Part shown: piece by piece, positions 1 to 64,000 of the stretch | Layout: each line of letters begins with the position of its first letter | Numbering within the stretch: the first letter of the stretch is position 1 | Assembly: GCA_016875635.1 (NCBI GenBank) | Contig: VGPD01000002.1 | Coordinates: 13,090 to 77,089, forward strand | Origin: Chloroflexota bacterium | Lineage (GTDB): Bacteria; Chloroflexota; Dehalococcoidia; UBA2979 | Length of the DNA: 64,000 nt | Direction: 5' to 3' | Notes under the pieces: generated by a model | Told to the model about the DNA's origin: nothing | The model's database searches: none | The model's input: the letters and a program-made list of their open reading frames with translations, nothing else | Program-made: the position numbers and the translations under genes

Positions 1-1
1 C

Positions 2-400
2 GAGTCCTTTCCGCCGTCGGTCCTGCCCTCGATCCTCCCGGGCGCCGACTGGTTCGTGGTCGCGTGTCCGCTGACGGACGAAACGCGCGGGCTGGTGGAC
101 TCGGGCCTACTGGCGGCGCTGCCTCGGGGCGCTCACCTCCTGAACCTCGCGCGCGGTGCGGTCGTCGTTGAGCCAGCATTGATCGAGGCATTGCAGACGG
201 GGCACCTTGGTGGCGCGTATGTAGATGTTGCCTCGCAGGAGCCGCTTCCGCCGGAGTATCCGCTGTGGGATGCCCCCAACCTGATTCTGAGTCCCCACAA
301 CGCCGCGATTTCGGCGAGTTATCCAGCGGCTTCCGCTGAATGCTTCTTCGCCAATTTTAGTCGGTGGCGTCGGGGTGAGCCGCTCGAAGGACTCGCCTGA
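2..400 (+). CDS. D-isomer-specific 2-hydroxyacid dehydrogenase, C-terminal part (5' end outside window)
   Basis: Frame is open from the window start. Motifs ...ACPLTDETRGL...LNLARGAVV...GAYVDV..EP match the NAD-binding/catalytic end of the PGDH/glyoxylate-reductase family. Confidence 0.6.
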   Translation, partial: ESFPPSVLPSILPGADWFVVACPLTDETRGLVDSGLLAALPRGAHLLNLARGAVVVEPALIEALQTGHLGGAYVDVASQEPLPPEYPLWDAPNLILSPHNAAISASYPAASAECFFANFSRWRRGEPLEGLA

Positions 401-512
401 ACCGCGGAAGAGCCGCAAGCGGAGGCCTGATCCCCATCGATCCAACGTCCGTCATGTTCGTCCAGTGGTGATCACTGTTCAGGCGCAGCGCGCCTGCAAT
501 GCGCTCCTCTCG

Positions 513-1055
513 TCAATCTATCGGAAAGCGGTCGCGGATCGGCTGCGCGGGCACCCCGCCGACGATTGAGTAAGATGGGACGTCCTTCGTGACCACGGCC
601 CCGGCTGCGATGACCGCACCATGGCCCACGGTCACGCCCGGCAGCAGGATGGCGCCGTGCCCGATCCACACGTCATGACCCACGGTGACATGGTCCGCTC
701 GACGCCAGTCAAAGAACGCCTCGTCGTCCACCTTGTCGAAGCCGTACTGGATCCGCCGGTAGGTCATGTGATGCTGGCTCGCGCGCCACATCGCATGATT
801 CGGTGCGTTGATCCGGACGTGGCTGGCTACTGAGCAGAACTTGCCGACGGTCGCGTACAGCACCTGGCAGTGGTCGACGAGGTATGAATAGTCGCCCACG
901 GAAGACTCGACGATCGAGGTCTTCTCGCCGATCTGCGTCCATGCCCCGAGGGTCGCGTCCACAATCCGGGCGGTCGGATGGACGACGGGCTCCAGGCCGA
1001 GCATCAGCTTGGGGCTCGCCGGCGCGGCACTCAGTCCTGCAGATTCAACGGCCAT
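513..1055 (-). CDS. hexapeptide-repeat (left-handed beta-helix) acetyltransferase, Vat/xenobiotic acetyltransferase-like
   Basis: Repeated [LIV]G-x4 hexapeptides ([31 protein letters not shown]). Start taken at the internal ATG (MAVESAGL), not the ORF-track start. Confidence 0.6.
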
Positions 1056-1110
1056 CCCGCGGCTCCCGTCTCCCGCGTCGGCGGGTGATGAGAACACGCT
1101 AGTGACGAGG

Positions 1111-1162
1111 CGTTAGCGCATCGTTAGCGAGAAATGCTCGAGACGCTTATTCACCGTTAACG
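1111..1162. promoter_or_regulatory. direct repeat CGTTAGCG-n3-CGTTAGCG plus palindrome CGTTAACG upstream of the acetyltransferase gene
   Basis: Read directly in a lower-GC intergenic stretch, 1111-1118 and 1122-1129 (11-bp register) and 1155-1162. Candidate operator. Confidence 0.25.
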
Positions 1163-1474
1163 CAGGCGGTGCAGCATGTCAGTAGATGAGTACCACAACG
1201 ATGACCTTCTTACCTCTTCACCTGTTCACAGTGCGACACCGAGTTTGATGTTGCGCGGTCTGAGGACGAGCTTTCCCGTCCGGTGACCTGCCCGGTCGAC
1301 GGTGCGGTCGCACGCCGCGCGTACGGTCCTCCTTCGGCCACTCCGCGTACCGCCGCGCACCGCCCTACTCCTTCGTGGGGTGGCTACCTTCACGACCACG
1401 GACCCGGTACAGAGATGCACTGGCACGGCCCGAGCAGTCCCGGCTCGGCCTAGCCAGCGTCCGAGGCGGGCGCG

Positions 1475-1870
1475 TCAGCGCGACGCCGTCAGCTTCAGGC
1501 CCAGCGCACGTTCGAGCCGCCCGGAGAGGGCGGCCAGTGGCGCGCCATCGATCTCGACGTCGAATCGCACGGATCCGTCCTTCAGGCGCCAGGTGAGCGG
1601 TGCAGCGTGCGGGCTGACCCGACGCTGCATCTCGTCGGCTGCTGCCAGGAGGGCGCCCGCGCGCGTGATCGGCGCGCGGTCGGCGGGCGACAGGAGCGGG
1701 CGGTAGGCGGACACCGGGTCGTACTTTTCCGAGTCCGCCTGCCGGACGATTGCGCAGATCAGGGCAAGTTCTCGATGCGACCACCCGGGGAGCCCGTACG
1801 CGATTGCGAGGGCTTCGGTGTGGCGGTGGCGGTTGTAATAGTCCACGCCCCGCCCCAGGTCCAGAAGCAT
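1475..1870 (-). pseudogene. Ppx/GppA exopolyphosphatase C-terminal (HD-like) domain remnant overlapping the 3' end of ppk
   Basis: MLLDLGRGVDYYNRHRHTEALAIAYGLPGWSHRELALICAIV resembles the Ppx region LLHDIG..HHKHSAYII..LPGFSxRE. The N-terminal ~300 aa actin-like ATPase domain is absent. It overlaps ppk by about 110 nt in another frame. Confidence 0.4.
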
Positions 1871-3864
1871 CGGCGGCGATCGGCGAGCAGCATCTCGAGC
1901 GTCCTGAGCAGTCCGTTGCGGAGCGAGGGGTGTTTGATGGGGGTGAGCACCTCGATCCGTTCGTCGAGGTTGCGCTTCATCAGGTCCGCGCTGCCGATGA
2001 AGATCTCTGGATGGCCGTCGTTCTCGAAGTAGTACGCGCGTGAGTGCTCCAGGAAGCGGCCGATGATGCTGATCACGCGGATCCGCTCGCTGAGGCCAGG
2101 CACGCCCGGCCTCAGCCGGCATATCCCGCGCACAATCAGGTCCACCTGGACGCCGGCCTGGCCGGCCCGGTACAGCAGCCGGGTGAAGTCACGGTCTTCC
2201 AGCGCGTTCATCTTGAAGATGATCCGGGCGGGCCGTCCGGCCCGTGCCGCCTCGATCTCACGTTCGACGCGGCGCTCCAACTCCGTGCGCAGGTTGATCG
2301 GTGCGACGAGCAGTTCGCGGGTGTCGAACCCTTCAGACATCCCCGTGAGGTGGTTGAAGACGCGCAGGAGGTCGCTGCAGATCGTGGGGTCAGAGGTGAA
2401 CAGGCCCAGGTCGGTGTAGACGCGCGCCGTGCGGGAGTTGTAGTTCCCGGTCCCGATGTGGCCGTACATCACGACCCCATTGACCTCCTCGCGCACCACG
2501 AGTGTGATCTTGCTGTGGACCTTCCGCCCGGGGTCCCCATAGCCAACGTGGATGCCTGCCTCCTCCAGCCGTCGTGCCCACTCGATGTTGTTCTCCTCGT
2601 CGAGGCGGGCGGTCAGTTCCACGAGCACCGCGACCTGCTTCCCGCGGGTGGAGGCCTCGATGAGCGACTGCAGGATCGGCGAGTCAGGGGATGTGCGGTA
2701 GGTCGTGTGTTTGATGGCGAGTACCTGCGGGTCGAGTGACGCTTCTTCGATGAAACGTGCGACCGTCGCATCGAACGACTCGTACGGGTGGTGCACCAGC
2801 ATGTCCTCGGACTGCAACGCCGCGAAAAACGCCGGCCGGTCCGTCAGGTTCGTGAATGCTGGCGGTATGGCCGGCGTTGTGAGGTGGAACGTCGCGTCGG
2901 CGAGCGGCAGACCGGCGACCTGGTGCAGGTCGACGAGGCCGAGCGGGCCGGTGCACTGGACGACATCGCCTCGCCCGAGGTCCAATTCTTCCAACAGCAG
3001 CTCTTCGCGTTCCGGGGTCAGCGCCACCGTGACTTCAAGGCTGACCGCCTCAGCCAGTCGGCGGCGCCTGACCTCCCGCTCGATCAGTTCGAGAAGGTCT
3101 TCGGCGGCTTCTCCGGGCGTCCCGAGTTCGATGCTCCTGAGCGCTCGCAGCATGCTGTGTTCGATGATCTCGACGCCGGGAAACAGCACGTTGAGGTGGG
3201 CGCCGATGAGGTCCTCGAGCAGGACGAACCGCATGTCGCCCGCCTCGACGAAACGGGGCCGGTTCTGCGGGACCTTCACCCGTGCGAACCGGTCGGTGCC
3301 CGTGCGCGGATCACGTAACCAGAGGGCAAGGGAGAGGCTGTTCGCGGAGATGAACGGGAAGGGGTGGGCAGGGTCGACGACCAGAGGGGTCAGCACCGGA
3401 TACACGGAGGTCATGAAGTAGTCGGTCAGCGACGCCCGCGCGGCGGGGTCGAGCGAGCCGAACGTGACAACGCGCACTCCGCGTGCTTCGAGCGCTGGTA
3501 CGAGCGTGCCGTGCCAACAGGCCTCGATCTCACGCCGCTGTGCGGCGCACCGCGCCGCGACCAGGGCGGACTGCTCCGCGATGCTGAGCCCATCGACCGT
3601 CAGGTGTCCGGGGTTCGTCCGCAGAATCTGCTTCAGCCAGGCGACCCGCTTCGAATAAAACTCATCGAGGTTGCTCGACGTAATCGCAAGGAACCGGACG
3701 CGCTCAAGCAGCGGGTTCCGCGGATCACAGGCCTCAGCGAGGACGCGGTCGTTGAAGTCGAGCCACGATAGTTCGCGGTTCTCGTAGAGGGAGATGTCAT
3801 CGAGGTCGACCGGCGGCGGGGCCGTCTCCGCATCGGGGGTTTGTTCAGTACCCATTCCATGCAC
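1759..3864 (-). CDS. ppk: polyphosphate kinase 1
   Basis: 701 aa. N-terminal LYxNRELSWLxFNxRVL, PLD-like HxK motifs (KVHSKITLV...), and a C-terminal LEHSRAYYF...GSADLMKRNLDERIEV. Confidence 0.9.
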   Translation of the reverse strand: MHGMGTEQTPDAETAPPPVDLDDISLYENRELSWLDFNDRVLAEACDPRNPLLERVRFLAITSSNLDEFYSKRVAWLKQILRTNPGHLTVDGLSIAEQSALVAARCAAQRREIEACWHGTLVPALEARGVRVVTFGSLDPAARASLTDYFMTSVYPVLTPLVVDPAHPFPFISANSLSLALWLRDPRTGTDRFARVKVPQNRPRFVEAGDMRFVLLEDLIGAHLNVLFPGVEIIEHSMLRALRSIELGTPGEAAEDLLELIEREVRRRRLAEAVSLEVTVALTPEREELLLEELDLGRGDVVQCTGPLGLVDLHQVAGLPLADATFHLTTPAIPPAFTNLTDRPAFFAALQSEDMLVHHPYESFDATVARFIEEASLDPQVLAIKHTTYRTSPDSPILQSLIEASTRGKQVAVLVELTARLDEENNIEWARRLEEAGIHVGYGDPGRKVHSKITLVVREEVNGVVMYGHIGTGNYNSRTARVYTDLGLFTSDPTICSDLLRVFNHLTGMSEGFDTRELLVAPINLRTELERRVEREIEAARAGRPARIIFKMNALEDRDFTRLLYRAGQAGVQVDLIVRGICRLRPGVPGLSERIRVISIIGRFLEHSRAYYFENDGHPEIFIGSADLMKRNLDERIEVLTPIKHPSLRNGLLRTLEMLLADRRRCFWTWGGAWTITTATATPKPSQSRTGSPGGRIENLP

Positions 3865-4014
3865 CGTAGACGGAGATTGTCAACGCCTGCGGATGTGCTC
3901 TTTGCCTCAATCTATGTATACGGATAATCCTATTTGGTGTTCAGTCCTGATCTTGTCTCGACCACTCATCCGTCCCGTGATAACACTGCCCGAATTGTTT
4001 GCTAGGGGGGTCAC

Positions 4015-5301
4015 ATGAGTACCGGTCCGCTCGCTGGCGTCCGGATTCTCGAATTCTCACAGATTGTCGCCGGCCCATTCGCGGGGGTGGCGCTCGCCCA
4101 GCTGGGGGCGGATGTGGTGAAGGTGGAGCCGCTCGAGGGAGAGGGGCGCCGTAACACTGGCGCTGTCGTCCCGAACGAGGGCAAGTACTTCCAGTCGTTG
4201 AACATCGGGAAGCGCAGCCTGACGGTGGACCTCTCGCGGCCCGAGGGGCAGGCGCTAATCCACCAGATCATCCCGACATTCGACGTGGTGATCTCGAACT
4301 ACCGCGTGGGTGTGCCGAAGAAGTTGAATATCGACTACGACACGCTCTCCAAACTGCGGCCGGGGCTGATCTACGCCACGATCACGGGATTCGGGGAGAA
4401 GGGCCCGTATGCGACGCGCGCCGGGTCGGACATTGTCGCGCAGGCATACAGCGGTTTGATGGCCGCGGAGGGGAAGGTGGACGAGTACGGCTCGCCGGCC
4501 TCGATTTCCAGCACGACGATGGCGGACCGCGGCACCGGCCTGGCGGCGGCGATGGGGATCATCGCGGCTCTGTACCACCGCGCCACCACGGGCGAGGGGC
4601 AGGAGATCAACGTGTCGCTGATCCAGACGGCGCTGGAGCTGCTCTCCGACAAGGTGATGCGTGAGCCGGTGCAGGACGCCACCCTCCGCGACCCGGTCGT
4701 CGCGCAACTGGTCGAGCGGCGGAACGCCGGCGCCTCGTATCAGGAGTTGCTCGATATCCGGAAAGGTGCGCTCCGCGGGCGCACCGCGCAGCGGCTGTAT
4801 TACGGCGGGTACGGCACGGCCAATGGTGCGCTCGTCCTCGGCGCGCTGACGAAGCAGAACCGCGTGCAGATCCGCGAGATCATCGGGATGACGGATGACC
4901 TCGACGACCCGGACTACGACAGCAACGCCCCCGGCGCGGCCGAACGCTTCGAGGCGTGGCACGAGAAAGTCCAGGCGATCCTGATGACGAAGACGGCGAA
5001 GGAGTGGGTGGCGCTCCTGCTCGCCAACGGCGTCCCGGCGAGCGAGGTGAACATCGCCGAGGAGATGTCCGAGGATCCGCACGTCGTGGCGACGGGGATG
5101 ATGGTGGACCTGGTCCACCCGATCACCGGGCCGCAGAAAGTCGTCGGTCCGCTGGTGAAAATGTCCGCGACGCCGACCGGTGTGCAGCGGTCCGCGCCGC
5201 CGCTGGGCTACCACTCGCGCGAGGTGCTCGCCGAGGCGGGGCTGCCCGATGGGGAGATCGCGACGCTCATCGAGATGGGTGTCGTCGGCGACCACAGCTA
5301 G
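4015..5301 (+). CDS. CoA-transferase family III protein (CaiB/BaiF/formyl-CoA transferase-like)
   Basis: N-terminal LAGVRILEFSQIVAGPFAGVALAQLGADVVKVEP is the signature opening of family III CoA transferases. 428 aa. Confidence 0.85.
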   Translation: MSTGPLAGVRILEFSQIVAGPFAGVALAQLGADVVKVEPLEGEGRRNTGAVVPNEGKYFQSLNIGKRSLTVDLSRPEGQALIHQIIPTFDVVISNYRVGVPKKLNIDYDTLSKLRPGLIYATITGFGEKGPYATRAGSDIVAQAYSGLMAAEGKVDEYGSPASISSTTMADRGTGLAAAMGIIAALYHRATTGEGQEINVSLIQTALELLSDKVMREPVQDATLRDPVVAQLVERRNAGASYQELLDIRKGALRGRTAQRLYYGGYGTANGALVLGALTKQNRVQIREIIGMTDDLDDPDYDSNAPGAAERFEAWHEKVQAILMTKTAKEWVALLLANGVPASEVNIAEEMSEDPHVVATGMMVDLVHPITGPQKVVGPLVKMSATPTGVQRSAPPLGYHSREVLAEAGLPDGEIATLIEMGVVGDHS

Positions 5302-5330
5302 GGGACGAGGACGCATCCGTCCCCACGCCG

Positions 5331-5358
5331 GAACGGCCCCGTGAAGGGGCCGTTTTGC
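5331..5358 (+). terminator. GC-rich hairpin followed by a T-run downstream of the CoA-transferase gene
   Basis: acggcccc-gtgaa-ggggccgt followed by tttgcg. A second hairpin, ggggacg...cgtcccc, lies immediately upstream (5302-5326). Confidence 0.5.
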
Positions 5359-5554
5359 GTGCAGCGGCTCGGAGACGATCGGAGCCAGAGCGGCGATCGG
5401 ATCTGGTGGAGGCCGCGTTGGTAGCAGGGCTGTGTGCCGTCCTTCGGGTGACAGGAAACCGTCAGGGTTGGCTAAAGCGGAGGATTAGTCGCTGTCCCGT
5501 CTTGTCTCTACGTCAGTGCGCAGGCAGGATCCACCCCTGCGCGCGGGGGGATTC

Positions 5555-5746
5555 ATGGACGTGTCCAACAGCACCGACGTGTTTCTGCGAGCGATGGTCT
5601 CGCAGGCACCGGTCTACATCGTGGCGATCGACGGCGAGGGGCGCTTCGTCAGGCTCGAAGGCGATCTGGTGCGAAGGATGGGGATCGACCCGGAGCGAGC
5701 GATCGGGGCATCGGCGTTCGATTACCTGCAGGTGTGCCGGTCCTAG
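5555..5746 (+). CDS. short PAS-like fragment ORF (possible remnant)
   Basis: MDVSNSTDVFLRAMVSQAPVYIVAIDGEGRFVRLEGDLVRRMGIDPERAIGASAFDYL looks like the N-terminal half of a PAS fold. Too short for a full domain, and it overlaps the 3' end of the SARP gene. Confidence 0.25.
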   Translation: MDVSNSTDVFLRAMVSQAPVYIVAIDGEGRFVRLEGDLVRRMGIDPERAIGASAFDYLQVCRS

Positions 5747-6942
5747 ACCGCTGTGAGCGCCTCCATGAGTGCCCGCTCGACCACGGCGGAAGGCTGCGCC
5801 CCCACCTCGCTCCTCAGGATGCGGCGGTAGTCCTCGTACTGCCGGCGTGCGTCCGTTCGCCGTCCCAGGTGGCCGTAATAGGTGATCAGCGCGACCTGGA
5901 ACTGCTCCTGGAGCGGGTCAGATTGCAACGCGCGTTCGCAGCATTCCACGCTCTGCTCGATGGCGCCGCGCACGGCGAAGGAGACGGCTGCCCGCGCGAG
6001 CAGGTCGTGGTAGAGCCGGCGCAGCCGGCGGTGGTGCGCGGTGGCCCACGCGCCGAAATCCTCTCCGGCGGCGAAGTCACCGCGGTACAGCGCGAGTGCG
6101 TCCTCGATGGCGGACGGAGATCCGACGCCGTCGCCGGCGCGAAGCGCAGCATGCGCACGGGTTTCGAAATCCACCGCGTCAATACGCAGCGTGGGAGTTT
6201 CATCGAGCACGTACATGGTGCCCTGACGCCGCAGCGGGACGTCCGGGCCGGCCGAGTTGAGCAGTTGCCGCAGGCCGTGGAGGAGTACGCGGAGCCGGGG
6301 GCCTGAGAGATCGATCGACTCGTCCGGCCAGAGATCCTCCGCGATCCAGTCGCGTTGCGCGCCGCCCGGACCGGCGATCGCGAGGTAGGCGAGCAATTCA
6401 AGCACCCGCCGCCGTGGTGGCATCGGCAGCGGGACGCCACCGGCGAGGAGTGCCACCGGGCCGAGCAGGCGGATGTCCAGGGTGGCGTTGGCCGGGGCGG
6501 TTGCTCCGCGGACGTGGATCGTGACGAGCGCGACCTCGCCTCCGGCCTCGCGGGACGGGGCGGCGATGACCGAGCCGCTGATCGGGATGCGACGGCCGTC
6601 GCGTGTCTGCCATTCGGCCCACGGGAGCGGCACAGGTTCATGTCGCACCAGCGCGTCGTAGACCGGACAGTCGACGGTCTGGCAGAGGCACTGCCCGTCG
6701 GGCAGGCCCGCGCCCATCAGTTCGTCGCAGGCGCGCCCCAGAATCTGGTCTTCCGGGATGCCCATGAGGTTCCGTGCGGCCTCGTTGGCGGCCAGGACGC
6801 GCTGCCCGGCGCCCACCACAAACGCGGCGTCCGCCGTGAGGTTCACCAGGTCGCTCAGCCTCATGGGAGTCCCATTCAAGGCAATCTGCTGTAACTGGGA
6901 TGTAACTCCCGACTCAGGGTGACCGGAAGTGACCAACGTCAC
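5743..6942 (-). CDS. SARP-family transcriptional regulator with N-terminal Cys-rich PAS-like sensor domain (PAS + OmpR-type wHTH + BTAD)
   Basis: LLGPVALLAGGVPLPMPPRRRVLELLAYLAIAGPGGAQRDWIAEDLWPDE is a SARP winged-helix. ALALYRGDFAAG...PLQEQFQVALITYYGHLGRRTDARRQYEDYRRILRSEVGAQPS is a BTAD. The N-terminal region has C-x13-C-x-C-x4-C. The track start is GTG at 6942; an ATG at 6864 is the alternative. Confidence 0.75.
   Translation of the reverse strand: MTLVTSGHPESGVTSQLQQIALNGTPMRLSDLVNLTADAAFVVGAGQRVLAANEAARNLMGIPEDQILGRACDELMGAGLPDGQCLCQTVDCPVYDALVRHEPVPLPWAEWQTRDGRRIPISGSVIAAPSREAGGEVALVTIHVRGATAPANATLDIRLLGPVALLAGGVPLPMPPRRRVLELLAYLAIAGPGGAQRDWIAEDLWPDESIDLSGPRLRVLLHGLRQLLNSAGPDVPLRRQGTMYVLDETPTLRIDAVDFETRAHAALRAGDGVGSPSAIEDALALYRGDFAAGEDFGAWATAHHRRLRRLYHDLLARAAVSFAVRGAIEQSVECCERALQSDPLQEQFQVALITYYGHLGRRTDARRQYEDYRRILRSEVGAQPSAVVERALMEALTAV
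6890..6907 (+). promoter_or_regulatory. tandem heptamer direct repeat TGTAACT-GGGA-TGTAACT (SARP-box-like, 11-bp periodicity)
   Basis: Read directly. It lies in the extreme 5' region or leader of the SARP gene, on the opposite strand. Confidence 0.4.
6929..6942. promoter_or_regulatory. 14-bp palindrome GTGACCAACGTCAC (candidate operator) at the SARP gene start
   Basis: Perfect inverted repeat GTGAC/GTCAC with a 4-bp spacer. A third GTGAC copy sits 7 bp upstream. Confidence 0.3.
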
Positions 6943-7044
6943 GCAGACGGATGTCTCCTGGCCCTCATTTCCGCCCGGCCGCCCGACGAATATGGCGGCG
7001 AATTCAAGTTAGGCGCTCAGATTGGTGGATGCGGTCGGCGGCGC

Positions 7045-7062
7045 TGTAACTGACGAGTAACT
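7045..7062 (+). promoter_or_regulatory. tandem heptamer direct repeat TGTAACT-GACG-AGTAACT (SARP-box-like), about 8 bp upstream of a -10-like GAGAAT, in front of the molybdoenzyme operon
   Basis: Read directly. The 7+4+7 architecture is the same as in known SARP binding sites. GAGAAT is at 7072-7077, and the alpha-subunit ATG is at 7147. Confidence 0.45.
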
Positions 7063-7146
7063 CGCAAGGGGGAGAATCCACGCAGATCGCGCATGCGGTC
7101 ACAAGCGCAAAGCGTACCGGTGTGGACGGAATCTGGAGCACGCCCG

Positions 7147-10100
7147 ATGAATGACCAGGCTCGGCTGCCTCGACGGTCGTTTCTGAAGCGCGCGGCGGCG
7201 ATCGGCGCTGGGGTCGCCCTTGCGGACGCACTGGCGTTCGAGCCGTGGCATCTGGAGGCGAGCGATCCGGTCACGGTGACGGAGCCGCTGAAGATCTACC
7301 CGGACCGGAAGTGGGAGAGCGTCTACCGCGACCTCTGGAAGCCCGACAGTTCGTACGTCTTCACCTGCGCCCCGAATGACACGCACGACTGTCTCCTGAG
7401 CGCCCAGGTGAAGAACGGCGTGGTCGTGCGCATTGCCCCGACCTACGGGTACGGGAAGGCGAAGGACCGGAACGGCAACGGCGCCTCCCACCGGTGGGAT
7501 CCGCGCGCCTGCCAGAAGGGCCTCGCGCTGGCGCGGAAGTTCTACGGCGACCGGCGGGTGAAGGGGCCGATGATCCGCAAGGGCTTCAAGGAGTGGGCGG
7601 ACGCGGGCTTCCCGCGCGAGGCCGACACTGGCAAACCGAAGATGGACACCTCGAAGCGCGGCGAGGACTCGTGGCTCAAGTTGCCCTGGGATGAGGCGTA
7701 CGCGTACGCGGCGAAGGCCTACCAGAACATCGCCACCACGTACTCAGGCGACAAGGGGGCACAGTTCCTGCAGAAGCAGGGCTACGACCCCGACATGATC
7801 AGCGCGATGTCCGGCGCCGGGACGCGCGCCCTGAAGATCCGCGGCGGCATGCCGTTGCTGGGGATCGGGCGCATCTTCGGCTTCTACCGCCACGCGAATA
7901 CGCTGGCGCTGCTGGACGACAGCATCCGGAAGGTGGGCAAGGACGCGGCGCTGGGCGCACGCGGGTGGGACAACTACTCGTGGCACACCGACCTGCCGCC
8001 GGGCCACCCGATGGTCACCGGCCACCAGACATTCGAGTTCGACCTGTTCGCGCCGGAGTATGCCGACCTGGTGGTCATGTTCGGCATGAACTGGATCTCG
8101 ACGAAGATGCCGGACGGGCACTGGTTGGCCGAGGCCCGGATGAAGGGCACGCGCCTGATCACGGTGACCACGGACTACCAGTCCACCTCCAACCGGGCGG
8201 ACGAGGTCATCATGATCCGCCCCGGCACGGACGCGGCGCTCGCGCTCTCCTGCTCCCAGTACATCATCGCGAACCGGTTGTACGACGAGGCTGCGGTCAA
8301 GCGGACGACGGACCTGCCGTTGCTGATCCGCATGGACACGAAGAAGTTGCTCTCCGCGTCGGACCTGGTGTCCGGGTATCAAGCGGCGACACTCACGAAC
8401 TACGTGACGATGCTGCCGACTGGCCAGTCGATGCCGACGCCGACGCAGCAAGCGACGATGTACCTGACGCCCGAGCAGCGCGCAGAGTGGGGTGACTTCG
8501 TCGTCTGGGACGCCCGCACCAGCCGTGCCGTGCCTGTGACACGCGACCAGGTGGGCGACAAGTTCACGACCGACCCGGCGCTTGAGGGCGAATTCGAGGT
8601 GACGCTGGCCAACGGCCAGAAGGTCAAGGCACGCACCGTCTTCTCACTGGTCAGGCAGTACCTGGACGACAACTTCACGCCGGCCGTGGCCTCCGAGGTC
8701 ACCTGGGCGCCGCAGGCCGCGATCGAGGGGCTGGCGAAGCAGATTGCGAAGGCGAAGCAGAAGACCCTGCTGCCGCACGGGATGGGGCCCAACCACTTCT
8801 TCAACGCCCACCTGAAGGACCGCGCGATCTTCCTGCTCGCGGCATTGACCGACAACATCGGCCACATCGGTGGAAATGTCGGTTCGTACGCAGGGAACTA
8901 CCGCGGCTCGGTGTTCAACGGGATCCCCCAGTTCATCCAGGAGAACCCGTTCGATCTGGAGCTCGACCCCACGAAGCCGGCCCGGCAGAAGGGCTACTAC
9001 AAGAGCGAGTCCGCCCACTACTACAACTACGGCGACCGACCACTGCGGGTCGGGAACAAGAACTTCACGGGCAAGTCGCACATGCCGTCGCCCACGAAGT
9101 TGATCCACGTCGGCAACTCCAACTCGCTGCTGGGGAACGCGAAGTGGCACCACGATGTCGTCCACAACACGCTGCCGAGGATCGAAGCGATCTTCGTGAA
9201 CGAGTGGTGGTGGACGGCCTCCTGTGAGTACGCGGACATCGTGTTCGGGGTGGACTCGTGGGCGGAGCACAAGTTCGTGGACGCGTCCGCGTCCTGCACC
9301 AACCCGTTCCTGCACATCTACCCGCGCTCGCCCCTGAAGCGGATCTTCGACACGCGCTCCGACTACGAGGTGCTGGCGGGGGTAGGGAAGGCGCTGGGCG
9401 CGCTCACCAATGACCAGCGCTTTGTGGACGCGTGGAAGTTCATCCACGAAGGGAAGTCGGAGGTCTACCTCCAGCGCATCTTCAACGCCTCCACGACCGC
9501 CCGCGGCTACGACGTCCTCGACCTGGAGGCGAAGGCCCAGCAGGGGATCCCGGCGCTGATGAATTTCCGCACCTACCCCCGTCAGGGTGGCTGGGAACAG
9601 CGGAACGAGAGCAAGCCGCAATACACGAAGACGGGCCGGCTGGAGTTTTACCGGGACGAGGCGGAATTCATCGAGCACGGGGAGAACCTGCCGGTGTTCC
9701 GCGAGCCGATCGACTCCACGTTCCACGAACCGAACGTGATCCACGGGAAGCCACACCCGATGCTCGCGCCGAGCGGGCCGGAGGTGTACGGGCTGAAAGT
9801 GGACGACCTCTCCGCGGAGGCGCGCCAGGTGCGCAACGTGGTGAAGTCGTGGTCGGAGTTGAAGGTCACGAAGCACCCGCTGACCAACAAGGATCCGAAC
9901 TTCAAGTTCATCTTCATCACGCCGAAGTACCGACACGGCGCGCACACGACGCCGGTCGACCTCGACTGGATCTCGATGCTGTTCGGCCCGTACGGGGACA
10001 TCCGGCGGCAGGACAAGCGCGCCCCGTGGGTGGGTGAGGGGTACATCGAGATCCACCCGAAGGACGCGAAGGCATTCGGCATCGAGGACGGTGACTACGT

Positions 10101-10620
10101 CTGGTTCGACGCCGACCCGGAGGACCGCCCGTACCGCGGGTGGAAAAAGGACGACCCGTACTACAAGGTGGCCCGCGGCATGGCACGGGCCCGGTACCAG
10201 GCCTCGTTGCAGCCCGGCGTCACGCGCATGTGGTTCCACATGTACGTCGCGACGAAGGGCTCGGTGAAGGGGCAGGCGACACGTCCCGACGGGCTGGCGA
10301 AGAGCCCCGAGACGAACTACCAGGCGATGTTCCGCTCCGGCAGCCACCAGAGCGGTACGCGCGCCTGGCTCGGGCCCACGCTGCAAACCGAGACCATGGC
10401 CCGCAAGCCGTACTTCGGGCAGTTGATGGGGAAGGGGTTCGAGGGGGACGTCCACTCGGTGGTCGGTGCTCCCAAGGAGTCCTTCATCAAGATCGAGCGT
10501 GCCGAAGAGGGCGCGGTGGGCGGCAAGGGCCTGTGGCTCCCCGCGAAGGAAGGACTGCGTCCGACCTACGAGTCCGACGCGATGAAGAAGTACCTGAGCG
10601 GCGCGTTCTTCAGCGCGTAG
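7147..10620 (+). CDS. Tat-exported molybdopterin oxidoreductase alpha subunit, NarG-like (type II DMSO reductase family; NxrA/pNarG-like), unknown substrate
   Basis: Twin-arginine motif [14 protein letters not shown]. The N-terminus aligns residue by residue with E. coli NarG FS0 (NarG THGVNCTGSCSWKIYVKNG versus here [19 protein letters not shown]), then RAC.KG and PMIRKG as in NarG. Start is preferred at ATG 7147 (GGAG 8 nt upstream) rather than the track start 7093. 1157 aa. Confidence 0.85.
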
Positions 10621-10659
10621 CCCTACGCCCCCGCGGGGGCACTGGAAGGGAACGGCCCG

Positions 10660-11790
10660 ATGCCTGACGTCTTCAACTGGCAGCTCGACCGTCCGATGAA
10701 GTACCAGTACGAGGAGGCGCGACCCCAGAAGCAGATCGCGTGGATCTTCGACACGAACAAGTGCATCGCGTGCCAGACCTGCACCATTGCGTGCAAATCC
10801 ACCTGGACCTCCGGCAGCGGCCAGGAGTACATGCTCTGGAACAACGTGGAGACGAAGCCGTTTGGCTTCTTCCCCACAGGCTGGGACGTGAAGCTCCTGG
10901 AGATCATGGGCCCGGACGCCTGGAAGGACGGGAAGTTCGCCGGCCAGACCGTCTTCGAGTCCGCGCCAGCCGCGGAGCGGGTGAAGGGCCACCTGTTCGA
11001 CGCCGACCACTGGTCCCACCCGAACCTGGGTGAGGACGAGCCGGCAGGCGAGGCGGCACGCGGGACACACATCGACAAGCTGCCGCACGACATGTGGTTC
11101 TCCTACCTCGCGCGGATCTGCAACCACTGCACCTATCCCGCCTGTCTTGCGGCCTGTCCGCGGCAGGCGATCTACAAGCGGCCGGAGGACGGCATCGTCC
11201 TCGTCGACCAGGAGCGCTGTCGCGGCTATCAGGAGTGCGCGAGCGCCTGCCCGTACAAGAAGACGATGTACAACGAGGACACGCGGGTCACGGAGAAGTG
11301 CATCGCCTGCTACCCGAAGATCGAGCAGGGGCTGCAGCCGCAGTGCGTCACCTCCTGTATCGGGAGGATCCGCCTCGCGGGTTTCATCAGCCCTCCGGGC
11401 AAGATCGACCCGAAGAACCCGATCGACTATCTGGTGAAGGTGAAGAAGGTCGCGCTGCCGCTGTACCCGCAGTCCGGCACCGAGCCGAACGTCTACTACA
11501 TCCCGCCGGTCCACTCGAAGCGCGAGTACCTCCGCCAGATGTTCGGCCCGGGCGTGGATGTCGCCGTCGACACCTACCTGAAGACCAAGGAAGACCCGCA
11601 GATGCTGGGCCTGTTCATGCTCTTCGGGTCGACCGAACGGATCATCCGGCAGTTCGAAGTGAAGGGCAGCATGGCGATCGGATACGACGAGACGGGGAAG
11701 GAGCTGGTGAGCGTCCCCGTCACGGAACCCAGCGTGGTGCGTGAATACTTCGACCGGGTGAACCAGACGTACGTCCACAACATCACCTAG
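10660..11790 (+). CDS. iron-sulfur beta subunit, NarH/NxrB/EbdB-like (four Cys clusters)
   Basis: QIAWIFDTNKCIACQTCTIACK, CNHCTYPACLAACP, CRGYQECASACP and CIACYPK...CVTSCIGRIR. 376 aa, shorter than NarH. Confidence 0.85.
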   Translation: MPDVFNWQLDRPMKYQYEEARPQKQIAWIFDTNKCIACQTCTIACKSTWTSGSGQEYMLWNNVETKPFGFFPTGWDVKLLEIMGPDAWKDGKFAGQTVFESAPAAERVKGHLFDADHWSHPNLGEDEPAGEAARGTHIDKLPHDMWFSYLARICNHCTYPACLAACPRQAIYKRPEDGIVLVDQERCRGYQECASACPYKKTMYNEDTRVTEKCIACYPKIEQGLQPQCVTSCIGRIRLAGFISPPGKIDPKNPIDYLVKVKKVALPLYPQSGTEPNVYYIPPVHSKREYLRQMFGPGVDVAVDTYLKTKEDPQMLGLFMLFGSTERIIRQFEVKGSMAIGYDETGKELVSVPVTEPSVVREYFDRVNQTYVHNIT

Positions 11791-11834
11791 CGCATCGGCA
11801 GTGATCGCGGACTCGACAGAGCGGAGTCGGAACC

Positions 11835-12779
11835 ATGGCAACAGATTCAGATGGGCCGGCTGGCACGCAGCAGAGTGAGACAACGGCAGAGGTCGGCCGG
11901 CGACAGTTCCTCAAGCGCGCCGGCGCCGCGGCCGCTGCGGGGACAGTCGGCGCCGGCGTCATCGGCTATGCGGCGACGAACAAGCGAGGCGCGGCGAAGT
12001 CCCTCGTCTGCGGCTACCGCGCTGGCGACCTGCCGGTTGTTGATCCGGCAAGCGCGGTCTGGACGCGGCGGTCCGCGTTCAAAGTGACCATGCTGGTCCA
12101 GAACATCGCGACGCCGCATGCTCCGGCGCTGGTCGTGCCGACCCTGAAAGTGCGGGCGCTTCACAACGGCACGCAGATCGCCTTTCACCTCGAGTGGGCG
12201 GACAACTCGAAAGACGAATTGAGCGGCCTCGCACGGTTCAACGACGCGGTCGCAGTGCAACTGGCGGCAGATTTCGCGAAGGAGGCGGCGACCGGGGTGA
12301 CCATGGGGGCGGTGGACAACCCCGTGCATATCCTGCAGTGGAAGGCCTCCTGGCAGTCGGACCTGGACAGCGGTCAGAAAACCTCGAAGGACATCTGGCC
12401 GAACATCTACAACGACGTGCGTCCGGAGCAACTGATGCCGGTCGACCAGGCGAAGAGCTGGTACCCCGGCTGGGCGGTCGGAAACCCGCTCTCACAGCGG
12501 GACAAGAAGTCTCCGGTGGAAGAGATGGTCGCCGTCGGGTTTGGGACGCTCACGACACACAAAGAGCAGGAGGCTGTGGGGAAGGGCATCCACGATCGCA
12601 ACCGCTGGCGCGTCGTGATCGCAATGCCGATGAAGGGGAACGGCGCCAACAAGGCGCAGGTGACGCCTGGGCAGACCCGCCAGATCGCCTTCGCCGTCTG
12701 GGACGGCGGTGAGGATCAACGCGGCTCTCGCAAGCAGTACGCCCTCTGGGTGCCGATGGAAGTGGAGGCCGTCGCATGA
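11835..12779 (+). CDS. putative heme-b gamma subunit (EbdC/DdhC/NxrC-like, EB_dh family) with its own Tat signal
   Basis: RRQFLKRAGAAAAAGTVGAGVIGYAA twin-arginine signal. Its size and position after the beta gene match gamma subunits of type II enzymes. No CxxCH motif. Confidence 0.5.
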   Translation: MATDSDGPAGTQQSETTAEVGRRQFLKRAGAAAAAGTVGAGVIGYAATNKRGAAKSLVCGYRAGDLPVVDPASAVWTRRSAFKVTMLVQNIATPHAPALVVPTLKVRALHNGTQIAFHLEWADNSKDELSGLARFNDAVAVQLAADFAKEAATGVTMGAVDNPVHILQWKASWQSDLDSGQKTSKDIWPNIYNDVRPEQLMPVDQAKSWYPGWAVGNPLSQRDKKSPVEEMVAVGFGTLTTHKEQEAVGKGIHDRNRWRVVIAMPMKGNGANKAQVTPGQTRQIAFAVWDGGEDQRGSRKQYALWVPMEVEAVA

Positions 12780-13552
12780 CCACCGCAACGCAGTCGCTTC
12801 CCCTGCAGGCCGCCATCTTCCGCTCTGCGCTGTACGAGACGCTCGCGCTCAGTTTCGCCTACCCCACACCTCATCTCGGTGAGCGGCTCGAAGACGCCAT
12901 CGCCGACCTGCTTGAATTGCCTGAGGTCGCCGAGGCTGGTTACGCCGACGACCTGATGCGCATGCGCGACGCGTTGGCCGCGTCTTCGACGGACGTGCTC
13001 GCCATGGAGCACAACCATCTGTTCGAGCATTCGACGTTCTGTTCACCGTATGAGACCGAGTACGAGCCGGACCCGTTCGCGAAGGCGCGCCAGCTGGCGG
13101 ACATCGCCGGCTTCTACACCGCCTTCGGGATGTCCGTGTCCACGATGCGGCCCACGTTGCAGGACTTCCTTGGCACGGAGCTCGAGTTCATGTCGTTCCT
13201 GGCGCGGAAAGAGGCGTACGCCGCGGCGCGCAATTGGAGGCATCGCCGGCAGGTGACGGTGGACGCCGAACGTGCGTTCCTGCACGACCACCTCGGGCGG
13301 TGGGAGAAGGCGGTCTGCAAGGACGTCACGGACCACACGGCGATGGAAGCCGGCATGAACAGCGCGGCCCCGTTCTTTGGCGCCGTCGCCTCGCTGTGCG
13401 TCCGGTTCGTGGAGGACGAGCTCCGCCGCTTTGGCACGAAGCCGCTGCGTCTCACTCAGCGGATGGTCGGCAACGAAGAACCTGTCGCCTGTCCGTTCGC
13501 GAGCGCCGCCGCCGAGGACGAGCTCGAACCGCTTGACCCGGTCGAGGATTAG
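12776..13552 (+). CDS. TorD/NarJ-family redox-enzyme maturation chaperone (delta subunit)
   Basis: ATGA overlap with the gamma gene. Acidic all-alpha protein with EHNHLFE, GFYTAFG and FLARKEAY motifs typical of NarJ/TorD/EbdD-like chaperones. Confidence 0.65.
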   Translation: MTTATQSLPLQAAIFRSALYETLALSFAYPTPHLGERLEDAIADLLELPEVAEAGYADDLMRMRDALAASSTDVLAMEHNHLFEHSTFCSPYETEYEPDPFAKARQLADIAGFYTAFGMSVSTMRPTLQDFLGTELEFMSFLARKEAYAAARNWRHRRQVTVDAERAFLHDHLGRWEKAVCKDVTDHTAMEAGMNSAAPFFGAVASLCVRFVEDELRRFGTKPLRLTQRMVGNEEPVACPFASAAAEDELEPLDPVED

Positions 13553-13569
13553 AGGTCTCCGAGGAGGAT

Positions 13570-14211
13570 GTGATGGTCACCGTGCAACGTACGGCCGGCC
13601 CGGCCGCCGCTCCTTCGACCACGCAGAGTGATGCGGAGTGGCTGACGGGTGTCTATGCGCGCTCTGCACAACGGCATGAACGCCTCTGTCCTCGGCAGGT
13701 CCTCGGTGTGCGCATGGGACTCGCGGCCGCGGAGGCGCTCGGCGTCGATCCGCGTGCGTCCGGGAAGGCACTCTACATCTTCGCAGAGACGGACGGCTGT
13801 TTCGCGGACGGTGTGGAGGCGGCCACCGGCTGTTCCATGGGGCACCGGAACATGCGACTGATGGACTACGGCCGAGTCGCGATCGTCGCGGTGCACATCG
13901 AGTCGGGTGCCGCGGTCCGCATATCCCCTGCGCCTGGCGTGCGTGAGGCTGCGTCGGCGTACGCGCCGGACGAGTCTCGGCGGTACTACCAGCAGCTGGA
14001 GGGTTACCAGGCGATGCCGGATGCGGATCTCCTCCGCATCCGCCCGGTGAGCCTGCGCGTCGACCTCGCCGCGTTGCTCGGTCGGAAGGGCTTGCGGGTC
14101 GACTGCGACCGCTGCGGGGAGGAGGTCCTCAATGGCCGCCAGCACCTCGAATCTGGCCGCCCGGTCTGCCAGGGATGCACAGGCGGGGCGTTCTACTCCG
14201 CGATGAGCTGA
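13570..14211 (+). CDS. FmdE-family protein with C-terminal zinc ribbon
   Basis: QVLGVRMGLAAAEALG...ETDGCFADGVEAATGCSMGHRNMRLMDYGRVAIVAV matches the FmdE domain. A C-terminal CDRCGEEV...CQGC is present. A GAGGAGG RBS precedes the gene. Confidence 0.6.
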   Translation: MMVTVQRTAGPAAAPSTTQSDAEWLTGVYARSAQRHERLCPRQVLGVRMGLAAAEALGVDPRASGKALYIFAETDGCFADGVEAATGCSMGHRNMRLMDYGRVAIVAVHIESGAAVRISPAPGVREAASAYAPDESRRYYQQLEGYQAMPDADLLRIRPVSLRVDLAALLGRKGLRVDCDRCGEEVLNGRQHLESGRPVCQGCTGGAFYSAMS

Positions 14212-14605
14212 AGCGTCCGTTCGAACTGAGCCCTTGTCTTTGCCTGTGAGTCGGGGATGAACGACCGGTCATGATTCCCATCCGGAACGCCGGTGGGGCC
14301 ATCGTCTGGACGATCTCGGGCCGGCTGACAGGTGGGAACCACCAAGGCGCGCCGGCAAGTAATTCTTTTGCACTGGGCCTTTACAGAGAGGTTCCGGCAC
14401 CCTCCGGGGCCTTTCTGTACGCATGTGCCATGGCGTGCCTAGCGGGAAGGTGGGGTAGGCCCGAGGTCGCGTTCCGGGGCGGGCGCTGCTAGGATGGGGG
14501 CAACACACGCCGAGGGCGCCGCATGGCGCCGGCCTCCCGCAACCGGGACAGACCACACCGCGCAGCGCGAAGACGCGCGCGGGACCTCCAATCCGAAGGA
14601 ACCAT

Positions 14606-17128
14606 GTGACTCCAGCTTTCCGCAGCCTGCTTAAGAAGGTTCTCGGCGCCACGCCCGAGGACGGTGATTCAGCCGCCTCCGCCCCTCCTCCGCCCGCCCA
14701 GTACGATCTAGGCGGCGATGACCGCCCTGACACGGCGCCTCGTGCTGACGACGGCGATGATGCCGACGGCGATGATGGCTCGCCACGTCGCCGTCGCGGT
14801 CGTCGAGGCGGTCGCAATCGTCGCAAACACTCCGAAGACGAGGCAGCCGATCCGGTAGCCGCTTCCACCCCACCCGCCGCCCGACCGGCTACGCGCCCGG
14901 CCACCGCCTTGGCCTCGCGTTCCATCGTGATCGCGCGTCGCCGCCCGGCGGGCACGCCCGCCCCGGTCGTCGCACCCGCGGAGACGCGCTCGTACGGGTG
15001 GGGTCGTCGGGTGGACGGTGACGACGCCCGCGACGGCGACCGTGGCCGCCGCGGTAACCGTCGCGTGGTCCGATCTCGCGACCAGCAGCACGAGCCGCCC
15101 CTCCCGGAAGACGTTGCGTTTCGGTCGCCGCCCGAGGGAGGCGACCGGACGATCTTCCCGGGGCGCCGTCGTCGTCCACAGGTCATCCGCGAGGATGAGC
15201 GCGTGCTGCTCGCGGGGCCGCGGAGCCTCGGTGGGTGGATCGAACACGACATTCCGCTGCAGCCGTACGAGGCCTACCTGCCGCGTCCGTATGCGGTCGC
15301 TGTCGCCCTCGGCGTGCACGACCCCTTTGCCCTAGTCACGCCGCAAGGTGTGGCAGTGGACCCCGACCTGGTGCCAGCGGTCGACCCGCAGGCGATCGCC
15401 CTCGAGGTAGAGGCGATCACCGAGGCTGCGCTGGCGCCGGCAGAAGCCGATGGCACTTCGCCGGCCGGCGAAGGCGAAGGTGCGCAGAAACGTCGCCGTC
15501 GTGGACGCCGTGGCGGGCGTAACCGCCGCCGCAGTGCTGACGGCGTCTCGTTCGACGGCGCGACGGACGAAATCGATGCCGCCGTTGACGAGATCACGAG
15601 TGCGGTGGGCCTCGAAGAAGGCGCACCTGCAGTGAGCGAGTTCGACGCGATCGAGACGCTGGCGCCCGCCACGGTCGATGCGAGTGTCCATGTCGTGCCA
15701 CATCAGGCAGCGGCGCCGGAGATCGAGCGCATTGCCGTGACGCCAGAGCGTGGTCGTGTACCTGATGAAGATGACCGGCCGCGTGTTGAACGAAGGCGCA
15801 GCACTCGGACACGAAGCGCCGACGCCACATCGGTCCGTGCGGAGGCGACTGCCGCGTCCGAGGCGGCTCCCGCGCAGGCGCCTGAGGCGCGAACGGCCAC
15901 ACGTCGGGCACGGCCTGCGACGGCCACCGCCGACCCGTCAACGTACCCGCAGGCGTTTGTCGGGCTGGGCGCCACGGAGCGGACGCTTCCGGCGCTGGCC
16001 TCGTTCGGATTCCAGACCCCGACGCCGATCCAGGAGCAGGCGATCCCTGCCCTCATGGGTGGCCGCGACGTGGTGGGCATCGCGAAGACCGGTTCGGGCA
16101 AGACCGTCGCGTTCGGCGTGCCGATGGTAGAGAAACTGGACGCCGACCTCGGCGAAGTGCAGGGCATCGTGCTGGTGCCGACGCGTGAACTCGCGCAGCA
16201 GGTCCTTGAGGTGCTCCAGCTGCTGGCCGCCCCGCGCGGCATGCAGGCGATCGGCCTGCTGGGCGGGCACGCGATCCGGAACGACCTCCAGGCCCTGGAA
16301 CGCCGCCCGCAGATCGTCGTGGGGACGCCCGGACGGATCATCGACCACCTGCAGCGCGGCACCCTCTCGCTCCGCCTGGTGACGTATGCCGTGCTCGACG
16401 AGGCCGACCAGATGCTGGACATCGGCTTCCTGCCGGACATTCGCCGCATCCTGAGCCGCACTCCGAAGCGACGCCAGACCGCGCTGTTCTCCGCGACGAT
16501 GCCCGGGAGCATCCGGCGGTTGATCTGGCAGTTCATGTCCGACACTCAGCAGGTCGCGGTCGACGCGGAGTCGACGCCGGTGGAGTCGATCGAGCAGATC
16601 TACTTCGAGGTCGCCCATCGCGACAAAGCGGCGGGTCTGCGCGAGCTGATCGAGCGCGAGCTGAAGGGGCGCACGCTGGTCTTCTGCAAGACGAAGCGCG
16701 CGGTAGATATGCTGGAGGCGAACCTCTCGCGCATGGGTGTCCGCGTCGGTGCGTTGCATGGCGACATGGACCAGCGCCACCGTGACCACGTCATCGCCGA
16801 CTTCCGCTCGGGTGCGCTCGACGTCCTCGTGGCGACGAATGTGGCGGCGCGCGGGCTGGACATCCCGGAGATCACCCACGTCCTCAATTTCGACGTCCCC
16901 CAGAACCCCGAGGAGTACGTCCACCGGATCGGCCGGACCGGCCGCGCCGGCCGGGAGGGCAAAGCGATCACATTCGTCTCCGAGTGGGACATGGCCGAGT
17001 TCGACGCGATCCGTGCCGAGTTCGGTGACCGCCTCCACGAAGAGCGGTTGGACCTCTACCGCCCTCGTACCCCTCTCCGCTCTGCTTCTCTGGAGACGGA
17101 TTCCGGGGCAGCCCCCGCCGCTGATTAG
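14606..17128 (+). CDS. DEAD-box ATP-dependent RNA helicase with ~420-aa disordered Arg/Asp/Ala/Pro-rich N-terminal extension
   Basis: Q-motif (FGFQTPTPIQEQAIP), Walker A AKTGSGKT, DEAD (VLDEADQM), SAT, HRIGRTGRAG. GTG start at 14606 with an AAGGA RBS. The N-terminal repeat RRRRGRRGGRNRR occurs twice. Confidence 0.8.
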   Translation: MTPAFRSLLKKVLGATPEDGDSAASAPPPPAQYDLGGDDRPDTAPRADDGDDADGDDGSPRRRRGRRGGRNRRKHSEDEAADPVAASTPPAARPATRPATALASRSIVIARRRPAGTPAPVVAPAETRSYGWGRRVDGDDARDGDRGRRGNRRVVRSRDQQHEPPLPEDVAFRSPPEGGDRTIFPGRRRRPQVIREDERVLLAGPRSLGGWIEHDIPLQPYEAYLPRPYAVAVALGVHDPFALVTPQGVAVDPDLVPAVDPQAIALEVEAITEAALAPAEADGTSPAGEGEGAQKRRRRGRRGGRNRRRSADGVSFDGATDEIDAAVDEITSAVGLEEGAPAVSEFDAIETLAPATVDASVHVVPHQAAAPEIERIAVTPERGRVPDEDDRPRVERRRSTRTRSADATSVRAEATAASEAAPAQAPEARTATRRARPATATADPSTYPQAFVGLGATERTLPALASFGFQTPTPIQEQAIPALMGGRDVVGIAKTGSGKTVAFGVPMVEKLDADLGEVQGIVLVPTRELAQQVLEVLQLLAAPRGMQAIGLLGGHAIRNDLQALERRPQIVVGTPGRIIDHLQRGTLSLRLVTYAVLDEADQMLDIGFLPDIRRILSRTPKRRQTALFSATMPGSIRRLIWQFMSDTQQVAVDAESTPVESIEQIYFEVAHRDKAAGLRELIERELKGRTLVFCKTKRAVDMLEANLSRMGVRVGALHGDMDQRHRDHVIADFRSGALDVLVATNVAARGLDIPEITHVLNFDVPQNPEEYVHRIGRTGRAGREGKAITFVSEWDMAEFDAIRAEFGDRLHEERLDLYRPRTPLRSASLETDSGAAPAAD

Positions 17129-17236
17129 TCCTCGCCGGGAAATCCCCTGCGAGCTTGCGCGCGTACACTACGGGCACCTGGGCGCGCCATGGCGTCGGGA
17201 TCAGAGCGGCGCGTGCCGCCGGCTGGGGGGTAAGGC

Positions 17237-18233
17237 GATGCGGCGACTCTCGATTGGCGTGAACTGGCAGGGCGCGTTCGACCTCAACGAGGTGATCGAA
17301 CAGGCGAAAGTCGCCGACGACGCCGGGGTCGAACTGCTCTCGATCGCGGAGGCATGGGGACGGGACGCGCTCACGCTGCTCGCAGTGCTGGCGCGGGAGA
17401 CGTCTCGCATCAAACTCGGCACGTCAATCGTCAACATCTTCTCGCGGACGCCGGCGGCGCTGGCGCAGCATTTCGCGACGCTGGACGAACTCTCAGGCGG
17501 TCGCATGTTGATCGGCCTCGGTTCCTCGGGGCCGAATGTCATCGAGCACTTCCACGGGATGCCGTTCGACCGGCCGCTGCAGCGGACTCGCGAGTACATC
17601 GAGATCATCAACATGATCATGGCCGAGCAGCCGCTGAACTACAACGGCAAGATCTTCAAGCTGGAGCGCGGGTTCACCCTGCGCTTCAAGCCGGTACGTC
17701 CGCACATCCCGATCCACATCGCTTCGATCACACCGAAGAGTCTGCAGCAGACCGCGCGGCTGGCGGACGGCTGGATCCCGATCTTCCTGCCGAAGCCGCA
17801 GTGGAAGCCGCAGCTCGACGCGTTCTACTCGATGGTGGATGCAGCCGGCCGCCAGCGCTCTGAGGTGGACGTGCGGAACCCCAGTGCCGTGGTCGTCTCG
17901 GAGAACCGCGAGGCGGTAAAGGCGGCCGAGGCGGGTAACGCAGCGTTCTATATTGCGCGCATGGGCGACTTCTACTATGAGCACTTTTCCCGCATGGGGT
18001 ACGCCGACGAGGCGAACGCGGTGCGACGCGCGTGGGCGGACGGCGGTTCCGCCGCCGGCGCTGCCGCGCTCCCGCGTGACCTGGTGGAGGACCTGAGCAC
18101 CGTCGGCTCGGTGGACGAGTGCGTCGACGCACTCGAAGAGGCGCGAGAGGCCGGCTTCACGCTCCACGGTGTGAGCGTGCACGAGCGCGACCCGAAGAAG
18201 CGGTACGAGATCTACCGGCGCCTCGTCGGGTAG
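17237..18233 (+). CDS. LLM-class (luciferase-like) flavin/F420-dependent oxidoreductase
   Basis: TIM-barrel LLM signatures (LLSIAEAWG, RIKLGTSIVNI, GRMLIGLGSSGP). Start at internal ATG 17237, 331 aa. Confidence 0.7.
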
Positions 18234-18290
18234 TCCTGGCGGGATGCCTGACGTCCTGATCCCGGCCTCCCTTCACGAGCCGGCGCGGCG

Positions 18291-18764
18291 ATGCGAGGCG
18301 ATCGGTTGACGGCGACGGAGACACGCGCGGCGCTGGCGAGGGTGTTGCAGTCGGCGGCGGTGGCCGGCGATTTGTCGACGGCGATCCGGCAGCACGTCTC
18401 ACCGTCGATCGTGGTGCATATGCCGAACGGCGAGGTGGGCCAGGGGCAGGGTGCCGTCGCGTTCCTGGATGAGGGTTATGCGGCGTTCCCGGACCTGACG
18501 CTGACGTTCGAGAGTCTCGACGACCGTGCGGCGGCGCAGTTCACGATGGAAGGCACCCACACCGGGCCATTCCGGGGCTTCCTCCCGACCGGGAAGGTCG
18601 TCCACCTGCCCATCTGTCTGATCGCCAGGGTGGAGGCGGGCCTCATCGCGGAGATCTGGTATTACGCAAATCTCTACGCGCCTCTGGTGGACACGCTGAT
18701 GCCGCTACCTGACTCGCCCCCGAGCATGTCAGGTAGCGCTGTTTCCGGCATAGTGGACGGGTGA
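18291..18764 (+). CDS. SnoaL-like / NTF2-fold protein (ester-cyclase-like), paralog 1
   Basis: Conserved FTMEGTHTGPFRGFLPTGK...WYYANLYAPL. Tandem paralog of the next gene. Confidence 0.5.
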   Translation: MRGDRLTATETRAALARVLQSAAVAGDLSTAIRQHVSPSIVVHMPNGEVGQGQGAVAFLDEGYAAFPDLTLTFESLDDRAAAQFTMEGTHTGPFRGFLPTGKVVHLPICLIARVEAGLIAEIWYYANLYAPLVDTLMPLPDSPPSMSGSAVSGIVDG

Positions 18765-19192
18765 GTACCGAAGCGACCCGTGCGGTCGTCCTCCAGATGC
18801 TGCAGGAAGCCAGAGTCACAGGCGACCTGGCGTCAGCCGTCCGGACCCATGCGGGTTCGGGCTTCGTGATTCATCTGGCGAATGGCGAGAGTGGCGGGAT
18901 CGAGTTTGCCGCCGCCGCCGCCCGCGAGATGTACGAGGCGTTCCCGGACGTTGCACTGACACTCGAGGGCTTCCTCGCCGAGGGCGACCGTTCAGTCGTC
19001 CAATTCGTCATGAACGGGACACACACGGGCAGTCTCCGCGGCTTCGCGCCGACCGGAAAGACGGTCAGCATTCCGATCGCGCTTGGCCTCGGCGTGGAGG
19101 GCTCTCAGCTCGCCGAGGTCTGGCTCTACGCCAATCTGTTCGCCCCTCTGATTGCGACCTACGCCGAATCGCATTCGGAAGAGGCGGGGTAG
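18761..19192 (+). CDS. SnoaL-like / NTF2-fold protein (ester-cyclase-like), paralog 2
   Basis: FVMNGTHTGSLRGFAPTGK...WLYANLFAPL. 4-nt overlap with paralog 1. Confidence 0.5.
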   Translation: MSTEATRAVVLQMLQEARVTGDLASAVRTHAGSGFVIHLANGESGGIEFAAAAAREMYEAFPDVALTLEGFLAEGDRSVVQFVMNGTHTGSLRGFAPTGKTVSIPIALGLGVEGSQLAEVWLYANLFAPLIATYAESHSEEAG

Positions 19193-19200
19193 TCCAGACC

Positions 19201-20460
19201 ATGTCGTCTGTCCTTCGCCATGATCCTGGCGCGGCGATGCGCCTGCCGGCGTTTCGCGCATACGTGATCTCTCGCGCGACGAGCGGAGCGGCGATGACGA
19301 TTGTCCAAGCGGTCATCGCTTGGCAGGTGTACGAGATTTCAGGGTCGACCCTCCAGCTGGGCATGATTGGCCTCGTGCGGTTCGTGCCGGCGCTCGGCGT
19401 CAGCCTGATCGGCGGCGCGGCGGCCGACGTGTACGACCGGCGTCGGATCATCCTGCTGGCGCAGGCCGCACCGCTTCTCGCGACGCTGGTCGTCATCGCT
19501 GCGATCGCGAGTGGCGAGGTGTCCCTGTTGCTCCTCTACGCCGTGGTGCTGGTGTCCGGCCTCGCGTCATCGTTCGAGAACCCGGCGCGCCAGGCGTTGC
19601 TGCCGCAGATCGTCCCGCGCGAGGCCTTCACGAACGCGATCACGGTGAACTCCACCGTGCAGTCGCTCTCGTTCGTCACCGGCCCCACCATGGCCGGTTT
19701 CCTGATCGGCTGGAGCGGCGAGGGTGCGGCGTATCTCGCGTCGGCGGGGTGCACGTTGGTCGCCGTGGTTTCGATGTTGTTTGTCCGCGGTGTTGCGCCA
19801 TCCACGGCCCGCGGGCGGGTGACGTGGGAGATGATTCGGGAGGGCGTCTCCTTCGTCCGGCACCGTCCTGTGCTCCTGGGCGCGATGACGCTCGACATGT
19901 TCGCGGTGATCCTGGGCGGCGCGAAGGCGCTGCTGCCGGTGTATGCGACCGACATTCTCCACGTCGGCGCGGTGGGGTACGGCGTCCTCTCAGGCTCGCT
20001 GGAGGTCGGCGCGCTGCTGATGTCCGGGGTGATGATCTGGCTTCCACCGGTCCGCCAGACCGGCCGGGTGCTGCTCGCCTCGGTGGCGGCGTTTGGTCTC
20101 GCCACGATCGCCTTCGGCCTGTCGCGGTCGTTCCCAGTGGCGGTGGTGGCGTACGCGCTGGTCGGAATGTCCGACCAGGTGAGCGTTGTGATGCGCCAGA
20201 CGACGATCCAGCTGGCGACGCCTGACGCACTGCGCGGGCGCGTGACCGCCGTGAACGCTGTGTTCATCTCCGCGTCCAACCAGCTGGGGATGGTGGAGTC
20301 CGGCCTGGTCGCGGCGGTGGCCGGTGCGACGTTCGCGGTGGTCTCCGGCGGCGCGGGATGCATCGCCATCGTCGCGCTGATGGCCGCCCGCGTGCCGTCG
20401 TTGCGCCGGTACCGGACAGACGCTTCCGAGGGTGGCACGGAGACGATGGCGGCGGGCTAG
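19201..20460 (+). CDS. MFS transporter (EntS/efflux-like)
   Basis: About 12 predicted TM helices, and a GxLaDrxdRRrilL-type MFS motif (AADVYDRRRIIL). Confidence 0.75.
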   Translation: MSSVLRHDPGAAMRLPAFRAYVISRATSGAAMTIVQAVIAWQVYEISGSTLQLGMIGLVRFVPALGVSLIGGAAADVYDRRRIILLAQAAPLLATLVVIAAIASGEVSLLLLYAVVLVSGLASSFENPARQALLPQIVPREAFTNAITVNSTVQSLSFVTGPTMAGFLIGWSGEGAAYLASAGCTLVAVVSMLFVRGVAPSTARGRVTWEMIREGVSFVRHRPVLLGAMTLDMFAVILGGAKALLPVYATDILHVGAVGYGVLSGSLEVGALLMSGVMIWLPPVRQTGRVLLASVAAFGLATIAFGLSRSFPVAVVAYALVGMSDQVSVVMRQTTIQLATPDALRGRVTAVNAVFISASNQLGMVESGLVAAVAGATFAVVSGGAGCIAIVALMAARVPSLRRYRTDASEGGTETMAAG

Positions 20461-22202
20461 GCGTCTGGCCCGTCTGCGGCCGCGACGCCGGTCGGGCGTT
20501 CGTCCCGATCATTCCGATGGCGTAACCGTTCGACGACCGCGCCGGCGGCGCTGGCGGCCTTTGCAGCCTGCCCGACAGCCGCCTCGCGTGCCTCGTCGAG
20601 GCGGGGGAGCGATTCGCCGATGACCTCGCCGAGGTTGCGGAGCGCGTGGAACGGGCCGCCTAGTGGGACGCCGATGCTGTTCAGACGCGCCTCGCGGCGC
20701 TGACGGCGCTGGCTGCCCTTGCCCCGCATCGCCTCGGCAAGCGCACGGCGTACGGCGGGGCGCATGAGGCGGACCGCCGCCGTCGGATCCGTGTGCGCGC
20801 CACCCGGGGGCTCCGCGATCAGGCTGTCCACGACGCCGAGCGTGAGGAGGTCCGCTGCCGCGACGCCCAACGCCTCGGCGACCTCCGGTGCACGGGAGCG
20901 GTCGCGGTAGAGGATCGCGGCGGCACCCTCCGGCGACGTGATCGCGTACATCGCATTTTGCTGCATGAGTACGCGGTCGGCCCAGGTGAGCGCCAGCGCT
21001 CCGCCGGACCCGCCTTCGCCGATCACGACGGCGACGGTCGGCGTGGTGAGCGACGCCATCGTCGCGAGGCAGTCCGAGATCGTGCCCGCGAGGCCCGCTT
21101 CCTCGTCGGCAATGCCATCGTGCGCACCCGGGGTGTCGACAAAAGTGACCAATGGCAGGCGCAGTCGCTCCGCGAGCAGCATCAGCCGCTTCGCCTTGCG
21201 ATAGCCGGCGGGCGAGACCCGTCCGTCATGCCGCTCGCCCTCGATCGAGAGGTCGCCGCGCTCCTGGCCGATCAACACCACGTTCGTGTCACCGATGCGG
21301 CCGAGGCCGCCGACGAGCGCGGGGTCGTCCACGCCGCTCCGGTCACCGCGGAGCGGGAAGAAGTCAGTGGCCAGCGCCTGGATGTAATGCAGGGCGCGTG
21401 GGCGCCCCTCGTGGCGGGCCCGCGCGACTGTGGCCCAGCCGCGTTCTAGGTTGCGCGCCTCCACCACGTTCGGGAGCGTATCGAGGTCTGGCGGACTGGT
21501 CGGGCGCAGCAGGTCAAGGGCGGTGATGAGCGCGTGGCGCAGCCCCTCGCGCGGTGCGACAAGGTCGACCAGGCCACGCTCATAGAGGTCTTCGGCGTAC
21601 AGCGTCTCGCGCTCCTCGCCAGTGTCGTGGACGGCGCGGACGCGCGGGCCCGCGAAGCCGATGAGCGCACCCGCCTCGGCGACCAGGATGTCGCCCTGGG
21701 TGCCGTAGGAAGCGAATACGCCACCGGTGGTGGGGTTCGCGAGCAGAGTCACCATCGGCACGCCGGCCTCGTGCAGCCGCTGCGCGGCGGCGGCGGTCTT
21801 CGCCATCTGCAGGAGGGCGACCATGCCCTCCTGCATGCGGGCGCCCCCGGAGCAGGTCACGGCGAGGAACGGGGTCTTCGCCTCGCGGGCGCGTTCCATC
21901 GCATGCGCCACGCGTTCGCCGACGGCGTACCCCATGGAGCCACCGATGAAGCGGAAGTCGGAGACGGCGACGACGACCGGGAGGCCGCCGATGTGCGCTG
22001 CGCCGGTGAGCACGGCCTCTTTGCCGCCCGACTGCTCGCGGGCTTCCTTCACCCGCTCGACGTACGGCCTCGAATCCTCGAAGTGAAGCGGGTCGGGCGT
22101 GCCGATGCCGGCGAACTCCTCCGAGAACGAGCCTTCGTCGAAGAGCAGGTCTACCCACTCGCGTGCTGAGATCGAGGGTGCCGGAGCAGGGATTTCGGCC
22201 AC
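20457..22202 (-). CDS. accDA: fused acetyl-CoA carboxylase carboxyltransferase beta-alpha (AccD-AccA) lacking the AccD zinc ribbon
   Basis: The N-terminal half aligns with AccD (AREWVDLLFDEGSF...AVSDFRFIGGSMG...MQEGMVALLQMAKT). The C-terminal half aligns with AccA (GRPRALHYIQ...RIGDTNVVLIGQERG...YRKAKRLMLLAERLRLPLVTFVDTPGA). Start chosen at the GTG with GGAGG RBS; upstream ORF-track residues are low-complexity. Confidence 0.75.
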   Translation of the reverse strand: MAEIPAPAPSISAREWVDLLFDEGSFSEEFAGIGTPDPLHFEDSRPYVERVKEAREQSGGKEAVLTGAAHIGGLPVVVAVSDFRFIGGSMGYAVGERVAHAMERAREAKTPFLAVTCSGGARMQEGMVALLQMAKTAAAAQRLHEAGVPMVTLLANPTTGGVFASYGTQGDILVAEAGALIGFAGPRVRAVHDTGEERETLYAEDLYERGLVDLVAPREGLRHALITALDLLRPTSPPDLDTLPNVVEARNLERGWATVARARHEGRPRALHYIQALATDFFPLRGDRSGVDDPALVGGLGRIGDTNVVLIGQERGDLSIEGERHDGRVSPAGYRKAKRLMLLAERLRLPLVTFVDTPGAHDGIADEEAGLAGTISDCLATMASLTTPTVAVVIGEGGSGGALALTWADRVLMQQNAMYAITSPEGAAAILYRDRSRAPEVAEALGVAAADLLTLGVVDSLIAEPPGGAHTDPTAAVRLMRPAVRRALAEAMRGKGSQRRQRREARLNSIGVPLGGPFHALRNLGEVIGESLPRLDEAREAAVGQAAKAASAAGAVVERLRHRNDRDERPTGVAAADGPDA

Positions 22203-22317
22203 GTGCAGGCCTCCATTCGGTGGCGTCCGAGAAGCCACACCCGGACACATATCCATTGTAGGCACAGCGGGTGCCGCCTTTGTACGGGGCGTCACTGATC
22301 CCCCGGGTCGGGGGTGC

Positions 22318-23202
22318 CTACGAGCGTGTTGTCCGAGATGGTGGAGGGCCGAAGAAGGCGCGGACGGCGTCGACCGTCTGGGCGGTCTGGTTGTGATGGA
22401 CCCAGTGACCAGCGTTCGGAATGGTGACAGTGCGTGAGTCGGGGAAATACTCGTCCAGCGGGCGGTTGTTGATCTTGCTCTGGTGCGGGTGCGAACTGCC
22501 ACCGATCAGGTGCAGGACGGGCGCGCGGACTTCCCGCCAAGCGGCAGCCAGGTCCTCGCGGGTGAGTTCCGGCAGAGGGCGGGACCGCACCCACTGGTCG
22601 AACTTCCACATGTAGCCGCCGTCGACCTTGCGCGTGCCCCAGCGGGCGAGGTGTTCTGCCAGTTCCAGCGTCAGCGAGCGGTTGGCCGCGCGCACGCGGG
22701 CGACGGTGTCCTCGAAGGTCGGGAAGACGCGCGGCGTCTGGTGTTCCCAGGAGCGAAGGTCGCTCGCCCACCAGCGGAAGCGCTGGGGCGCCAGCGGGCG
22801 CGGGTTGTCCTCCAGCCGCGCGCCCGCGCCCTCGATCGAGACGATGCGGTCAAATTTCTCCGGGAAGAGCCCCGCCGTGAGCAGGGTGATCTCGCCGCCG
22901 AAGGAGTGGGAGATGACGCGCACCGGGCCGCCGACGACGTCGATCAGCGCGAGCAGGTCCAGCATGTGCTCGGTGATGCCGTAGAGACTGCCGGTGGCCC
23001 ACTCCGAGTCGCCGTGACCGCGCAGGTCGCATGCGACAACGCGGTACCCGTCTGCGAACGGCTCGGCGATGCGGTCCCAGCTGCGTGCGTGGTCGCGGCC
23101 GCCGTGCATCAGGATGAGCGGCGGTGCGTCCGCGGCACCCCATGCCCAGTAGGACAGCCGCAGTCGCTGCGACTCGTAGAACTGCTGCTCCGGCTCCGCC
23201 AC
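22318..23202 (-). CDS. alpha/beta-fold hydrolase
   Basis: LILMHGGRDHARSWD...HSFGG nucleophile elbow. GTG start at 23202. The upstream part of the 768-aa ORF is antisense to the divergent gene. Confidence 0.6.
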   Translation of the reverse strand: MAEPEQQFYESQRLRLSYWAWGAADAPPLILMHGGRDHARSWDRIAEPFADGYRVVACDLRGHGDSEWATGSLYGITEHMLDLLALIDVVGGPVRVISHSFGGEITLLTAGLFPEKFDRIVSIEGAGARLEDNPRPLAPQRFRWWASDLRSWEHQTPRVFPTFEDTVARVRAANRSLTLELAEHLARWGTRKVDGGYMWKFDQWVRSRPLPELTREDLAAAWREVRAPVLHLIGGSSHPHQSKINNRPLDEYFPDSRTVTIPNAGHWVHHNQTAQTVDAVRAFFGPPPSRTTRS

Positions 23203-23298
23203 CAGCCACTCCAAACACCTCGGCCGGAGCGTACCACCGAGGCCGCCCGCGTTCCGGGGCGCGTTGCCATCGCGTGCGTGCGCTCGTACCGTCGCATC

Positions 23299-24912
23299 GT
23301 GACACCCGAGGAACTCGCCGCTCTGCCCGAGTACGTCCGCGCGCTGCTGCGCCCGGAGGCGTTTCCGCACCGGCCCTCCGAAGTTACGCTGGTGCAGACG
23401 CACCTCTCGTACGTCTTCCTGGCGGGCGACCTGGTCTACAAGACGAAGAAGCCGGTGGATTTCGGGTTCGTCCAGCAGCTGGACCTGGCGACACGGGAAC
23501 AATTCTGCCGCAACGAGGTCACGCTGAACCGCCGCCTCGCACCGGATGTCTACCTCGATGTCGTGGCGGTGGTGCGGCGTCCCGACGGCTCGATAGCCAC
23601 CGACGTCTCGCCGTCCGACGGTGAGGTCGTCGAGTGGGCGGTGAAGATGCGGCGGTTGCCGGAGGGGGCAACGCTGGATGTGCTGGTGCGCGAGGGGCGC
23701 GCGCCGTACGACATCGCCGGGCGGCTCGTCGCGCGCCTCGTCCCGTTCCACGATGCGGCGCGAAGTGCGACGCCCGACCCGGCGTTCGCCGGAGCGGCGG
23801 GCGTGCGTGCGTGGTGGACGCGTGAGTCCGGCGAGGCAGCGGGGTTCGTCGGCTCGACCTGGCGCGAGGACGATGCCGGCGCGTTGCGCGCGTTCGTCGC
23901 CGAGACGCTGGATCGAGAAGCGGCCGTCTTCGACGAGCGGCTCGCTGCGGGGCGGGTGGTCGAGGGCCATGGCGACCTGCAGGCGAAGCATGTGTACGTG
24001 CTGGGCCCGCGCGTCTCCGACATCGTGATCGTGGACTGCATCGAGTTCAGCGAGTGGTTCCAGTTCCGCTACCAGGACGTGGGGTACGACCTTGCGTTCC
24101 TCGCGATGGACCTGGAGGCGCAGGGCGACCGGACGCTCGCGGACGAACTGGTGGGTCGCTACCTCGCCTCTACGCAGGACGAGACGCTGCCGCTGCTCCA
24201 GCCGCTGCACCGCGCGTTCCGTGCCTTCGTCCGCGGCAAGGTGGAATCGATCGGCGCGCACGCGGCGGAGGTGCCGGCGGAGCAGCGCGCCGCCCTGGCC
24301 GATTCCGCAGCGCGCTACTTCCGCCTGGCCTCGTCGTACGCGGAACGGCGGGCGGCACCGTGTCTCGTCGTCCTCTGCGGCCCGTCCGGTACCGGGAAGT
24401 CGACGATCGGCGGCGCGCTTGCCTCGCGGATCGGGGCGGTGATGATCTCGTCGGACGCCGTGCGCAAAAGCCTTTCCGGGGTCGACCCGCACACGCGGGT
24501 GCCGGAGGCGTACCGCGCCGGCCTGTATTCGCTGGAAGTGACTCAACGGACGTACGAGGAGATGCGCCACCGGGCTGCGTCCCATCTGGCGGCGGGCCAC
24601 CCCGTGGTCCTGGACGCCACGCACAGCCGCACGGAGGACCGCGTCGCCGCTGTCGCCATCGCACGCTCCGCGGGCGTGCCGGTGCTCCTCGTGGCCCTCA
24701 CGCTGAGCGACGACGCGGCGCTGGCGCGGATCGAGCAGCGCCAGGCGGGGACGTTGACGACCTCGGACGCCACGCCCGAGGTATACCGGCGGCAGGTGGA
24801 GCAGTTCGAGCCGCCGCGGCCGTCCGAGGGGCAGCTACTGAACGTGGACGCGGCGGACGATGTCTTCGCCTTGGTGGAGCGAATTGCGGAAGGGCTTCCC
24901 GCCCGCCGCTGA
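23299..24912 (+). CDS. bifunctional aminoglycoside-phosphotransferase-like kinase / P-loop (AAA_33-type) ATP-binding protein
   Basis: APH-like N-terminal region (LVQTHLSYVFLAGDLVYKTKKP..., HGDLQAKHV). C-terminal LCGPSGTGKSTIG P-loop kinase domain. Confidence 0.55.
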   Translation: MTPEELAALPEYVRALLRPEAFPHRPSEVTLVQTHLSYVFLAGDLVYKTKKPVDFGFVQQLDLATREQFCRNEVTLNRRLAPDVYLDVVAVVRRPDGSIATDVSPSDGEVVEWAVKMRRLPEGATLDVLVREGRAPYDIAGRLVARLVPFHDAARSATPDPAFAGAAGVRAWWTRESGEAAGFVGSTWREDDAGALRAFVAETLDREAAVFDERLAAGRVVEGHGDLQAKHVYVLGPRVSDIVIVDCIEFSEWFQFRYQDVGYDLAFLAMDLEAQGDRTLADELVGRYLASTQDETLPLLQPLHRAFRAFVRGKVESIGAHAAEVPAEQRAALADSAARYFRLASSYAERRAAPCLVVLCGPSGTGKSTIGGALASRIGAVMISSDAVRKSLSGVDPHTRVPEAYRAGLYSLEVTQRTYEEMRHRAASHLAAGHPVVLDATHSRTEDRVAAVAIARSAGVPVLLVALTLSDDAALARIEQRQAGTLTTSDATPEVYRRQVEQFEPPRPSEGQLLNVDAADDVFALVERIAEGLPARR

Positions 24913-25043
24913 CGGGCAGGCCCCAGAGGAACCCCCAAACGTCCCGCCGCCGGAGGGACGTCCGACCTGACGGTCGTCGTCCTCGCTCGTTATCGTGGAG
25001 GTCGTCCGGCGCCTCCTGGCGGCGGGCGAGGCAGGAGGGCACG

Positions 25044-25274
25044 ATGAGCATGTTCCGCTGGGTGGGTCAGGGCATCGTGAGGCGGATCGGGGACGCCACC
25101 CGGATGCTTCCCTTTGCGCTCCCTGACCGGGCGCCAGGCGGTCCGATCAGGGTCGAGCCGACGCGTCGTGCCGGGCCGCCGTCCAGGCGCTCAACCGGTG
25201 ACCAGCCAGGGATGAAGCCGCAGCACCACGTTCACCCGTCCGATGACGAGGCCCGCCGCCAGGACAAGGGGTAA
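25044..25274 (+). CDS. small hypothetical protein (76 aa) with strong SD
   Basis: AGGAGGG 6 nt upstream of the ATG. It is the only ORF in a 430-bp intergenic region. No recognisable domain. Confidence 0.25.
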   Translation: MSMFRWVGQGIVRRIGDATRMLPFALPDRAPGGPIRVEPTRRAGPPSRRSTGDQPGMKPQHHVHPSDDEARRQDKG

Positions 25275-25342
25275 CCGGCCTCTCCCGGTGAGGGTTGCTG
25301 GTGGTGTAGCCTCGCGCCCGGCGTCCCTGTTAGACGCCGTGG

Positions 25343-26509
25343 GTGCGAGGAGCGTACGTGCCTGAGAGTCTGCCTCCCGACCTCGTCACTTTGCGTGATC
25401 GCGTCAGTGCGTTCATCGACGAGGATCTTCGCCCGATCGAGCAGGGCATTGCCCCAGACGCTCCTGCGCCCGCCGATGTCCGACAGCGTGTCCGTGCGCG
25501 TTCAAAGGAGATCGGTCTGTTTGGGATGACGCAGCCACGCGCGTTCGGTGGCAGCGAGGCGGGGCCGCTGGCGATGGTGGTCGCACGGGAAACACTGGCC
25601 GCTGGAAACAGCAGTCTGGCGCGTTACGTGTTTGGCCCTGGCCCCGGGATGCTGGCACGCGCGGAGGGGGACCTTCGCACTCGCTACCTCGAACCGGTGA
25701 TGCGTGGCGAGGCCCAGGGTGCGTTCGCCTTTACCGAACCGAGCGGGCCCGGCGCCTCCGACCGCGCGACGTGGGCGAAGCGTGACGGCGGCGCGTTCAT
25801 CGTCACCGGCCGCAAGGTGTTCGTCTCCGGTGGCGCGACGGCCGACTTCTACCAGGTGCTCGTGAATGTTGAAGAGGACGCATCCGGCCCCGGTGGTCCG
25901 GCGATGCTCTTCGTCGACCGCGGGACACCGGGCGTGACCATCGAGCGTTCGTTCGAGAGCATCGACGGTGGCGGGCACGTTGAGCTGCGCTTTAACGCGG
26001 CGCGGGTGCCTCAGTCGAATGTCCTGGGTGCGGTGGGCGAAGGCATCCCTCGCGCCATGGTGAACATCAACGAGGAGCGTGTGGAGTCCGCGGCATCCGC
26101 GTGCGGTATCGCGCTGTGGACGGTCGAGTACGTCACGCGACATATCACCCAGGGGCACCGCGCTGGCGGCCGCCTCGGCGACCGCGAAGGCGTGCGACTC
26201 CGTTACAGCGACCTGCGGATCGAGACGTACGCCGCGCGGGCGATGCTCTACCGGACGGCGCGCCTGCTCGATACGGGCGACGACGCGATCAACGAGGCGG
26301 CCGCCGCAAAGGTCTTCTGCACGGAGGTCGCTGGCCGCGTGGTGGACGGCGCGGTGCAACTGGTGGGCGGACAGGCGCTGATCGTGGGCCATCCCCTGGA
26401 GCGACTCTACCGTCGAGTACGCTCCATGCGCCTGGCCGGTGGTGCCAGCGACATCCTACGCCTGAACATCGCGCGGGGGGTCATCGAGTTCAACGCGGGA
26501 CGGCTGTAA
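25343..26509 (+). CDS. acyl-CoA dehydrogenase
   Basis: ACAD N-terminal, middle and C-terminal signatures (GAFAFTEPSGPGASD, C-terminal ...GGQALIVGHPLERLYRRVRSMRLAGGASDI). Confidence 0.8.
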   Translation: MRGAYVPESLPPDLVTLRDRVSAFIDEDLRPIEQGIAPDAPAPADVRQRVRARSKEIGLFGMTQPRAFGGSEAGPLAMVVARETLAAGNSSLARYVFGPGPGMLARAEGDLRTRYLEPVMRGEAQGAFAFTEPSGPGASDRATWAKRDGGAFIVTGRKVFVSGGATADFYQVLVNVEEDASGPGGPAMLFVDRGTPGVTIERSFESIDGGGHVELRFNAARVPQSNVLGAVGEGIPRAMVNINEERVESAASACGIALWTVEYVTRHITQGHRAGGRLGDREGVRLRYSDLRIETYAARAMLYRTARLLDTGDDAINEAAAAKVFCTEVAGRVVDGAVQLVGGQALIVGHPLERLYRRVRSMRLAGGASDILRLNIARGVIEFNAGRL

Positions 26510-26519
26510 CCGCCCGTGC

Positions 26520-27149
26520 GTGAGGGGGTTGAGGATGCCGGGACCGTGGCGCTACTGCCCGAACTGTTCGATGCCATTGACCATGAAGATGGAAGGCGGC
26601 CGTGAACGGATCGCCTGTGCCGACGAGGACTGTGGCTTCATCCACTTTGGGAACTTCTCCATCGGCTGCGCGGGCGTCGTGATCCGCGACGACAAGGCGT
26701 TGATCATCCAGCGTGGCATTGAGCCGTTCCGCGGGTCGTGGCAGATCCCCGGAGGGTACGTCGAGGCCGACGAGCCGATCCTCGAGGCCGTCGAACGCGA
26801 GGTCCGCGAAGAGTCCGGGGTGATCGCGAAGGTGCGCGACGTCGTCGGGTTCCGCCATTCCGTCGGAGGGTCCATCGGCGGCCCGGCAACGAATATCTAC
26901 CTCGTGTTCCGGCTTGACTACCTTTCCGGTGAGCCGTCGGATGCGGACTCCGAGGTGATGGGTGCTGGCTTCTTCACGCTGGAGGAGATGGAGCAGATCC
27001 CCGGCGTGCAGGGGCTCTCGAAGTGGGCGATCCTGAAGGCGATGGAGGCTGACACCAGTCCAGGCCTGGCCCCCGATCGTCTCGGCGGGCCGCAGCGTCC
27101 CGGCTTCTCCGTCTTCGGCCTCGGCGGGATGGGGTTCGAGCAGGCATAG
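26520..27149 (+). CDS. NUDIX hydrolase with N-terminal zinc ribbon (NudC-like)
   Basis: CPNC...C..C followed by Nudix box GGYVEADEPILEAVEREVREESG. Confidence 0.6.
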   Translation: MRGLRMPGPWRYCPNCSMPLTMKMEGGRERIACADEDCGFIHFGNFSIGCAGVVIRDDKALIIQRGIEPFRGSWQIPGGYVEADEPILEAVEREVREESGVIAKVRDVVGFRHSVGGSIGGPATNIYLVFRLDYLSGEPSDADSEVMGAGFFTLEEMEQIPGVQGLSKWAILKAMEADTSPGLAPDRLGGPQRPGFSVFGLGGMGFEQA

Positions 27150-27153
27150 CGGG

Positions 27154-27531
27154 GTGGGGGCAACGATGGCTGGCACGACACCGAGCGAGACGCTGAAGGC
27201 ATGGGCGCGCGCGAACGTCGCCGCCGACATGGCGACGTGGGGGACGCTCGTGACCGACGGGTTTACCTACGTCCACAGCAACTCAAACTTCGAGACGAAG
27301 CAGCAGGTGATTGATGCGTTCGCCGCCGGACGCCGTTATCACGGCTGGGACATCGGGGAGATGGAAGAGCGAGCGTACGCGGGCTGCACGATCCTCACCG
27401 GGACTGCCGCGCTCACCGTGGGGCGGGTGGATGCGCCGAGCGTCCTCAACATCCGGTTCACCTCGACGGCGGTTCCGGACGGCAGCGGCTGGCGCCTGGC
27501 GGCGCTCCAGACGACGCGGCTGCCGGACTAA
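27154..27531 (+). CDS. NTF2-like (DUF4440/SnoaL-like) small protein
   Basis: Size and conserved W/Y/D positions of the NTF2 fold. Weak call. Confidence 0.4.
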   Translation: MGATMAGTTPSETLKAWARANVAADMATWGTLVTDGFTYVHSNSNFETKQQVIDAFAAGRRYHGWDIGEMEERAYAGCTILTGTAALTVGRVDAPSVLNIRFTSTAVPDGSGWRLAALQTTRLPD

Positions 27532-27540
27532 GCGCGAGGA

Positions 27541-28092
27541 CTAGACCTCGTTGCGCATGTAGGCGGTCGCGAGCGAGTCGGCGTACTCGTTCCAGAGCGA
27601 GCCGTCGTGCGCCTTGATCCACTGGAGCCGCACGAGCGGACGTTCCCGTACGAGACGCCACGCCTCCTGCACCATCTCGAGGTTCTTCACTTCCCCGTCA
27701 CGGCGCTTCCAGCCGTTGCGTTCCCAGCCGGCAGCCCACTGCGTGAGCGTGTTCACGACGAGCTGTGAGTCCGTGTACACGTCCATCGGCTCCTCCGGCC
27801 CGAGCATGTTGAGGGCGACGATCATCGCCGTGAACTCCATGCGGTTGTTCGTCGTGTGCGGCTCGTGCCCGTGGTCCTGTGCCAGGATGTCGCCGTCCAT
27901 CACGTAGACGACGCCCCAGCCTCCCGGCCCCGGGTTGCCCGAACAGGAGCCGTCTGTGAACACACCTGTCCGGGGTCCAGCGGTGTAGCGGTCGAGCACC
28001 TGGGCGACGGTCAGCGTGGTGGCGGGCGGCCCGTTGCGCCGCCCGCCGCCACTGCCTCGATAGGATGCCGGGCGGCCGCCATATCTAATCAA
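27541..28092 (-). CDS. rnhA: ribonuclease HI
   Basis: FTDGSCSGNPGPGGWGVV...TNNRMEFTAMIVAL...YTDSQLVV...WIKAHDGSLWNEYADSLA. Has an RG-rich ~35-aa N-terminal extension, so the start is uncertain. Confidence 0.85.
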   Translation of the reverse strand: MIRYGGRPASYRGSGGGRRNGPPATTLTVAQVLDRYTAGPRTGVFTDGSCSGNPGPGGWGVVYVMDGDILAQDHGHEPHTTNNRMEFTAMIVALNMLGPEEPMDVYTDSQLVVNTLTQWAAGWERNGWKRRDGEVKNLEMVQEAWRLVRERPLVRLQWIKAHDGSLWNEYADSLATAYMRNEV

Positions 28093-29698
28093 GCGAGACG
28101 CCGTTGTAGAGCATTTCAGGGTCGCCCTCGAAGACGTCGCTCCGGAGGTCGGCGACCACGACGATGGGTCGATCCGAGACGATGACGACGCTCCCCACCC
28201 AGTTGTCCGGCAATGAGCGCTCGTCCCGCGGATGGAACGTGCGTGAACCCTCCACCGGGACGGAGGTGTCCGGGAACAGCCCGCGGGGGAACTGCTTCGA
28301 GTAGTAGACGATGTAGGCGTAGGTCGTGGAACCGTCGAACGAGGCGACCCGGAACGATGAGTTCCAGCCGCTGCGCCCCCCGAACGGGCCGTAGTTCTTG
28401 TTGATCACCGGCAGGACCACCTGGCGCGACGACTCCGATGGGGTGAAGCCCCGGTAGTCGGAGAGCGAACCAGTCGACGAGAGACGCTGGACGATGACGG
28501 TGATCGGCTCGACCGACTGGATGCGGACGCTCCCCGTGAACGACGAGGGCAGCGCGCGGTCCGCCGGGAGACATCCGAGGGTCGTGGGCTGCGACTGGTC
28601 GCAGGTCATCGAGCCGAAGACGGTCACCTTGCTTTCGATGGAGATCTGCGCGCCGCTGCCATCTCGCCCCTCAAAGCGGAGGGTGACCTCGTTCGGTGCG
28701 CCGGGCGTGGCACTGAACATGCGGAATCGAGTCGTGTACGAGGCACCGGCCTCGGACGTCGCCCGGTCGACCATCGGCAGGAGCACCACGCGGCTTGCCT
28801 CGTCGGAGGACAGTGCGCGGTACGTCGATAGACCGGCACGGACGCGGTCGCGCGTGTCCACCGCGACCGAGAGCTGCTGGATGCCGGCCGCCACGCCGCC
28901 CGAGGCCGGCTGCGTGCGGACGATGGCGGCCCCATCGAACCCGAACGGCGCGGCCATCGATGTCTCGTCGCGCAGCATCGAGGCTCGCGGCGCGAGGTAT
29001 TCGCCGCCGCTGGGACAGTTGCTGGTGGAGCTCGTGGGGTCGGTCGCGGCGGGAGAGAGGCTGCCGACGGCGTAGTACATGATCTGGACGCAGGCCGGAG
29101 TGTCCTTGCTCGTGTTCTCGATCGAAATGCGCGAGACCAGCGAGGCGGTGTTCGTGACCCAGGGCAGGTAGTGGCGGTCCGCGCCGGAGCCGAGGCGCAG
29201 CGAGTCACCGCCCAGTTGCAGCGTGCCGTCCGGCCGGATCAGGTCGCGCGCCAGCATCGCGACGAACGGTTGATCGCCGACCAGGTAGCCGGAACCGCGG
29301 TACCCCCTGGGGAGGGCGTCGAGGGTCTGCTGGAAGAAGGAGCGGCCAGAGCCGGGGGAGATGGCGTCGCAGACGCCGGCCTTCGGACAGCCATCCTTCG
29401 CGGCCTGCGTCCCGTTCGGCTGATAGAAGGTGAGGTCGAGCGTGACCGGCTGCGTGCCGACGTTCTGGACGCGTAGCCAGGAGTTCTCCTCGGCCAGTCG
29501 CGCCTGCTGTGCGACACCCCGGTCCGGTGCGAGGGCGGCGACCGCGAGGGCGGCGACCAGCACCAGCGCAGTGGCGGCACGTCGGACGGTTATCGGGCGC
29601 AAGGGGCGAAGCAGCACGCGCGTCAGCCCTCGGCGCAGCAGCACCGGCACAGTGGCTTGCCTTCCCTCCCCCGCCGAAGATCGATGATAACCGTGCAT
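28085..29698 (-). CDS. secreted/membrane-anchored protein with 3-4 internal repeats of a ~130-aa beta-rich module, unknown function
   Basis: N-terminal hydrophobic anchor (AATALVLVAALAVAALAP). Recurring motif blocks LRVQNVGTQPVTLDLTFYQPNG, SRISIENTSKDTPACVQIMYY, VRIQSVEPITVIVQRL and SVVIVSDRPIVVVADLRS. Confidence 0.45.
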   Translation of the reverse strand: MHGYHRSSAGEGRQATVPVLLRRGLTRVLLRPLRPITVRRAATALVLVAALAVAALAPDRGVAQQARLAEENSWLRVQNVGTQPVTLDLTFYQPNGTQAAKDGCPKAGVCDAISPGSGRSFFQQTLDALPRGYRGSGYLVGDQPFVAMLARDLIRPDGTLQLGGDSLRLGSGADRHYLPWVTNTASLVSRISIENTSKDTPACVQIMYYAVGSLSPAATDPTSSTSNCPSGGEYLAPRASMLRDETSMAAPFGFDGAAIVRTQPASGGVAAGIQQLSVAVDTRDRVRAGLSTYRALSSDEASRVVLLPMVDRATSEAGASYTTRFRMFSATPGAPNEVTLRFEGRDGSGAQISIESKVTVFGSMTCDQSQPTTLGCLPADRALPSSFTGSVRIQSVEPITVIVQRLSSTGSLSDYRGFTPSESSRQVVLPVINKNYGPFGGRSGWNSSFRVASFDGSTTYAYIVYYSKQFPRGLFPDTSVPVEGSRTFHPRDERSLPDNWVGSVVIVSDRPIVVVADLRSDVFEGDPEMLYNGVSLD

Positions 29699-29820
29699 CC
29701 GGATTCGCGGCGACGTGGGCGGCGCTCTCCCGCAACCCCGGAGTCGCTCCTCGCGCTTGCGGGGAGGGCGGTGCTACCCTCGCCCTCCGGGCCAGCCGAG
29801 GTCGCCTCGCCGCCTGTCCT

Positions 29821-29897
29821 CGGGGTGTAGCTCAGCTTGGCAGAGCGCTTCGTTCGGGACGAAGAGGTCCCCGGTTCAAATCCGGGCACCCCGACCA
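29821..29897 (+). tRNA. tRNA-Pro (anticodon CGG)
   Basis: Cloverleaf folded by hand: acceptor CGGGGTG/CACCCCG, D-arm GCTC..GAGC, anticodon stem CTTCG/CGAAG with loop TTCGGGA, T-arm CCCGG-TTCAAAT-CCGGG, discriminator A, CCA. Confidence 0.85.
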
Positions 29898-29958
29898 TCA
29901 CTTCCCGCCTCCTGTCGATCCGAATCCAGTAGCCCCCGCCTCGGGGTACCATGCCCGT

Positions 29959-31176
29959 ATGCCTGACGCTCTGCGGCCCCGCATTCTCATTACCCGCTCC
30001 GATGATTCCGAGGAGCGCTGGGAGAACTACGCCGACCGCGTCCGAGCCGCCGGAGGCGAGCCGATCCCCTTCGATGTCGCGCTCTATCAGCGTGGCGACG
30101 TGTCCCCTGCCCACGACGGGCTCGTCCTGACGGGTGGCGCCGATGTCGACCCCGCGCGGTACGGGGAGCCGCCCCACGAGCGGCTGGGCGACCTCGTTCC
30201 CGCCCGCGACGAGGCCGAGTTCACGCTCGTACGGGCGGCGCTCGCGGATGGGCGTCCGCTGCTGGCGATCTGCCGCGGGATGCAGGTGATGAATGTCGCC
30301 TCGGGTGGCTCCCTCCACCAGCACCTCGATGAACGAGAGCCGCACCGGAGCCGCCGCGGGGCTGACGGCGTGACCATCGATTCCGGCTGGCATGGCGTCG
30401 AGGTGGTCGGCGGCACGCTGCTGTCACGCGTCACGAAGGCGGCTCACCTGCGCGTGAACTCGCGCCACCATCAGGCGGTGACGCGTGCGCGCCTCGCGCC
30501 GGGCCTCGTCGCCTCCGGTATGACCTCGGAAGGTGGCTTCGAGGTGGTGGAGGCGATCGAGGCGCCACATCATCCGTTTGCGCTGGGCGTGCAGTGGCAC
30601 CCGGAGCGCTCGGATATGGCGGCGACCCCGGCGCTGCGCGCCGGCTCAGGGGCGCTGTTCGAGTCGTTTCTGAACGCCTGTGCCGCAGGCCGCGCGACGC
30701 CCGAGTCCCCGTTTCTCTACTTCGGCTATGGGTCGAGCATGGACGCTGACCGGATGCGTCAGACGGCGCCGCACGCGCGCCTCATCGGTCCCGCCCGGCT
30801 CGCTGACCACGCCCTCGCGTTCTCGATCGAGTCGAAGAACACCTGGCACGGCGGGGTGGCGGACATCTTGCCCTCGCCCGGGGACGAGGTCTGGGGCGCC
30901 CTGTGGGTGCTGTCCCCGGAGGAGTCGCAGGCGCTCGACGAGCACGAGGGGGTGTTCCGAGAGCCCTCCGCCTACCGCCGGGTGACGGTGGAGGTGACGA
31001 CGCCTGCCGGCGACCATGTGCGCTGTCGCTCGTACCAGGTCGTCGCACCGGATCCCCGGACGCCGCTCCCCTCGAAAGCGTTTAAGGAGACGTTGCTCCG
31101 GGGGGCGCGGACGGTAGGCCTTCCTGCCGCCTATGTCGCCCGTCTGGCGGCGCTCCCGGACAACGGGCGGGCGTAA
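29959..31176 (+). CDS. fusion of class-I glutamine amidotransferase-like gamma-glutamyl hydrolase (PuuD/peptidase C26) and gamma-glutamyl cyclotransferase (GGCT/AIG2-like) domains
   Basis: N-terminal LAICRGMQVMNVASGGSL...VNSRHHQAV...GVQWHPE. C-terminal FLYFGYGSSMDADRM...GALWVLSPEESQALDEHEG...YRRVTVEV. The track ORF start (29509) runs through the tRNA and was trimmed to ATG 29959. Confidence 0.6.
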   Translation: MPDALRPRILITRSDDSEERWENYADRVRAAGGEPIPFDVALYQRGDVSPAHDGLVLTGGADVDPARYGEPPHERLGDLVPARDEAEFTLVRAALADGRPLLAICRGMQVMNVASGGSLHQHLDEREPHRSRRGADGVTIDSGWHGVEVVGGTLLSRVTKAAHLRVNSRHHQAVTRARLAPGLVASGMTSEGGFEVVEAIEAPHHPFALGVQWHPERSDMAATPALRAGSGALFESFLNACAAGRATPESPFLYFGYGSSMDADRMRQTAPHARLIGPARLADHALAFSIESKNTWHGGVADILPSPGDEVWGALWVLSPEESQALDEHEGVFREPSAYRRVTVEVTTPAGDHVRCRSYQVVAPDPRTPLPSKAFKETLLRGARTVGLPAAYVARLAALPDNGRA

Positions 31177-31272
31177 ACTCTCCGACCGAACGTTTCGACA
31201 TCCGTGACGTTAGAATCGCCAAGCACCGGCGGCAGTGCGACAGAGATGGCATCGCATGGCACGTAGCTCATC

Positions 31273-31635
31273 ATGAACCCTCGTTTGGCACGCGTGTTGG
31301 CAGCTGCTTCGGCTGCCGTCCTTGGTCTGGCCCTTACCGCTCCTGTTATGGCCGCCCTCGATCCACGCGGCGGTGCGCTTCTGGACGGGGCTTTCCAGCA
31401 GGCAACTTCCACACCCACACCGACCGCCTCTCCCGGCCGGGGCCCGGACGGACGCGGGCCCGAGAACGCCCCGGGCCGCCAGTCCGCGACACCGACGGGG
31501 AGCGCGACCCCGACGACCGGACGTGACCGTGCGAAGACGCCACCCACGCTGCCCCCCAATGCTTCGGAGCGCGCCCGCACCGTGGTACAGGCGGTCTTTG
31601 AGCGCAACCAGCAGGTACGCGATCTGTTTGCCTAG
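31273..31635 (+). CDS. small secreted Thr/Pro-rich protein (signal peptide)
   Basis: MNPRLARVLAAASAAVLGLALTAPVMAA signal peptide, then low-complexity TPTPT tracts. It ends at a TAG immediately followed by an ATG. Confidence 0.3.
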   Translation: MNPRLARVLAAASAAVLGLALTAPVMAALDPRGGALLDGAFQQATSTPTPTASPGRGPDGRGPENAPGRQSATPTGSATPTTGRDRAKTPPTLPPNASERARTVVQAVFERNQQVRDLFA

Positions 31636-31914
31636 ATGCGCGCCGCCCGCGGCCTCCCGCCCGTCGGAGCGGACGAGGACGTGACGGACGAGTTCGCGAG
31701 GAATGCGAAGCAAAAGCGCACCGGCGACACCGTCGTTGACCCCAAGGCGCTGACTGCGGAACAGCGAGAGCAGTTCCAGACGCAATTGCGCGCCATCATG
31801 GCAGCCTTCGCCGAGACCTTGCGCCAGTCCGCCGGCACGACGGCAGACGGGGCGGCCACGCCGACTCCGACGCCCACGACGACCGTTTCACCGACGGCGA
31901 CGCCGACGCCGTAA
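31636..31914 (+). CDS. small Thr/Pro-rich ORF, possibly the continuation of the previous ORF
   Basis: Same composition (TPTPTPTTTVSPTATPTP). Starts 0 nt after the TAG of the previous ORF. Confidence 0.25.
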   Translation: MRAARGLPPVGADEDVTDEFARNAKQKRTGDTVVDPKALTAEQREQFQTQLRAIMAAFAETLRQSAGTTADGAATPTPTPTTTVSPTATPTP

Positions 31915-31924
31915 GGGGGCCCTC

Positions 31925-32413
31925 ATGCGCCGTCATCTGCTCGTTTCCGCAGTGCTGATCGCTTCGCTTAATTCGGCCTGCGGGTCGGACGATTCTCCGG
32001 CGAAATCCACCGCGACCGCGGCCCCCGCAGCCTCGTCCGCCACGGCGGCCAGCGGCGGGACATACGCTGCCGACGCGCGCATCCTTCTGGGCGATCTCGC
32101 TGTTGCGCAGCGCGGGCTCGCTGACGCCATTGCCGGTGGTGCGCCCCTGTCGGACGCCTGGAAACAGGCGGTCACGGCCCGTGTGTCGGCGTTCGGGGAT
32201 ATCGAGGCACGGGCGCAGAAGCTGACGCCACCGCCGGGCCAGCAGGCCGCGCAGGCCCAATTGCTCCTGGCCATCCGGCGCTCTCGCGAGGCCGCGGACA
32301 CCATTGCCACGGCCGTCGCCGAGGGCAACGTCTCGATGCTGGAGCGGGCGAACGCGATCCTGGCGGACGCGGCGTTCCAGACGGCGGCGGCAGTTGCCGC
32401 CATGCCTCGGTAG
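31925..32413 (+). CDS. putative lipoprotein
   Basis: Signal peptide with lipobox LNSAC, followed by an Ala-rich helical region. Confidence 0.4.
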   Translation: MRRHLLVSAVLIASLNSACGSDDSPAKSTATAAPAASSATAASGGTYAADARILLGDLAVAQRGLADAIAGGAPLSDAWKQAVTARVSAFGDIEARAQKLTPPPGQQAAQAQLLLAIRRSREAADTIATAVAEGNVSMLERANAILADAAFQTAAAVAAMPR

Positions 32414-32603
32414 GACGGCAACTACCGCCCTCAGAGGTGCTCCGAATCGCGGGCTTCGTCTCCGGATGAGGCTGTTCTTCGATTGGGAGGGGACCGATCG
32501 GGTGCCCTCAACGGGTCGTTCGGAAAGCCTGTCGCTGGTAGAATCTGAGGCCTAACAACCCCTCCGCACGACTCCCCCGTCGGACCCCCGCGAAGGGCGC
32601 CTT

Positions 32604-35168
<2,565 letters not shown>

Positions 35169-35204
35169 TCCCGCGTACAGTCGCCGCAGACGGGCGGTAG
35201 CGAC

Positions 35205-36227
35205 ATGGCCGGTCATGACGTCGGCGGTCTCGGCGAATTCACGCTGATTGACCGCATCATCGCGCGCCTGGGGGACGCGGCGGCGCATGATCTCGTCGTC
35301 CCTCCAGGCGACGATGCGGCCGCGTGGCGGACGGGCCCGGGCCTCACGGTCGCAACGATCGACGCGCTCGTGGAGGGCACGCACTGGCGTGCCGACACGA
35401 TGGCTTACGGCGACGTGGGCTGGCGCGCAGTCACGGCGAACGCCAGCGACCTCGCGGCGATGGGCGCCGACCCGCAATACCTGCTCATCGCTACGACGTT
35501 CGGGCCGGCCTTCACCATCGACGACCTCGACGCGTTGATCGAGGGCATCGCCGAGTCGTGCCGCCTCCACGGTGTGCGCGTCGCGGGCGGCGACGTCGTG
35601 CGCGGCCCGGCGACGTCGATCAGCATCGCCGCGTACGGCCGGATCGAGGGCGGCACGGCAGACGCTCCGTTGCTGCGCCGTTCGCGCGCGCGCGCGGGCG
35701 ACTTCGTCGCCGTTTCGGGCACGCCCGGCGCCTCCGCCGCGGGGCTCGCGGTGATCGAGGCGGGGCGGGAGGTGGAGGTCGGTGTGGAGATGCTGCTGCT
35801 GGCTCACCGCCGGCCAGTGGCGCGCGTCGCGCTGGGGCAGGACGCAGCGGCGGCCGGGTTGCGCTGCGCGATGGATGTCTCCGACGGACTGCTCCAGGAC
35901 CTTGGCCACATCGCAGCAGCCTCGGAGGTCGGGATCGAACTGGCGGCGGCATCGCTGCCGCTGCACCCGGCGGCGGTGGCGGCGCTGGGGGTGCGGGCGG
36001 CGCTCGACCTTGCGCTCGGGGGCGGGGAGGACTTCGAGCTCGTCCTCACCGGGCCGCGGGAGGCGCTCGTCCGGCTGGATACGCCGGAGGTGCCCGTGAC
36101 GCTGATCGGTCGTGTCGTCCCCGACCACCCCGGCGAGGTGGTCGTCTGGGGCGAGGACGGCGAGGTGTATGAGCCACCACGGCGTGGCTGGGACCAGACG
36201 CGCGACTCTGGCGAGCGGCGCACGTAA
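35205..36227 (+). CDS. thiL: thiamine-monophosphate kinase
   Basis: GEFTLIDRI...PPGDDAA...ATIDALVEGTHW...DLAAMGA; AIR-synthase-related fold. Confidence 0.75.
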   Translation: MAGHDVGGLGEFTLIDRIIARLGDAAAHDLVVPPGDDAAAWRTGPGLTVATIDALVEGTHWRADTMAYGDVGWRAVTANASDLAAMGADPQYLLIATTFGPAFTIDDLDALIEGIAESCRLHGVRVAGGDVVRGPATSISIAAYGRIEGGTADAPLLRRSRARAGDFVAVSGTPGASAAGLAVIEAGREVEVGVEMLLLAHRRPVARVALGQDAAAAGLRCAMDVSDGLLQDLGHIAAASEVGIELAAASLPLHPAAVAALGVRAALDLALGGGEDFELVLTGPREALVRLDTPEVPVTLIGRVVPDHPGEVVVWGEDGEVYEPPRRGWDQTRDSGERRT

Positions 36228-36247
36228 CCTCGTCCCATGAGGCACCA

Positions 36248-36727
36248 ATGAGCACCGCCAATCGGATGACCCGCGTCACCACGGGCGCCGCGCAGACGCG
36301 CGCCCTCGGCCGCCGTCTGTCCAGGATGCTGCGCGCGGGTGACGTGGTGCTGTTGCAAGGGACGCTGGGCGCGGGGAAGACGGCATTCGCGCAGGGGGTC
36401 GGGCAGGGGCTGAAAGTAGAGACTGCGGTCACCAGCCCTACGTTCGTCCTGATGGCCCGCCACGATGGCCCGCTCCGCCTGTACCACGCCGACCTGTATC
36501 GCCTCACCGACCCGTCCGAGGTGGCCGACCTTCATCTGATCGAGGAAGCCCGCGACGGCGTCCTCCTTGTCGAGTGGCCGGAGCGGGGGATGGAGGGGCT
36601 TCCGGGGGAGCATCTCCTCGTCACCCTCGAAATGGTCGAGGGCGAACCGAAGCACCGCCGGATCACGATCGCCTCCCGGGGGAGCCGCTACGACCGGGTA
36701 CTGGACGGGCTGGGCGCGCGTGGTTAG
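36248..36727 (+). CDS. tsaE: tRNA threonylcarbamoyladenosine biosynthesis protein TsaE
   Basis: P-loop GTLGAGKTAFAQG and conserved VTSPTFVLMARH..LYHADLYRL. Confidence 0.75.
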   Translation: MSTANRMTRVTTGAAQTRALGRRLSRMLRAGDVVLLQGTLGAGKTAFAQGVGQGLKVETAVTSPTFVLMARHDGPLRLYHADLYRLTDPSEVADLHLIEEARDGVLLVEWPERGMEGLPGEHLLVTLEMVEGEPKHRRITIASRGSRYDRVLDGLGARG

Positions 36728-37406
36728 CCACCGATACGACCTCGGAATCGACACGGCTGCGGACGACGCCTCACTAGCGCTGCTGGAGGGCGACCGTGTG
36801 GTCGCCGAGCACGCGTGGCACGTCGAGACCACCATGTCGCTCGAGCTGCTGGATGCCCTCGATGCGTTGCTGACGCGTGCTGGAGTCACGCGGCCGGAGA
36901 TCGCGCGCATCGCGGTGTGTGCCGGGCCAGGACAGTACGGTGGTCTACGGACGGGTATCGCATCGGCACAGGGTCTCGCGCTGGGTCTCGGCATCCCTCT
37001 GGCGGGTGTTGGTCGGCTGGAGGCGGATGCCTGGCCACACCTCGTCGAGGGCGGCCCGGTCGTCATCGCTGTCCACGACGCCGGTCCGGAGGCCGTCGCC
37101 TGGGCCGGGTACGCCCCGGGCGCCGCCGGTGGGTTGCCTTCGGTCTACGCCGAGCCGCACATCGCCCGCCCGGCGGACGTGGTGAGGGACGCCCCCCAGC
37201 CCGCCATCTGGGTGGGGGAGATGACCGGGGCGTTGCGGGACGTGCGAGACATTGCGAGCCGCGGGGGAGACACTGATGCGCGGGCCGTGGCGCGTGCGGC
37301 GCACCTGGTGCGGATCGCGCGGGCCCGCGACCTCTTCGGGGATCCAGGCGCAGTGGACGCGGTCTATCTTCGCCCGCCCTCGATCACTCCGCCGAGGCAG
37401 CGATAG
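36719..37406 (+). CDS. tsaB: tRNA threonylcarbamoyladenosine biosynthesis protein TsaB
   Basis: YeaZ-like LGIDTAADDASLALLEGDRVVAEH...IAVCAGPGQYGGLRTGIASAQGLA. GTG start overlaps the tsaE stop. Confidence 0.65.
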
Positions 37407-37438
37407 CAGTCGAACGAGACACGGAAGAGAGCATCACC

Positions 37439-37891
37439 ATGGAACGCACGCTCGTCCTCATCAAGCCGGACGCGATGCAGCGCGGTCTGGCGTTCGAGAT
37501 CCTCAAGCGGTTCGAGCAGCGCGGCCTGAAGATCGTCGCGCTGCGTCTGGTGCAGGCTGACCAGGCGACCGCCGCCGAGCACTACGCCGAGCACGTGGGG
37601 AAGCCGTTCTACAACGGGCTGATCGAGTACATCACCGCCTGCCCGATCGTTGCGGCGGTCTTCGAAGGCACGGGCGCGGTCGCTGCCTGTCGCCAGACGA
37701 TGGGTTCCACGAAGCCGGTTGAGGCGAACCCCGGCACCATCCGTCACGACTTCGGCCTGGAGATCGGGCGGAACCTCGTCCACGGCTCCGCGAACCTCGA
37801 TGACGCCGCGCGCGAAGTCGGCATCTGGTTCCGCGGCCTGCCGGTCCTCGACTGGAAGCGCGCGACGGACGGCTGGGTCTTCGAGCAGTAG
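37439..37891 (+). CDS. ndk: nucleoside diphosphate kinase
   Basis: MERTLVLIKPDAMQRGL..., catalytic NLVHGS, 150 aa. Confidence 0.9.
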   Translation: MERTLVLIKPDAMQRGLAFEILKRFEQRGLKIVALRLVQADQATAAEHYAEHVGKPFYNGLIEYITACPIVAAVFEGTGAVAACRQTMGSTKPVEANPGTIRHDFGLEIGRNLVHGSANLDDAAREVGIWFRGLPVLDWKRATDGWVFEQ

Positions 37892-37913
37892 CCCTTCCCG
37901 TTGCGAGGTTTCT

Positions 37914-38660
37914 ATGCCTGACGCTGCACCGCCGGCCGTCGAGTCCGCCAGCAAGCGATTCCGCACGGTCGAGGTGCGACGCGTTGAGCGTGTGACGCTG
38001 AAGGCGGTGAGGATCACGCTGGGCGGCGATGCCCTCGAAGGCTTCGGGACACCGCTGCTGGGCGGCCACATCAAGGTGATGCTGCCGGGCACCGACCAGG
38101 TGCGGGCCTATACGCCGCGTCGTTTCGACGCCGGCCGCCTCGAGATTGAGATCGAGGTCATTCTCCACGGTGACAGCCCCGGCTCCCGCTGGGCGACCGC
38201 CGCGAAGCCGGGCGACGTCGTCGACCTGCGCGGACCAGGCGGGCGAGGCCATACGGTCGACCCCGGTGCGTCGTGGCACCTCCTGGCGGGCGATGCCTGC
38301 GCCCTTCCCGCGATCGGGATGGTGCTGGAGGCGCTCCCCGCCACGGCGCGCGCCATCGTGATCGCCGAGGTGGATGACGCCTCCGAGGAGCGGCCGCTCC
38401 CGAGCCTCGCCGAGGTGCAAGCATGGTGGGTGCGCTCCGGGGAAGTCCCCGGCCAGGCTCTCGAGACGGCTGTGCGCTCGATCGAGTTGCCCGAGGGCGC
38501 GGGCCAGGTCTTTCTTGCCTGCGAGTCCGGCGTCATGCGGCGCATCCGTCAGCACCTGATCGACGCACGTGGGCTTGAACCCGCCTCGCTGCACACGCGG
38601 GGCTACTGGAAGGCCGGCATCGTGAACTATCCCGACCACGACTACGGTCAGGACGACTAA
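37914..38660 (+). CDS. siderophore-interacting protein (SIP/ViuB-like FAD-binding ferric reductase)
   Basis: FAD_binding_9-like RAYTPRRFD and GPGGRGH, and a SIP C-terminal domain. Start at internal ATG 37914. Confidence 0.55.
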   Translation: MPDAAPPAVESASKRFRTVEVRRVERVTLKAVRITLGGDALEGFGTPLLGGHIKVMLPGTDQVRAYTPRRFDAGRLEIEIEVILHGDSPGSRWATAAKPGDVVDLRGPGGRGHTVDPGASWHLLAGDACALPAIGMVLEALPATARAIVIAEVDDASEERPLPSLAEVQAWWVRSGEVPGQALETAVRSIELPEGAGQVFLACESGVMRRIRQHLIDARGLEPASLHTRGYWKAGIVNYPDHDYGQDD

Positions 38661-38777
38661 CCGCTATCGTCCGTCGACGGTTTGAGTTGCTGCTGTCTCC
38701 TGATCTGCAACCCGGGTGCTGCATGGTTCGGCGCATCCACCGGTGATCCCACGCAGGGTCGCCATTACGCTGCCTTG

Positions 38778-40088
38778 ATGAATTCGCGCGCCACGCTGCT
38801 CTCGGCGGCTATTGTCGCGGTCGTGCTGGGAGCGCTGTACGGCTGGACCGTCGCTCCGACGATCGCGGTGCTCCACGGCACGGTGGACAGCGCCGAACTC
38901 GTCTCCGTCGCGGCGGTCCTTGGCGTGGCGCACCCCTCGGGTGAGGCCGTATGGCTGCCGCTGGGGCGTCTTGCGCTGGAGATCATCCCGGCGAGTGAAC
39001 CCGCGTTGCGGACGAACCTGTTGTCGGTTGGGCTGATGGCGGTGGCCGGGGCGCTGGTCGCGGTCGCCGCGCGTCAATGGCGGTCGGAGACACCCTGGTG
39101 GGGAGCGTCGGCTGCCGGTCTGTTGTTCGGCCTCGCACCGGTGGTGTGGGCGCAGGCGATCGTCACAGAGGTATATGCGTTGCAGGCGGCCCTGGCGGGG
39201 CTCGCGCTCGTGCTGGGGGCCAGCGCAGCCGAGGGCTGGCGGTGGCGCCCGTTTGCGTTCGTCCTCGGACTGCTGGTGATGAGCCAGCTCATCGGCCTCG
39301 CACTCGTGGCCCCGCTCGCCGCTGTCGCATTCGTGGGCTCACGAGGAATGCGGGCCCGCGAGTCAGCATGGTGTGCGGGGTTCTTCGTTCTTCCGCTGCT
39401 CTATGCCATGGCGTACCTGTGGTTGCGCTCCGATGCCGCGATCGCGTGGGGTGACACGGGCTCCGCGCGCGGACTGGTGGACCATCTCATGGGTGGGATC
39501 TCCCGGGATGCGCTCGAACGGTCGCCGCGTGCTGTGGCCTCCGCCGTGCCGGAGACGATGCGGAGCGTGCTTCGTCAGTTCCCACCGCCGGTGTGGCTGT
39601 TGCTCATCCCCGGGACGTTAGCCCTCGTGCGGGCGCGCGCCGACCTGGCGCTCGTGCTGGGGGTGTGGTTGCTGCTGCTCATCGTCTTCATCTCCTCCTA
39701 CCTCTCGGAGGGCCGCGAGGACTATTTGCAGGGCACCACGATGCCGTTGGCGCTGGTCGCGGGGTGGGGTTGCGTGTCTGTCTGGGAATGGGTCGTGAGG
39801 TACCTCACGGACCGATGGCCGCGGGTGGCCCTCGGTGTCGTCGTGGTCGGGCTGCTTGCCTGGTGGGCGGTGTGGGTAGGGCACGACGCCTCATTGCGTG
39901 GCGACACCACGCTGGTGGCAGAGGCACGCGCGGTGCTGGCCGGGGTTTCTGAGGACGGCCGTGTGGACACGTCGAGTGATCGGGAGACGTTCCCCCTGTG
40001 GTATGTCACCACCGTCCTCCACGAACGTCCGGATGTGACGGTGGTGGACACGCGGTCCATCGTGCCTCCGGTGGGGCCGCGCCACTAG
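38778..40088 (+). CDS. polytopic membrane protein, GT-C-like (DUF2723/ArnT-like putative glycosyltransferase)
   Basis: About 10 TM helices with a periplasmic loop. Weak family assignment. Confidence 0.4.
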   Translation: MNSRATLLSAAIVAVVLGALYGWTVAPTIAVLHGTVDSAELVSVAAVLGVAHPSGEAVWLPLGRLALEIIPASEPALRTNLLSVGLMAVAGALVAVAARQWRSETPWWGASAAGLLFGLAPVVWAQAIVTEVYALQAALAGLALVLGASAAEGWRWRPFAFVLGLLVMSQLIGLALVAPLAAVAFVGSRGMRARESAWCAGFFVLPLLYAMAYLWLRSDAAIAWGDTGSARGLVDHLMGGISRDALERSPRAVASAVPETMRSVLRQFPPPVWLLLIPGTLALVRARADLALVLGVWLLLLIVFISSYLSEGREDYLQGTTMPLALVAGWGCVSVWEWVVRYLTDRWPRVALGVVVVGLLAWWAVWVGHDASLRGDTTLVAEARAVLAGVSEDGRVDTSSDRETFPLWYVTTVLHERPDVTVVDTRSIVPPVGPRH

Positions 40089-40252
40089 TCTCTGTTGGCC
40101 GTGGGGAGGCGGTTGAGCGCTTCGAGGAACGCGTTCTGCACCGAGTGCCGGGCGTCGCTCGATCGTCAGCAGTGCGAGGTTGCGAGGCCGGGTCGGTCAT
40201 CTGGCGGCGCTATGGACTGGATGCCGTCCATGAAAGCGTTCCGGGCGAGGGA

Positions 40253-40423
40253 CTACAGACGGAGCCGGGTTTTGCCGTCCGCAGGCTGGTCTTCCTCGGC
40301 ACCGTATCCCCAACCGTACTGGTGATAGTGGTCATGAGCGGCGTCCCGGGTGCCCACTCGGTTCAGCACGAGTCCGGCGATCGGACGGCCCGTCTGAGCG
40401 AGCTCCGTGGTTGTTTCCAGCAG
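40253..40423 (-). pseudogene. in-frame continuation of the BY-kinase encoding the conserved C-terminal region and tyrosine cluster
   Basis: Directly after the TAA, the same frame reads LLETTTELAQTGRPIAGLVLNRVGTRDAAHDHYHQYGWGYGAEED... This aligns with the BY-kinase C-terminus (GxVLNxV...YGYGY). Confidence 0.5.
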
Positions 40424-41647
40424 TTAGCCGATCCGCGTCTTCCCGGCGCGCGCCACGATCACCAGCCCGTCTGAGAGCATGCCGAGGACCGAGGCGTCGG
40501 TGACCACCAGCGCGGGCGGCGAGTCCATCAACACCACATCGAATCGGTCGCGCAGCCCGTCGAGGATTTCCCGCATGCGCGCGGACCCGAGTAATTCGGA
40601 TGGGTTGGGCGTCATCGGGCCGGATGGGAGCACTGTGACGTTCGTGTACAACGAGCGGACGAGCAGGCGGCCGACGTCCCGCTCGCGGGCCAGCAGGAGG
40701 GTCGTGAGTCCTGTTGCGTTGTCGATGCCGAATACCTTGTGCATCGTTGGGCGGCGCAGATCCGTGTCGACCACGCAGACGCGGTGTCCGGCAAGCCCGA
40801 ACACAATGGCGAGGTTCGCGGTGGTCGTCGTCTTGCCCTCGCCCAGGCCAGGCGAGGTGATGAGGACGAGACGGCGGTCTTGGCCGAGGTTGATTGCGTA
40901 GGAGAGGTTCGTCCGGGCCGCCCGGTATGCCTCGGCGATCGTGGACCGCGGCCGGTTCGCGGCCTGCAGCTGTTCCCGCGCGTTGCGCAGCCGCCCGAAC
41001 TGTTCGATGCGGGCCAGGATCGGGAGGCCGGTCTGCTCTAGGGCTTTCTCTCCGGACTTCACCGTGTCATCGAGGTATTCGATGACCGTGACGATGACGG
41101 TGGCAGCGAGGGCGAACAGAACCATCCCCAGCGCAGTATTCAGGAGAAGGCGCTGCGAGACCGGGCTACCTGATGGGAGCGCTTCCTCGACGACGGACAC
41201 CTGCCCCGGGCGGCTGGTGAGGGCCGCCTCATTCGACGAGATGAACGCCCGGGCCACGGTGTTCGAGATCCGCGCCGCGAGTTCGGGACTCGACGCCCGG
41301 GCAGTCACGACCAGCAGCTGGGTGCCGCGCGGGTTCGTGACGTTGAGGCGAATCGCGAGTCCGGTCGCGTCGAACGGGAGGTTGCCGTCCTGGATCGACC
41401 GGTCGAGCACCGGGCGGAGCGTGACCAGACGCGAGAACGTGTTAGCCAGCCGTTCTGCCGTTTGCAGGTCATTCAGTTGGACAACGCCCTCGCCCTGACG
41501 CTGGACGACGAGGAGGGTTGTCCGCGCCTCGTAGGAAGGGGTGATCCGGGTGGAGATCAGGTAGGTCGCCACGCCACCCAGGACGGCGGCGCTGATCACC
41601 AGCCACCACCAGCGGCGGCCGATTCGGAGGGACTGTTCGAGGTCCAT
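40424..41647 (-). CDS. polysaccharide co-polymerase / BY-kinase (Wzz + CpsD-like tyrosine autokinase), truncated before the Tyr-cluster tail by an in-frame TAA
   Basis: N-terminal TM and Wzz region. Walker A GLGEGKTTT, A' VVDTDLRRP, B DVVLMDSPP. It stops after ...ARAGKTRIG. Confidence 0.7.
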   Translation of the reverse strand: MDLEQSLRIGRRWWWLVISAAVLGGVATYLISTRITPSYEARTTLLVVQRQGEGVVQLNDLQTAERLANTFSRLVTLRPVLDRSIQDGNLPFDATGLAIRLNVTNPRGTQLLVVTARASSPELAARISNTVARAFISSNEAALTSRPGQVSVVEEALPSGSPVSQRLLLNTALGMVLFALAATVIVTVIEYLDDTVKSGEKALEQTGLPILARIEQFGRLRNAREQLQAANRPRSTIAEAYRAARTNLSYAINLGQDRRLVLITSPGLGEGKTTTTANLAIVFGLAGHRVCVVDTDLRRPTMHKVFGIDNATGLTTLLLARERDVGRLLVRSLYTNVTVLPSGPMTPNPSELLGSARMREILDGLRDRFDVVLMDSPPALVVTDASVLGMLSDGLVIVARAGKTRIG

Positions 41648-41846
41648 TACCCAATGATTCTCGCATTCCCGCTGAAATTCGTCATTTCAATTAATCGCCG
41701 TGACGGACTATTAGATTCACGCAAAGGCTCGGTTGCTGGTCATTCGGGGCTCCTCCGGCTGCCGGCGACAGCTCGAAGGAGTGAGCGGGACTCGAACGGC
41801 ATGGAGACATGGTCCGATGTGTCGGGCGAGCCGTGTCTTGTCCGAG

Positions 41847-42716
41847 CTAGTTCAGGTGGATGATGCCATCGATGACGGTAACGGCGTGCCCGCCGATCTC
41901 GACTTTCTCCGGGCTACGCACAATGACCGCGATGCGAGCGTCCCGGCCCATCTGCCGTCCCTGAGGTGCGACGTACGAACGTCCGGTGCGCGAGAGCAGG
42001 CCGGTCGCACCGAGGTAGGCTCCGAGCGCCGCGTTACAGGAGCCGCATGCTGGGTCCTCGGGCACGCCGGCGGCCGGCGCCCACGTCCGGAGATGCACCC
42101 GCTCGGCTGCATCCATGCGTGTGTCGATGGTGAACGCAGAGATGCCGATCGCGCCGGCGGCGGCGCTCATCATGCTCACAGCGGCGAGGTCGGGGGTCGC
42201 GCCGGAAAGGGCTTCGATGCTCGGGACCTGGACGATGAGCCACACCGGCCCGACGTCCACCAGGGCCGGTGCCGGGTCAGCTTCGATGGGCGCTCCGATC
42301 GCGGACGACAGTCGCGCGAGGTCGACATCGACGCGCCGGACCGACGGCTTCGGCGCGCGCGCGAAGATCCGGCCATCCGGCTCGGTATGGAGGTCGATCA
42401 TCCCGGCGGTGCATTCCTGGGTGAGGCGGCCGGCGCGTGGCGTCACCAGGCCGGCCTCGATGGCGGCGTGCGCCGAACCGATGGTGGGATGGCCGGCGAA
42501 GGGCAGTTCGCTCAGCGGGGTGAAGATCCGCAGGCGGTAGTCGGCGTGTTCCGAGGGCAGGATGAACGTGGTTTCCGAGAGGTTGGTCCACCGCGCGACG
42601 GCCTGCATCTCCCCGGTGTTCAGCCCAGAACCGTCCAGGATGACGGCGACCGGGTTGCCGAGGAACGGGACCTGCGTGAACACGTCGACCTGCTTGAACG
42701 CGACGTCACGCGGCAT
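41847..42716 (-). CDS. PhzF-family isomerase
   Basis: MPRDVAFKQVDVFTQVPFLGNPVAVILDGSG... is the typical PhzF opening. 289 aa. Confidence 0.7.
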   Translation of the reverse strand: MPRDVAFKQVDVFTQVPFLGNPVAVILDGSGLNTGEMQAVARWTNLSETTFILPSEHADYRLRIFTPLSELPFAGHPTIGSAHAAIEAGLVTPRAGRLTQECTAGMIDLHTEPDGRIFARAPKPSVRRVDVDLARLSSAIGAPIEADPAPALVDVGPVWLIVQVPSIEALSGATPDLAAVSMMSAAAGAIGISAFTIDTRMDAAERVHLRTWAPAAGVPEDPACGSCNAALGAYLGATGLLSRTGRSYVAPQGRQMGRDARIAVIVRSPEKVEIGGHAVTVIDGIIHLN

Positions 42717-42852
42717 CGTCAGTCCCTGTCCCGTGGGGCGAACTGGAAGGAGGGGAGCCTAGCATGCAGCGGGGGACGGGAGCCTGGGACAGCGACCGTA
42801 CAGAGGGGCTCAGATACGCTGCGTACTGGCAGGTTGCGACGACGGAGGCGGA

Positions 42853-43785
42853 GTGAGCACAGGCTGGAAAGTCGGCATCGGCACGGTGATTGTGGTCGTC
42901 ACCATGACGGTGGGGATGTGGTTCACGATCGCCTACATCTCGGCGGATGCGATCCTGAACCCATCGCCGCCCCGTGAGCTCCCGTTCCTGGCGGAGCAGA
43001 TGTTCGCCGCCCAGGCGGTGGAGTTTCCTGCTCGTGACGGCGTGAGGATCGGTGCGCTGTGGGTCCCCACGGTGGCGCCGGCGGGTTCTGAACTGGTACA
43101 GACGCGCCGCCCGACCATCATCCTGCTCCATGGCTACGGGGAGACCCGGGAGACACTGCTGCCACAGGCCGAGTTGATCGTGAATGCCGGATTCAATGCA
43201 TTGCTCGTGGACTTCCGCGGGCACGGGACCTCCGCCGGTGGAGTGGCTGCACTGGGGACACTGGACGCGAATGACGTGCTGGGGGCGGTGGACTATCTGG
43301 TAACCCGGCCGGATGTCGAGACCAGCCGGATCGGCGTCCAGGGGGTCTCGATGGGCGCGGCGGCCGGTGTCATCGCCGCGGCGCAGGATCCGCGAATGCG
43401 TGCGGTCATCGCCGAGGAGCCGGTCTCGTCCCTGCGTGACGCCGTGTGGACGGCGTACCGTGACCGTCTGAGCCTGCCGGCGTTCCTGTTCCGCGACATC
43501 ACGCTGTGGCTGGTTGAGCGCCGCCTGGGCGAGCCGCTCTCAGCTGTGTCGCCCGCCGAGGCGGCCGCACGGTTGACCCCCCGCCCCCTGCTTGTGATCG
43601 ACCATGCGAGCGAGGCGCCGGTGGAGCCGGGCGGGGCCGAGCGGCTGCTCAATGCGGCGGGTGACCCGAAGGAACTGTGGGTTGCACCCGAATTCAAGCA
43701 GACCAGTGAGGGCTCCCCGGTCTCGCCCGCCTACGCGACCAAGGTCCTGACGTTCTGGCGCGCGTCGTTCGGGCTGCAGCGGTAG
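42853..43785 (+). CDS. alpha/beta hydrolase (S9/dienelactone-hydrolase-like) with N-terminal TM anchor
   Basis: HGYGETRE, GVSMGAAAG nucleophile motif, and a C-terminal D/H pair. Confidence 0.6.
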   Translation: MSTGWKVGIGTVIVVVTMTVGMWFTIAYISADAILNPSPPRELPFLAEQMFAAQAVEFPARDGVRIGALWVPTVAPAGSELVQTRRPTIILLHGYGETRETLLPQAELIVNAGFNALLVDFRGHGTSAGGVAALGTLDANDVLGAVDYLVTRPDVETSRIGVQGVSMGAAAGVIAAAQDPRMRAVIAEEPVSSLRDAVWTAYRDRLSLPAFLFRDITLWLVERRLGEPLSAVSPAEAAARLTPRPLLVIDHASEAPVEPGGAERLLNAAGDPKELWVAPEFKQTSEGSPVSPAYATKVLTFWRASFGLQR

Positions 43786-43801
43786 CGGGCGGTCGGGGCG
43801 G

Positions 43802-44827
43802 CTACTTCAGGGTCTCGCGGATCGCGGTCTGCAACTCCGGGTAGTCCATGATCCCTTCAAACTTCGCGGTGATGATGCCGTCTCGCCCTACGACGAAGAT
43901 CATCGGCTCCGCGAGCAGTTTCCATTCCTCCACGGCGGGTACCGTCTCCAGTTTGCCGCCCCGCGCCTTCGCGATGTCGTACGGTTCGATGTGCAGGACG
44001 TTGATCTGATCTTTGAATTCGTTCCACGCGGGGGTCACAACCTGATCAAGCACCGGTCCGCAGAACCGGGTCTGGCAGAACGCCGGTGTGACGAACGCGA
44101 CCACCGTCGGCTTCCCGCTCGTGATCGCCTGCGCCACCGTCAGACGATGTAGTTCTGGGTTCGGTGTGAGGGAGGTGTCCACCTCGTCGACGCTCTTCAC
44201 GTCGGCGAGTGTGAGCTGCTTGCTTGCGGGGGCCGGATCGCCAATGCGAGGCTCCCGTGTCCGTTCCTGCACCACGAACACGAGACGCAGTCCCGAGTAC
44301 GTCTTCTCCTTCGTCTTCACATCCAGCGAGACGCCCCAGAAGCCGGCCCGGTCGAAATCGACCAGCGACGTGTAGACCGTGCTGTCGTGCCCGATGTGGA
44401 GATCGCCCAGATCGGTCGAGGGGGCACGCGGGATGCGAGAGACGAGGACGCCTCCGAGCCGGGAGACACCGATGCCTTTCAACGTATGCGGCAGGAGCGG
44501 TGCCTCACCCACACGTTTCGGGTTCTTCGGCTCGCCCTCCGGTTCCTTGTCGAGGTGGTAGAAGGTGGCTGTGACCTGGGCGTTCGTGATGAACTCCTGG
44601 TTGTCATCGAACAGCGCCAGCGAGAGGCGGTTCTTCCCGACTCCGAGGTTCGAGTTGACGATGATCGGGGCGAACGGTACTTCGGCGACCGTCTGCTCGA
44701 GGCTTCGCGCGTCCCATTTCTCCTCACCACCGCCGCTGCAGGCCCCCGCGATCAGGGAGCTGATGAGAGTGAGTGCGACGATGGTCAGCAGGGCGGCGTG
44801 GGGAAAGCCTCGGTGGGGGCGGTGCAT
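43802..44827 (-). CDS. lipoprotein with C-terminal thioredoxin-like (SCO/TlpA-like) domain
   Basis: Lipobox IAGAC. C-terminal VVAFVTPAFCQTRFCGPV (C-x4-C) lies in a thioredoxin-like beta-alpha-beta context. Start at internal ATG (MHRPHRG). Confidence 0.45.
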   Translation of the reverse strand: MHRPHRGFPHAALLTIVALTLISSLIAGACSGGGEEKWDARSLEQTVAEVPFAPIIVNSNLGVGKNRLSLALFDDNQEFITNAQVTATFYHLDKEPEGEPKNPKRVGEAPLLPHTLKGIGVSRLGGVLVSRIPRAPSTDLGDLHIGHDSTVYTSLVDFDRAGFWGVSLDVKTKEKTYSGLRLVFVVQERTREPRIGDPAPASKQLTLADVKSVDEVDTSLTPNPELHRLTVAQAITSGKPTVVAFVTPAFCQTRFCGPVLDQVVTPAWNEFKDQINVLHIEPYDIAKARGGKLETVPAVEEWKLLAEPMIFVVGRDGIITAKFEGIMDYPELQTAIRETLK

Positions 44828-44888
44828 GGTCAGCCTCTCGTCGGTGGGTGATCCCAGCATCCCCCGGGGTGGCTGGGCGGGCAAGGCC

Positions 44889-45884
44889 CTACCGGGCGTG
44901 CGGCTGGCGCGCCATGAGGGCCACTTCCTCCGAGTCACCGTAGACGAACAGCCGGTCACCCCGGCGTAGCGTCACATCGCCGTGGGGGCCCACTGTGAAG
45001 CCCTCGCCTTCCCGCTCCATACCCAGTACGTGCACTGCGGTGGCCTCGGCCGCCAGGGCCTCGAGCGTCCGCCCCGCCACGCCCCAGGGGGCGTCTTCCA
45101 CGACGACTTCCGCGAGGACATGGCCGCCGCCCGCCTCGATGGTGGTGATGCGGTCGACGAATTGGACCAGGGCGGGTTGCACGGCGGCGAGGGCCATCCG
45201 CCGTCCGCCGATCTGGTATGGCGAGACGACACTGTCCGCGCCGGCAGTCTTGAGCCGTCGCTCGGCTGAGTCGGAACCCGCCCGGGCCACGATGAAGAGG
45301 CCCGGGTTCAGCGCTCGGGCTGTCAGCACGATGTACGTGTTCTGCACGTCCGAGTCCGCCGCCGCGATCAACGTCCGGGCGCGCTCGATCCCGGCGTCAC
45401 GCAGCGTCGTCTCGTGCGTGGCGTCGCCGACCACGGTTGCGACGTGCGTCCCGGAGATCGAGGCGATCGCGGCCGTGTCCACGTCGACCACGACGTGATG
45501 GACGTTCCGGGCGGCCAGCATGTCCGCGGTCTCACGTCCGACCCGACCGAAGCCACAGATGATGACGTGGTCTTTCATCCGTCGCACCTTTCCACGATTC
45601 CGCCGCAATCCAAAGGCGTCGGCGACGCCGCCGACGATGACCGTCTCCACCTCGACCGTGACGACATAGAACAGGACACCGACGCCGACCAGCAGGTACG
45701 CGATCGTGAACGCTCGCCCGCTCGCGTCCAGCGGCCGTACCTCACCGTATCCGACGGTGGTGATGGAGATGACGGCCATGAACAGGCCGTCCTCGAACCC
45801 GAACCCCTCGACGATGCCGTACCAGACGGTCCCGACGACGACGACCGCGAGCAGCAGGGCGCCAAGGAAGATCGGGCGTCGCAC
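44889..45884 (-). CDS. potassium channel with RCK (TrkA-N/TrkA-C) domains
   Basis: Two TM helices flanking a selectivity filter TTVGYGE. A Rossmann GFGRVG follows, then a TrkA-C-like C-terminal domain. Confidence 0.7.
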   Translation of the reverse strand: MRRPIFLGALLLAVVVVGTVWYGIVEGFGFEDGLFMAVISITTVGYGEVRPLDASGRAFTIAYLLVGVGVLFYVVTVEVETVIVGGVADAFGLRRNRGKVRRMKDHVIICGFGRVGRETADMLAARNVHHVVVDVDTAAIASISGTHVATVVGDATHETTLRDAGIERARTLIAAADSDVQNTYIVLTARALNPGLFIVARAGSDSAERRLKTAGADSVVSPYQIGGRRMALAAVQPALVQFVDRITTIEAGGGHVLAEVVVEDAPWGVAGRTLEALAAEATAVHVLGMEREGEGFTVGPHGDVTLRRGDRLFVYGDSEEVALMARQPHAR

Positions 45885-45931
45885 GAGGGCGAGTCTCCGT
45901 CCGTAGCGGCTGTGAGGCGGCGGTGGCCCGG

Positions 45932-48259
45932 CTACCGCCCCGTCAGGTGCTTACGCTTGTGTGCGACGTAGTCGACCAACAGGTATTCGCCGAGCTTCTC
46001 GGGAGTGGTGTAGAAGACACGACCGCCGTTGATCTTCGCCAACTGGTTCACGAACTCCTTGAGGTAGTAGTTCCGGTCCAGCATGAACGTGTTGATCGTG
46101 ATCTCCTGCTGGGTCACGCGCTTCACGGCCTTCAGCGTCTCCCGGATCGTGACCGGGCTCGGCGGATAGGCGAACTGCGAGCGCCCGTTCTCGAGATGGG
46201 CCGTCGGTTCGCCATCCGAGATCATCAGGATCTGCTTCGTGCCGATTCGGTGTCTCGCGAGCAGCCGCTCTGCCAGCATCAGGGCGTGGTGCATGTTCGT
46301 GCCCAGCACGCTCTCGTCCCAGCGGACGTAGGGCAGTTCGTGCGGCTTCAACTCCCGTGCGTAGGCGGAGAAACCAATGATGTAGAGCGAGTCCTTCGGG
46401 TACTGGGCTTTGATCAAGTTCTGCAACGCCAGCGCGACCTTCTTCGCCGCCTGGAACGAACCACGCAGCGCCATCGACCAGGAGAGGTCGACCATCAGGA
46501 CGGTGGTCGTGGTCGTCACCAGCTCGCTGCGGTTGATCTCAAAGTCGTCCGGGCTCAGCTTGACCGGCGTGCCGGTGCCACCGCGCTCGATGGCGTTCAT
46601 CAGCGTCTTGCGCATGTCCAGGTGGAATGGGTCGCCGAACTCGTACGGCTTCGACTCGTCCAGGCGCTCGCCGTGGCGGCCAGACTCCGGGGCCGGGTGA
46701 TTGCCGAGTCCCTGCTTCTTCAACTGCTTGTAGATCTCGCCGAGGGCGGACTGGCCGATCATCCGCGTCCCCCGTGGCGTGAGCTTCCACTCGTCACCCT
46801 CACGGCGGACGTAACCGGCCTGTTCGAGGACCTCGAGCAGCTTCTTCAGCTCCTCGAACTGCTCGGCGGAGTCGTCGCCCAGCAGCTCGCGCAGCTGGGC
46901 GATGTCGACGGTGTCGAGGTCGCCGGTGTACTGGGCGCGCTCGAGGTCGTTCTCCAGGTCGTCCATGTTGTGCATCTCATTCATGAGACGCATCGCCTGT
47001 TCGAGGCCGACCTCTTCATCGCCGCGGAATGGGTAGGAGGAGGGATCGCCGCGGTTCGGGTTCAGGAACTCGAGGTTCTGGGCGAGCTGTGAAATCTCAT
47101 CCTCAAGCTCGGGGTCGCCGAGGTGCTGGGCGAGCATGTCCTGGAGCTGCTGGCGGTGGTCGCCGGGCATGCTGGCCATCAGCGACTGCATCGCCTGCAT
47201 CTGGGCCTGCATCTGCGCCATGAGTTCTTCGAGCGACTGCGGCGGGTTGTCGCCAAACATGTCGCCGAATTGCTCCATGAACGAGTCGAAGTCCGGTTCT
47301 TGCCCGCGCATCTTTTGCGCCAGCATGTCGTTCAGCGCGCGGACCATGTCCTTCATGCGCTGTTTGTCGCCGTCGGACATCTCCTCAACCATCTTCTGGA
47401 CATCTTTGAAGAACTGGCCGGTCATCGCCTGGCGCAACTGGTCGACGAGCTCCTGGAACTTGTGCTGCGCCTCCGGGTTCAGGAACTCGTAGTCATGGAG
47501 CGCCTTCATCTGGCCAGGCGCGTCGCCGGGGAGGTCTTCCAGGAATTGCTGCTTCCGCTCCGCGATCCGCTGGAGCATCTCGCGGAACTGCTGCTCCGGG
47601 TCGCCGCCACCCGAGGGCTGACCGCTGCTGGACTCGGTGCCGCCGGCGTCGCCGGGCTGCGCGTCCTGACCGGGCTGTGACCCTTGCTGGCGCTGTCCCT
47701 GCTGCCCGCGCTGCCCCATCGGAGACGGGCGGTCGCCCTGGCCGGGTTGGCCGTCGTCCGTCGCGTCCTCGCCGCCGTCCGCACCTTCGCTGGCCTGTTG
47801 CTGACCGCGCTCGCCCCGCTGTCCCTGAGGCGACTGCTGTCCGCGTTGTCCCTGCTGCTGCTCGCCGCGCGGGCCGCCGTCCTGCTGGTCAGCGTTGGGC
47901 TGGGTCTCGTCCTGTGCCCCCTGGGGCTGTTCGCCGGCCAGACGGTCCTGCAGCGTGTCGCGCTCCATCTGGAGGATCTCCTCCAGCTGGCGCTTGATGT
48001 CCTCCATCACTCCGCCCAGGTCGAACTGGTCGAGGCGTTCGCGGCGCTGCTGTCGGAGTTCTTGTAGCAGGTCGCGCAGACCCTGCATGCGGTCGCCCTG
48101 CTGGTTGCGCATCCCGCGCTGCATCAGGTTCCGCAGGGCGTGCTGCAGGTCGCCGAAGTTCATGATGTCGTCGGAGAGGGCCTCGATCACCTTGTCGGCG
48201 TCGAGTCCGGGGATCGACTGCGTGCCATCCCATTCGCTGTACCGGTACGCCAGCGGCAT
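45932..48259 (-). CDS. VWA-domain protein with long Gln/Gly/acidic disordered linker
   Basis: C-terminal VWA (VLMVDLSWSM...ISDGEPT, MIDAS-like DxSxS). Central QG-rich low-complexity stretch of about 150 aa. Confidence 0.6.
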   Translation of the reverse strand: MPLAYRYSEWDGTQSIPGLDADKVIEALSDDIMNFGDLQHALRNLMQRGMRNQQGDRMQGLRDLLQELRQQRRERLDQFDLGGVMEDIKRQLEEILQMERDTLQDRLAGEQPQGAQDETQPNADQQDGGPRGEQQQGQRGQQSPQGQRGERGQQQASEGADGGEDATDDGQPGQGDRPSPMGQRGQQGQRQQGSQPGQDAQPGDAGGTESSSGQPSGGGDPEQQFREMLQRIAERKQQFLEDLPGDAPGQMKALHDYEFLNPEAQHKFQELVDQLRQAMTGQFFKDVQKMVEEMSDGDKQRMKDMVRALNDMLAQKMRGQEPDFDSFMEQFGDMFGDNPPQSLEELMAQMQAQMQAMQSLMASMPGDHRQQLQDMLAQHLGDPELEDEISQLAQNLEFLNPNRGDPSSYPFRGDEEVGLEQAMRLMNEMHNMDDLENDLERAQYTGDLDTVDIAQLRELLGDDSAEQFEELKKLLEVLEQAGYVRREGDEWKLTPRGTRMIGQSALGEIYKQLKKQGLGNHPAPESGRHGERLDESKPYEFGDPFHLDMRKTLMNAIERGGTGTPVKLSPDDFEINRSELVTTTTTVLMVDLSWSMALRGSFQAAKKVALALQNLIKAQYPKDSLYIIGFSAYARELKPHELPYVRWDESVLGTNMHHALMLAERLLARHRIGTKQILMISDGEPTAHLENGRSQFAYPPSPVTIRETLKAVKRVTQQEITINTFMLDRNYYLKEFVNQLAKINGGRVFYTTPEKLGEYLLVDYVAHKRKHLTGR

Positions 48260-48287
48260 TTGCCGACTCGCTTCCCGCGCGCCGCGA

Positions 48288-49688
48288 CTACCCGCGGTAG
48301 AGCGCCTGCCCCGTCGACTTGTCCTTGTTCAATCGCTTGTTGAGGTGGAGCCCTTCGAGGATGAACTCGATGGCGGAAGCCTGCACTTCAGGGCGTTCGT
48401 CGCGCGTGATCTCGCCCACCAGTGGGGCCAGTCCGTCGATCTCCTTCAAGAGCCGCTGGTACTCGCCTGCGCGCATCACCTCGCCGACCTCGACGTGGCG
48501 TCCTGAGCGGAACGATTCGACGACGGCCTCGGTGTCGGCGTCACCCATGACGCGATTGAACGTGGCGACGATCGCGCCCTGGATCAGGCGGTCGAGGATC
48601 TGCTCGTCCTTGCCCTCTTCGACCGTCTCGAACTCCACCTTGCCCTGCAAGGCGGGGATGATGAACGGCAGGTCAGAGATGCGAGGCACGACCACGCTGT
48701 CGCCAAGGCGGATTGCCCGGCGCATCGCGTTCGCGATGAGCGCCTCGTAGTTCGCGACGGAGGCGCGGACGGAGACGCCGGAGCGCTGGCTGATGTCCGG
48801 GGAGCGGCGCGCCAAGCGGGAGATTTCTGCGATGATCTGCTTCATGAACTCTGGGACGACCACGGGGAACTCGCCGCCGACCAGCCCGGTGGTCTCGGCC
48901 TCCATGATCGCGATCTCGTGCTCAATGGTCCGTGGGTAGTGTGTCCGGATCTGGGAACCGTAGCGGTCCTTCAGAGGCGTGATAATCCGGCCTCGGTTGG
49001 TGTAGTCCTCGGGGTTCGCCGTCGCGACGACGAGGACGTCCAGCGGCAGGCGCACCTTGTGGCCTCGGATCTGGACGTCGCGCTCCTCCATCACATTGAG
49101 CAGGCCGACCTGGATGCGCTCCTGGAGGTCAGGCAACTCGTTGATGGCGAAGATGCCGCGGTTGGTGTGCGGGATCAGGCCATAGTGGATCGTCAGCTCG
49201 TCGGACAGGTAGCGGCCTTCCGCCACCTTGATCGGGTCGATCTCGCCGATGAGGTCAGCGATCGTGATGTCCGGGGTGGCGAGTTTTTCGCCGTAGCGCT
49301 CGGAACGATGCATCCATTCGATCGGGGTCTGGTCCCCCTTCTCCGCGACAATCGCCTGCGCCGCAGGCGTCATCGGGTTGAACGGGTCCTCCGGGATTTC
49401 GCATCCCTCGATGATCGGCGTCCACTCGTCGAGGAGCGAGGTCAGAGCGCGGATGATGCGCGACTTCGCCTGGCCGCGCTCGCCCAGCAGGATGATGTCC
49501 TGCCCGCTGAGGATCGCGTTCTCCAGTTGTGGGAGGACGGTCTCCTCGTACCCGACGATGCCGGGGAATCGGTCCTCCCCGCTGCGGATGCGCGCGATGA
49601 GATTGTTTCGCATCTCCTCACGCACCGGCAGGACGCGAACGCCCGCCGCCTTCAATGCACCGAGGGTGGCTGGTCGTTCATTCGCCAA
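48288..49688 (-). CDS. ChlI/MoxR-like AAA+ ATPase
   Basis: Walker A GERGQAKS, Walker B/sensor (IFAINELPD, VVATANPED). About 30 nt from the VWA gene on the same strand. Confidence 0.6.
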   Translation of the reverse strand: MANERPATLGALKAAGVRVLPVREEMRNNLIARIRSGEDRFPGIVGYEETVLPQLENAILSGQDIILLGERGQAKSRIIRALTSLLDEWTPIIEGCEIPEDPFNPMTPAAQAIVAEKGDQTPIEWMHRSERYGEKLATPDITIADLIGEIDPIKVAEGRYLSDELTIHYGLIPHTNRGIFAINELPDLQERIQVGLLNVMEERDVQIRGHKVRLPLDVLVVATANPEDYTNRGRIITPLKDRYGSQIRTHYPRTIEHEIAIMEAETTGLVGGEFPVVVPEFMKQIIAEISRLARRSPDISQRSGVSVRASVANYEALIANAMRRAIRLGDSVVVPRISDLPFIIPALQGKVEFETVEEGKDEQILDRLIQGAIVATFNRVMGDADTEAVVESFRSGRHVEVGEVMRAGEYQRLLKEIDGLAPLVGEITRDERPEVQASAIEFILEGLHLNKRLNKDKSTGQALYRG

Positions 49689-49899
49689 GGTCGTGTTCCC
49701 TCCGCCGCTCCGCAGGCCGTCAGTATAGCCGTCTGTCGAGTGCCGTCTGCGTCGGGCACGCCCGGTCGCAACCGGACCCGGCGCATCGAGAGGTGCGGCC
49801 GTGGCGCGTTCACAGAACCGGACGCCTTGAGGCGATCGAAAGGCCCCTGCGTTCGGCAGAGGCCTCGATGGAGGAGTTGCCCACCGCTGGGGCGGGGGA

Positions 49900-50220
49900 T
49901 TACATCGCTGCTTCGGCGAGTTCCCCGACCGGGATGCGGTCGCGCAATTGCTCCACGGCCCGGCCGAGCAGGGAGTTGCGGACGACGATCACGTCCGGCA
50001 ACTCAAGCAAGTCGCCGAGTGAGACGTTCAACGCGGACGCCACGCCCATCAGCGTGGAGAGCGGCATGTCGCGTTTGCCGTTCTCGTAATTGGACAGCGA
50101 TGCCTGGGTAATGCCGGCCCGTCGGGCAACATCAGCCTGGGACAGTTCGCGGCGCAGGCGCCATTCTCGGATATTCACGCCGACGTCGCAGCGCAGGGCG
50201 ATGCGGGATGTGTCATTCAT
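49900..50220 (-). CDS. XRE-family helix-turn-helix transcriptional regulator
   Basis: LRRELSQADVARRAGITQASLSNYENGKR is an HTH_3 motif. Confidence 0.6.
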   Translation of the reverse strand: MNDTSRIALRCDVGVNIREWRLRRELSQADVARRAGITQASLSNYENGKRDMPLSTLMGVASALNVSLGDLLELPDVIVVRNSLLGRAVEQLRDRIPVGELAEAAM

Positions 50221-50402
50221 CGTCGTGTCCTCAGTGCCCGTGGAGGGCCGCGCTGCCGTTTGCTGGATGCTCGGAAACCGATATCAGAGTGACGGAATGA
50301 TGGCCTATGCGCGACGCCGTTGCAAGCCCCCCTCCGTACGGAAGTCGGGACGGATTTACGTTTGCCAGACGGTTGTCAGATTCGGGCGGCCGGTTCGAAT
50401 GG

Positions 50403-51122
50403 TCAGGGTTGGATCTGGATGACGGCCTGGCGCCCCACTTTCAGCACCCAGTCGGCTCCATCGTCGGCGACGTTGAACCAGATGTCGCGGTGCAGTCCAT
50501 GGACCAGGTTGCCCGTGTCATGGCAAACGTATTCGCGCTGTTCCGGGTCGCCTTCGATGCGGAACCGCTGGCCGAGGTAGGCGATGTCGCACGCAGCGGC
50601 GCCGGGCCGTACGACGGAGCCATCACGCATGTGGCCACAGAATCCGCCCCCGTCTCCAATGACGGCGGCGTTCCGCCCGGCCTCGCAGTAGTAATACGAC
50701 AGCGTGACCCCGATCCGGTCGCCTTCCCGAAGAGGAGGCACGGTGACCCGGGCGACGTCGGCGGACGGAGCCCCGGTGCGCGAGGCCTCGAAGGGCTGGG
50801 CGCTGGCCGGGATGACGGACGGTATTGGTTCCGCACGCTCGGTGCGGACGAAGGGGGAGCGCAGTTCTCCCGGGGCGGTGGGGAGCATGGAGGCGGCGGC
50901 GCTGGTTGCTCCGCTGACGGACGCAGGCGGGCGCACGCCGACTGCGAAGGCGGCGACCCCGATCGCCAGGGCGACAGCGAAACCGCTGCCCGCAGCGACT
51001 GCTGCGCGCACCAGCACACGCCGCAGCGCGCGAACCATCGAACCGCGAATCTTCCCCGCCATCCCGTCGAGTATGTCAGCCGAACCCGTCAGGGAACGCG
51101 GAGGCGGGGTGAACTTATCCAC
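50403..51122 (-). CDS. membrane-anchored 3D-domain (MltA/RlpA-like DPBB) protein
   Basis: C-terminal YYCEAGRNAAVIGDGGGFCGHMRDGSVV...DIAYLGQRFRIEGD...VCHDTGN matches the 3D domain. N-terminal TM helix. Confidence 0.5.
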   Translation of the reverse strand: MDKFTPPPRSLTGSADILDGMAGKIRGSMVRALRRVLVRAAVAAGSGFAVALAIGVAAFAVGVRPPASVSGATSAAASMLPTAPGELRSPFVRTERAEPIPSVIPASAQPFEASRTGAPSADVARVTVPPLREGDRIGVTLSYYYCEAGRNAAVIGDGGGFCGHMRDGSVVRPGAAACDIAYLGQRFRIEGDPEQREYVCHDTGNLVHGLHRDIWFNVADDGADWVLKVGRQAVIQIQP

Positions 51123-51253
51123 ACGTCATCCACAGACCAGTGCTCTCGAATCTGAGCGAACGAACATAACGTGTGTCTCCAGGTTCTTCCCGCTGCGGGC
51201 TTTCATGTAATGGGGGGCACGCGGATGTGTGCATACGTTGACCGAGGATCGCG

Positions 51254-51720
51254 ATGGCCCTCCATCCGTCGATGCCGCGCGATGAAGTTGTCGCCAACCT
51301 GACCGCAGGCGCGATTGTCGGCGTGGTCGCGATCCCCCTCTCGATCACCCTCGCGGTGGCGGTCGGAGTCTCACCGATCAGTGGCCTCAATACAGCGGCC
51401 TTCGCCGGTGCGGTGGCCTCGATCGTCGGTGGCTCCCGTTTCAGCATCACCGTCCGACGGCGGCGCTCGTCCCACTGCTCGCCCACGCGGTGCTGCAGTA
51501 CGGGATCGAGATCCTTCAGCTGCTTGGCGTGATGACGTGGGGGCACGGATCGTGCTCACCGACGTGCAGCCCGAGGTGCTTCAGGCGCTGCGTCGCTTCG
51601 GGATCATCGACCTGGTCGGCGTGGATGCCGTGTTCGCGCGGGCGGAGGATGCCGTGTCGGCCCTCACCGGGGCAGCGCACGCGGATACCGGCGTGGCTGG
51701 CGCCTTACGCGCTGGTCGGG
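51254..51720 (+). pseudogene. SulP-family anion transporter remnant (N-terminal TM1 fragment and C-terminal STAS fragment; middle about 400 aa missing, frames broken)
   Basis: Frame 1 carries LTAGAIVGVVAIPLSITLAVAVGVSPISGL..AG.VASIVGGSRF (SulP N-terminus). Frame 3 carries ARIVLTDVQPEVLQALRRFGIIDLVG (STAS C-terminus). Confidence 0.5.
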
Positions 51721-51722
51721 CG

Positions 51723-53069
51723 CTAGCCCAGCAGTCCCTCGACGCGCAGGTCGGCGACCGCGGCCTCGAAGGCGCGCACGGTGTCTTCGACTTCACGCTC
51801 GCCGTGTGTGCTGGAGATCATCCCGCCGTTGCCCATCAGGTCCACGCCGTGGTTGTAAAGCGCCTGGCGAAGCGGACGCGTCAGCGCGGGTTCAATGCCA
51901 CGCGGCTCCTCGGCGGCGTCCCACTCGACATCTGTCGGGAAGGGTGCGGGAGCGCCGAGATTCAGGTGCCACATCGAGGAGACCGCCCACGCGGAGCCGG
52001 GGACGGACTGGCGGCGGAAGAGGTCGTTCAGCCCGTGGACGAGTTGTTCGGCGGTGACGTCGGCGCGTTCGCACTCGCCGCCCGCGGCGATCAGGCGGAG
52101 CGCGGTCAGGCCGGCGGCGGCGCACACCGGGTTCGCGTTGAACGTCCCCTGGTGGCTGATCCGCTGCTTCCCGTTCCATTCGATGTCGCCCTCGCGCAGT
52201 TCGAGGTACTCGAGGATATCCGCCCGCCCGACGACCGCTCCGCCGGGGAGCCCCCCCGCCACGATCTTCGCGATGGACGAGAGGTCCGGCATGATGCCAT
52301 ACCGCTCCTGCGCGCCGCCTGGCGCCATACGGAAGCCGGTGATCACCTCATCCATGATGAACAGCGTGCCCATCTCCTTCGTGAGCCGTCGTGCCTCGCG
52401 CAGGTACGAGGGCGAGAGCGGGTGCGTGCCCCAGTGCGCCCCCGTCGGTTCGAGGATCACCGCGGCGACGTCGCGGCTGCGCAGCGCGTCTTCCAGCGCC
52501 TTCACGTCGCCCGCCGGGACGATCGTGAGCGCGTCGTAGAACCCCTCGGGTACTCCGACCGAGGGGTGGTGCTGGTCCTCGCCGATGAGCCGGCCGACCA
52601 CGAGGTCGTTCCAGCCGTGGAAGTGCTCTTCCAGCTTCACCACGCGCTCGCGGCCGGTGAACGCGCGCGCGAGGCGGAGCGCCATCATCGTCGCCTCGGT
52701 GCCGCTCGCCGTGAACCTCACCCGCTCGGCGCACGGCACCATGTCGATCACCTGGCGGCCCCATGCGACTTCGAGGTCGTGGGAAGAGCCGAAGTGCGTC
52801 CCCCGCTCCAGTGCCTCACGGATCGCGGCGACGACCTCGGGCCGGTTGTGGCCGAGCAGCAGGGCGCCGTGCCCGCCGATGTAGTCCACGTACTCGTTGC
52901 CGTCGACGTCCCACTTGCGCGGCCCGGCGGCGCGCTGCACGTAGATCGGGAACGGCTGGAAGGCGCGAGCGTCGTGCGTGACGCCGGACGGGAAGACGCC
53001 GGCCGCCTGCGCCGCGAGCTTGCTGGAGCCGCGGTGCATCGCTTCGTACGTCTCAAGGATCGAAGACAT
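51723..53069 (-). CDS. class-III (PLP-dependent) aminotransferase, glutamate-1-semialdehyde aminomutase-like
   Basis: GGHGALLLGHN, FIMDEVITGFR, and a conserved PLP-lysine region. 448 aa. Confidence 0.65.
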   Translation of the reverse strand: MSSILETYEAMHRGSSKLAAQAAGVFPSGVTHDARAFQPFPIYVQRAAGPRKWDVDGNEYVDYIGGHGALLLGHNRPEVVAAIREALERGTHFGSSHDLEVAWGRQVIDMVPCAERVRFTASGTEATMMALRLARAFTGRERVVKLEEHFHGWNDLVVGRLIGEDQHHPSVGVPEGFYDALTIVPAGDVKALEDALRSRDVAAVILEPTGAHWGTHPLSPSYLREARRLTKEMGTLFIMDEVITGFRMAPGGAQERYGIMPDLSSIAKIVAGGLPGGAVVGRADILEYLELREGDIEWNGKQRISHQGTFNANPVCAAAGLTALRLIAAGGECERADVTAEQLVHGLNDLFRRQSVPGSAWAVSSMWHLNLGAPAPFPTDVEWDAAEEPRGIEPALTRPLRQALYNHGVDLMGNGGMISSTHGEREVEDTVRAFEAAVADLRVEGLLG

Positions 53070-53154
53070 GGGCTGCGCCCTCCGTCACCGGCCCGCGCCG
53101 GGGCTCATCAGTGTCGCCGCCCCCGCCCCACCGAGGCAAGCGGAACGCGGGGCG

Positions 53155-53985
53155 CTAATCGATCAGTTGGTCTCGCGTTACTTCGACCTCATCGAGAAAT
53201 GCGCGGACGGTCGTGTTCCACTCCGCCGGGCGCTCGAAATAGGTCGAGTGGCCGGCATCGCGCAGGAGGTGGAAGCGAGAGCCGGGGGTCAGGTCGTGCG
53301 AGATCCGGATCAGGTCCGGAGGCATGACGCGGTCGTGTTCGCCGACGATCCAGAGGATCGGCAGGCCGCTCTCGACGAGCCTCGACGCCGTCGAGCCGCG
53401 GTAGTTCACCATCCGCCCGGTGGGGGCGAGGAAGTCGCGCTCGCGCTTCGGGTTGAGCGCTCGGACGCGGGCGTACAGGTACGCCATCGCCGGGTCTTCC
53501 TGCGCGAATCCGTCCTTCAGCGCGCGGCGCAGCAGCGAACCGGCCAGCGTCCCGTCCGCCTCCAACTCCACCTTTCGCGCTCGGTAGCGGTCGTCCACGC
53601 ACCCGGCGTTCGTGCCGGAGAAGACCAGCGAGGCGAACCGTCCCGGCTCGCGCGAGAGCAGTCCGAAGGCGCTGCGCCCGCCCATCGAGTGCGCCACGAA
53701 GTGGACGCGCTCGACGGCCAGGTGTTCCAGCAGCGCACGGATGTCCGGGCCGAACGCCACCCGCCCGGGGCCTTCATCGATGTCTGGCGAGCGGCCGAAG
53801 GCGCGGTGGTCGAAGGTGATGACGGGGTAGACCTCGGCGAGGGCGGGCACCTGTTGCCACCAGGACATCGCGTTTCCGCCAGCACCGTGCGCGAGCAGCA
53901 CGGGCGTGCGCGAGGTCTCGGACGGCTTCGGGCCGTGCGTCTCGTAGTACAGGCGGAAGCCGTCAGCGAGGTCGAGGTGCGGCAC
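53155..53985 (-). CDS. alpha/beta hydrolase (enol-lactonase-like)
   Basis: VLLAHGAGGN and HSMGG nucleophile elbow. 276 aa. Confidence 0.6.
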   Translation of the reverse strand: MPHLDLADGFRLYYETHGPKPSETSRTPVLLAHGAGGNAMSWWQQVPALAEVYPVITFDHRAFGRSPDIDEGPGRVAFGPDIRALLEHLAVERVHFVAHSMGGRSAFGLLSREPGRFASLVFSGTNAGCVDDRYRARKVELEADGTLAGSLLRRALKDGFAQEDPAMAYLYARVRALNPKRERDFLAPTGRMVNYRGSTASRLVESGLPILWIVGEHDRVMPPDLIRISHDLTPGSRFHLLRDAGHSTYFERPAEWNTTVRAFLDEVEVTRDQLID

Positions 53986-54475
53986 GTTCGACCATCCCTC
54001 CGTCCCACGGCTCCCCCGTGGCGTTGCTGATCGCGCTCAACATGTCCTCGACGTCGCCCCGGAGTTTCTCATCCGGGTCGAGGGCCAGCGCGCGCAGGAA
54101 GAGCGTCTTCGCCGCGGCGTAGTGTCGCGCTGCGTCGCCGTCGACCGGCTGATGCGCCCGCTTCGGCCGTCGCAGCTCCTCCGCGACGAACTCGGTACAC
54201 CACCCGGCTGAGTAGAGGACGTACGGGTCTGCCGGGGAGGCTTCGACGGCACGTCCGAGGACAGCGAGCCCGTCCGCGAACCGTCGCCTCCGCGTGACCA
54301 GTGTCTGCCCGAGGTAGGAGAGCGCCTCGCCGAACTCCGGCCACCGCGCCACCACGGCCTGTGCCACTTCGAGCGCCGCATCGATCTCTCCCGCCGCATG
54401 CAGGTCCATCGCCGCACGGAACGCGGCGCGGGCCTCGGGCGGGAAGTCAGGAGGGACATCGCGCGGCTCGGGCAT
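53963..54475 (-). CDS. TPR-like repeat protein
   Basis: Helical repeats. The ORF-track 5' part was trimmed because it runs antisense through the tRNA-Arg gene. Start at ATG (MPEPRD). Confidence 0.35.
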   Translation of the reverse strand: MPEPRDVPPDFPPEARAAFRAAMDLHAAGEIDAALEVAQAVVARWPEFGEALSYLGQTLVTRRRRFADGLAVLGRAVEASPADPYVLYSAGWCTEFVAEELRRPKRAHQPVDGDAARHYAAAKTLFLRALALDPDEKLRGDVEDMLSAISNATGEPWDGGMVERAAPRPR

Positions 54476-54519
54476 GCCTCGATGATACGCAACGCGCGAG
54501 GCGGCTAAACTGTCAGCAT

Positions 54520-54595
54520 GCGCCGGTAGCTCAGGGGATAGAGCAATAGTCTTCGGAACTATCGGTCGGGGGTTCGAATCCCTCCCGGCGCACCA
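54520..54595 (+). tRNA. tRNA-Arg (anticodon TCG)
   Basis: Hand-folded cloverleaf: acceptor GCGCCGG/CCGGCGC, D-arm GCTC..GAGC, anticodon stem ATAGT/ACTAT with loop CTTCGGA, T-arm GGGGG-TTCGAAT-CCCTC, discriminator A, CCA. Confidence 0.75.
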
Positions 54596-54649
54596 TGCAC
54601 ACCAAGTGAGGCCACTCGTATGCTGCCCTCGTATCCGGGGAGGCTGTCG

Positions 54650-55444
54650 ATGTCTGGTTCTCGGCGCTTGGCACGTTAGCTCGTTCTCCTGACGCTCGCC
54701 GCCGCACTGGGACTGGGGCGGAGCGCCCATGCCCAGGAGCCGCCCGTCCAGACGACCCAGGTCCCGGGTTCGCTGAGCACCAGCGGGAGCTACAACGCGA
54801 AGGTCAGCACCTCAAGCTCCGGGTTCTTTGAGCGAGCAGGGACCTATTCAGCCAGTGTCTCCTTCACCGCTGCGGTCTCGGTGTCCGGCGTCAACGTCCA
54901 GGTGCCCAGCGGAAGCTACCAGGCGACCGGGCCATTCACCGCCACCGTCAGTGCACCAGGTGTCGCACCGTTCGTCGTCACCGGGACGTACAACGCCGGG
55001 GGGACCTTCGCGGCGGGGACCTTCGTGAGCTCCGGTCAGTGGACCGTGACCTCGGGGGGAGCCGCGTCCGGCTCCCACAGCGGAGGAGGCACGTACAACC
55101 TGTCCACGATGACGGTGGCCGCGAACGGGCAGTACGTCGGTGCGGCTGCTGGGCCAGCACACGGACGGGCGTGTCGCCGCTCTCACGCTCACGATGCCGG
55201 CTGGGGGCCCAGTTCGGGCGCGCTGGGCGACCTCCAGGTCGAGGCCCGACGTGTGGAGCCTGCGCGGCGCGCCGGGTTCCCACCGCCCGAGTCCTACGTG
55301 CTCGACCTCCGCTTCAGCACCCCGTCGAGTTCGTCGACGCTCTCGGGAGTTCGAGGCCGCGTGACCATCGGGCCGATGTACCCGGTGATGCGAGCCGACC
55401 AGCCCTGTCCCGATCAGCCCTACCGCGCGCTCCTCATCGTGTGA
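54650..55444 (+). pseudogene. secreted Gly/Ser/Thr-rich repeat protein with an in-frame TAG inside its signal peptide
   Basis: GGGGAGG RBS, then ATG MSGSRRLAR-TAG-LVLLTLAAALGLGRSAHA/QEPP..., followed by GSY.A.V..G(T)Y repeats. Possible additional frame problems near 55150. Confidence 0.35.
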
Positions 55445-55945
55445 GACGCGGTTGGCAGCTAGGTCGCGCGAATCGAGCCGGCGGTCGATGGTGCCTACGC
55501 GCTCCCGCTCTCGCGGGGTTCGTATCTGATGGCGCTGCTGTCGCCACCGGTGTCGCGTTTGCCGTGGGCCCCACGCGGGCGTTCGATGTGCAGTCATCGG
55601 TGTGGACAGTGTTGGACGTCGCTTTCGACAGCGGGATTCGATAACGAACGTGGTGCGGTGAGATCCCCAGGAGATTCAGCCGGGGACAGCGGACATAACG
55701 ATCATATGTTCTGGCAATAGCCCCGGGGGTATTGCGCTGGCGGTCGTAAGGCGGCACGATCTCACCATTGTTTGAGGCAGACGCCAAAACTCGCGGCGCA
55801 TGGGCGTCCCGAGTACGGGGGAACCAACTACTGGGGCGTAACGGTCGGAGCCGGTGAATCCGGGGACGACAGTGCGGGACCTCCACCCGTAGCCCGTCAG
55901 CTCACCTCGTCGGCGTAAGGAGGAACCCCGGAGAGGGTTCCGCCG

Positions 55946-57748
55946 TTGATTAATTTTCCTGCTTTGGGTGTGCCATTGCGTGCCCGGGGCGATCAGCCTG
56001 CCACCACCACGCCGCCCTTGGGTCCCAGTTCGCCGACATGGTGGCGGGTGAGCGACGCGATCCCGTTCATCCTGTCGGTGGCGTTGGCCTCTTCGGTATT
56101 CTGGGCGCCCTGGACGCAAACGACCGCGGCGATCCTCGCGATCTCCCTCACCGTGTTCTTCATCTACTGGGTAATCCGTTCGTACTCGGTGGGCATCGCG
56201 GTGTGGGTTGGCCTGCGGCGCATCCGGGAGTGGACCGCCACGGACTGGCACGGCAAGTACGAGGCGTGGTCGCGCTCACACGCGGACGCGCCGGCATGGG
56301 ACTGGCCGCGCCATCTCGTCATCGTGCCCAACTACAAGGAGCACGAGGAAGGGCTGGCGCGCACGCTTCGGTCACTGGCGACCCAGGCGAACGCGCGGCA
56401 GGTCGTCGTTGTCCTTGCCATGGAGGCGCGCGAGGCAGAGGCGGCAGGCAAGTCAGAGCGGCTCATCGCCCAGTTCCAGGGCGCGTTCGCCGGTATTTAC
56501 GCGACCTTCCACCCGGCCGGGCTCCCCGGCGAGCTCGCCGGCAAGGGCTCCAACGAGGCGTGGGCCGCCCGTGAGATGTACACGCGTCTCATTGAGCGCG
56601 ACGGTGACGACCTCGGTCGGTACACGGTCACATCGTGCGACGCGGACGCTGTCTTCCATCCCCGGCACTTTGTGGCCCTCAACTACCGGTTTCTCGCGGC
56701 GGCGGATCGCTACCGGACGTTCTGGCAGCCGACCATCTTCAACTCGAACAACATCTGGGACATCCCCTCGCCGTTGCGGATCCCGGACGGGCTCTCTGGC
56801 ATCAACCGCACCGCGAACCTGGTGCTCCCATTCGCCGTGAAGTTCCCGACCTCGTGCTACTCTCTCTCGTGGTCGATGCTGCATGAGATCGACTACTGGG
56901 ATGAAGAAGTCATCCCCGAGGACTGGCACGTCTACCTGAAAGCGTGCTTCACCCTGGGTGACCGTGTGGGTGTCGACCCGATCTTTATCCCGCTGGGCAA
57001 CGACTGCGTTCTGGCGCCGGGCGGGACGTGGGCCACGCTGAAAGCGCACTACGAGCAGTCGAAGCGTCACGCCTGGGGCGCCAGTGACATCACCTACGCG
57101 TGGAACGCGACCTTCCGTCGCGGGCCGCTGTCAGTGGGCAGGCGATTGATCCTTGCCCTGGCCCTGACGAAGACGCACGTCTTCTGGGTAGCGCAGTGGT
57201 ACATCGTCACGCTGGGTATCCTTGTCCCGGCCAAGATGTCGGGCACCTTCGGTGCATCGATGCCGCTCTGGTGGACGCACAAGGCGTTCAACATCCCGGG
57301 CCCCGGCTGGCACCCCGAGAACGTGGCGCATGTCGACAGGTGGCTCGCATTCGACAAGTCAGGCGTTGTCGAGCCGAGCATGTGGCTGAACTTCAACGGG
57401 CTGCTGATCGCCGTCTGCCTGCTGCCGCTGATCGCACTGATCGTCTTCGAAACCCGGACCCGTCCCGCGCGGCCGGACTGGGTGACGGGATGGGGTCTGT
57501 TACGACAGTACGTGATGTGGCCGGCGATGGGCGTGATCACGTTCTTCTGGGCGAGCATGCCCGCTCTGCACGCCCAGTGGCGTCTCGCTGCCGGGAAAGG
57601 CCTCGTCTACAAGGTGGCCGAGAAAGGTACCCGCCAGATGGCGGCTGCCGCGGAGGCAGCGCATCACGCGGCGACCGCATCGCATGACAACGCGCTCGCC
57701 CGACATCTTGAACCCGTCGAGGCACTGGTGGTGGAGGCTCGCCCATGA
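55946..57748 (+). CDS. membrane-integrated family-2 glycosyltransferase (processive synthase-like)
   Basis: VIVPNYKEHEE, DAD, and Q-x2-RW-like AHYEQSKRHAWG. Multiple TM helices on both sides of the catalytic domain. Confidence 0.65.
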   Translation: MINFPALGVPLRARGDQPATTTPPLGPSSPTWWRVSDAIPFILSVALASSVFWAPWTQTTAAILAISLTVFFIYWVIRSYSVGIAVWVGLRRIREWTATDWHGKYEAWSRSHADAPAWDWPRHLVIVPNYKEHEEGLARTLRSLATQANARQVVVVLAMEAREAEAAGKSERLIAQFQGAFAGIYATFHPAGLPGELAGKGSNEAWAAREMYTRLIERDGDDLGRYTVTSCDADAVFHPRHFVALNYRFLAAADRYRTFWQPTIFNSNNIWDIPSPLRIPDGLSGINRTANLVLPFAVKFPTSCYSLSWSMLHEIDYWDEEVIPEDWHVYLKACFTLGDRVGVDPIFIPLGNDCVLAPGGTWATLKAHYEQSKRHAWGASDITYAWNATFRRGPLSVGRRLILALALTKTHVFWVAQWYIVTLGILVPAKMSGTFGASMPLWWTHKAFNIPGPGWHPENVAHVDRWLAFDKSGVVEPSMWLNFNGLLIAVCLLPLIALIVFETRTRPARPDWVTGWGLLRQYVMWPAMGVITFFWASMPALHAQWRLAAGKGLVYKVAEKGTRQMAAAAEAAHHAATASHDNALARHLEPVEALVVEARP

Positions 57749-58059
57749 CGACTCTGACTCAGCTCGAATGGCGGACGATGGCGGACGACCACCGCTACCT
57801 GATCCGGGACATGGCGCTCGGGGACACGACGATCTCCGAGACCATCCTTCACCCGATGCAGAGCACGAAGGGGCACTCTCACCCGTGGCCGGAGGTGTAC
57901 CTCTGCAACTCGGGCGAGGGCATTCTGTATCTGGATCATGACGCCGGTCACCCACTGGTACCGGGCTCGCGGTACGTCATCCCCGGGGGCGTGCATCATC
58001 GCGTGTCGACGGTGACGGGCGTGACATTCACCTGTGTATTCGAAGGACCGCGCCGCTAA
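57745..58059 (+). CDS. cupin-domain protein
   Basis: Metal-binding HSHPWPEVY...G and HH motifs. ATGA overlap with the GT2 gene. Confidence 0.5.
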   Translation: MTTLTQLEWRTMADDHRYLIRDMALGDTTISETILHPMQSTKGHSHPWPEVYLCNSGEGILYLDHDAGHPLVPGSRYVIPGGVHHRVSTVTGVTFTCVFEGPRR

Positions 58060-58224
58060 CGCGCCTGAGCGTCCAGAGTGGCCCGGGGCCCGCCGCATGG
58101 CGGGCCTCTTCGTACACCAGCGCAGCAGACGTACCTCGCGCTCGTGGGGAGATTTGACCGGGCGAGGCCGCCCGACTCTTCACGGCGTGGACTTCACCCG
58201 TTATCCTCCGCCTAGGCGGGTGGG

Positions 58225-59820
58225 GTGGGAGTACTGGCTGTGACGCTCGCCATGCCGCGTTTCCGGTCTGCGTCTACTCGTGCGTGCACCTCGATGCGAC
58301 GCGTGGCCGGAGCCTCCCTGCTTTCGCTCTTCTTGGGCCTTCTACCGCCCGTGCTCACCGCCTCCGCTGACGGGCCGGATCTCGTGCGCGCGCAGAGCGC
58401 CCTGGTCGTCGCGAACCGCGATCCGTTGCCTGCCGGCTCGATCGCGGTCGTCCGCGCGGATGGCGACTGTCTGCGGGTACGCCCCGAGGCGAGTCTGACC
58501 GGGGCGCCGCTCGCGTGTGTCCCCAGCGGTAGCGTCGCGACGGTCCTGCCCCTGACACGCGATGCCGACGGCTATCGGTGGCAACTCGTCACGACGAGTG
58601 GGTTCACAGGCTGGGTGGCCGATGTCTACCTCGCTCCATTCGGCGGTCCGGCGTCTCCATCGTCGAGTGGTGGCACTTCCGGCGGCCCTCCCGTAGCCGC
58701 GTCGCCTCCCGGGGCGGCTGCCTGCATCAGGAGCATTGCTCCCGTGAAGCCGGGACTGAACACGTCGCTGTCGCCGACGGGCCTGAACCTCGCGCTCTGG
58801 GGCGGCGGCACGATGAATGCGCTGGCCACGGCGACCGAAGCCCAGGGCTGCAGGATCACAGCGATCTACGCGAACCGACCGAGCGACGGATCGCTCGTCC
58901 CGTACCTGGTTGGGGTGCCGGATTTCGTGAACGCGGAGTGGCAGTCGGTGTTTGCCGGCGGGCGCATCCCGGCGGGGACGGCGCTGATGTTGATCTGTGG
59001 GGCCACGGGGACGCAGGCCATGGTGTCCGTCCCATCGCCAGAGCCGACCGCGCCGGCCCCCCGAAAGATCGGCCTGAAGCCGGCGCCACTGGTGAGTGCC
59101 GCGGCTGTCGCGATCGTCGACGGCGACTCGGGTGCGCTGCTGTATGACAAGAACGCGAATACCCCGCGGCCTCCGGCCAGCCTGACGAAGATCGCGACGG
59201 CGATCCTGGCGGTCGAGGGGACTGAGCTGGCCTCCGGCGTCACGGTCGACGTGGACGGCCCGCGCATGGCCGCGCGGGACGGCAGCAGCATCATGGGCCT
59301 GCGTCCGGGCGACTGTTACACCAAGGCCGACCTGCTGTACGGACTCATGCTTCCCTCCGGTAACGATGCCGCTGTCGCCATCGCGAAGTATGAGGCCGGG
59401 AGTGAGGCGGCCTTTGTCACGCAGATGAACACGCTGGTGCGCCGGCTCGGGCTGACGGGCACGCTGTTCACCGACCCGCACGGGCTCGGCTCTCCGCAAC
59501 ACCGGAGCACCGCGTACGACCTGGCGATGATGGCGCGGTATGGGATGACCCTGCCGCAGTTCCGGGAGGTAGTGGGAGCACCGCTGCGGACGACCGGTGG
59601 CTCACGCAGTATCCCGCTGTACAACACGAATGCATTGCTTCAGCGCTACCCGGGTGCCGATGGCGTGAAGACCGGATTCACCGAGGAAGCCGGTCGCACG
59701 ATCGTGGTGTCGGCGGTCCGTAACGGCCACCGGGTCTTCGTTGCCCTGCTCGACGACCAGAACCGCGAGGATAGCGCAGTGACCCTCCTGGACTGGGTGT
59801 TCCAGAATTACCAGTGGTAG
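58225..59820 (+). CDS. D-alanyl-D-alanine carboxypeptidase (peptidase S11) with N-terminal SH3b-like domain
   Basis: SLTK (SxxK), SGN, and a C-terminal KTG-like region. The N-terminus has a signal peptide and an SH3b-like region. Confidence 0.75.
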   Translation: MGVLAVTLAMPRFRSASTRACTSMRRVAGASLLSLFLGLLPPVLTASADGPDLVRAQSALVVANRDPLPAGSIAVVRADGDCLRVRPEASLTGAPLACVPSGSVATVLPLTRDADGYRWQLVTTSGFTGWVADVYLAPFGGPASPSSSGGTSGGPPVAASPPGAAACIRSIAPVKPGLNTSLSPTGLNLALWGGGTMNALATATEAQGCRITAIYANRPSDGSLVPYLVGVPDFVNAEWQSVFAGGRIPAGTALMLICGATGTQAMVSVPSPEPTAPAPRKIGLKPAPLVSAAAVAIVDGDSGALLYDKNANTPRPPASLTKIATAILAVEGTELASGVTVDVDGPRMAARDGSSIMGLRPGDCYTKADLLYGLMLPSGNDAAVAIAKYEAGSEAAFVTQMNTLVRRLGLTGTLFTDPHGLGSPQHRSTAYDLAMMARYGMTLPQFREVVGAPLRTTGGSRSIPLYNTNALLQRYPGADGVKTGFTEEAGRTIVVSAVRNGHRVFVALLDDQNREDSAVTLLDWVFQNYQW

Positions 59821-59850
59821 AGGCGGGGCCGGTTTCTGGATCCGCGGGCG

Positions 59851-60216
59851 CTAGGCCCGTTCCACCCGCTCCAGGGGGACGACGAAGAGCACCGCGCCGC
59901 CGATCCGGACGTCCACCGTGCCTGTATTTGGCATCTCCAGTTCGTCCGCGAATGGCAGACTGGCAAGGGCCATTGGTTCGAGGACCTCGGGGAACTCGCG
60001 GTACAGGAGCGCGGTCAGCTCGGGCACCCGGGACTCATGGATCGCGCTGAATACGGTGGCTGAGCCACGGCGGAGAAAGCCGCCGGAGGATCCGACGCGT
60101 GTGGCGCCGAGATCCAGTGTTCCGAGGGCGGCAATCAGCCGGTCACCATCCCCGTCCGGGACGATAATGACGCAGAGCTTGTTGGCCTGCGGTTCGGTCC
60201 GGTGTGGAGTGGTCAC
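59851..60216 (-). CDS. DarA/PstA-like (DUF970, PII-like) putative cyclic-di-AMP receptor
   Basis: KLCVIIVPDGDGDRLIAALGTLDLGATRVGSSGGFLRRGSATVF matches the DUF970 core. GTG start with GAGGAGG RBS. The ORF-track N-terminus is an Arg-rich artefact. Confidence 0.55.
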   Translation of the reverse strand: MTTPHRTEPQANKLCVIIVPDGDGDRLIAALGTLDLGATRVGSSGGFLRRGSATVFSAIHESRVPELTALLYREFPEVLEPMALASLPFADELEMPNTGTVDVRIGGAVLFVVPLERVERA

Positions 60217-60238
60217 GGGGGTGCCTCCTCGGCCTTCG

Positions 60239-60754
60239 CTAGTCCTGCGCCGGGAACTCTGCGCGGACGCGTGCGTCCTTCTCTTCGACAGCGGTCGCCA
60301 GCGCCGCCTGCGCGCTCGCGATCTTCGACGCCAGCGCCGGATCATGCGCACCCAGTATCCGCACGGCCAAGAGCCCCGCGTTCCTCGCGTTCCCGATGGC
60401 GACCGTCGCGACCGGGATGCCGGCCGGCATCTGCACGATCGAGAGGAGTGAGTCGAGGCCGTCGAGGGTGGCGAGCGGGACCGGTACGCCGACCACGGGA
60501 AGTGTGGTGAGAGACGCCGTCATGCCGGGCAGGTGGGCGGCTCCACCTGCGCCTGCGATGATCACCCTGAGGCCACGCGCCGCAGCGGACTGCGCGTACT
60601 CCACCATGCCGAGCGGTGTCCGATGCGCGGAGATCACCCGGACCTCGTGGGGCACGCCGTACTCAGACAGCACGTCGGCGGCAGCCCGCATGGTCGGGAG
60701 GTCGGAGTCGCTGCCCATAATGATTCCGACGATTGGGGTGATGGACTGGGTCAT
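60239..60754 (-). CDS. purE: N5-carboxyaminoimidazole ribonucleotide mutase
   Basis: [15 protein letters not shown]...VISAHRTP...[14 protein letters not shown]. Confidence 0.9.
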
Positions 60755-61929
60755 GAATTTCTCCCGTCGGGCGACTGCGCCCTCGGCCTGCGCCCCGTGA
60801 GCAGGGCCGCAGCGCGGACGGCGCGGGCGCGCGTTTCATCGGCGTCCGTCCCCCAGGCGTTCACATGACCGACCTTACGCCCCGGCCGTACTTCCTTGCC
60901 GTAGAGGTGCGGGTGGACGCCGCCGGGGAGTGCGATGGCGGAGGGCACGCGCGGCGCCAGGCTCTCACGGTCCTCCCCGAGCAGGTTCGCCATCACCACA
61001 TACGGTGTGAGCAGGTCCGTGGGCCCCAGGGGCCAGTCGAGGACCGCGCGCAGGTGGTTCTCGAACTGTGACGTGGCGCACGCGTCCATGCTGAAATGTC
61101 CGGAGTTGTGCGGGCGCGTGGCGACCTCGTTGATGACGAGGCCACCGTCGACCATGAACAGTTCAGTCGCGAACACACCTGTGACATCGATCAGTTCGGC
61201 GATCTGCAGGCCGATCCGGCGCGCGTCATCGGCGATGCCCGCAGGGACATCCGCTGGCGCGATGACCTCGTGGCAGATGCCGTCACGCTGCACGGTCTCA
61301 ACGATCGGGTAGACAGCGCATTCCCCGCCGGGACGGCGCGCGACGAGGACGGCGAGCTCGCGCTGGATCGGGACAAGCGCCTCAACGAGCAGGGGTGTGC
61401 CTCTCGCGGCTGCATCGCGCACGAGGTCAGCGGCCGCCGTCCAGTCATTCAGGATCCAGACGCCGCGGCCGTCGTACCCGCCGCGCTGTGCTTTGGCCAC
61501 GACGGGCCAGCCGTGGGTCCCGGCAAACGCGACGATATCGTCGACGGTCAGGACCTCGAGGAAGGACGGGACGGGGAGGCCGGCGCGCGCGAATTCCGTG
61601 CGCTGGTGCAGCTTGTCCTTCGCGAAACGGAGGGCACGGGCTCCTGGCCGCACGATCCCGCCGGCCGCCTCGATGGCTTCGAGGGCGTCGTCATCGACGA
61701 GTTCGTGGTCGAGCGTGACGACGTCACAACGGGCGGCAAACGCAATGAGGTCGGCACGAGAGTCAGGCGAACCGAGATCGACAACGGGGCAGACGCGGGC
61801 AGCGGATTCGTCCGGTCGTTCCGCGAGGACGCGCACGCCGACGCCGAGCGCAATCGCCGCCTGGTAGGTCATCCGCGCGAGTTGTCCCGCACCGACGATG
61901 CCCACAACCGGGAATCCGTCTGGCGTCAC
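60751..61929 (-). CDS. purK: N5-carboxyaminoimidazole ribonucleotide synthase
   Basis: ATP-grasp protein immediately upstream of purE with a 4-nt overlap. [13 protein letters not shown]-terminus. Confidence 0.8.
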
Positions 61930-62255
61930 GGTCGCTCCTCACACGGTCCGGCCCGGCTTCGATTCTAGCGTCCGCCTCGGAAGCGGGCATTCGGAGGGAG
62001 GATGCCGTCATGCTCCTGTGGCGAGGGCACTCGGCTTCGATGGGAGTCGGGGCGGCTGGACTGGCCACGAGTTTCTGGCACGGTTAACGTCGCGATTCGC
62101 TTCGGACGGGATCACCGCGCCGCCTCGCGAGGATCACCTGGCCGATCGGCCTATCTCAACCCGGAGGCGCTGGCGCTCTCGATCAACCGAGGTTTGCGTG
62201 AGGACGCGCGCGCGGTGGTGGAGCATCTCGCGGCGCGCGCGCCCTCGGTGGGCGA

Positions 62256-62516
62256 TTAGACGATCGCGTTCGCCTCCTCGGCCTTCCGGAGCGCCTCCGT
62301 GACTGCGGCCACTAGGGCACGCGCGGAAGTCGCATCGAGTTCCACCGCTACGCGTTCGCCAACGACATCGCTCAAGAAGTCGATGTTCAGCGCGTGTTCA
62401 TCATTCAACCGGACGGGATGGTCGTAGGACACCAGCGCCGTCTTCATGTTGAACCAGCCGCGCTCGCCCTTGCCGGCGCCGGTAATCGGGGTCTGTTCGA
62501 CGATGTTCGTGCACAT
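62256..62516 (-). CDS. small conserved hypothetical protein (86 aa)
   Basis: GGAGGGA RBS. MCTNIVEQTPITGAGKGERGWFN...YDHP...EHALNIDFL resembles a small actinobacterial DUF family. Function unknown. Confidence 0.4.
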   Translation of the reverse strand: MCTNIVEQTPITGAGKGERGWFNMKTALVSYDHPVRLNDEHALNIDFLSDVVGERVAVELDATSARALVAAVTEALRKAEEANAIV

Positions 62517-62536
62517 GACGTGTCTCCCTCCGCGGT

Positions 62537-63307
62537 CTACGCGAGGTGCTGCTCGAAGAACGCCCAGACTTTGCTCCACCCGTCCATTGCCTGTTCCTGG
62601 CGATAGGCCGCGCGGTCGTAGTAGAAGAAGCCGTGCCCGGCACCGTCGTAGCGGTGGAATTCGTACTGCTGCCCATGCTGTTTGAGCGCCGCCTCATGCT
62701 GGTCGACCTGCTCCGGGGTCGGCGCGCGGTCCTCGTTGCCGAAGATGCCAAGCAGCGGAATGTTGAGGCTCGGGGTCAGGTCGACCGGCGAGACCGGGCG
62801 CTTGTCGTTCAGGTCTTCCGGCCGAGCCACGACGCCGCCGCCCCAGAGGTCGGCGACAGCGGCGAACTGGTCGCTCTGGCAGGCGGTGAGGTACGCGTGA
62901 CGGCCCCCGGAGCAGGTGCCGATCACCCCAATCTTCCCGTTCGAATTGCCCGCGGCCTTCAGGTAGCGGGCTGACGCCTCGACGTCAGCCACCACCTGCG
63001 CGTCCGGCACTCCACCGGCGCCACGCACCATCACCATCACATCTTCGATTGTACCGTGGCCCACCCGCTCGTACAGGTTCGGGCAGATGGCGGCGTAACC
63101 ACGGCGGGCGAAGCGGAGCGTCGCCTCCTTGTACCAGTCGTCCCACCCGGGTGCGTGGTGGATGAGGACAACACCCGGGACGGGGCCAGATGCGGTCGGG
63201 CGGGCGTAGTAGGCGCGGATCGGATCGCCGTTCTGGCCGGTCACCATCACGGTCTCGGCGACGAGGCCTTCCTGCTGGTCAGTGCGATATGGCATGGGTT
63301 CCTCCAT
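62537..63307 (-). CDS. dienelactone hydrolase family protein
   Basis: VVLIHHAPGWDDWYKEATLRFARRGYAAICPNLY and GTCSGGRHAY nucleophile. Confidence 0.7.
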   Translation of the reverse strand: MEEPMPYRTDQQEGLVAETVMVTGQNGDPIRAYYARPTASGPVPGVVLIHHAPGWDDWYKEATLRFARRGYAAICPNLYERVGHGTIEDVMVMVRGAGGVPDAQVVADVEASARYLKAAGNSNGKIGVIGTCSGGRHAYLTACQSDQFAAVADLWGGGVVARPEDLNDKRPVSPVDLTPSLNIPLLGIFGNEDRAPTPEQVDQHEAALKQHGQQYEFHRYDGAGHGFFYYDRAAYRQEQAMDGWSKVWAFFEQHLA

Positions 63308-63412
63308 GGATGCATGGCGAGTGTCGGGCGCGGGCCCGGAGACCGCGTGACAGCATACCCGGCGTCCGGCCGGGCCTGCGGCTGAGGGTCGTGGTCGTTT
63401 CCGAGGCCCGGG

Positions 63413-64000
63413 CTAGGCCGAGTTGTCCCAGAAGTGGGTGTGCGCGGCAGGTGCCACATTCAACGCGTCGTAGAGCGGCCGCACCGTCGGGGTGGCGCCT
63501 TCTACGGCATGCTCCATCGCCCCCTGCCAGTACTGCTGGAGCGGGTTGAGGGCGTCCGCGTCGAAGCGGGCCTCCTGCATCTGGAAGGAGCCCCGCCTGT
63601 AGAGCACCGTGTCGACGGGGTAGTCGACGTCCGACGCGCTCGTGCGGGTCGCGTCGAACGAGAGCAGGCCCACTCGCAATGCTTCGAACAGGCCCTGGTC
63701 ATGCCGCCAGACACGGTCGAGGATCGGTTTTCCGTATCGCGACTCACCGATGATCACGTACGGGGCGCCGGTGCGGACCTCGACCCAGTTGCCTTCCGGA
63801 TAGATGAGATAGAGGCGATGTTGATCGTCCCCCTCGAGCTGTCCGCCAAAGATGCAGTGCAGGTCGAAGTAGAGGCCACCCTCCATGAGCCACTGAAGGT
63901 CCTCGCGGCGGACACGCCGCAGTTCCTCCGCCAAGACATTGGCCGCCATGTACATCTTCTTGAGCTCACCTGACGAGGACTGCAGGCGTTCCTCGAAGTA
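63413..64000 (-). CDS. proteasome-type (Ntn-hydrolase, COG3484-like) protease, N-terminus beyond window end
   Basis: Frame is open to the window edge. Conserved core LYLIYPEGNWVE...PYVIIGESRYGKPILD. Confidence 0.5.
   Translation of the reverse strand, partial: YFEERLQSSSGELKKMYMAANVLAEELRRVRREDLQWLMEGGLYFDLHCIFGGQLEGDDQHRLYLIYPEGNWVEVRTGAPYVIIGESRYGKPILDRVWRHDQGLFEALRVGLLSFDATRTSASDVDYPVDTVLYRRGSFQMQEARFDADALNPLQQYWQGAMEHAVEGATPTVRPLYDALNVAPAAHTHFWDNSA

Follow-up and report, generated by a model that had tools for sequence, protein, structure and literature searches.

A PAS-fused SARP-type regulator and its putative TGTAAC direct-repeat sites at a nitrite oxidoreductase-like operon in uncultured Dehalococcoidia

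Introduction

Regulators of the SARP family are mainly found in actinomycetes (PMC10936776). Their promoters carry repeats 11 bp apart with the 3′ repeat 8 bp from the −10 element; within each 11-bp unit the contacts fall on the first 8 bp, and the centre of the afs box is at −29.5 (PMC10936776). AfsR, which acts at the afsS promoter of S. coelicolor (8HVR, 8K60, 8JKE; PMC10936776), carries a BTA domain after its OmpR-type DNA-binding domain, with NOD and TPR modules at its C-terminus, and its target is an antibiotic regulator gene. The afs box itself consists of two 11-bp direct repeats, conserved in their first 8 bp, which lie over a weak or absent −35 element. ActII-ORF4, DnrI and RedD are each encoded next to their target operon and are likewise associated with heptamer direct repeats of 11-bp period, the 3′ repeat lying about 8 bp from the −10. 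The SARP module may also be fused to an input domain, as in EmbR of M. tuberculosis (2FEZ, 2FF4), where a C-terminal FHA domain reads phosphorylation.

The pho box of the response regulator PhoB is also a 7-bp direct repeat with a 4-bp spacer and hence an 11-bp period, which stands in place of the −35 element and is bound by winged-helix protomers in tandem. The regulators known to control denitrification in response to O2 or NO include FNR, DNR and NnrR, NsrR, and Staphylococcus NreB with its PAS Fe-S sensor.

Here we describe two pairs of TGTAAC direct repeats found in a 64 kb stretch of DNA (the whole of which we call the window), between a gene for a PAS-fused SARP-type regulator and an operon for a nitrite oxidoreductase-like enzyme. 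It is likely that the pairs are binding sites of this divergently encoded regulator, and that the proximal one activates the nxrA-like operon.

Results

The features of the locus are collected in Table 1. Pfam assigned PAS_4 and BTAD (E 1.8e-17) to the regulator, and a search with the family profile retrieved EmbR (2FEZ, E 7e-12) and AfsR (8HVR, E 1e-10), with alignments over residues 124–372 that take in both the winged helix and the BTAD. Foldseek likewise matched the AlphaFold model (pLDDT 86) to EmbR and AfsR with a TM-score of 0.76 normalised by target; the alignments to 2FF4, 8K60 and 8HVR extend over about 250 columns, and the last two of these show the SARP domain of AfsR in complex with polymerase. 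The Pfam family Trans_reg_C fell below threshold in the window's regulator and was recorded for its orthologue P0019, so that the winged helix is assigned from the profile alignments to PDB entries and from the modelled fold. Pfam found no Response_reg (receiver) domain in the protein. The order of an OmpR-type winged helix followed by an all-helical BTAD is that of the SARP family and, as judged from sequence and modelled fold, the regulator is a PAS-fused small SARP. The usual SARP association with an actinomycete host and a secondary-metabolite cluster, which is not strictly defining, does not apply here: the closest named relatives of the regulator come from Dehalococcoidia MAGs, the host is Dehalococcoidia-like and not an actinomycete, the putative targets are NxrA-type and NosZ operons, and the remaining genes of the window have housekeeping functions; the regulator does not lie in a secondary-metabolite cluster. 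The start codon (ATG 6864) is fixed by the N-termini of 26 orthologues. Among orthologues that are 45–99% identical, S187, R190, R192, V193, H196 and R199 of the recognition helix are invariant or nearly so, and C46, C61, C66 and H117 are invariant in the PAS domain.

On the other side of the intergenic region, the first gene of the putative target operon encodes an alpha subunit that matches subunit A of the Kuenenia nitrite oxidoreductase over its full length (7B04, E 7e-273), with a Pfam Molybdopterin domain and an RRSFLK twin-arginine motif. An upstream ATG at 7093 was considered as the alpha-subunit start or as the beginning of a conserved upstream ORF, and was rejected because it is out of frame with the downstream start in one related locus (L001) and meets a stop after 8 codons in another (L009).

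Table 1. Positions of genes and intergenic elements in the window.
Feature	Position	Strand	Description
Regulator, 373 aa	5743..6864	−	Predicted PAS (residues 1–120), OmpR-type winged helix and BTAD (residues 124–372)
Distal SARP-type box	6890..6907	+	Same orientation as proximal box; 26–43 bp upstream of regulator ATG
Conserved element GAAGTGACCAACGTC	6926..6940	+	Between the two boxes; one exact copy in window
Proximal SARP-type box	7045..7062	+	TGTAACT and AGTAACT with spacer gacg; full putative 22-bp footprint 7045–7066, about −39 to −18
−10-like hexamer GAGAAT	7072..7077	+	9 bp past 3′ heptamer; within conserved GGAnnATCC 7070–7078
Predicted transcription start, ~7084	7083..7085	+	From position 6–8 nt past −10 hexamer
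Leader element TCGCGCATGCGGTCACAAGCGCAA	7087..7110	+	Starts ~3 nt past predicted transcription start
Alpha subunit, Tat-signal molybdopterin, NxrA type	7147..10620	+	First gene of putative target operon
Fe-S beta subunit	10660..11790	+	Pfam and NCBIfam DMSO_red_II beta
Heme-b gamma subunit, EB_dh domain	11835..12779	+	Pfam and NCBIfam DMSO_red_II gamma
NarJ-like chaperone	12776..13552	+	Pfam and NCBIfam DMSO_red_II chaperone
FmdE-domain protein	13570..14211	+	Pfam; last gene of operon

The distal pair, TGTAACTgggaTGTAACT, consists of two TGTAACT heptamers with the spacer ggga, and the proximal pair is TGTAACTgacgAGTAACT; both are direct repeats on the same strand with an 11-bp period. The preliminary description of this DNA had reported the two pairs, and its sequences and coordinates proved exact. 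The hexamer GTAACT occurs five times on the two strands of the window, and four of these copies belong to the pairs. When WGTAACT-N4-WGTAACT was searched with at most two mismatches, the pairs were the only two matches in the window, against a shuffle expectation of about 0.05. Under a weight matrix trained solely on boxes from other loci, the two sites scored 28.0 and 27.1 bits; the best score in 30 shuffled windows was 17.1 bits and the next real match in the window scored 7.6 bits, and we found no further boxes or wider local regulon within the window. Across loci the heptamer has the consensus YGTAAC[TG], so the earlier remark that it differs from the TCGAGxx of ActII-ORF4 and DnrI is correct. 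The distinct recognition code that this was taken to imply is plausible: in the profile alignment the base-contacting residues T88 and R92 of AfsR align to V193 and G/A197 of the regulator.

We compared the window with 15 related metagenomic and MAG loci, gathered by scanning public genomes and metagenomes for orthologues of the regulator (45–99% identical); those loci that carry names are from Dehalococcoidia. YGTAAC[TG]-N4-nGTAAC[TG] is present 26 times in the related loci, and every copy is intergenic and adjoins a regulator orthologue. The 147 kb of non-redundant sequence from the related loci and the window contain 26 copies of GTAA-N7-GTAA, where shuffles give 0.6 on average, and no GTAA pairs at periods of 6–10 or 12–16. 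Many of these loci share ancestry, so the 26 copies do not amount to 26 independent events. Boxes and regulator co-occur in every related locus that could be read, including those with different target operons: boxes are found at nosZ clusters (L010, L014 and L002) and in radical-SAM/NnrS contexts. The distance from the box to a −10-like sequence is also constant, with nAnnnT lying exactly 9 bp past the box in 10 of 10 nxr promoters, where the spacer sequence is not conserved, and the same holds for 7 of the 8 independent perfect-core boxes away from nxr promoters. Promoter-type boxes are located some 30–70 bp upstream of start codons, and in the intergenic alignment boxes and −10 appear as invariant islands amid divergent sequence. 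In L012 the nxr promoter has no clear box; the box in that intergenic region is oriented toward the regulator gene, and the hexamer after it, TACATC, lacks the final T.

The proximal box has the properties of a SARP-dependent promoter. TGTAACTG and GTAAC are invariant in an alignment of eight orthologous intergenic regions with diverging flanks, and the same architecture recurs at 20 promoter-type boxes of other loci. Around the −10-like hexamer, columns G210, G211, A212, A215, T216, C217 and C218 of alignment A2 are invariant. The gap between the pair and GAGAAT had been put at about 8 bp; it is 9 bp when counted from the heptamer as drawn and 8 bp from the conserved 8-mer, while the distance of about 70 bp to the alpha subunit is right, its ATG at 7147 lying 70 bp past the predicted −10. 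A search of 6700–7300 revealed no −35/−10 consensus promoter on either strand, as would be expected where an activator is required, and a sigma-70 promoter of the usual kind was rejected for this region. The −35 position falls within the upstream repeat and the sequence there is not conserved. SARP promoters have direct repeats 11 or 22 bp apart, a 3′ repeat about 8 bp before the −10 and a box that covers or replaces a poor −35 element. Both sites here have the 11-bp spacing, and the proximal box has the other two features also, relative to the predicted −10. The box is centred at about −28.5, and the conserved geometry lies within 1 bp of that of published SARP promoters (PMC10936776). The proximal box is thus most likely a SARP-dependent promoter that uses the −10-like hexamer at 7072–7077, with transcription predicted to start near 7084. 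The preliminary reading of the region as SARP promoter architecture therefore gains support from the SARP module encoded next door, from co-occurrence and from the conserved geometry.

The distal box differs in this respect. Since the regulator begins at ATG 6864, the pair lies upstream of the start codon and outside the coding sequence, and it is directed away from the regulator gene. Among the nxr-linked loci with a regulator of 67% identity or more, 7 of 9 keep it; in the two exceptions it is degenerate (L007) or the region is rearranged (L019). The hexamers 9 bp past the distal boxes are GGGTGA, ATGTAA, ATGGTG, CGCAGG, ACGGGG, GCGGCT and GTGGCC, none of which combines A at position 2 with T at position 6. 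As there is no −10 at the activating distance, the distal box is best described as a putative binding site and not as a SARP-type promoter, and a second nxr promoter in the + direction was rejected on the same grounds. A reverse promoter for the regulator was rejected too, because the ATTCAA on the opposite side of the box is not conserved and its distance varies. The two boxes are 150–161 bp apart among loci without helical phasing, which does not support DNA looping between them. The distal pair had been correctly assigned to the 5′ region of the regulator and linked to possible autoregulation; judged from its position and conservation, it is plausible that this second conserved site mediates autoregulation by the same regulator, but not of the simple activating kind. 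We give negative autoregulation about an even chance, and cooperative help to the nxr promoter a distinctly smaller one, with the remainder left to other roles. At L010, elsewhere in the family, a box precedes an operon of a small peptide, an Rrf2 protein and the regulator, an arrangement that we counted for autoregulation there.

Two further elements are conserved in the intergenic region. The leader element is nearly invariant in eight loci, is present as a single copy in the window and keeps a fixed offset of 28 bp from the −10 (27 bp in L007). RNAalifold gave it a weak hairpin of 6 pairs, one of them covarying, and Rfam returned no match at E≤1, so an RNA structure or riboswitch is not supported; the fixed offset fits a function at the level of DNA or of the 5′ end. 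The GAAGTGACCAACGTC element, in which GAAGTGACCA..GTC is invariant in eight loci, probably either binds another factor or belongs to the promoter of the regulator gene. Looping between this GTGACC element and the leader element, which are 166–176 bp apart without helical phasing, is not supported.

Discussion

Both TGTAAC pairs are very probably binding sites of the regulator, as judged from the conservation and geometry of the sites, their co-occurrence with the regulator gene and the predicted SARP fold. By homology to AfsR, two regulator protomers would occupy the direct repeats of the proximal box next to each other, along the same face of the helix. There they would stand in for the absent −35 element and bring in RNA polymerase at GAGAAT, the −10-like hexamer, and the nxrA-like operon would be transcribed from about 7084. 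The PAS domain, with three invariant cysteines and one invariant histidine, presumably ties activation to a redox, O2 or N-oxide signal.

The repeats might instead be bound by a different protein of the OmpR/PhoB family encoded elsewhere, such as a two-component response regulator. The 7+4 direct-repeat layout is shared throughout the OmpR/PhoB winged-helix class, and the layout alone is therefore not enough to identify the binder. We nevertheless think this improbable, since the sole consistent neighbour of the boxes in nxr, nosZ and radical-SAM/NnrS contexts is the PAS-SARP, while no protein with a receiver domain is encoded beside the boxes in the window and no two-component gene is consistently linked to them in the related loci. 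The near-invariance of the recognition helix among orthologues also runs parallel to that of the GTAA core. PhoB and OmpR have a receiver domain, whereas the regulator has BTAD and PAS domains in its stead, which makes this a one-component and not a two-component system.

If the PAS-SARP is the binder, its proximal box could still be an operator through which the nxr operon is repressed, given that the box overlaps the −35 region and that the conserved element in the leader, close to the predicted transcription start, is a sign of further control on this promoter. A repressor, however, would find no −35 consensus to block, and the regulator has a BTAD activation domain and matches AfsR in an activating complex. 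The distance from box to −10 is moreover strictly fixed across unrelated target genes, which is required of an activator that contacts polymerase and is not needed by a repressor. We accordingly regard repression as having little chance of being correct. That the repeats are non-functional, whether they arose by chance or as remnants of small repeats or mobile elements, is least probable of all and effectively refuted by the comparative data: the occurrence statistics for hexamer, pair, matrix and period contradict chance, and the repeats form invariant islands in diverged intergenic DNA and recur at different operons. Activation of the nxrA-like operon from the proximal box by the PAS-SARP is the reading that we prefer.

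The proposed system combines features that are familiar from separate sources. It shares with AfsR the order of DNA-binding and BTA domains, and its box resembles the afs box in the 11-bp direct repeats over the −35, the conserved first 8 bp of each, the weak or absent −35 and a centre near −29. It differs in having the repeat TGTAAC, an N-terminal PAS domain in place of the C-terminal NOD and TPR, a Dehalococcoidia-like host, and respiratory enzymes as its putative targets. Like ActII-ORF4, DnrI and RedD, the regulator lies next to its putative target operon and is associated with repeats of the same spacing, and unlike them it has an extra sensor domain, a heptamer other than TCGAGxx and a place outside both secondary-metabolite clusters and actinomycetes. 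EmbR, its best match in structure and sequence, also carries a SARP module fused to an input domain, though at the opposite end of the protein and of another type. In its inferred role, which is to turn on nitrate/nitrite and N2O respiration genes when a redox or N-oxide signal is sensed, the regulator is comparable to FNR/DNR/NnrR, NsrR and NreB, the last of which also has a cysteine-bearing PAS domain. These denitrification regulators differ from it in their output, which is of the CRP/FNR, Rrf2 or kinase type and not of the SARP type, and in palindromic sites as opposed to direct repeats.

Our analysis points to an activator of the kind that turns on antibiotic genes in Streptomyces being used to turn on nitrogen-oxide respiration genes in uncultured Dehalococcoidia. 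Among the matches listed in a literature search, nothing linked SARP/BTAD regulators to Chloroflexota or to N-oxide respiration. What sets this case apart is the occurrence of the SARP module and its promoter geometry in this phylum, in Dehalococcoidia, fused to PAS and apparently tied to N-oxide respiratory enzymes. To our knowledge, one of these enzymes, N2O reductase, is the only biological sink for the greenhouse gas N2O. The locus provides a testable model of how N-oxide respiration may be regulated in an uncultured lineage: it defines a DNA motif, predicts where transcription starts and suggests a sensor domain. The motif can be used for regulon prediction in Dehalococcoidia MAGs. As a natural SARP with an apparently new DNA specificity, the regulator may also help to decode the recognition code of the family.

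More tentatively, and with a good deal less confidence than we place in the binding sites themselves, it is possible that PAS-SARPs are one-component sensors of O2, NO or redox state and form a class not described before, in which the PAS domain, with its C46, C61, C66 and H117, would hold an Fe-S cluster, heme or other metal centre, and that they act as a master activator of nitrogen-oxide respiration through TGTAAC direct-repeat boxes in uncultured Dehalococcoidia. If so, the PAS-SARP regulon would cover the NXR/Nar-type nitrate/nitrite oxidoreductase, the NosZ N2O reductase and NnrS-linked genes, and PAS-SARPs would fill in this phylum the role that regulators of the FNR/DNR/NsrR type have in Proteobacteria.

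Tandem repeats and the loci that carry them

We confirmed the two tandem heptamer pairs that the preliminary description had reported as candidate SARP boxes, a distal box next to the regulator gene and a proximal box ahead of the divergent operon for an NxrA-like enzyme (both read in sequence). Window G+C is 64-72%, and the GTAACT hexamer occurs five times in the 64 kb on both strands, with four of these copies in the two boxes. A window scan for WGTAACT-N4-WGTAACT with up to two mismatches returned no match beyond them (about 0.05 pairs expected by chance). With a weight matrix built from the boxes of other loci only, the window sites score 28.0 and 27.1 bits, against 7.6 bits for the next-best real match and 17.1 for the best in shuffled windows.

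Full-length relatives of the regulator number 26 (45-99% identity), all from metagenomes or MAGs and, where named, from Dehalococcoidia; the DNA of 15 distinct loci was compared (L numbers denote loci carrying orthologues). A scan for GTAA-N7-GTAA on both strands of 147 kb, made up of the window and every non-redundant locus, found 26 matches versus a shuffle mean of 0.6 and maximum of 4, and pairs at periods 6-10 and 12-16 numbered zero. All 26 are intergenic and adjoin a regulator orthologue, with the consensus YGTAAC[TG]-nnnG-nGTAAC[TG].

As in the window, the regulator is divergent from an NxrA-like gene in L001, L003, L004/L017, L007, L009, L012, L016, L018, L019 and L020. In L010/L011, L014/L015 and L002 the genes that follow it encode a small hypothetical protein, a cupredoxin and NosZ (additionally NosD in L002), and in L013 radical-SAM proteins and NnrS. 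By gene context, then, the family is tied to nitrogen-oxide respiration and not to any single enzyme. The boxes of L010, L014 and L002 precede the gene for the small hypothetical protein (118-169 aa, in two cases weakly similar to Nitro_FeMo-Co), the cupredoxin-nosZ(-nosD) cluster and, in L010, an operon of a small membrane peptide, Rrf2 and the regulator. Because boxes stand ahead of cupredoxin-nosZ clusters, the inferred regulon takes in N2O reductase.

Features of the window and boxes at more distant loci
Feature	Position	Strand	Description
Regulator gene	5743-6864	-	373 aa; Pfam PAS_4 + BTAD
Distal box	6890-6907	+	TGTAACTgggaTGTAACT
Element between boxes	6926-6940	+	GAAGTGACCAACGTC; GAAGTGACCA..GTC invariant in eight orthologous intergenic regions
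Proximal box	7045-7062	+	TGTAACTgacgAGTAACT
-10-like hexamer	7072-7077	+	GAGAAT
Leader element	7087-7110	+	TCGCGCATGCGGTCACAAGCGCAA, 24 nt; starts about 3 nt after predicted transcription start
NxrA-like alpha subunit	start ATG 7147	+	RBS GGAG 7135-7138; twin-arginine signal RRSFLK
Operon	7147-14211	+	After alpha: Fe-S beta, EB_dh heme-b gamma, NarJ-like chaperone, FmdE-domain protein
L010 boxes	67-99, 2050-2082, 2521-2553		Beside 45-52% identical orthologue
L014 boxes	3874-3906, 4326-4358		Beside 45-52% identical orthologue
L002 box	3711-3743		Beside 45-52% identical orthologue

The alpha subunit matches the nitrite oxidoreductase NxrA of the anammox bacterium Kuenenia (7B04) end to end (E 7e-273), and the operon is predicted to encode a periplasmic, Tat-exported NXR/Nar-type nitrate/nitrite oxidoreductase in a Dehalococcoidia-like genome. 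Other genes of the window are housekeeping genes, for example gyrA, acetyl-CoA carboxylase and a DEAD-box helicase.

Promoter geometry

The -10-like GAGAAT noted earlier near the second pair is present and its position is kept in ten nxr promoters, but the gap is 9 bp and not about 8. The hexamer is GAGAAT in the window (TGTAACTgacgAGTAACT-cgcaagggg), L001, L020 and L017 (CGTAAGTcctgCGTAATA), GATGAT in L018, L007, L003 and L016, and GACAAT in L009 and L019; across these promoters the length of the spacer is conserved and its sequence is not. Perfect-core boxes at other genes precede start codons by about 30-70 bp, and seven of the eight independent ones have a hexamer with A2 and T6 exactly 9 bp downstream (GAGCAT, CAATCT, CACGCT, AACAAT, CACCCT, GATGGT and AACAAT), a pattern with a chance of about 0.03 per site at this base composition. 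Alignment of eight nxr intergenic regions (mean column identity 70%) contains the invariant islands TGTAACTG, GTAAC and GGAnnATCC, and a consensus scan of 6700-7300 found no -35/-10 consensus promoter. If transcription starts near 7084, as predicted, the proximal box's two 11-bp units would span about -39 to -18.

Two loci have other arrangements. L012 (regulator 53% identical) departs from the pattern seen elsewhere: at 2829-3000 a single box stands between regulator and nxrA-like gene; it faces the regulator and is followed by TACATC, and nxrA has no clear box ahead of it. In L019 (2670-3003, rearranged) a complete box/-10/leader/RBS unit directly adjoins the regulator gene, followed by the GTGACC element and then a second leader copy before nxrA without a recognisable box, as if the promoter unit had been duplicated or recombined.

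The regulator protein

With its ATG set by the N-termini of the 26 orthologues, the regulator is a small SARP fused at its N-terminus to a PAS domain, because its module and predicted fold match EmbR and AfsR and its N-terminus matches PAS sensors. The family profile (residues 124-372) aligns with the complete winged-helix and BTAD module of EmbR (2FEZ, E 7e-12) and with that of AfsR (8HVR, 8K60, 8JKE; E about 1e-10), and the AlphaFold model (pLDDT 86) matches EmbR and the SARP domain of AfsR from its RNA-polymerase initiation complex (TM-score 0.76-0.77 normalised by target, about 250 columns). Matches of the first 120 residues are to PAS sensor domains, among them those of the heme O2 sensors DOS and FixL, LOV domains and NifL; no receiver domain is present.

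Recognition-helix residues S187, R190, R192, V193, H196 and R199 are invariant or nearly so. AfsR contacts bases through T88 and R92, whereas the regulator has V193 and G/A197 at the aligned positions; this change is consistent with a DNA specificity other than that of AfsR and, to that extent, with the distinct recognition code proposed in the preliminary description. In the PAS domain C46, C61, C66 and H117 are invariant, as are two tryptophans, and the BTAD domain has a conserved Cys-Cys at 308/309 within SVECCE. The conserved Cys, His and Trp residues suggest either a thiol redox switch or a cofactor (metal, Fe-S or heme), and the Cys/His residues together with the gene contexts suggest redox, O2 or N-oxide sensing.

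An inverted repeat, ATGGGA-G-TCCCAT (6863-6875), overlaps the regulator start codon and the G-rich sequence that precedes it; six of eight orthologous loci have comparable ATGGG..CCCAT repeats. In the regulator mRNA it might fold into a small hairpin that affects translation initiation.

The distal box and other conserved elements

The distal box lies about 25-34 bp from the regulator ATG. Of the nine nxr-linked loci with a regulator of 67% identity or more, seven keep it; L007 has a degenerate version, and in L019 this region is rearranged. The 52-53% group lacks it. The distal box is oriented like the proximal one and so faces away from the regulator gene. It has no -10 at 9 bp, and the spacing between the two boxes ranges from 150 to 161 bp across loci. 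The distal box is therefore a predicted binding site and not a promoter of the proximal type. The autoregulation raised previously would most plausibly be negative, through occupation of the regulator's promoter or leader, and cooperative help for the nxr promoter is possible. In other members of the family autoregulation seems to be positive, given the L010 box with a -10 ahead of the Rrf2-regulator operon and the L012 box facing the regulator.

The element between the boxes reads GTGA-N6-TCAC in the window, resembling a CRP/FNR-type half-palindrome; its right half is TCCC or TCCT in most loci, and the 52% group carries the related GGTGACTTTGGTCAT. It probably serves another factor or belongs to the regulator's own promoter. 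The leader element is almost invariant across eight loci and keeps a fixed offset of 28 bp from the -10. It has no Rfam match, and the hairpin predicted for it is weak, with a single covarying pair; it could act as an operator or as an RNA element at the 5' end. As two additional conserved elements, these imply further inputs at this promoter region.

Discussion

In SARP target promoters direct repeats lie 11 or 22 bp apart, with 8 bp between the 3' repeat and the -10; the afs box of 22 bp has its centre at -29.5 and overlaps with a poor -35 element. Two protomers bind next to one another, each touching the first 8 bp of its 11-bp unit, and sigma region 4 rests on the SARP dimer in place of the -35 element (PMC10936776). 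The proximal box agrees with these promoters on each DNA-level feature to within 1 bp (PMC10936776). The SARP-box interpretation has strong comparative support from protein fold, 11-bp repeats, the fixed gap to the -10-like hexamer and the co-occurrence of box and regulator, and predicted fold and promoter architecture place the system with the SARPs.

We propose that, with the PAS domain in its active state, the PAS-SARP would dimerise on the proximal box, and that the dimer would stand in for the -35 contact and bring RNA polymerase to GAGAAT, thereby switching on the nxr-like operon. Site, conservation and geometry come from the sequence and the fold from the model; from these we infer binding, activation, transcription start and signal. 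Among the matches listed, our literature search found no prior description of such a SARP system. What would be new relative to known SARPs is the phylum Chloroflexota (class Dehalococcoidia), the N-terminal PAS fusion, the TGTAAC motif and a role in nitrogen-oxide respiration, nosZ included.

Follow-up and report, generated by a model that had tools for sequence, protein, structure and literature searches.

The five co-directional genes at 7147-14211 on the forward strand of the window (the whole stretch of DNA analysed, 64,000 nt) are a real operon for an exported molybdenum enzyme, a member of the well-known and already described nitrite oxidoreductase/nitrate reductase (NXR/NAR) family of the Nitrospira, anammox and Methanoperedens type; the host is an uncultured Dehalococcoidia (Chloroflexota) bacterium. 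Judging from its sequence, the product would be an outward-facing, heterotrimeric periplasmic oxidoreductase that almost certainly acts on nitrate/nitrite, as family membership and unchanged active-site motifs suggest. We lean weakly towards its use as a nitrate reductase, forming nitrite in a facultative heterotroph. The analysis shows to which family it belongs, that its cofactor ligands and export signals are present and that the operon is conserved.

The first gene (7147..10620, +) encodes the NxrA/NarG-like catalytic Mo-bisMGD subunit alpha (1157 aa; PDB 7B04_B, E = 7e-273; Pfam Molybdopterin, 1e-18, with a weak Molydop_binding match). It is followed on the same strand by the NxrB/NarH-like Fe-S subunit beta (10660..11790, 376 aa, without a signal peptide; 7B04_A, 2e-113; Fer4_11, 9e-31), the NxrC/EbdC-like heme-b subunit gamma (11835..12779, 314 aa; EB_dh, 6e-22; 7B04_C, 5e-21), the NarJ/TorD-family maturation chaperone delta (12776..13552, 258 aa; Nitrate_red_del, PF02613, 9e-18; TIGR03482, 4e-17, below cut-off) and an FmdE-family protein with a C-terminal CxxC...CxxC zinc ribbon (13570..14211, 213 aa; PF02663, 3e-24; PDB 2GVI, 8e-13). 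The five-gene operon proposed in the initial annotation is thus borne out by ORFs and Pfam matches for all five genes, while the 4-nt overlaps described there are found only between gamma and delta (ATGA, delta start and gamma stop), the remaining junctions being gaps of 39, 44 and 17 nt. As also noted there, the operon encodes no NarI or other membrane subunit, and no narK-type or other N-cycle gene was found within the 64 kb. In a hydrophobicity scan, no segment of any of the five proteins, gamma included, reached transmembrane-like hydrophobicity. An active site facing outward would make a nitrate/nitrite transporter unnecessary.

Translated from ATG 7147, which is preceded 8 nt upstream by GGAG, alpha is 100% identical to the NCBI entry MBM4409829.1. 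An upstream ATG at 7093 was rejected as the start, being out of frame in the close relative SURF_43 owing to a 1-nt indel between the two codons. The twin-arginine signal claimed for alpha survives this correction of the start: residues 1-30 (RRSFLK...ALA|F, nt 7147-7236) score 18.7 bits with the Tat signal HMM TIGR01409 (cut-off 16.7 bits). A second signal, RRQFLK in gamma (R22-R23, about nt 11835-11999), scores 24.4 bits. The N-terminus of alpha, previously aligned with NarG, carries the FS0 motif C74-x3-D78-x3-C82-x39-C122, which is of the Cys/Asp type seen in NXR, whereas NarG has the His type. No cofactor or active-site ligand of NXR is lost, the substrate Asn77, the Mo ligand Asp282 and His550 being among those present; in the alignment, Cys67/Asn70/Asp71/Cys75/Asp275 of Kuenenia stuttgartiensis NXR correspond to C74/N77/D78/C82/D282.

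Beta has all 15 cluster-ligand Cys of NarH, a set that fits three [4Fe-4S] and one [3Fe-4S] cluster. The NarH-type clusters noted initially therefore stand, although the length of 376 aa, described there as short, is the family median. Beta is presumably exported while bound to alpha. A heme-b function for gamma, also proposed initially, agrees with the EB_dh match and with the heme ligands Met157 and Lys300, kept in 62 and 63 of 63 homologues, respectively. In most related loci delta comes after gamma. The sister Actinomycetota clade has a gene for a BBE-like FAD oxidase 3' of delta. In relatives, MobB-FmdE fusions occur at the same or a divergent position, linking FmdE to MGD cofactor synthesis, and from this fusion and the gene linkage the FmdE-family protein is probably a molybdenum-cofactor handling accessory.

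Alpha, beta and gamma all find their best match in Kuenenia NXR-ABC (911, 382 and 78 bits) and score far lower against Pcr, Ebd and Nar. For alpha, the 911 bits to Kuenenia NxrA (PDB 7B04) compare with 171 to PcrA, 139 to EbdA and 111 to E. coli NarG, the sole cytoplasmic Nar sequence compared and a distant outgroup; the earlier placement as NXR/pNar-like rather than Ebd/Ser/Ddh-like is upheld. In a neighbour-joining tree of the 80 closest homologues, the Dehalococcoidia sequences are monophyletic with 100% bootstrap, indicating vertical maintenance, and stand apart from the Nitrospirota-affiliated clade. The order alpha-beta-gamma(-delta) recurs in most of the 80 loci and the five-gene order in locus L082, and in SURF_43 synteny reaches flanking housekeeping-type genes (CoA-transferase, 97%; regulator, 85%). 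At least 598 stretches in species-representative genomes are confirmed members of the family, whose patchy distribution across many phyla suggests frequent lateral transfer. Its presence in MAGs, Chloroflexi among them, is widely reported (PMC3971608, PMC8245535, PMC10732223, PMC9562985).

The structurally characterized NXR-ABC of K. stuttgartiensis (PDB 7B04; Chicano et al. 2021, PMC8387239) has the same three-subunit composition, and the two alpha subunits share about 42% of their 856 aligned residues. It shares the Mo ligand Asp, substrate Asn, Cys/Asp FS0, NarH-type cluster Cys and Met/Lys heme b, and is likewise soluble without a membrane subunit. Unlike in Kuenenia, there is no gene for NXR-T (tubule-inducing cytochrome c) or another cytochrome near the operon, gamma carries a Tat signal, beta is ∼35 aa shorter (376 versus 410), the operon comes with an FmdE gene and a SARP regulator, and the Chloroflexi host lacks an anammoxosome. 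The NxrA-type respiratory nitrate reductase of Ca. Methanoperedens nitroreducens (PMC7327174; genomic homologue L044) is 58% identical in both alpha and beta, and its locus also encodes a Tat-exported alpha, an EB_dh gamma, a NarJ-like chaperone and an FmdE-like ORF. This archaeal homologue belongs to another subclade, its gamma has a hydrophobic N-terminal anchor instead of a twin-arginine signal, and delta precedes gamma. The periplasmic NXRs of Nitrospira and Nitrospina belong to the same family and are of the same size (about 1145-1150 aa), with Tat on alpha and an Asp-type FS0 (PMC8387239, PMC3578206). They form a separate clade; alpha homologues in Nitrospirota MAGs are about 61% identical, and the gamma candidates of the sampled Nitrospirota loci have Sec-type signals rather than Tat.

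In the NXR/NAR family, sequence does not reveal the physiological direction (PMC10839748, PMC10732223, PMC8245535): of the published members, some oxidise nitrite, some reduce nitrate and some do both. Kuenenia NXR catalyzes both directions in vitro (PMC8387239), and the demonstrated nitrate reducer Methanoperedens, whose enzyme sits in the NxrA group (PMC7327174), indicates that the family can run reductively in vivo. Our lean towards nitrate reduction draws on the operon having its own sensor-regulator, whose PAS domain is rich in Cys, on the co-location of cofactor-maturation genes, as in inducible respiratory operons, and on the lack of autotrophy or oxidase genes within the 64 kb, although a window covering a few percent of the genome makes this absence say little. 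It draws further on the closest relatives, which, judging by their isolate names, come from anoxic or suboxic settings (e.g. deep mine fluid, deep groundwater and a lake oxycline).

Possible, but less probable, is that the same enzyme acts as a nitrite oxidase in vivo and that its Dehalococcoidia host is an unrecognised or auxiliary nitrite oxidiser, with oxidation outside the membrane and electrons passing via the heme b of gamma to a cytochrome and on to a terminal oxidase. Nitrospira, Nitrospina, Nitrotoga and anammox bacteria all have their canonical periplasmic NXRs in this family (PMC10732223, PMC3578206), the Cys/Asp FS0 is that of Kuenenia NXR, the conserved Met/Lys heme b ligation is of a kind called high-potential in both Kuenenia NXR and EBDH, and such MAGs have been termed putative NOB in several surveys (PMC11265455, PMC9562985). 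Against it, the clade lies apart from the Nitrospirota-affiliated one, the Nitrospirota neighbours sampled include non-NOB orders (e.g. Thermodesulfovibrionales, magnetotactic Nitrospirota), and oxidase, cytochrome c and CO2-fixation genes are absent near the operon in the window and in L082-L084. The presumed origin of the relatives, largely anoxic subsurface or suboxic water, also counts against it, as does the fact that we know of no cultured nitrite oxidiser among the Dehalococcoidia.

Activity as a type II DMSO reductase relative towards another substrate, such as chlorate, perchlorate, selenate, or a hydrocarbon or sterol to be hydroxylated, is improbable. Ebd, Ser, Ddh, Clr and Pcr do share the operon logic alpha(Tat)-beta-gamma(EB_dh heme b, Met/Lys)-delta(NarJ-like) and form soluble periplasmic complexes, TIGR03479/03478/03477/03482 are the top NCBIfam matches, and accessory content can vary by clade, as the FAD oxidase gene of the Actinomycetota clade illustrates. 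However, all four matches fall below the subfamily cut-offs (TIGR03479, 301 versus 985), PcrA and EbdA score 5-6 times below NxrA, and FS0 is His-type in EBDH (PMC8387239). Alpha is also, as noted initially, larger than EbdA (976 aa) and PcrA (899 aa), by ∼180-260 aa. At least 95% of the family members sampled, the Methanoperedens homologue included, keep the motifs [16 protein letters not shown] and GMGPNH, and the Dehalococcoidia clade keeps 303 of 333 family-conserved alpha columns, with five clade-specific changes, all conservative and none in the active site. The initial description of the substrate as unknown, and equally of hydrocarbon, sterol, selenate or chlorate type, thus finds no support: by bits, alpha is 5-8 times nearer NxrA than PcrA, EbdA or NarG, and it is 58-61% identical to homologues in M. 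nitroreducens and Nitrospirota genomes. E. coli NarGHJI shares the Mo-Asp ligand, the Asn, a His546 equivalent, the 15 beta cluster Cys and a NarJ-family chaperone, but NarG lacks Tat export and has a His-type FS0, NarH is 512 aa, and the system has the di-heme membrane subunit NarI and requires NarK transport.

A horizontally acquired operon that is decaying or non-expressed and without current function, as the patchy distribution might suggest, is highly improbable, given five intact ORFs with strong GC3 coding bias (0.80-0.92), intact cofactor ligands, base composition agreeing with the flanks, synteny with SURF_43 into those flanks and the monophyletic clade.

In the proposed nitrate/nitrite oxidoreductase, the NarJ-like delta would hold apo-alpha during insertion of Mo-bisMGD and the FS0 cluster, with the zinc-ribbon FmdE-like protein helping in cofactor handling. 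The RRSFLK signal would then direct Tat export of the folded alpha-beta dimer, while gamma would be loaded with heme b in the cytoplasm and exported by its own Tat signal. By analogy with the Kuenenia structure, nitrate/nitrite would bind at Mo, with Asp282 as ligand and Asn77 opposite, and electrons would pass between FS0 (3 Cys and Asp78), FS1-FS4 in beta and the Met157/Lys300 heme b in gamma, which may exchange them with a redox partner encoded outside the operon.

Three features are lineage-specific in the Dehalococcoidia clade: the gamma Tat signal (common to the sister Actinomycetota clade), the linked FmdE or MobB-FmdE gene, and a divergent PAS-SARP regulator accompanied by direct repeats of GTAAC[T/G] upstream of the alpha gene. 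The regulator gene (5743..6942, -; likely true start Met27 at 6864) encodes PAS (PAS_4, 3e-6), winged-helix and BTAD (2e-17) regions of the SARP/AfsR type, with an NCBIfam AfsR region at residues 146-389 and three conserved Cys (C-x14-C-x4-C) in the PAS domain. Its homologues adjoin the operon in L001 and L004-L008, and it probably activates expression through the repeats. GTAACT-N5-GTAACT (11-bp period) has only two matches in the 64 kb, versus 0.02 expected: 6891..6907 (+), a candidate SARP operator beside the regulator start that is conserved in SURF_43, and 7046..7062 (+), 101 nt upstream of the alpha ATG, a candidate activator site of the operon promoter. In L004-L008 a comparable repeat, GTAACG-N6-GTAACG, precedes alpha by about 100-170 nt, and across 1.44 Mb of related loci the repeat pattern occurs in only six, each of which also has a regulator homologue.

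The operon consists of five close-packed genes on the forward strand, all with a strong GC bias at the third position (0.80-0.92). The first encodes the 1157-aa alpha subunit (7147-10620; Pfam Molybdopterin and Molydop_binding), followed by genes for the 376-aa beta subunit (10660-11790; Fer4_11), the 314-aa gamma subunit (11835-12779; EB_dh, PF09459, 6e-22), the 258-aa delta chaperone (12776-13552; Nitrate_red_del, PF02613) and a 213-aa FmdE-like protein (13570-14211; FmdE, PF02663). The 4-nt overlaps described in the initial annotation are present between gamma and delta only, the remaining gaps being 39, 44 and 17 nt, and the length of beta, which it gave as only 376 aa, is the family median, so that beta is not anomalously short. 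Three observations secure 7147 as the start of alpha: a GGAG lies 8 nt 5' of this ATG, the protein read from it matches MBM4409829.1 ('MAG: molybdopterin oxidoreductase [Chloroflexi bacterium]') with 100% identity across its 1157 aa, and a 1-nt indel in the closest relative places the upstream ATG at 7093 out of frame, which rules out the latter. No segment of the five operon proteins reaches transmembrane-like hydrophobicity; the operon encodes no TM protein, in agreement with the earlier remark that a NarI-type membrane subunit is lacking. Upstream of alpha, neither a Moco riboswitch nor any other RNA element was found at gathering score (nor at E<=1 in 6850-7200), and a scan of 6800-14500 for sigma-70 promoters and intrinsic terminators, uninformative at 67% GC in Chloroflexi, returned 0 matches for each. 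Directly 3' of the operon, the opposite strand carries a Cys-rich, 327-aa ORF (14269-15252, -) without a Pfam or NCBIfam match. It is a doubtful gene, and was rejected as a sixth operon member because it has no family match and a weak coding bias and is kept in no related locus.

The locus displays every sequence-testable defining trait of the periplasmic NXR/NAR family (Nitrospira/anammox/Methanoperedens type). Among the solved structures compared, alpha matches NxrA of Kuenenia stuttgartiensis (PDB 7B04, chain B) from end to end with 911 bits (E=7e-273, identity ~42%), versus 171 bits for PcrA, 139 for EbdA and 111 for E. coli NarG, which bears out its initial description as NXR-like rather than Ebd/Ser/Ddh-like; the best structural matches of beta and gamma are NXR-B and NXR-C. 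Cytoplasmic NarGHI lacks an export signal, contains NarI, has a His-type FS0 and reaches the cut-off of TIGR01580, and the window operon differs on each point, with a Tat signal, no TM protein, a Cys/Asp FS0 and a TIGR01580 score of 131 versus 1084 bits. The Ebd/Ser/Ddh/Clr/Pcr enzymes have an architecture in common with the window operon, but its proteins lie outside this curated subfamily, as all four type II DMSO-reductase models (TIGR03479/03478/03477/03482) remain below cut-off (alpha 301 versus 985, beta 268 versus 481, gamma 126 versus 170 and delta 63 versus 152). None of the NCBIfam equivalog or subfamily cut-offs is reached by alpha, which accounts for its generic database name.

The cofactor ligands were assigned by alignment with E. 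coli NarG and with Kuenenia numbering. In alpha, FS0 is bound by C74-x3-D78-x3-C82-x39-C122, of which C74, D78 and C82 align with Kuenenia Cys67, Asp71 and Cys75. The Mo ligand is Asp282 (Kuenenia Asp275, NarG Asp222), the substrate-facing Asn is Asn77 (Kuenenia Asn70, NarG Asn52), and His550 corresponds to NarG His546. All 15 FS1-FS4 Cys of NarH are kept in beta, as in 100% of family members, giving ligand sets for three [4Fe-4S] clusters and one [3Fe-4S] cluster. The heme-b ligands of gamma, M157 and K300, align with Kuenenia Met155 and Lys305 and are kept in 62/63 and 63/63 homologues, respectively. The FS0 of Kuenenia NXR is ligated by 3Cys/Asp, while that of NarG and EBDH is of the His type (PMC8387239); the window enzyme has the 3Cys/Asp FS0, the Mo Asp, the substrate Asn and the Met/Lys heme b in common with Kuenenia NXR. 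Of the 333 alpha columns that are >=95% conserved in other clades, 303 are kept in the Dehalococcoidia clade, and the five columns that differ consistently there all carry conservative changes (N/D, Y/F, W/F, E/D, K/R), giving no sign of an altered substrate pocket. An attempt to locate the window counterparts of Kuenenia Tyr528 and Asp611, at the entrance of the substrate tunnel, was abandoned, the phmmer alignment having Gly at chain position 528 with the numbering out of register. The substrate, left open in the initial annotation, is by far most likely nitrate/nitrite, given the unchanged active-site motifs and the columns kept, and from these motifs and family membership we infer that the operon enzyme would catalyze nitrite oxidation and/or nitrate reduction.

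A homology search with alpha returned 2800 proteins at E<=1e-50, and among genomes representing one species each, at least 598 alpha-family stretches were confirmed. Among the matches listed, the closest is the Dehalococcoidia MAG SURF_43 (alpha 91% identical), which is syntenic with the window (CoA-transferase 97%, regulator 85%), followed by other Dehalococcoidia (69-77%), Nitrospirota MAGs (~61%), one Brocadiia MAG (59%), Ca. Methanoperedens nitroreducens (58%) and Thioploca, Thiomargarita and Parabeggiatoa (56-58%), with homologues also in many Acidobacteriota, Planctomycetota and Actinomycetota. Within the best 80 of the at least 598 loci, the non-Dehalococcoidia members have alphas 55-61% identical to that of the window. 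A neighbour-joining tree of the window alpha, 80 homologues and E. coli NarG places the window in a clade made up of Dehalococcoidia alone (with loci L001-L009 and L017; bootstrap 100%), and Gaiellales and Thermoleophilia form an Actinomycetota clade (bootstrap 100%). The two clades group together with one more Actinomycetota sequence (93% support), apart from the Nitrospirota-affiliated sequences, Methanoperedens/Omnitrophica, the large sulfur bacteria and Acidobacteriota/Planctomycetota. E. coli NarG, the one cytoplasmic Nar sequence compared, forms a distant outgroup on a long branch, which speaks against a placement of alpha inside the cytoplasmic NarG clade, an outcome that would have contradicted the initial annotation. 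The NXR/NAR family is large and has been repeatedly reported from MAGs, including those of Chloroflexi (PMC3971608). The operon adds nothing to what is known of this family, and its alpha protein is already deposited.

The twin-arginine signal noted earlier on alpha holds with the start fixed at 7147, comprising RRSFLK, an A/G-rich h-region and ALA|F, and passes TIGR01409 (18.7 bits versus a cut-off of 16.7). An RR motif is likewise carried by most alpha homologues in the best 80 of at least 598 loci. In the Dehalococcoidia clade, every locus that includes gamma also has S/G/D-R-R-x-F-[LV] followed by an A/G-rich hydrophobic stretch at the gamma N-terminus, and the window gamma signal passes the Tat HMM with 24.4 bits; the motif in the Actinomycetota clade is T-R-[RK]. 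Gamma proteins of other lineages carry Sec signals, lipoprotein boxes or a hydrophobic N-terminal anchor, and neither a lipobox nor a TM anchor was found in the window gamma. Both phyla with a Tat-type gamma, Chloroflexota and Actinomycetota, are generally regarded as single-membrane, suggesting that heme is inserted into gamma in the cytoplasm and that the folded protein is then exported via Tat.

The delta protein (NarJ/TorD family) scores 65.1 bits against PF02613 (gathering 22.2) and is encoded beside its molybdoenzyme; no sequence relatives of it were found in the PDB at E<=0.01. The fifth gene product scores 86 bits against PF02663 (gathering 22.9; E=3e-24 in Pfam), matches PDB 2GVI (8e-13), an FmdE-family structure solved with no assigned function, and bears a C-terminal zinc ribbon (CxxC-x17-CxxC from residue 179). 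In the Dehalococcoidia clade, all loci of sufficient length have an FmdE-family gene next to the operon, as do only 3/70 of the remaining loci. The gene encodes either a ~200-aa FmdE with a zinc ribbon or a fusion with MobB, a protein of MGD cofactor synthesis. The linkage to the operon and the MobB-FmdE fusion point to a role in molybdenum-cofactor handling; a literature search on FmdE together with nitrate-reductase maturation found nothing specific. In both Actinomycetota-clade loci examined for the gene after delta, this position is occupied by a BBE-like FAD-linked oxidase gene (FAD_binding_4 and BBE, ~455 aa; L046 16474-17838 and L049 6446-7819).

Divergent from alpha lies a regulator gene (5743-6942, -) encoding PAS, winged-helix and BTAD domains, a putative SARP-type regulator (BTAD 2e-17; AfsR-like region 146-389); Trans_reg_C is detected in its orthologue from HGW-Chloroflexi-9 (L004). 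The divergent PAS-SARP regulator is also found beside the operon in L001 and L004-L008. Three Cys of its PAS domain are kept across orthologues (C-x14-C-x4-C, ~residues 72-92 of the ORF), with a fourth in the window, and these may constitute a metal or Fe-S site for redox or O2 sensing. The direct repeat GTAACT-N5-GTAACT, with an 11-bp spacing, has only two matches in 64 kb versus 0.02 expected, both intergenic, at 6891-6907 and, upstream of alpha, at 7046-7062. The regulator probably starts at Met27 (nt 6864), which would place one of the repeats in its own 5' region. In the relatives, GTAACG-N6-GTAACG is present ~100-170 nt upstream of alpha in exactly those loci that carry the regulator, the GTAAC[T/G] repeats there (L004 7445-7462, L005 9899, L006 9903, L007 9811 and L008 2160) having a period of 11-12 bp. 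Across 1.44 Mb of loci the GTAAC[T/G] pattern has 9 matches, all in the six regulator-carrying loci. SARP activators bind direct repeats with ~11-bp periodicity near the target promoter, and the GTAAC[T/G] repeats are a candidate operator of the PAS-SARP regulator, the two together forming a predicted, coherent regulon. A second, inverted GTAACG pair is present in L004 at 4116-4161, in a divergent promoter region flanked by genes at 712-4100 (-) and 3996-5584 (+). One flank has genes for a Nitro_FeMo-Co-like protein and for MobB-FmdE, while the other encodes an unknown protein of 308 aa as well as two radical SAM proteins, one of them SPASM; these genes may belong to the same regulon. No description of the Tat-type gamma, the FmdE linkage or the PAS-SARP regulon was found in the literature searched, and we regard them as modest, clade-level variations.

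By homology with Kuenenia NXR, delta would hold apo-alpha during Mo-bisMGD insertion, with FmdE assisting; alpha and beta would then be exported by Tat on the alpha signal, and gamma on its own. Nitrate/nitrite would react at Mo outside the membrane, and FS0, FS1-FS4 and heme b would relay electrons between Mo and a partner whose gene lies elsewhere. No conserved electron-transfer partner was found beside the operon in L082-L084 and L004.

[quoted passage not shown] On weak grounds, nitrate reduction is the somewhat favored physiological direction for the operon enzyme, over nitrite oxidation, which we consider rather less probable. The flanks in the 64 kb contain housekeeping and organotrophic genes, including ppk, CoA-transferase, acyl-CoA dehydrogenase, gyrA and purEK; no other nitrogen-cycle or respiratory gene was found within the 64-kb window, nor any gene for the terminal oxidase, reverse electron transport or CO2 fixation that would go with the physiology of a bona fide nitrite-oxidising bacterium. 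The lean towards nitrate reduction comes from these organotrophic flanks, the Cys-rich PAS sensor-regulator, the co-located cofactor-maturation genes and the habitats of relatives, which, from isolate names, are presumably mostly anoxic or suboxic. It is conceivable, if unlikely, that the Dehalococcoidia/Actinomycetota subclade represents a distinct monoderm adaptation of the periplasmic NXR/NAR, in which gamma is heme-loaded in the cytoplasm and exported, possibly tethered, by its own Tat signal, accompanied by a Cys-rich PAS-SARP redox sensor and a dedicated FmdE/MobB-FmdE cofactor module. Taken to its furthest, this reading would have the widespread Dehalococcoidia of lakes and the subsurface oxidise nitrite with the enzyme, as a new lineage of nitrite oxidisers.

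Metagenome surveys routinely count such NXR/NAR homologues as 'nitrite oxidation' or 'nitrate reduction' with no way to tell which. Here, an uncultured Dehalococcoidia lineage of groundwater, lakes and deep subsurface fluids has an outward-facing enzyme that is complete and conserved and that, having its own regulator and cofactor-maturation genes, probably takes an active part in the nitrate/nitrite turnover of these habitats. Expression studies and heterologous production have concrete handles in the Tat signal of gamma, the linkage of FmdE and the PAS-SARP regulator with its repeats.

Several other features of the window were observed. A few kb downstream of the operon, both the window (16737-18233) and relatives with 76% identity (L083 and L084, 18322-19266) have a gene for a luciferase-like oxidoreductase, probably F420-dependent; the copies are ~32% identical, and their shared location may be a coincidence in Chloroflexi. 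One of the ORFs listed (29509-31176) contains the tRNA-Pro(CGG) at 29821-29897, so the start of the Peptidase_C26/GGACT gene there has to be downstream of the tRNA; a tRNA-Arg(TCG) is present at 54520-54595. A 775-aa VWA-domain protein adjoins a 466-aa AAA+ (MoxR/AAA_5-like) ATPase at 45932-49688 (-), a typical chaperone-like pair that appears unrelated to the operon. At 55772-55927 (+), a c-di-AMP riboswitch (RF00379; 55.3 bits versus 38) directly precedes an ORF of 600 aa (55946-57748) whose matches to glycosyltransferase family 2 are weak.

Follow-up and report, generated by a model that had tools for sequence, protein, structure and literature searches.

A nitrite oxidoreductase-like operon in a Chloroflexota contig

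The 64,000-nucleotide stretch of contig VGPD01000002.1 that we analysed (the window) carries a set of genes whose order, nxrA-B-C-D, is conserved among related loci (Table 1). The best solved relative of the alpha subunit was Kuenenia NXR-A (7B04), matched over its full length with 40% identity and an E-value of 7e-273; when the whole protein was compared with the PDB by phmmer, the bit scores were 911 for 7B04_B, 171 for PcrA, 139 for EbdA and 111 for NarG. Pfam searches identified domains PF00384 and PF01568, and an AF2 model (pTM 0.84) matched 7B04 with Foldseek TM-scores of 0.88/0.91, the query-normalised scores for PcrA, EbdA and NarG being 0.62 or lower. AF2 models no cofactors; the fold of the subunit is confirmed. 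The protein scored under every curated NCBIfam cutoff, including those of the NarG equivalog TIGR01580 (130.8 bits vs. a cutoff of 1084) and of TIGR03479 (DMSO_red_II_alp, for Ebd/Ser/Ddh/Pcr-type enzymes; 301 bits vs. 984.75); it belongs to a group related to TIGR03479 and is not a member of that curated subfamily.

Table 1. Genes and sites of the nxr-like locus, with positions in the window.
Feature	Position	Strand	Description
PAS + BTAD transcriptional regulator, divergent	5743..6942	-	Pfam PF08448 + PF03704
nxrA-like gene	7147..10620	+	1157-aa protein, predicted catalytic Mo-bisMGD alpha subunit
Twin-arginine signal peptide of alpha subunit	7147..7236	+	Read directly from the sequence
FS0 motif, C74-A-P-N77-D78-T-H80-D-C82	7366..7392	+	Three of the four predicted [4Fe-4S] ligands (Cys, Asp, Cys) and putative substrate-facing Asn77; homologous to KsNXR-A C67, N70, D71, C75
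Cys122, predicted fourth FS0 ligand	7510..7512	+	In DPRAC-QKG, 39 residues past Cys82; aligns with KsNXR-A C115 and the Cys of NarG 'EPRGC'
Asp282 (Y-x4-D), predicted molybdenum ligand	7990..7992	+	Aligns with KsNXR-A Asp275 and the Asp of the NarG 'YDWYCDLPP' loop
nxrB-like gene	10660..11790	+	376-aa Fe-S subunit; 7B04_A, E 2.4e-113; Pfam Fer4_11
nxrC-like gene	11835..12779	+	Haem b subunit of 314 aa, EB_dh fold, with a separate RR signal; Pfam PF09459; 7B04_C, E 5e-21; EbdC, E 5.6e-17
nxrD-like gene	12776..13552	+	TorD/NarJ-family maturation chaperone; Pfam PF02613 Nitrate_red_del; TIGR03482
FmdE-like gene	13570..14211	+	C-terminal CxxC...CxxC; Pfam PF02663

We prefer the start of the nxrA-like gene given in Table 1 to an upstream ATG at 7093, since it yields the 1157-residue length of the nearest homologs and has a GGAG 8 nt upstream. 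A minus-strand ORF (7099-7491) covering the motif site was rejected as spurious, having failed the codon-position GC filter in this DNA of 68% GC. Within the signal peptide R9, R10 and F12 are nearly invariant in homologs, some of which carry the Pfam TAT signal PF10518, and a hydrophobic stretch follows; this twin-arginine signal predicts an extracytoplasmic active site. The product is predicted to be the alpha subunit of a periplasmic (TAT-exported) nitrite/nitrate oxidoreductase of the type II DMSO-reductase family.

The NxrB-like subunit has its complete set of 15 cluster cysteines in four groups, FS1-FS4 (35/38/41/45, 154/157/162/166, 187/193/197 and 214/217/229/233). On the NarH cysteine pattern we assign a [3Fe-4S] cluster to one of these groups and [4Fe-4S] clusters to the other three; FS0 alone has a ligand other than Cys. 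In the NxrC-like subunit Met157 and Lys300 are the predicted haem ligands, the segments 'VTMGA' and 'SRKQY' being aligned with the Met/Lys ligand positions, and a hydropathy scan that peaked in the signal region only revealed no C-terminal membrane helix.

An nxrD-like gene follows nxrC in 63 of 80 related loci. A homolog of the FmdE-like gene adjoins the operon in 14 of the same number, mostly in Chloroflexota genomes, and this linkage suggests that it may be an accessory gene of the operon as found in Chloroflexota. The divergent PAS-BTAD gene is a candidate regulator of the operon; it has counterparts at the same position in locus L001 (86% identity) and in seven other Chloroflexota loci. 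Neither the window nor the DNA adjoining the operon of the 76%-identical locus L016 contained oxidase, cytochrome c or carbon-fixation genes. An exact-sequence look-up of the alpha subunit gave no match. As an Rfam scan gave no rRNA, taxonomy rests on protein similarity.

An aspartate at the second ligand position of FS0

A preliminary description of this DNA, made from its letters and a list of open reading frames, had drawn attention to an FS0 motif at 7366-7512 in which, on a by-eye alignment, Cys replaced His50 of NarG and Asp replaced Cys54. Both end coordinates are exact, spanning the codons from C74 to C122 (C74 TGC, 7366-7368; D78 GAC, 7378-7380; C82 TGT, 7390-7392; C122 TGC, 7510-7512), and the NarG motif that it quoted has the same letters in the protein of E. 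coli K-12 (NC_000913.3), which reads S-T-H50-G-V-N-C54-T-G-S-C58-SWKIYVKNG...EPRG-C-PRG. The corresponding context in our translation is SSYVFT-C74...C82-LLSAQVKNG...DPRA-C122-QKG, so that the fourth ligand, said to lie in RAC where NarG has RGC, is C122 of DPRAC opposite the Cys of EPRGC. Profile and multiple alignments by HMMER and MAFFT agreed on both replacements: without a gap in the motif, C74 fell on NarG His50 and D78 on NarG Cys54, while the two remaining Cys ligands of NarG were matched by C82 and C122.

Residues 48-158 alone, searched against the PDB with phmmer, matched the motif to 'ccspndthac' of Kuenenia NXR-A (E-value 1.5e-32) and, ungapped, to 'thgvnctgsc' of NarG (4e-6), while the whole protein aligned it with 'hlvnctgac' of PcrA. 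A search for 50%-identity representatives gave best 150 matches that were mostly short or partial, with about 20 usable near-full-length representatives; a MAFFT L-INS-i alignment of NarG and 14 diverse cluster representatives returned identical ligand columns, with D78 of our protein in the second. We also rebuilt the KsNXR-A sequence from the phmmer alignment, which recovered the C67/D71/C75/C115 numbering and mapped these residues one-to-one onto C74/D78/C82/C122. The column of Asp282 was invariant in all 16 sequences of the MAFFT alignment and in a 53-sequence alignment; that of Asn77, aligned with Ks N70, was likewise invariant. We assign Asp282 its putative role because the aligned KsNXR-A D275 ligates molybdenum (PMC8387239).

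Conservation of the motif and previous reports

Judged by these sequence comparisons, the motif match is far beyond chance. The 53-sequence alignment (60-92% identity) had invariant columns at C74, P76, N77, D78, T79, H80, C82 and C122. The FS0 Asp motif occurred in 119 of the 120 nearest homologs. Of the species-representative loci, 75 could be read, covering more than 15 phyla; 73 of these had the motif pattern, all with the identical x39 spacing to the fourth Cys. More distant groups have Cys4 or His/Cys3 at FS0 instead. The 3Cys/1Asp motif is thus a family-wide trait of periplasmic NXR of the Nitrospira/anammox type. A few all-Cys variants nevertheless occur inside the family (P0044, P0132, P0237, L075 and L076); because of these, Asp78 is not strictly needed for a working enzyme. 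Wherever it is replaced in relatives the substitute is Cys, the canonical ligand, and the swap happened several times.

The preliminary description linked this variant to Nitrospira and Kuenenia periplasmic NxrA, correctly so. In the 3.0 Å crystal structure of the Kuenenia enzyme (7B04; Chicano et al. 2021, PMC8387239) the FS0 ligands of NXR-A are C67, D71, C75 and C115, N70 is at the substrate position, D275 is on molybdenum, and M155 and K305 are on haem b. According to the text of Chicano et al. (PMC8387239) the aspartate had been noted previously, the credit going to Luecker et al. (2010, PNAS) for Nitrospira; papers on the Nitrospina genome, Nitrotoga and Red Sea Nitrospina contained no statement on an FS0 Asp. 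The 3Cys/1Asp motif was therefore already known from the 2010 observation and the 2021 crystal structure, and the gene described here is an ordinary new member of its family.

Clade placement and comparison with known systems

The same description had placed the enzyme in or near that clade, and the 911-bit match to 7B04, an identity of ~60% to Nitrospiraceae/Nitrospirota proteins and a neighbour-joining tree bear this out. In the tree the alpha subunit falls inside the Asp-type clade, in a Chloroflexota-specific subclade next to one of Actinomycetota (Gaiellales/Thermoleophilia); its closest locus is that of a Dehalococcoidia MAG (91%), and the full-length protein is 40-62% identical to bona fide NXRs.

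With Kuenenia stuttgartiensis NXR-A (Kustd1700) our protein shares Cys-x3-Asp-x3-Cys-x39-Cys with its PNDTH core, a TAT signal, and the Asn and Asp assigned to the substrate and to molybdenum, and the likeness extends to subunits B and C, down to the Met/Lys pair of haem b. The differences are the low identity, Ala rather than Asp at position 81, a Chloroflexota host rather than an anammox planctomycete, and the absence from the 64 kb window of the NXR-T tubule subunit and the large 15-gene cluster. The C-x2-N-D-T-H-x-C motif is also shared with Nitrospira/Nitrospina NxrA (Luecker et al. 2010, 2013); our protein differs in belonging to a separate Chloroflexota clade, in an operon that includes its own chaperone gene and one for an FmdE-like protein, and in its Mo-site pattern, Y-4x-D-11x-QT vs. 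the QN quoted for N. defluvii.

E. coli NarG (1Q16; FS0 ligands His50/Cys54/Cys58/Cys93, counted from Met1) has in common with our protein a homologous N-terminal domain with the cluster near the proximal pterin, the last two Cys ligands of FS0, the Asn and the Asp that ligates molybdenum, but its first ligand is His rather than Cys and its second Cys rather than Asp; it is cytoplasmic, without a TAT signal, and only ~16% identical in a structural alignment. The all-Cys relatives, both the sporadic in-group members and the nearest out-groups (P0134, P0141, P0142 and P0144, 33-36% identical to our protein), keep the C-x2-N-x-T-H-x-C frame and the fourth Cys but have Cys at the Asp78 position. 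Unrelated proteins also have Asp-ligated [4Fe-4S] clusters, for example the ferredoxin of Pyrococcus furiosus, in which one carboxylate oxygen of Asp14 stands in for a thiolate; the folds are unrelated and without homology, and the likeness is chemical only.

Alternative interpretations

The preliminary description had itself raised the concern that its by-eye alignment might be shifted, the true second ligand being a Cys. This is refuted: HMMER and MAFFT both put Asp there, the phmmer matches to NarG, PcrA and KsNXR-A were all ungapped over the motif, and C82 is the sole Cys between C74 and C122. An error of sequencing or assembly at the Asp codon, like decay of the gene into a pseudogene, is excluded by independent assemblies, in which a GAY-encoded Asp also appears, and by a frame that is intact over 1157 codons with a third-position GC of 0.92; a change from Cys to Asp would moreover take two base changes.

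It is very improbable that Asp78 is not an iron ligand and that FS0 is a [3Fe-4S] cluster or is completed by His80, Asp81 or solvent. His80 is indeed invariant and Asp81 adjoins Cys82, and the structural evidence leaves some room, given the resolution of the KsNXR structure (PMC8387239) and an AF2 model whose pLDDT was below 50 exactly at the cofactor loops of the alpha subunit (residues 76-79, 123-127 and 279-286), which makes it mute on FS0 ligation geometry. Against this, the homologous Asp71 of KsNXR-A was modelled as a ligand (PMC8387239), Asp78 is invariant, unlike position 81 (N, D, H, G, E, A or M among relatives), and replacement of Asp78 by Cys is what would be expected at a ligand position.

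Somewhat less remote, though still improbable, is an NXR-type cofactor chain that serves some other substrate, neither nitrite nor nitrate, as in EbdA, SerA, PcrA and DdhA. Family members come from more than 15 phyla and include archaea and the cultured planctomycetes Stieleria and Novipirellula, which are not known as nitrifiers, the Chloroflexota subclade has an FmdE-like gene of its own, and the scores under the curated cutoffs would also be in keeping with a different activity. On the other side, Asn77 (Ile in ethylbenzene dehydrogenase, PMC8387239) and Asp282 are invariant, the level of full-length identity to bona fide NXRs argues for the same substrate, and all characterised members of the clade interconvert nitrite and nitrate (PMC8387239, PMC10732223).

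Proposed mechanism and physiological direction

We consider it very probable, on the strength of homology, that the enzyme is a Nitrospira/Nitrospina/anammox-type periplasmic nitrite:nitrate oxidoreductase and that the motif binds its FS0 beside the molybdopterin. One FS0 iron each would be held by Cys74, Cys82 and Cys122, and the fourth by a carboxylate oxygen of Asp78; Asn77, lying between Cys74 and Asp78, would face the Mo-bound substrate, putatively nitrite or nitrate, and Asp282 would ligate the molybdenum. Electrons could then pass in either direction along Mo-bisMGD, FS0, FS1-FS4 of NxrB, the Met/Lys haem b of NxrC and an extracytoplasmic partner. The potential of a cluster is affected by Asp or His ligands, as stated by Chicano et al. 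with reference to Bak & Elliott 2014 (PMC8387239), and an oxygen ligand instead of a thiolate may here tune the potential of FS0 to the high-potential nitrite/nitrate couple. The sporadic natural Asp-to-Cys swaps would then be a ready test of this tuning. The uniformity of the Asp over more than 15 phyla, together with the repeated swaps, could guide mutagenesis relating FS0 potential to catalytic bias.

KsNXR is bidirectional in vitro (Chicano et al. 2021, PMC8387239), and the pNXR clade contains both nitrite oxidisers and reported nitrate reducers (Ca. Methanoperedens, Thermogutta), direction not being assignable from sequence (PMC10732223). For the Dehalococcoidia-like host we lean slightly toward nitrite oxidation, with the balance close to even; nitrate reduction is a serious possibility, and physiological activity on another substrate is unlikely. 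The motif flags a nitrite/nitrate oxidoreductase in a Dehalococcoidia-like genome, which is relevant to subsurface nitrogen cycling, and C-x2-N-D-T-H-x-C with a TAT signal can serve as a quick diagnostic that separates pNXR-type enzymes from NarG-type (H-x3-C) and Cys4-type ones.

We tentatively suggest, while regarding it as doubtful, that the Chloroflexota pNXR subclade may point to a hitherto unrecognised guild of nitrite oxidisers whose enzyme is extracytoplasmic. Nitrolancea has a cytoplasmic NXR, and Nitrocaldera and Nitrotheca are hot-spring organisms; the guild, if real, would be distinct from all three, with its own FmdE-like gene and PAS-BTAD regulator. The sources of the subclade are Dehalococcoidia and Anaerolineae MAGs from the deep subsurface, groundwater, lakes and reactors.

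The FS0 motif and its alignment

The product of nxrA, an NxrA-like alpha subunit encoded in a window of 67.7% GC, reads YVFT-C74-APN-D78-THD-C82-LLSAQVKNG...WDPRA-C122-QKG across its predicted FS0 [4Fe-4S] site; as the codons of C74 and C122 form the two ends of the span given in the preliminary description, that span encloses all four putative ligands exactly. A minus-strand ORF overlapping this site failed a codon-position GC filter and was taken to be spurious. Phmmer searches with the whole of NxrA, and with residues 48–158 alone, paired the motif without gaps with 'thgvnctgsc' of E. coli NarG (fragment E-value 4e-6), 'hlvnctgac' of the perchlorate reductase PcrA, and 'ccspndthac' of KsNXR-A, the nitrite oxidoreductase subunit A of Kuenenia stuttgartiensis (E-value 1.5e-32). 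In a MAFFT L-INS-i alignment that joined the query to 14 diverse cluster representatives and to NarG as encoded in E. coli NC_000913.3, column 74 held Cys or His, column 77 Asn throughout, columns 82 and 122 Cys throughout and column 282 Asp throughout, while column 78 was Asp solely in the NXR-like group and Cys in the others. A Cys-x3-Asp-x3-Cys...Cys motif had been proposed by eye, with the risk that a shifted alignment concealed a Cys at the second ligand; as both methods place the query's Asp there, a shift is ruled out and the motif confirmed.

Features of the nxr locus, the remaining window and two all-Cys relatives
Feature	Position	Strand	Remark
PAS_4 + BTAD regulator gene	5743-6942	-	divergent, upstream of nxrA
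nxrA ORF	7147-10620	+	1157-residue product, from translation
Twin-arginine signal, NxrA N-terminus		+	predicted, seen in translation
Codon of C74	7366-7368	+
Codon of D81	7387-7389		just before third ligand
Codon of C122	7510-7512	+
nxrB	10660-11790	+	7B04_A match, E-value 2.4e-113
nxrC	11835-12779	+	EB_dh haem b fold
NarJ/TorD-type chaperone gene	12776-13552	+	family match
FmdE-like gene (PF02663)	13570-14211	+	C-terminal CxxC...CxxC; directly 3' of chaperone gene
tRNA gene	29821-29894	+
Heuristic ORF	29509-31176	+	overlaps tRNA gene
tRNA gene	54520-54592	+
Heuristic ORF	53963-54730	-	overlaps tRNA gene
c-di-AMP riboswitch (ydaO/yuaA type)	55772-55927	+	55.3 bits, gathering score 38
600-residue ORF	55946-57748		weak glycosyltransferase-2 match; directly downstream of riboswitch
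All-Cys FS0 motif, L075 (Spirochaetaceae)	about 2204-2230 of L075
All-Cys FS0 motif, L076 (Myxococcota)	about 10208-10234 of L076

Identity of the enzyme

The best solved relative was KsNXR-A (PDB 7B04), matched over its full length (E-value 7e-273, 911 bits, versus 171 for PcrA, 139 for EbdA and 111 for NarG). Its FS0 ligands are C67, D71, C75 and C115, N70 occupies the substrate position and D275 is bound to molybdenum (Chicano et al. 2021, PMC8387239); the same paper states that the FS0 Asp "was noted previously", crediting Luecker et al. 2010, which is the Nitrospira-side report as cited there. The KsNXR-A sequence rebuilt from our search alignment reproduced the published numbering, and C67/N70/D71/C75/C115/D275 corresponded residue by residue to C74/N77/D78/C82/C122/D282 of the query, so that the two share Cys/Asp/Cys/Cys at the FS0 ligand positions, the substrate Asn and the Mo-site Asp. 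The assignment of this variant to Nitrospira/Kuenenia-type NxrA, and the overall interpretation, were correct, and the motif is very probably the Cys3Asp FS0 of a periplasmic (pNXR-type) nitrite:nitrate oxidoreductase.

An AlphaFold2 model built from 53 homologs (pTM 0.84) agreed in fold with 7B04 (TM 0.88/0.91, 40% identity), the next-ranked folds PcrA, EbdA and NarG reaching query-normalised TM scores of at most 0.62. The suggested structural check upheld the fold alone and said nothing of ligation geometry, as residues 76–79, 123–127 and 279–286, the cofactor loops where the ligands of FS0 and molybdenum sit, had pLDDT below 50; such apo models are weakest at the very sites in question. Residues 316–324 and 546–553 were likewise among the lowest-confidence segments and may line the cofactor pocket.

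In a neighbour-joining sketch built without named reference nitrite-oxidiser sequences, the query fell in a Chloroflexota clade beside a Gaiellales/Thermoleophilia clade, inside the Asp-type family, in line with the proposed placement in or near the Nitrospira/Kuenenia-type clade.

Distribution of the Asp motif

C-x2-N-D-T-H-x-C was present in 119 of the 120 nearest database homologs (59–95% identity), and C74, P76, N77, D78, T79, H80, C82, C122 and D282 were invariant in a 53-sequence alignment. When each GTDB species was represented by a single genome, the scan yielded 80 loci, among them bacterial (Chloroflexota, Nitrospirota, Planctomycetota, Actinomycetota, Myxococcota, Rokuibacteriota, Omnitrophota, Gallionellaceae) and archaeal (Hadarchaeota, Thermoplasmata) ones; the pattern with an x39 spacer to the fourth Cys occurred in 73, with Asp in 71 of these. 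In the alignment behind the tree, the columns could be read for 75 loci, and 73 of them showed Cys/Asp/Cys/Cys. Of the representatives of 50%-identity clusters, those of full length with at least 42% identity had the Asp, the nearest out-groups (33–36% identity) a Cys4 FS0, and the NarG-like ones a His/Cys3 FS0. The Cys3Asp FS0 is an already published, family-wide trait, and this nxrA a fresh but unremarkable addition to a known family.

That family is far wider than the recognised nitrite oxidisers. Asp-motif pNXR-like operons were also seen in the cultured planctomycetes Stieleria sedimenti and Novipirellula sp. SH528, to our knowledge not known as nitrifiers, and in archaeal MAGs of Hadarchaeota and Thermoplasmata (loci L048, L052, L057, L058, L064, L066 and others). 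Asp81 was shared with 17 of the 120 nearest homologs, 95 having Asn; of the species-representative loci, 11 from Chloroflexota and one from a Nitrospiraceae MAG (L017) showed the T-H-D-C form.

Sporadic Cys4 members (C-x2-N-C-T-H-x-C) lie inside the Asp clade: the database proteins P0044, P0132 and P0237 and the loci L075 and L076, both nested there in the tree. As Asp to Cys costs two base changes, these look like genuine, repeated ligand exchanges, and such natural Cys4 variants are a minor lead.

Operon, direction and surroundings

Downstream of nxrA lie nxrB, nxrC, the chaperone gene and the FmdE-like gene, and the A-B-C-D order was seen in most of the 80 loci. The 15 Cys of NxrB fall into four groups. 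A separate RR-type signal marks NxrC, in which Met157 and Lys300 align with the haem ligands of KsNXR-C and EbdC and which has no C-terminal membrane helix. An FmdE homolog adjoins the operon in 14 of the 80 loci, mostly in Chloroflexota genomes; its product may have an accessory role or one in maturation, and this Chloroflexota-specific gene is a second minor lead. The PAS-BTAD regulator gene adjoins the operon in 8 of the 80 loci, again mostly Chloroflexota; L001 (86% identity) and seven other Chloroflexota loci keep it in this divergent place.

By homology, FS0 would link Mo-bisMGD to the clusters of NxrB in an electron path that goes on to haem b of NxrC; its potential has been proposed to be tuned by the carboxylate ligand (Bak and Elliott 2014, as cited in PMC8387239). 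Because KsNXR works both ways in vitro (PMC8387239), the pNXR clade holds nitrite oxidisers as well as reported nitrate reducers, and published analyses find direction not assignable from sequence (PMC10732223), we commit only to the Cys3Asp FS0 of a pNXR-type oxidoreductase, with a slight lean towards nitrite oxidation.

The surroundings of nxrC, in a host that is presumably a single-membrane Chloroflexota, contain no gene for a cytochrome c, a bc complex or an oxidase, and the 64-kb window as a whole has no oxidase, cytochrome c or carbon-fixation genes; the flanks of the operon in a 76%-identical relative held no informative genes. The nearest locus, in the Dehalococcoidia MAG SURF_43, encodes an NxrA 91% identical to the query, with a neighbouring CoA-transferase (97%) and regulator (86%) also matching the window. 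Elsewhere the window is made up of housekeeping genes (ppk, gyrA, purE/K, acetyl-CoA carboxylase and the like), with a c-di-AMP riboswitch and two tRNA genes; two heuristic ORFs overlap the latter, so their boundaries are probably wrong.

Follow-up and report, generated by a model that had tools for sequence, protein, structure and literature searches.

The question raised by this locus is what a protein of the FmdE family might be doing in a Chloroflexota operon that encodes a molybdoenzyme related to nitrite oxidoreductase (NXR) and in which no fmd or fwd genes are found. FmdE/FwdE has been an orphan from the time, in the mid-1990s, when the sequences of the fmd/fwd operons were determined. 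Here, in a stretch of 64,000 nucleotides of a Chloroflexota contig (the window), a gene for such a protein is the last of five closely spaced open reading frames on the same strand, in the order alpha, beta, gamma, delta, FmdE. The alpha gene (7093..10620, + strand) encodes an NxrA-like Mo-bisPGD catalytic subunit of 1175 aa (PF00384, PF01568) that carries a Tat signal with the motif RRSFLKR, and that matches NxrA of Kuenenia over its full length (7b04_B, E 7.6e-273). The beta gene (10660..11790, + strand) encodes a four-cluster Fe-S subunit (Fer4_11 E 9e-31; TIGR03478) that matches Kuenenia NxrB (7b04_A, E 2.4e-113), and the gamma gene (11835..12779, + strand) an EB_dh haem-b subunit (PF09459 E 6e-22) with a twin-arginine signal of its own (TIGR01409, 19.7 bits, cut-off 16.7), for which NXR-C of Kuenenia stuttgartiensis is the best PDB match (7b04_C, E 5e-21). 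The delta gene (12776..13552, + strand) encodes a chaperone of the NarJ/TorD family (PF02613 E 9e-18; TIGR03482 E 3.8e-17, below cut-off), and divergent from the operon lies a gene for a PAS + BTAD (SARP-like) regulator (5743..6942, - strand; BTAD E 2e-17; PAS_4).

A Tat-signal alpha, a four-cluster beta, an EB_dh gamma and a TorD-like delta are thus all present in one operon. Because the scores of alpha to delta against the NCBIfam type II DMSO-reductase-family subfamilies all fall below cut-off, we regard the operon, judged from its sequence, as a divergent member of the type II DMSO-reductase-family or periplasmic NXR-like operons. It had originally been predicted to be NarG-like; the family stands, but since Kuenenia NxrA, NxrB and NxrC (7b04) are the best solved relatives of alpha, beta and gamma, 'periplasmic NXR-like' would be the more precise label than 'NarG-like' or NarGHI-like. 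The position of the FmdE gene as fifth gene of a DMSO-reductase-family operon was called correctly, and the identical same-strand array of five genes recurs in four independent contigs (L001-L003 and L166).

The longest open reading frame of the FmdE gene runs from a GTG at 13570 to 14211. While this frame is real, the start initially placed at 13570 probably is not the one in use, as an alternative ATG at 13573 is favoured both by its spacing from a Shine-Dalgarno-like GAGGAGG (13561..13567, + strand, read from the sequence) and by public gene models of 212 aa, which gives a gene at 13573..14211 (+ strand). The GAGGAGG, formerly described as lying 5 nt after delta, is actually 8 nt past the delta stop codon (TAG, 13550-13552) and 5 nt upstream of ATG 13573, the latter beginning 20 nt behind the delta end. 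Since stop and start do not overlap, the proposed translational linkage is unsupported, whereas co-transcription of delta and the FmdE gene is likely. Simple scans of 6800-14700 returned neither terminator-like sites nor promoters, and an inverted-repeat search of 14190-14640, 3' of the FmdE gene, found only short imperfect palindromes, which leaves the 3' end of the operon undefined. A protein identical to the window FmdE is present in NCBI (P0001, from a Chloroflexi MAG), where it is named 'formylmethanofuran dehydrogenase [Chloroflexi bacterium]'.

The assignment as an FmdE-domain protein with a C-terminal zinc ribbon is borne out by profile, residues and fold. Against the Pfam FmdE model (PF02663) the protein scores 86 bits (cut-off 22.9; E 3e-24) over profile positions 2-125 of 133, a match that spans residues 36-148 as numbered in the GTG-start protein. 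The alpha+beta core domain (13675..14013, + strand) is followed by a four-cysteine zinc ribbon or treble clef (14104..14178, + strand; C178, C181, C199 and C202, recognised from relatives and the 2gvi alignment). A phmmer search of the PDB gave 2gvi (Ta1109, FmdE + zinc finger) as its sole match, at E 8e-13 and with an alignment reaching the C-terminal CxxC...C. An AF2 model of the monomer, made with 28 homologues as input, has a pLDDT of 89.6, with low confidence for the N-terminal ~19 residues, and Foldseek (E<=1e-3) matched it to only 2gvi, 3d00 and 2glz in the PDB, with probability 1.0 and TM 0.50-0.69 (E 1e-12 for 2gvi and 1.5e-8 for 3d00). The window protein is an ordinary member of the known FmdE family, with the known two-domain architecture. 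No model in NCBIfam matches it, and it does not match PF02613 (NarJ/TorD), of which the preceding gene (12776-13552) is the member. E. coli YdhW, from the pyranopterin-enzyme operon ydhYVWXUT, was considered as a characterised FmdE relative and rejected (no Pfam match, hhalign probability 0.1%).

The FmdE-like structures 2GVI, 3D00 and 2GLZ have been described as domain-swapped dimers, with a core likened to thioredoxin and a C-terminal treble-clef zinc finger (Axelrod et al. 2010, PMC2954224). A His-His-Cys-Cys site on the floor of a large cleft of 20-30 A holds mononuclear Zn or Ni in the solved structures, an unidentified ligand is bonded to the conserved Cys, and the core site of 3D00 contains no metal (PMC2954224). 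Mapping via the 2gvi alignment and PMC2954224 shows that the window protein has three of the four ligands of 2GLZ and 2GVI (H35, C39 and C76), the second metal-site His being replaced by Arg37. H35, C39, D74 and C76 do not vary across 88 relatives, of which 69 have H at position 37, 16 have R and 3 have S. Because 3D00 is also without bound metal, the His-x-His-x-Cys plus distal Cys signature (FHGHxC motif) is not what defines membership of the family. The two-domain subgroup of the family is marked by a C-terminal extension of ~40 residues with four Zn ligands, and the window protein has it too: its four zinc-ribbon cysteines, which are putative Zn ligands, are invariant in the 28 as well as in the 88 relatives, and align with Cys174, Cys177 and Cys195 of 2gvi.

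Could the protein be a genuine subunit of the NXR-like enzyme, its fifth, with a structural role or one in electron transfer? Its place in the operon would suit such a role, as would the name historically given to the family, 'formylmethanofuran dehydrogenase subunit E'. However, alpha and gamma both have Tat signals, and FmdE has no recognisable signal peptide, for which reason it is presumably cytoplasmic. It has no redox-cofactor motif, and no FmdE-like chain from a solved enzyme complex is among the PDB matches of either phmmer or Foldseek, the chains of the Kuenenia NXR-ABC structure included. Together with its absence from most homologous operons, and with the fact that one protein clade accompanies seven unrelated enzyme types (see below), this makes a subunit role extremely improbable.

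How firmly the gene is tied to its operon was judged from related loci. Absence from orthologous operons had been named as the observation that would speak against a link, and the outcome is divided, the gene being kept in the closest NXR-like operons and missing from most of the distant ones. In L001-L003 alpha is 95% and FmdE 80% identical to the window proteins; between the window and L001 the values are 80% for FmdE, 82% for gamma, 83% for delta, 95% for alpha and 93% for beta, so that FmdE appears to diverge at about the rate of the gamma and delta subunits. Five further loci, with an alpha that is 69-71% identical, have a rearranged cluster in the order delta<gamma<beta<alpha< regulator> FmdE> (L005, L007 and L012, from GTDB Dehalococcoidia MAGs, and the metagenome contigs L089 and L090), and in L087 (alpha 72% identical) FmdE is located ~0.6 kb past delta. 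That the linkage of FmdE to the operon outlives rearrangement speaks for a function. In contrast, in a set of 80 metagenome loci centred on alpha, with 55-74% identity to that of the window, the FmdE HMM found the gene in just 4, and it is missing from 26 of the 28 well-flanked homologous NXR-like operons (>=5.5 kb downstream and >=3 kb upstream), which are more distant, with an alpha that is 55-66% identical. The nxr cluster of Kuenenia, as described in PMC8387239, is likewise without FmdE. The link to NXR-like operons is lineage-restricted, kept where alpha is >=69% identical, and given its absence from most distant homologous operons FmdE is no general requirement of NXR-like enzymes.

In the five rearranged loci FmdE directly follows the PAS-BTAD regulator on the same strand, and in L007 the two genes overlap by 4 nt according to longest-ORF calls; this regulator is also found beside the operon in L001, where it is divergent as in the window. 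Such an arrangement suits a regulatory role, in which a zinc finger and a ligand-sensing core would make FmdE a sensor of cofactor or metal, or a partner of the PAS-BTAD activator, which would control the operon. The treble-clef finger has indeed prompted the suggestion of a role in transcriptional regulation or metal sensing (Axelrod et al., PMC2954224), and many homologues match PF01258 (DksA/TraR-type finger). Conversely, Pfam detects no DNA-binding domain in the protein, and most other contexts have no adjacent regulator, FmdE instead following a catalytic subunit or preceding MoaA or MobA. Control by molybdenum-cofactor (Moco) riboswitches and fusion to MobB, which are discussed below, are moreover typical of biosynthetic genes, and we consider a regulator very unlikely.

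Beyond NXR, a scan of GTDB yielded at least 559 relatives with the clade motifs [RH]LCPRQVLG and CxxCGEE[VI][LI]N, the best 80 of which are almost all from Chloroflexota, with a few from Acidobacteriota. Neighbourhoods were counted in these best 80 loci, centred on the FmdE homologue, with 42 counting as fully flanked (>=8 kb on both sides). Since ORF calling sometimes chose antisense ORFs in high-GC loci, the counts are based on HMM matches to six-frame translations; ORF cluster 21 is the antisense strand of FmdE. A MopB catalytic subunit lies within 10 kb in 32 of the 42 fully flanked loci, compared to a background of ~6.6% per 20 kb (3 extra MopB in 884 kb of flanks of alpha-centred loci). 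MopB is upstream on the same strand in 28 of the linked loci, and within 1.1 kb in 17. A 33rd case, L047, was missed owing to overlapping ORFs, and ~10 of the 42 have no MopB at this distance.

At least seven kinds of partner enzyme were found: NXR-like, NarG, AioA, DmsA-type, FdhF/YdeP-type, TtrA-like and PhsA-like, of which NarG, AioA, DmsA/YnfE and FdhF/YdeP score above the NCBIfam cut-off, and TtrA-like and PhsA-like below it. The NarG partner (1472 bits) belongs to a NarGHJI set with two NarK-type MFS carriers, and FmdE closes these narGHJI-narK clusters. AioA is found in L044 (1008 bits) and L010 (453 bits; cut-off 359), a DmsA/YnfE-type enzyme in L046, and an FdhF/YdeP-type enzyme, convergent with FmdE, in L004 and L008. 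The commonest pattern consists of TtrA-like enzymes in the gene order B-C-A, preceded by a binding-protein/kinase/regulator module, and FmdE is present in such TtrBCA-like operons without a TorD-like gene. PhsA-like partners come with cytochrome b, multihaem and Rieske proteins, and in the PhsA-like A-B-C operons of L030 and L067 a TorD-like gene immediately precedes FmdE. Co-occurrence behind narJ/torD-like genes, which the original prediction had proposed as a check, is therefore seen here too, with a different enzyme. While the Mo ligand, the location and the Fe-S content of the partner enzymes differ, the bis-PGD cofactor is their common denominator. Furthermore, one MAG (MFD01223.bin.1.30) carries two FmdE paralogues that adjoin different enzymes (L046 and L072), which suggests that each copy may be dedicated to one enzyme instead of serving them generically. 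In a neighbour-joining tree of 88 FmdE sequences, which has no support values and is confounded with taxonomy, the copies linked to NXR, NAR and cyt b fall into groups by context only in part, which gives no more than a hint of enzyme-dedicated paralogues.

The conserved cysteines invite another reading, already allowed for in the original prediction, namely that FmdE assembles or transfers FS0 or other Fe-S clusters of the catalytic subunit. The invariance of C39 and C76 and the description of the core as thioredoxin-like would suit this, and in four Chloroflexus loci (L020, L041, L061 and L064) FmdE adjoins a HesB/IscA-type carrier. However, the solved structures hold mononuclear Zn or Ni and no Fe-S, and the partner enzymes vary in the cluster beside the cofactor, that of AioA being 3Fe-4S. 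Moco riboswitches, MobA, MoaA and MobB all indicate the pterin cofactor instead, and we consider an Fe-S factor very unlikely.

The ties to Moco biosynthesis are of three sorts. First, a Pfam census of one upstream and two downstream neighbours per locus gave Molybdopterin as the top family at position -1 (16/79), and at +1/+2 MobA-like NTP_transf_3 (9), TauE (9) and MoaA (8), with MFS_MOT1 found twice. Second, in L053 Rfam identifies a Moco riboswitch (RF01055) in the gap that separates FmdE from the catalytic subunit, and with an nhmmer profile built from matches 13 of the 80 loci were found to have such a riboswitch upstream of FmdE, at a distance of <200 nt. All seven of the FmdE-adjacent copies that were checked were confirmed by Rfam, and all eight riboswitches submitted, including the one of L039, reached the gathering score. 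The unit under the riboswitch is often FmdE-TauE-MoaA. Third, the FmdE-zinc-ribbon protein of L039 is fused to MobB, and in a database search with this fusion PF02663 and PF03205 occur together in 101 of the 120 best clusters, several of which NCBI names MobB. The reverse order, MobB-FmdE, exists as well (P0209, 38% identical to the window protein across core and zinc ribbon); in its locus (L169) it has a MobA-like neighbour and faces an NXR-like operon, the alpha of which is 60% identical to that of the window. A fusion of the FmdE core to a MoCF_biosynth domain (PF00994) has also been reported (PMC2954224). The family of the window protein, its position in the operon and the conserved linkage to Mo-bisPGD enzymes and Moco genes are shown, as are riboswitch control and MobB fusion in relatives. 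The readings as a subunit, a regulator or an Fe-S factor sit poorly with what the riboswitches, MobA and MobB indicate.

This same evidence bears on a further reading, in which FmdE handles metal rather than pterin, its His/Cys site binding molybdate, tungstate or another metal, so that, in concert with uptake systems, it would supply MoeA, either as a metallochaperone or as a factor for Mo/W selectivity. Only 13 of 208 family members adjoin fmd genes and most adjoin metal-ion transporters, the His-His-Cys-Cys site is occupied by Zn or Ni, and a chaperone, a regulator and metal handling were weighed as functions with none settled (PMC2954224). In our loci FmdE closes an ECF-type transporter operon headed by a riboswitch in L039 (Rfam-confirmed) and L077, and a riboswitch-controlled operon of this type in L167 as well. 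ABC/TOBE ATPases flank it in L058 and L059, and the TauE/TSUP permeases and MFS_MOT1 molybdate carriers counted above are frequent downstream. Nevertheless, the enzymes themselves and MobA are the most frequent neighbours, the metals bound at the site are soft ones rather than oxyanions, and the window copy has lost one ligand. The fusion partner, moreover, is MobB, and not MoeA, ModE or Mop; MobB belongs to the GMP-attachment/adapter step. Metal handling overlaps with the idea of a role in cofactor maturation, and on its own we rate it as rather unlikely.

We therefore propose, with reasonable though not high confidence, that the window protein is a cytoplasmic accessory factor of Mo/W bis-MGD cofactor metabolism, and neither a catalytic nor a structural subunit. 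Such a role is supported by the MopB neighbours and the diversity of their enzymes, by MobA and MoaA as neighbours, and by riboswitches and MobB fusions. FmdE would most probably act at the last stage of cofactor maturation, together with MobA and MobB, at which the finished cofactor would be made and then handed to the apo-catalytic subunit; in the window this would be the NxrA-like alpha, which until its export by Tat would be bound by delta, the NarJ-like chaperone. It is known that MobA makes bis-MGD, that MobB is a GTP-binding adapter contacting MobA, MoeA and MogA, and that NarJ couples the biosynthetic machinery to apo-NarG. We infer that the window protein shares its function with its relatives, that it binds the cofactor or the Mob/chaperone machinery, and at which exact step it does so.

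Several observations weigh against this proposal. The function is transferred to the window from relatives that are 38-62% identical, and the window copy has no riboswitch, fusion, MobA or MoaA: no RF01055 riboswitch and no HMM match to MobA or MoaA occur in the 64 kb, and Pfam finds no MobB domain in the protein. The 26 of 28 NXR-like operons without FmdE, the ~10 of 42 loci without MopB, the replacement of one of four metal ligands by Arg37, and an FmdE gene that in sister genomes is co-oriented with the regulator and not with the structural genes, all point in the same direction. Moreover, E. coli matures bis-MGD enzymes without FmdE, and so FmdE is lineage-specific rather than generally essential. 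The original prediction of a generic, non-catalytic role in Mo/W or Fe-S cofactor handling is backed by comparison as far as cofactor handling goes, but the evidence favours the pterin cofactor far more strongly than Fe-S, and the role may be enzyme-dedicated rather than generic. The diversity of at least seven enzyme kinds, the MobA/MoaA neighbours, the Moco riboswitches and the MobB fusions all go beyond what that prediction had drawn on, and lend it stronger support than its own checks do.

A wider reading, for which the chances are in our view slightly short of even, would make the whole FmdE family an unrecognised component of final-step bis-MGD maturation, partnered by MobB and receiving the finished cofactor, or its metal, or presenting it to apo-enzymes. 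Methanogen FmdE/FwdE would then do likewise for formylmethanofuran dehydrogenase, and the window copy would be an enzyme-dedicated paralogue beside a NarJ-like chaperone.

That this clade is systematically associated with diverse molybdoenzymes, Moco riboswitches and MobB appears to be unreported in the open-access literature. In open-access text no paper links FmdE to Nar, Nxr, Chloroflexi, MobB or a riboswitch, and neither the original Moco-riboswitch paper nor that on Kuenenia NXR (PMC8387239) mentions FmdE; the FmdE-MobB fusion may be listed without comment in InterPro architecture tables. Convergent and independent genomic signals place the family in molybdenum-cofactor maturation, with MobA, MobB and NarJ-like chaperones as candidate partners, which turns a 30-year-old orphan family into a testable hypothesis. 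In practice, FmdE may be needed as a helper when NXR-like and other Chloroflexota molybdoenzymes are expressed heterologously. Furthermore, as the window has no fmd or fwd genes and the partner is NXR-like, the database name 'formylmethanofuran dehydrogenase' is misleading for Chloroflexota, where it is no indication of C1 metabolism, and in metagenomes it could lead, for example, to false calls of methanogenesis or C1 pathways.

How, then, does the window protein compare to known systems? Its nearest solved relatives, Ta1109 (2GVI) and SYN_00638 (3D00), have the two-domain architecture and the fold in common with it, and their metal ligands His, Cys and Cys and zinc-finger cysteines align with its own. 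They are, however, only 21-24% identical, have the second metal-site His where the window protein has Arg37, and differ from the invariant motifs of its clade (LCPRQVLG, ETDGC and CxxCGEE). They are also found in the context of a metal transporter, whereas the context in the window is a Mo-enzyme operon. Methanogen FmdE/FwdE belongs to the same Pfam family and is likewise located beside a Mo/W-bisPGD enzyme. It too is missing from the enzyme structures, given that the PDB matches comprise three orphan structures only. Unlike in the methanogen fmd/fwd operons, the partner in the window is an NXR-like enzyme without fmd or fwd genes. The Chloroflexota FmdE-MobB fusions, which carry the NCBI name 'molybdopterin-guanine dinucleotide biosynthesis protein B', are of the same clade as the window protein and align with it over its whole length (46% identical for L039, 38% for P0209), one of them (L169) being situated beside a homologous NXR-like operon, but the window protein stands alone, with neither a MobB domain nor a MobA neighbour.

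For the proposed role as such, the closest parallel is to the NarJ/TorD/DmsD chaperones (PF02613), which like FmdE would be cytoplasmic, operon-encoded helpers for cofactor loading of bis-MGD enzymes without being subunits; their fold and family are unrelated to FmdE, and the metal sites are a feature of FmdE. FdhD, the sulfurtransferase and chaperone for the Moco of formate dehydrogenase, offers an analogy only. It too is a small accessory protein that depends on Cys, assists only some of the bis-MGD enzymes and is encoded near its client, and no relationship in sequence or fold to the window FmdE was found. Unlike FdhD with its formate dehydrogenase, the family of the window protein also partners the oxo-type enzymes Nar, Nxr and Aio, in which no sulfido ligand is expected.

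Among the comparison loci (numbered with L, some of them centred on FmdE homologues), a Moco riboswitch (RF01055) lies directly upstream of the FmdE homologue in L053 (9678-9822), and in the same position Rfam also found one in L071, L067, L024, L016, L022 and L030, and nhmmer one in L073, L050, L037, L014, L017 and L023. The unit that such a riboswitch often heads consists of FmdE, a TauE/TSUP permease and MoaA, and is situated just downstream of a molybdoenzyme operon. Elsewhere, FmdE is preceded by genes of an ECF-type transporter (L039, 6391-9979; L077, 5324-9875; L167, 4692-7988), made up of a double ABC ATPase, an S-component-like protein and CbiQ, and accompanied by a protein of about 150 aa with a partial Oxidored_molyb domain. 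The scan for Moco riboswitches covered L039 and L077, and in both the operon starts with one. The transporter is a candidate uptake system for Mo/W or for pterin salvage.

Fusions in which FmdE and a zinc ribbon are followed by MobB recur, and the opposite order, MobB-FmdE, was also found; FmdE/MobB fusion genes are present in L039 (9992-11140), L167 (8001-9110), L168 (8001-9005) and L169 (8001-9164). Both domains occur together in 101 of the 120 best database clusters. In Chloroflexus spp. (L020, L041, L061, L064), genes for a HesB/IscA-type Fe-S carrier and for a CtaA-CtaB fusion (haem O/A synthesis) are convergent with FmdE. Both the window (4015-5301) and L004 (4054-6503 and 14151-15470) have family III CoA-transferase genes in the vicinity of their FmdE-linked molybdoenzyme genes. 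Two distant NXR-like clusters carry, after their chaperone/gamma genes, ORFs of 314-339 aa without a Pfam match (L056, 9060-10004; L169, 9917-10936, reverse strand), which may or may not be related to each other.

Beside the NXR-like operon, a PAS + BTAD (SARP-like) regulator (window 5743-6942, reverse strand) is kept in all close relatives, among them L005, L007, L012, L089 and L090. Where the cluster is rearranged, FmdE directly follows this regulator, and in L007 the two genes appear to overlap by 4 nt.

The window further contains a c-di-AMP riboswitch (RF00379, 55.3 bits; 55772-55927, forward strand), tRNA-Pro (29821-29897) and tRNA-Arg (54520-54595). Very long antisense ORFs (8644-11883, reverse strand, and similar ones) were rejected as genes, being artefacts of high GC that misled a simple ORF caller in several loci; one example of 1079 aa runs opposite alpha and beta.

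The operon at window 7093-13552, 'NarG-like' in the original prediction, is by its sequence a periplasmic NXR-type cluster of a Chloroflexi MAG. Alpha has a Tat signal and gamma (EB_dh, 11835-12779) one of its own (TIGR01409 at 19.7 bits, cut-off 16.7). NCBIfam subfamily scores all fall far under their respective cut-offs, and the best match for alpha, beta and gamma is Kuenenia NxrABC (7b04).
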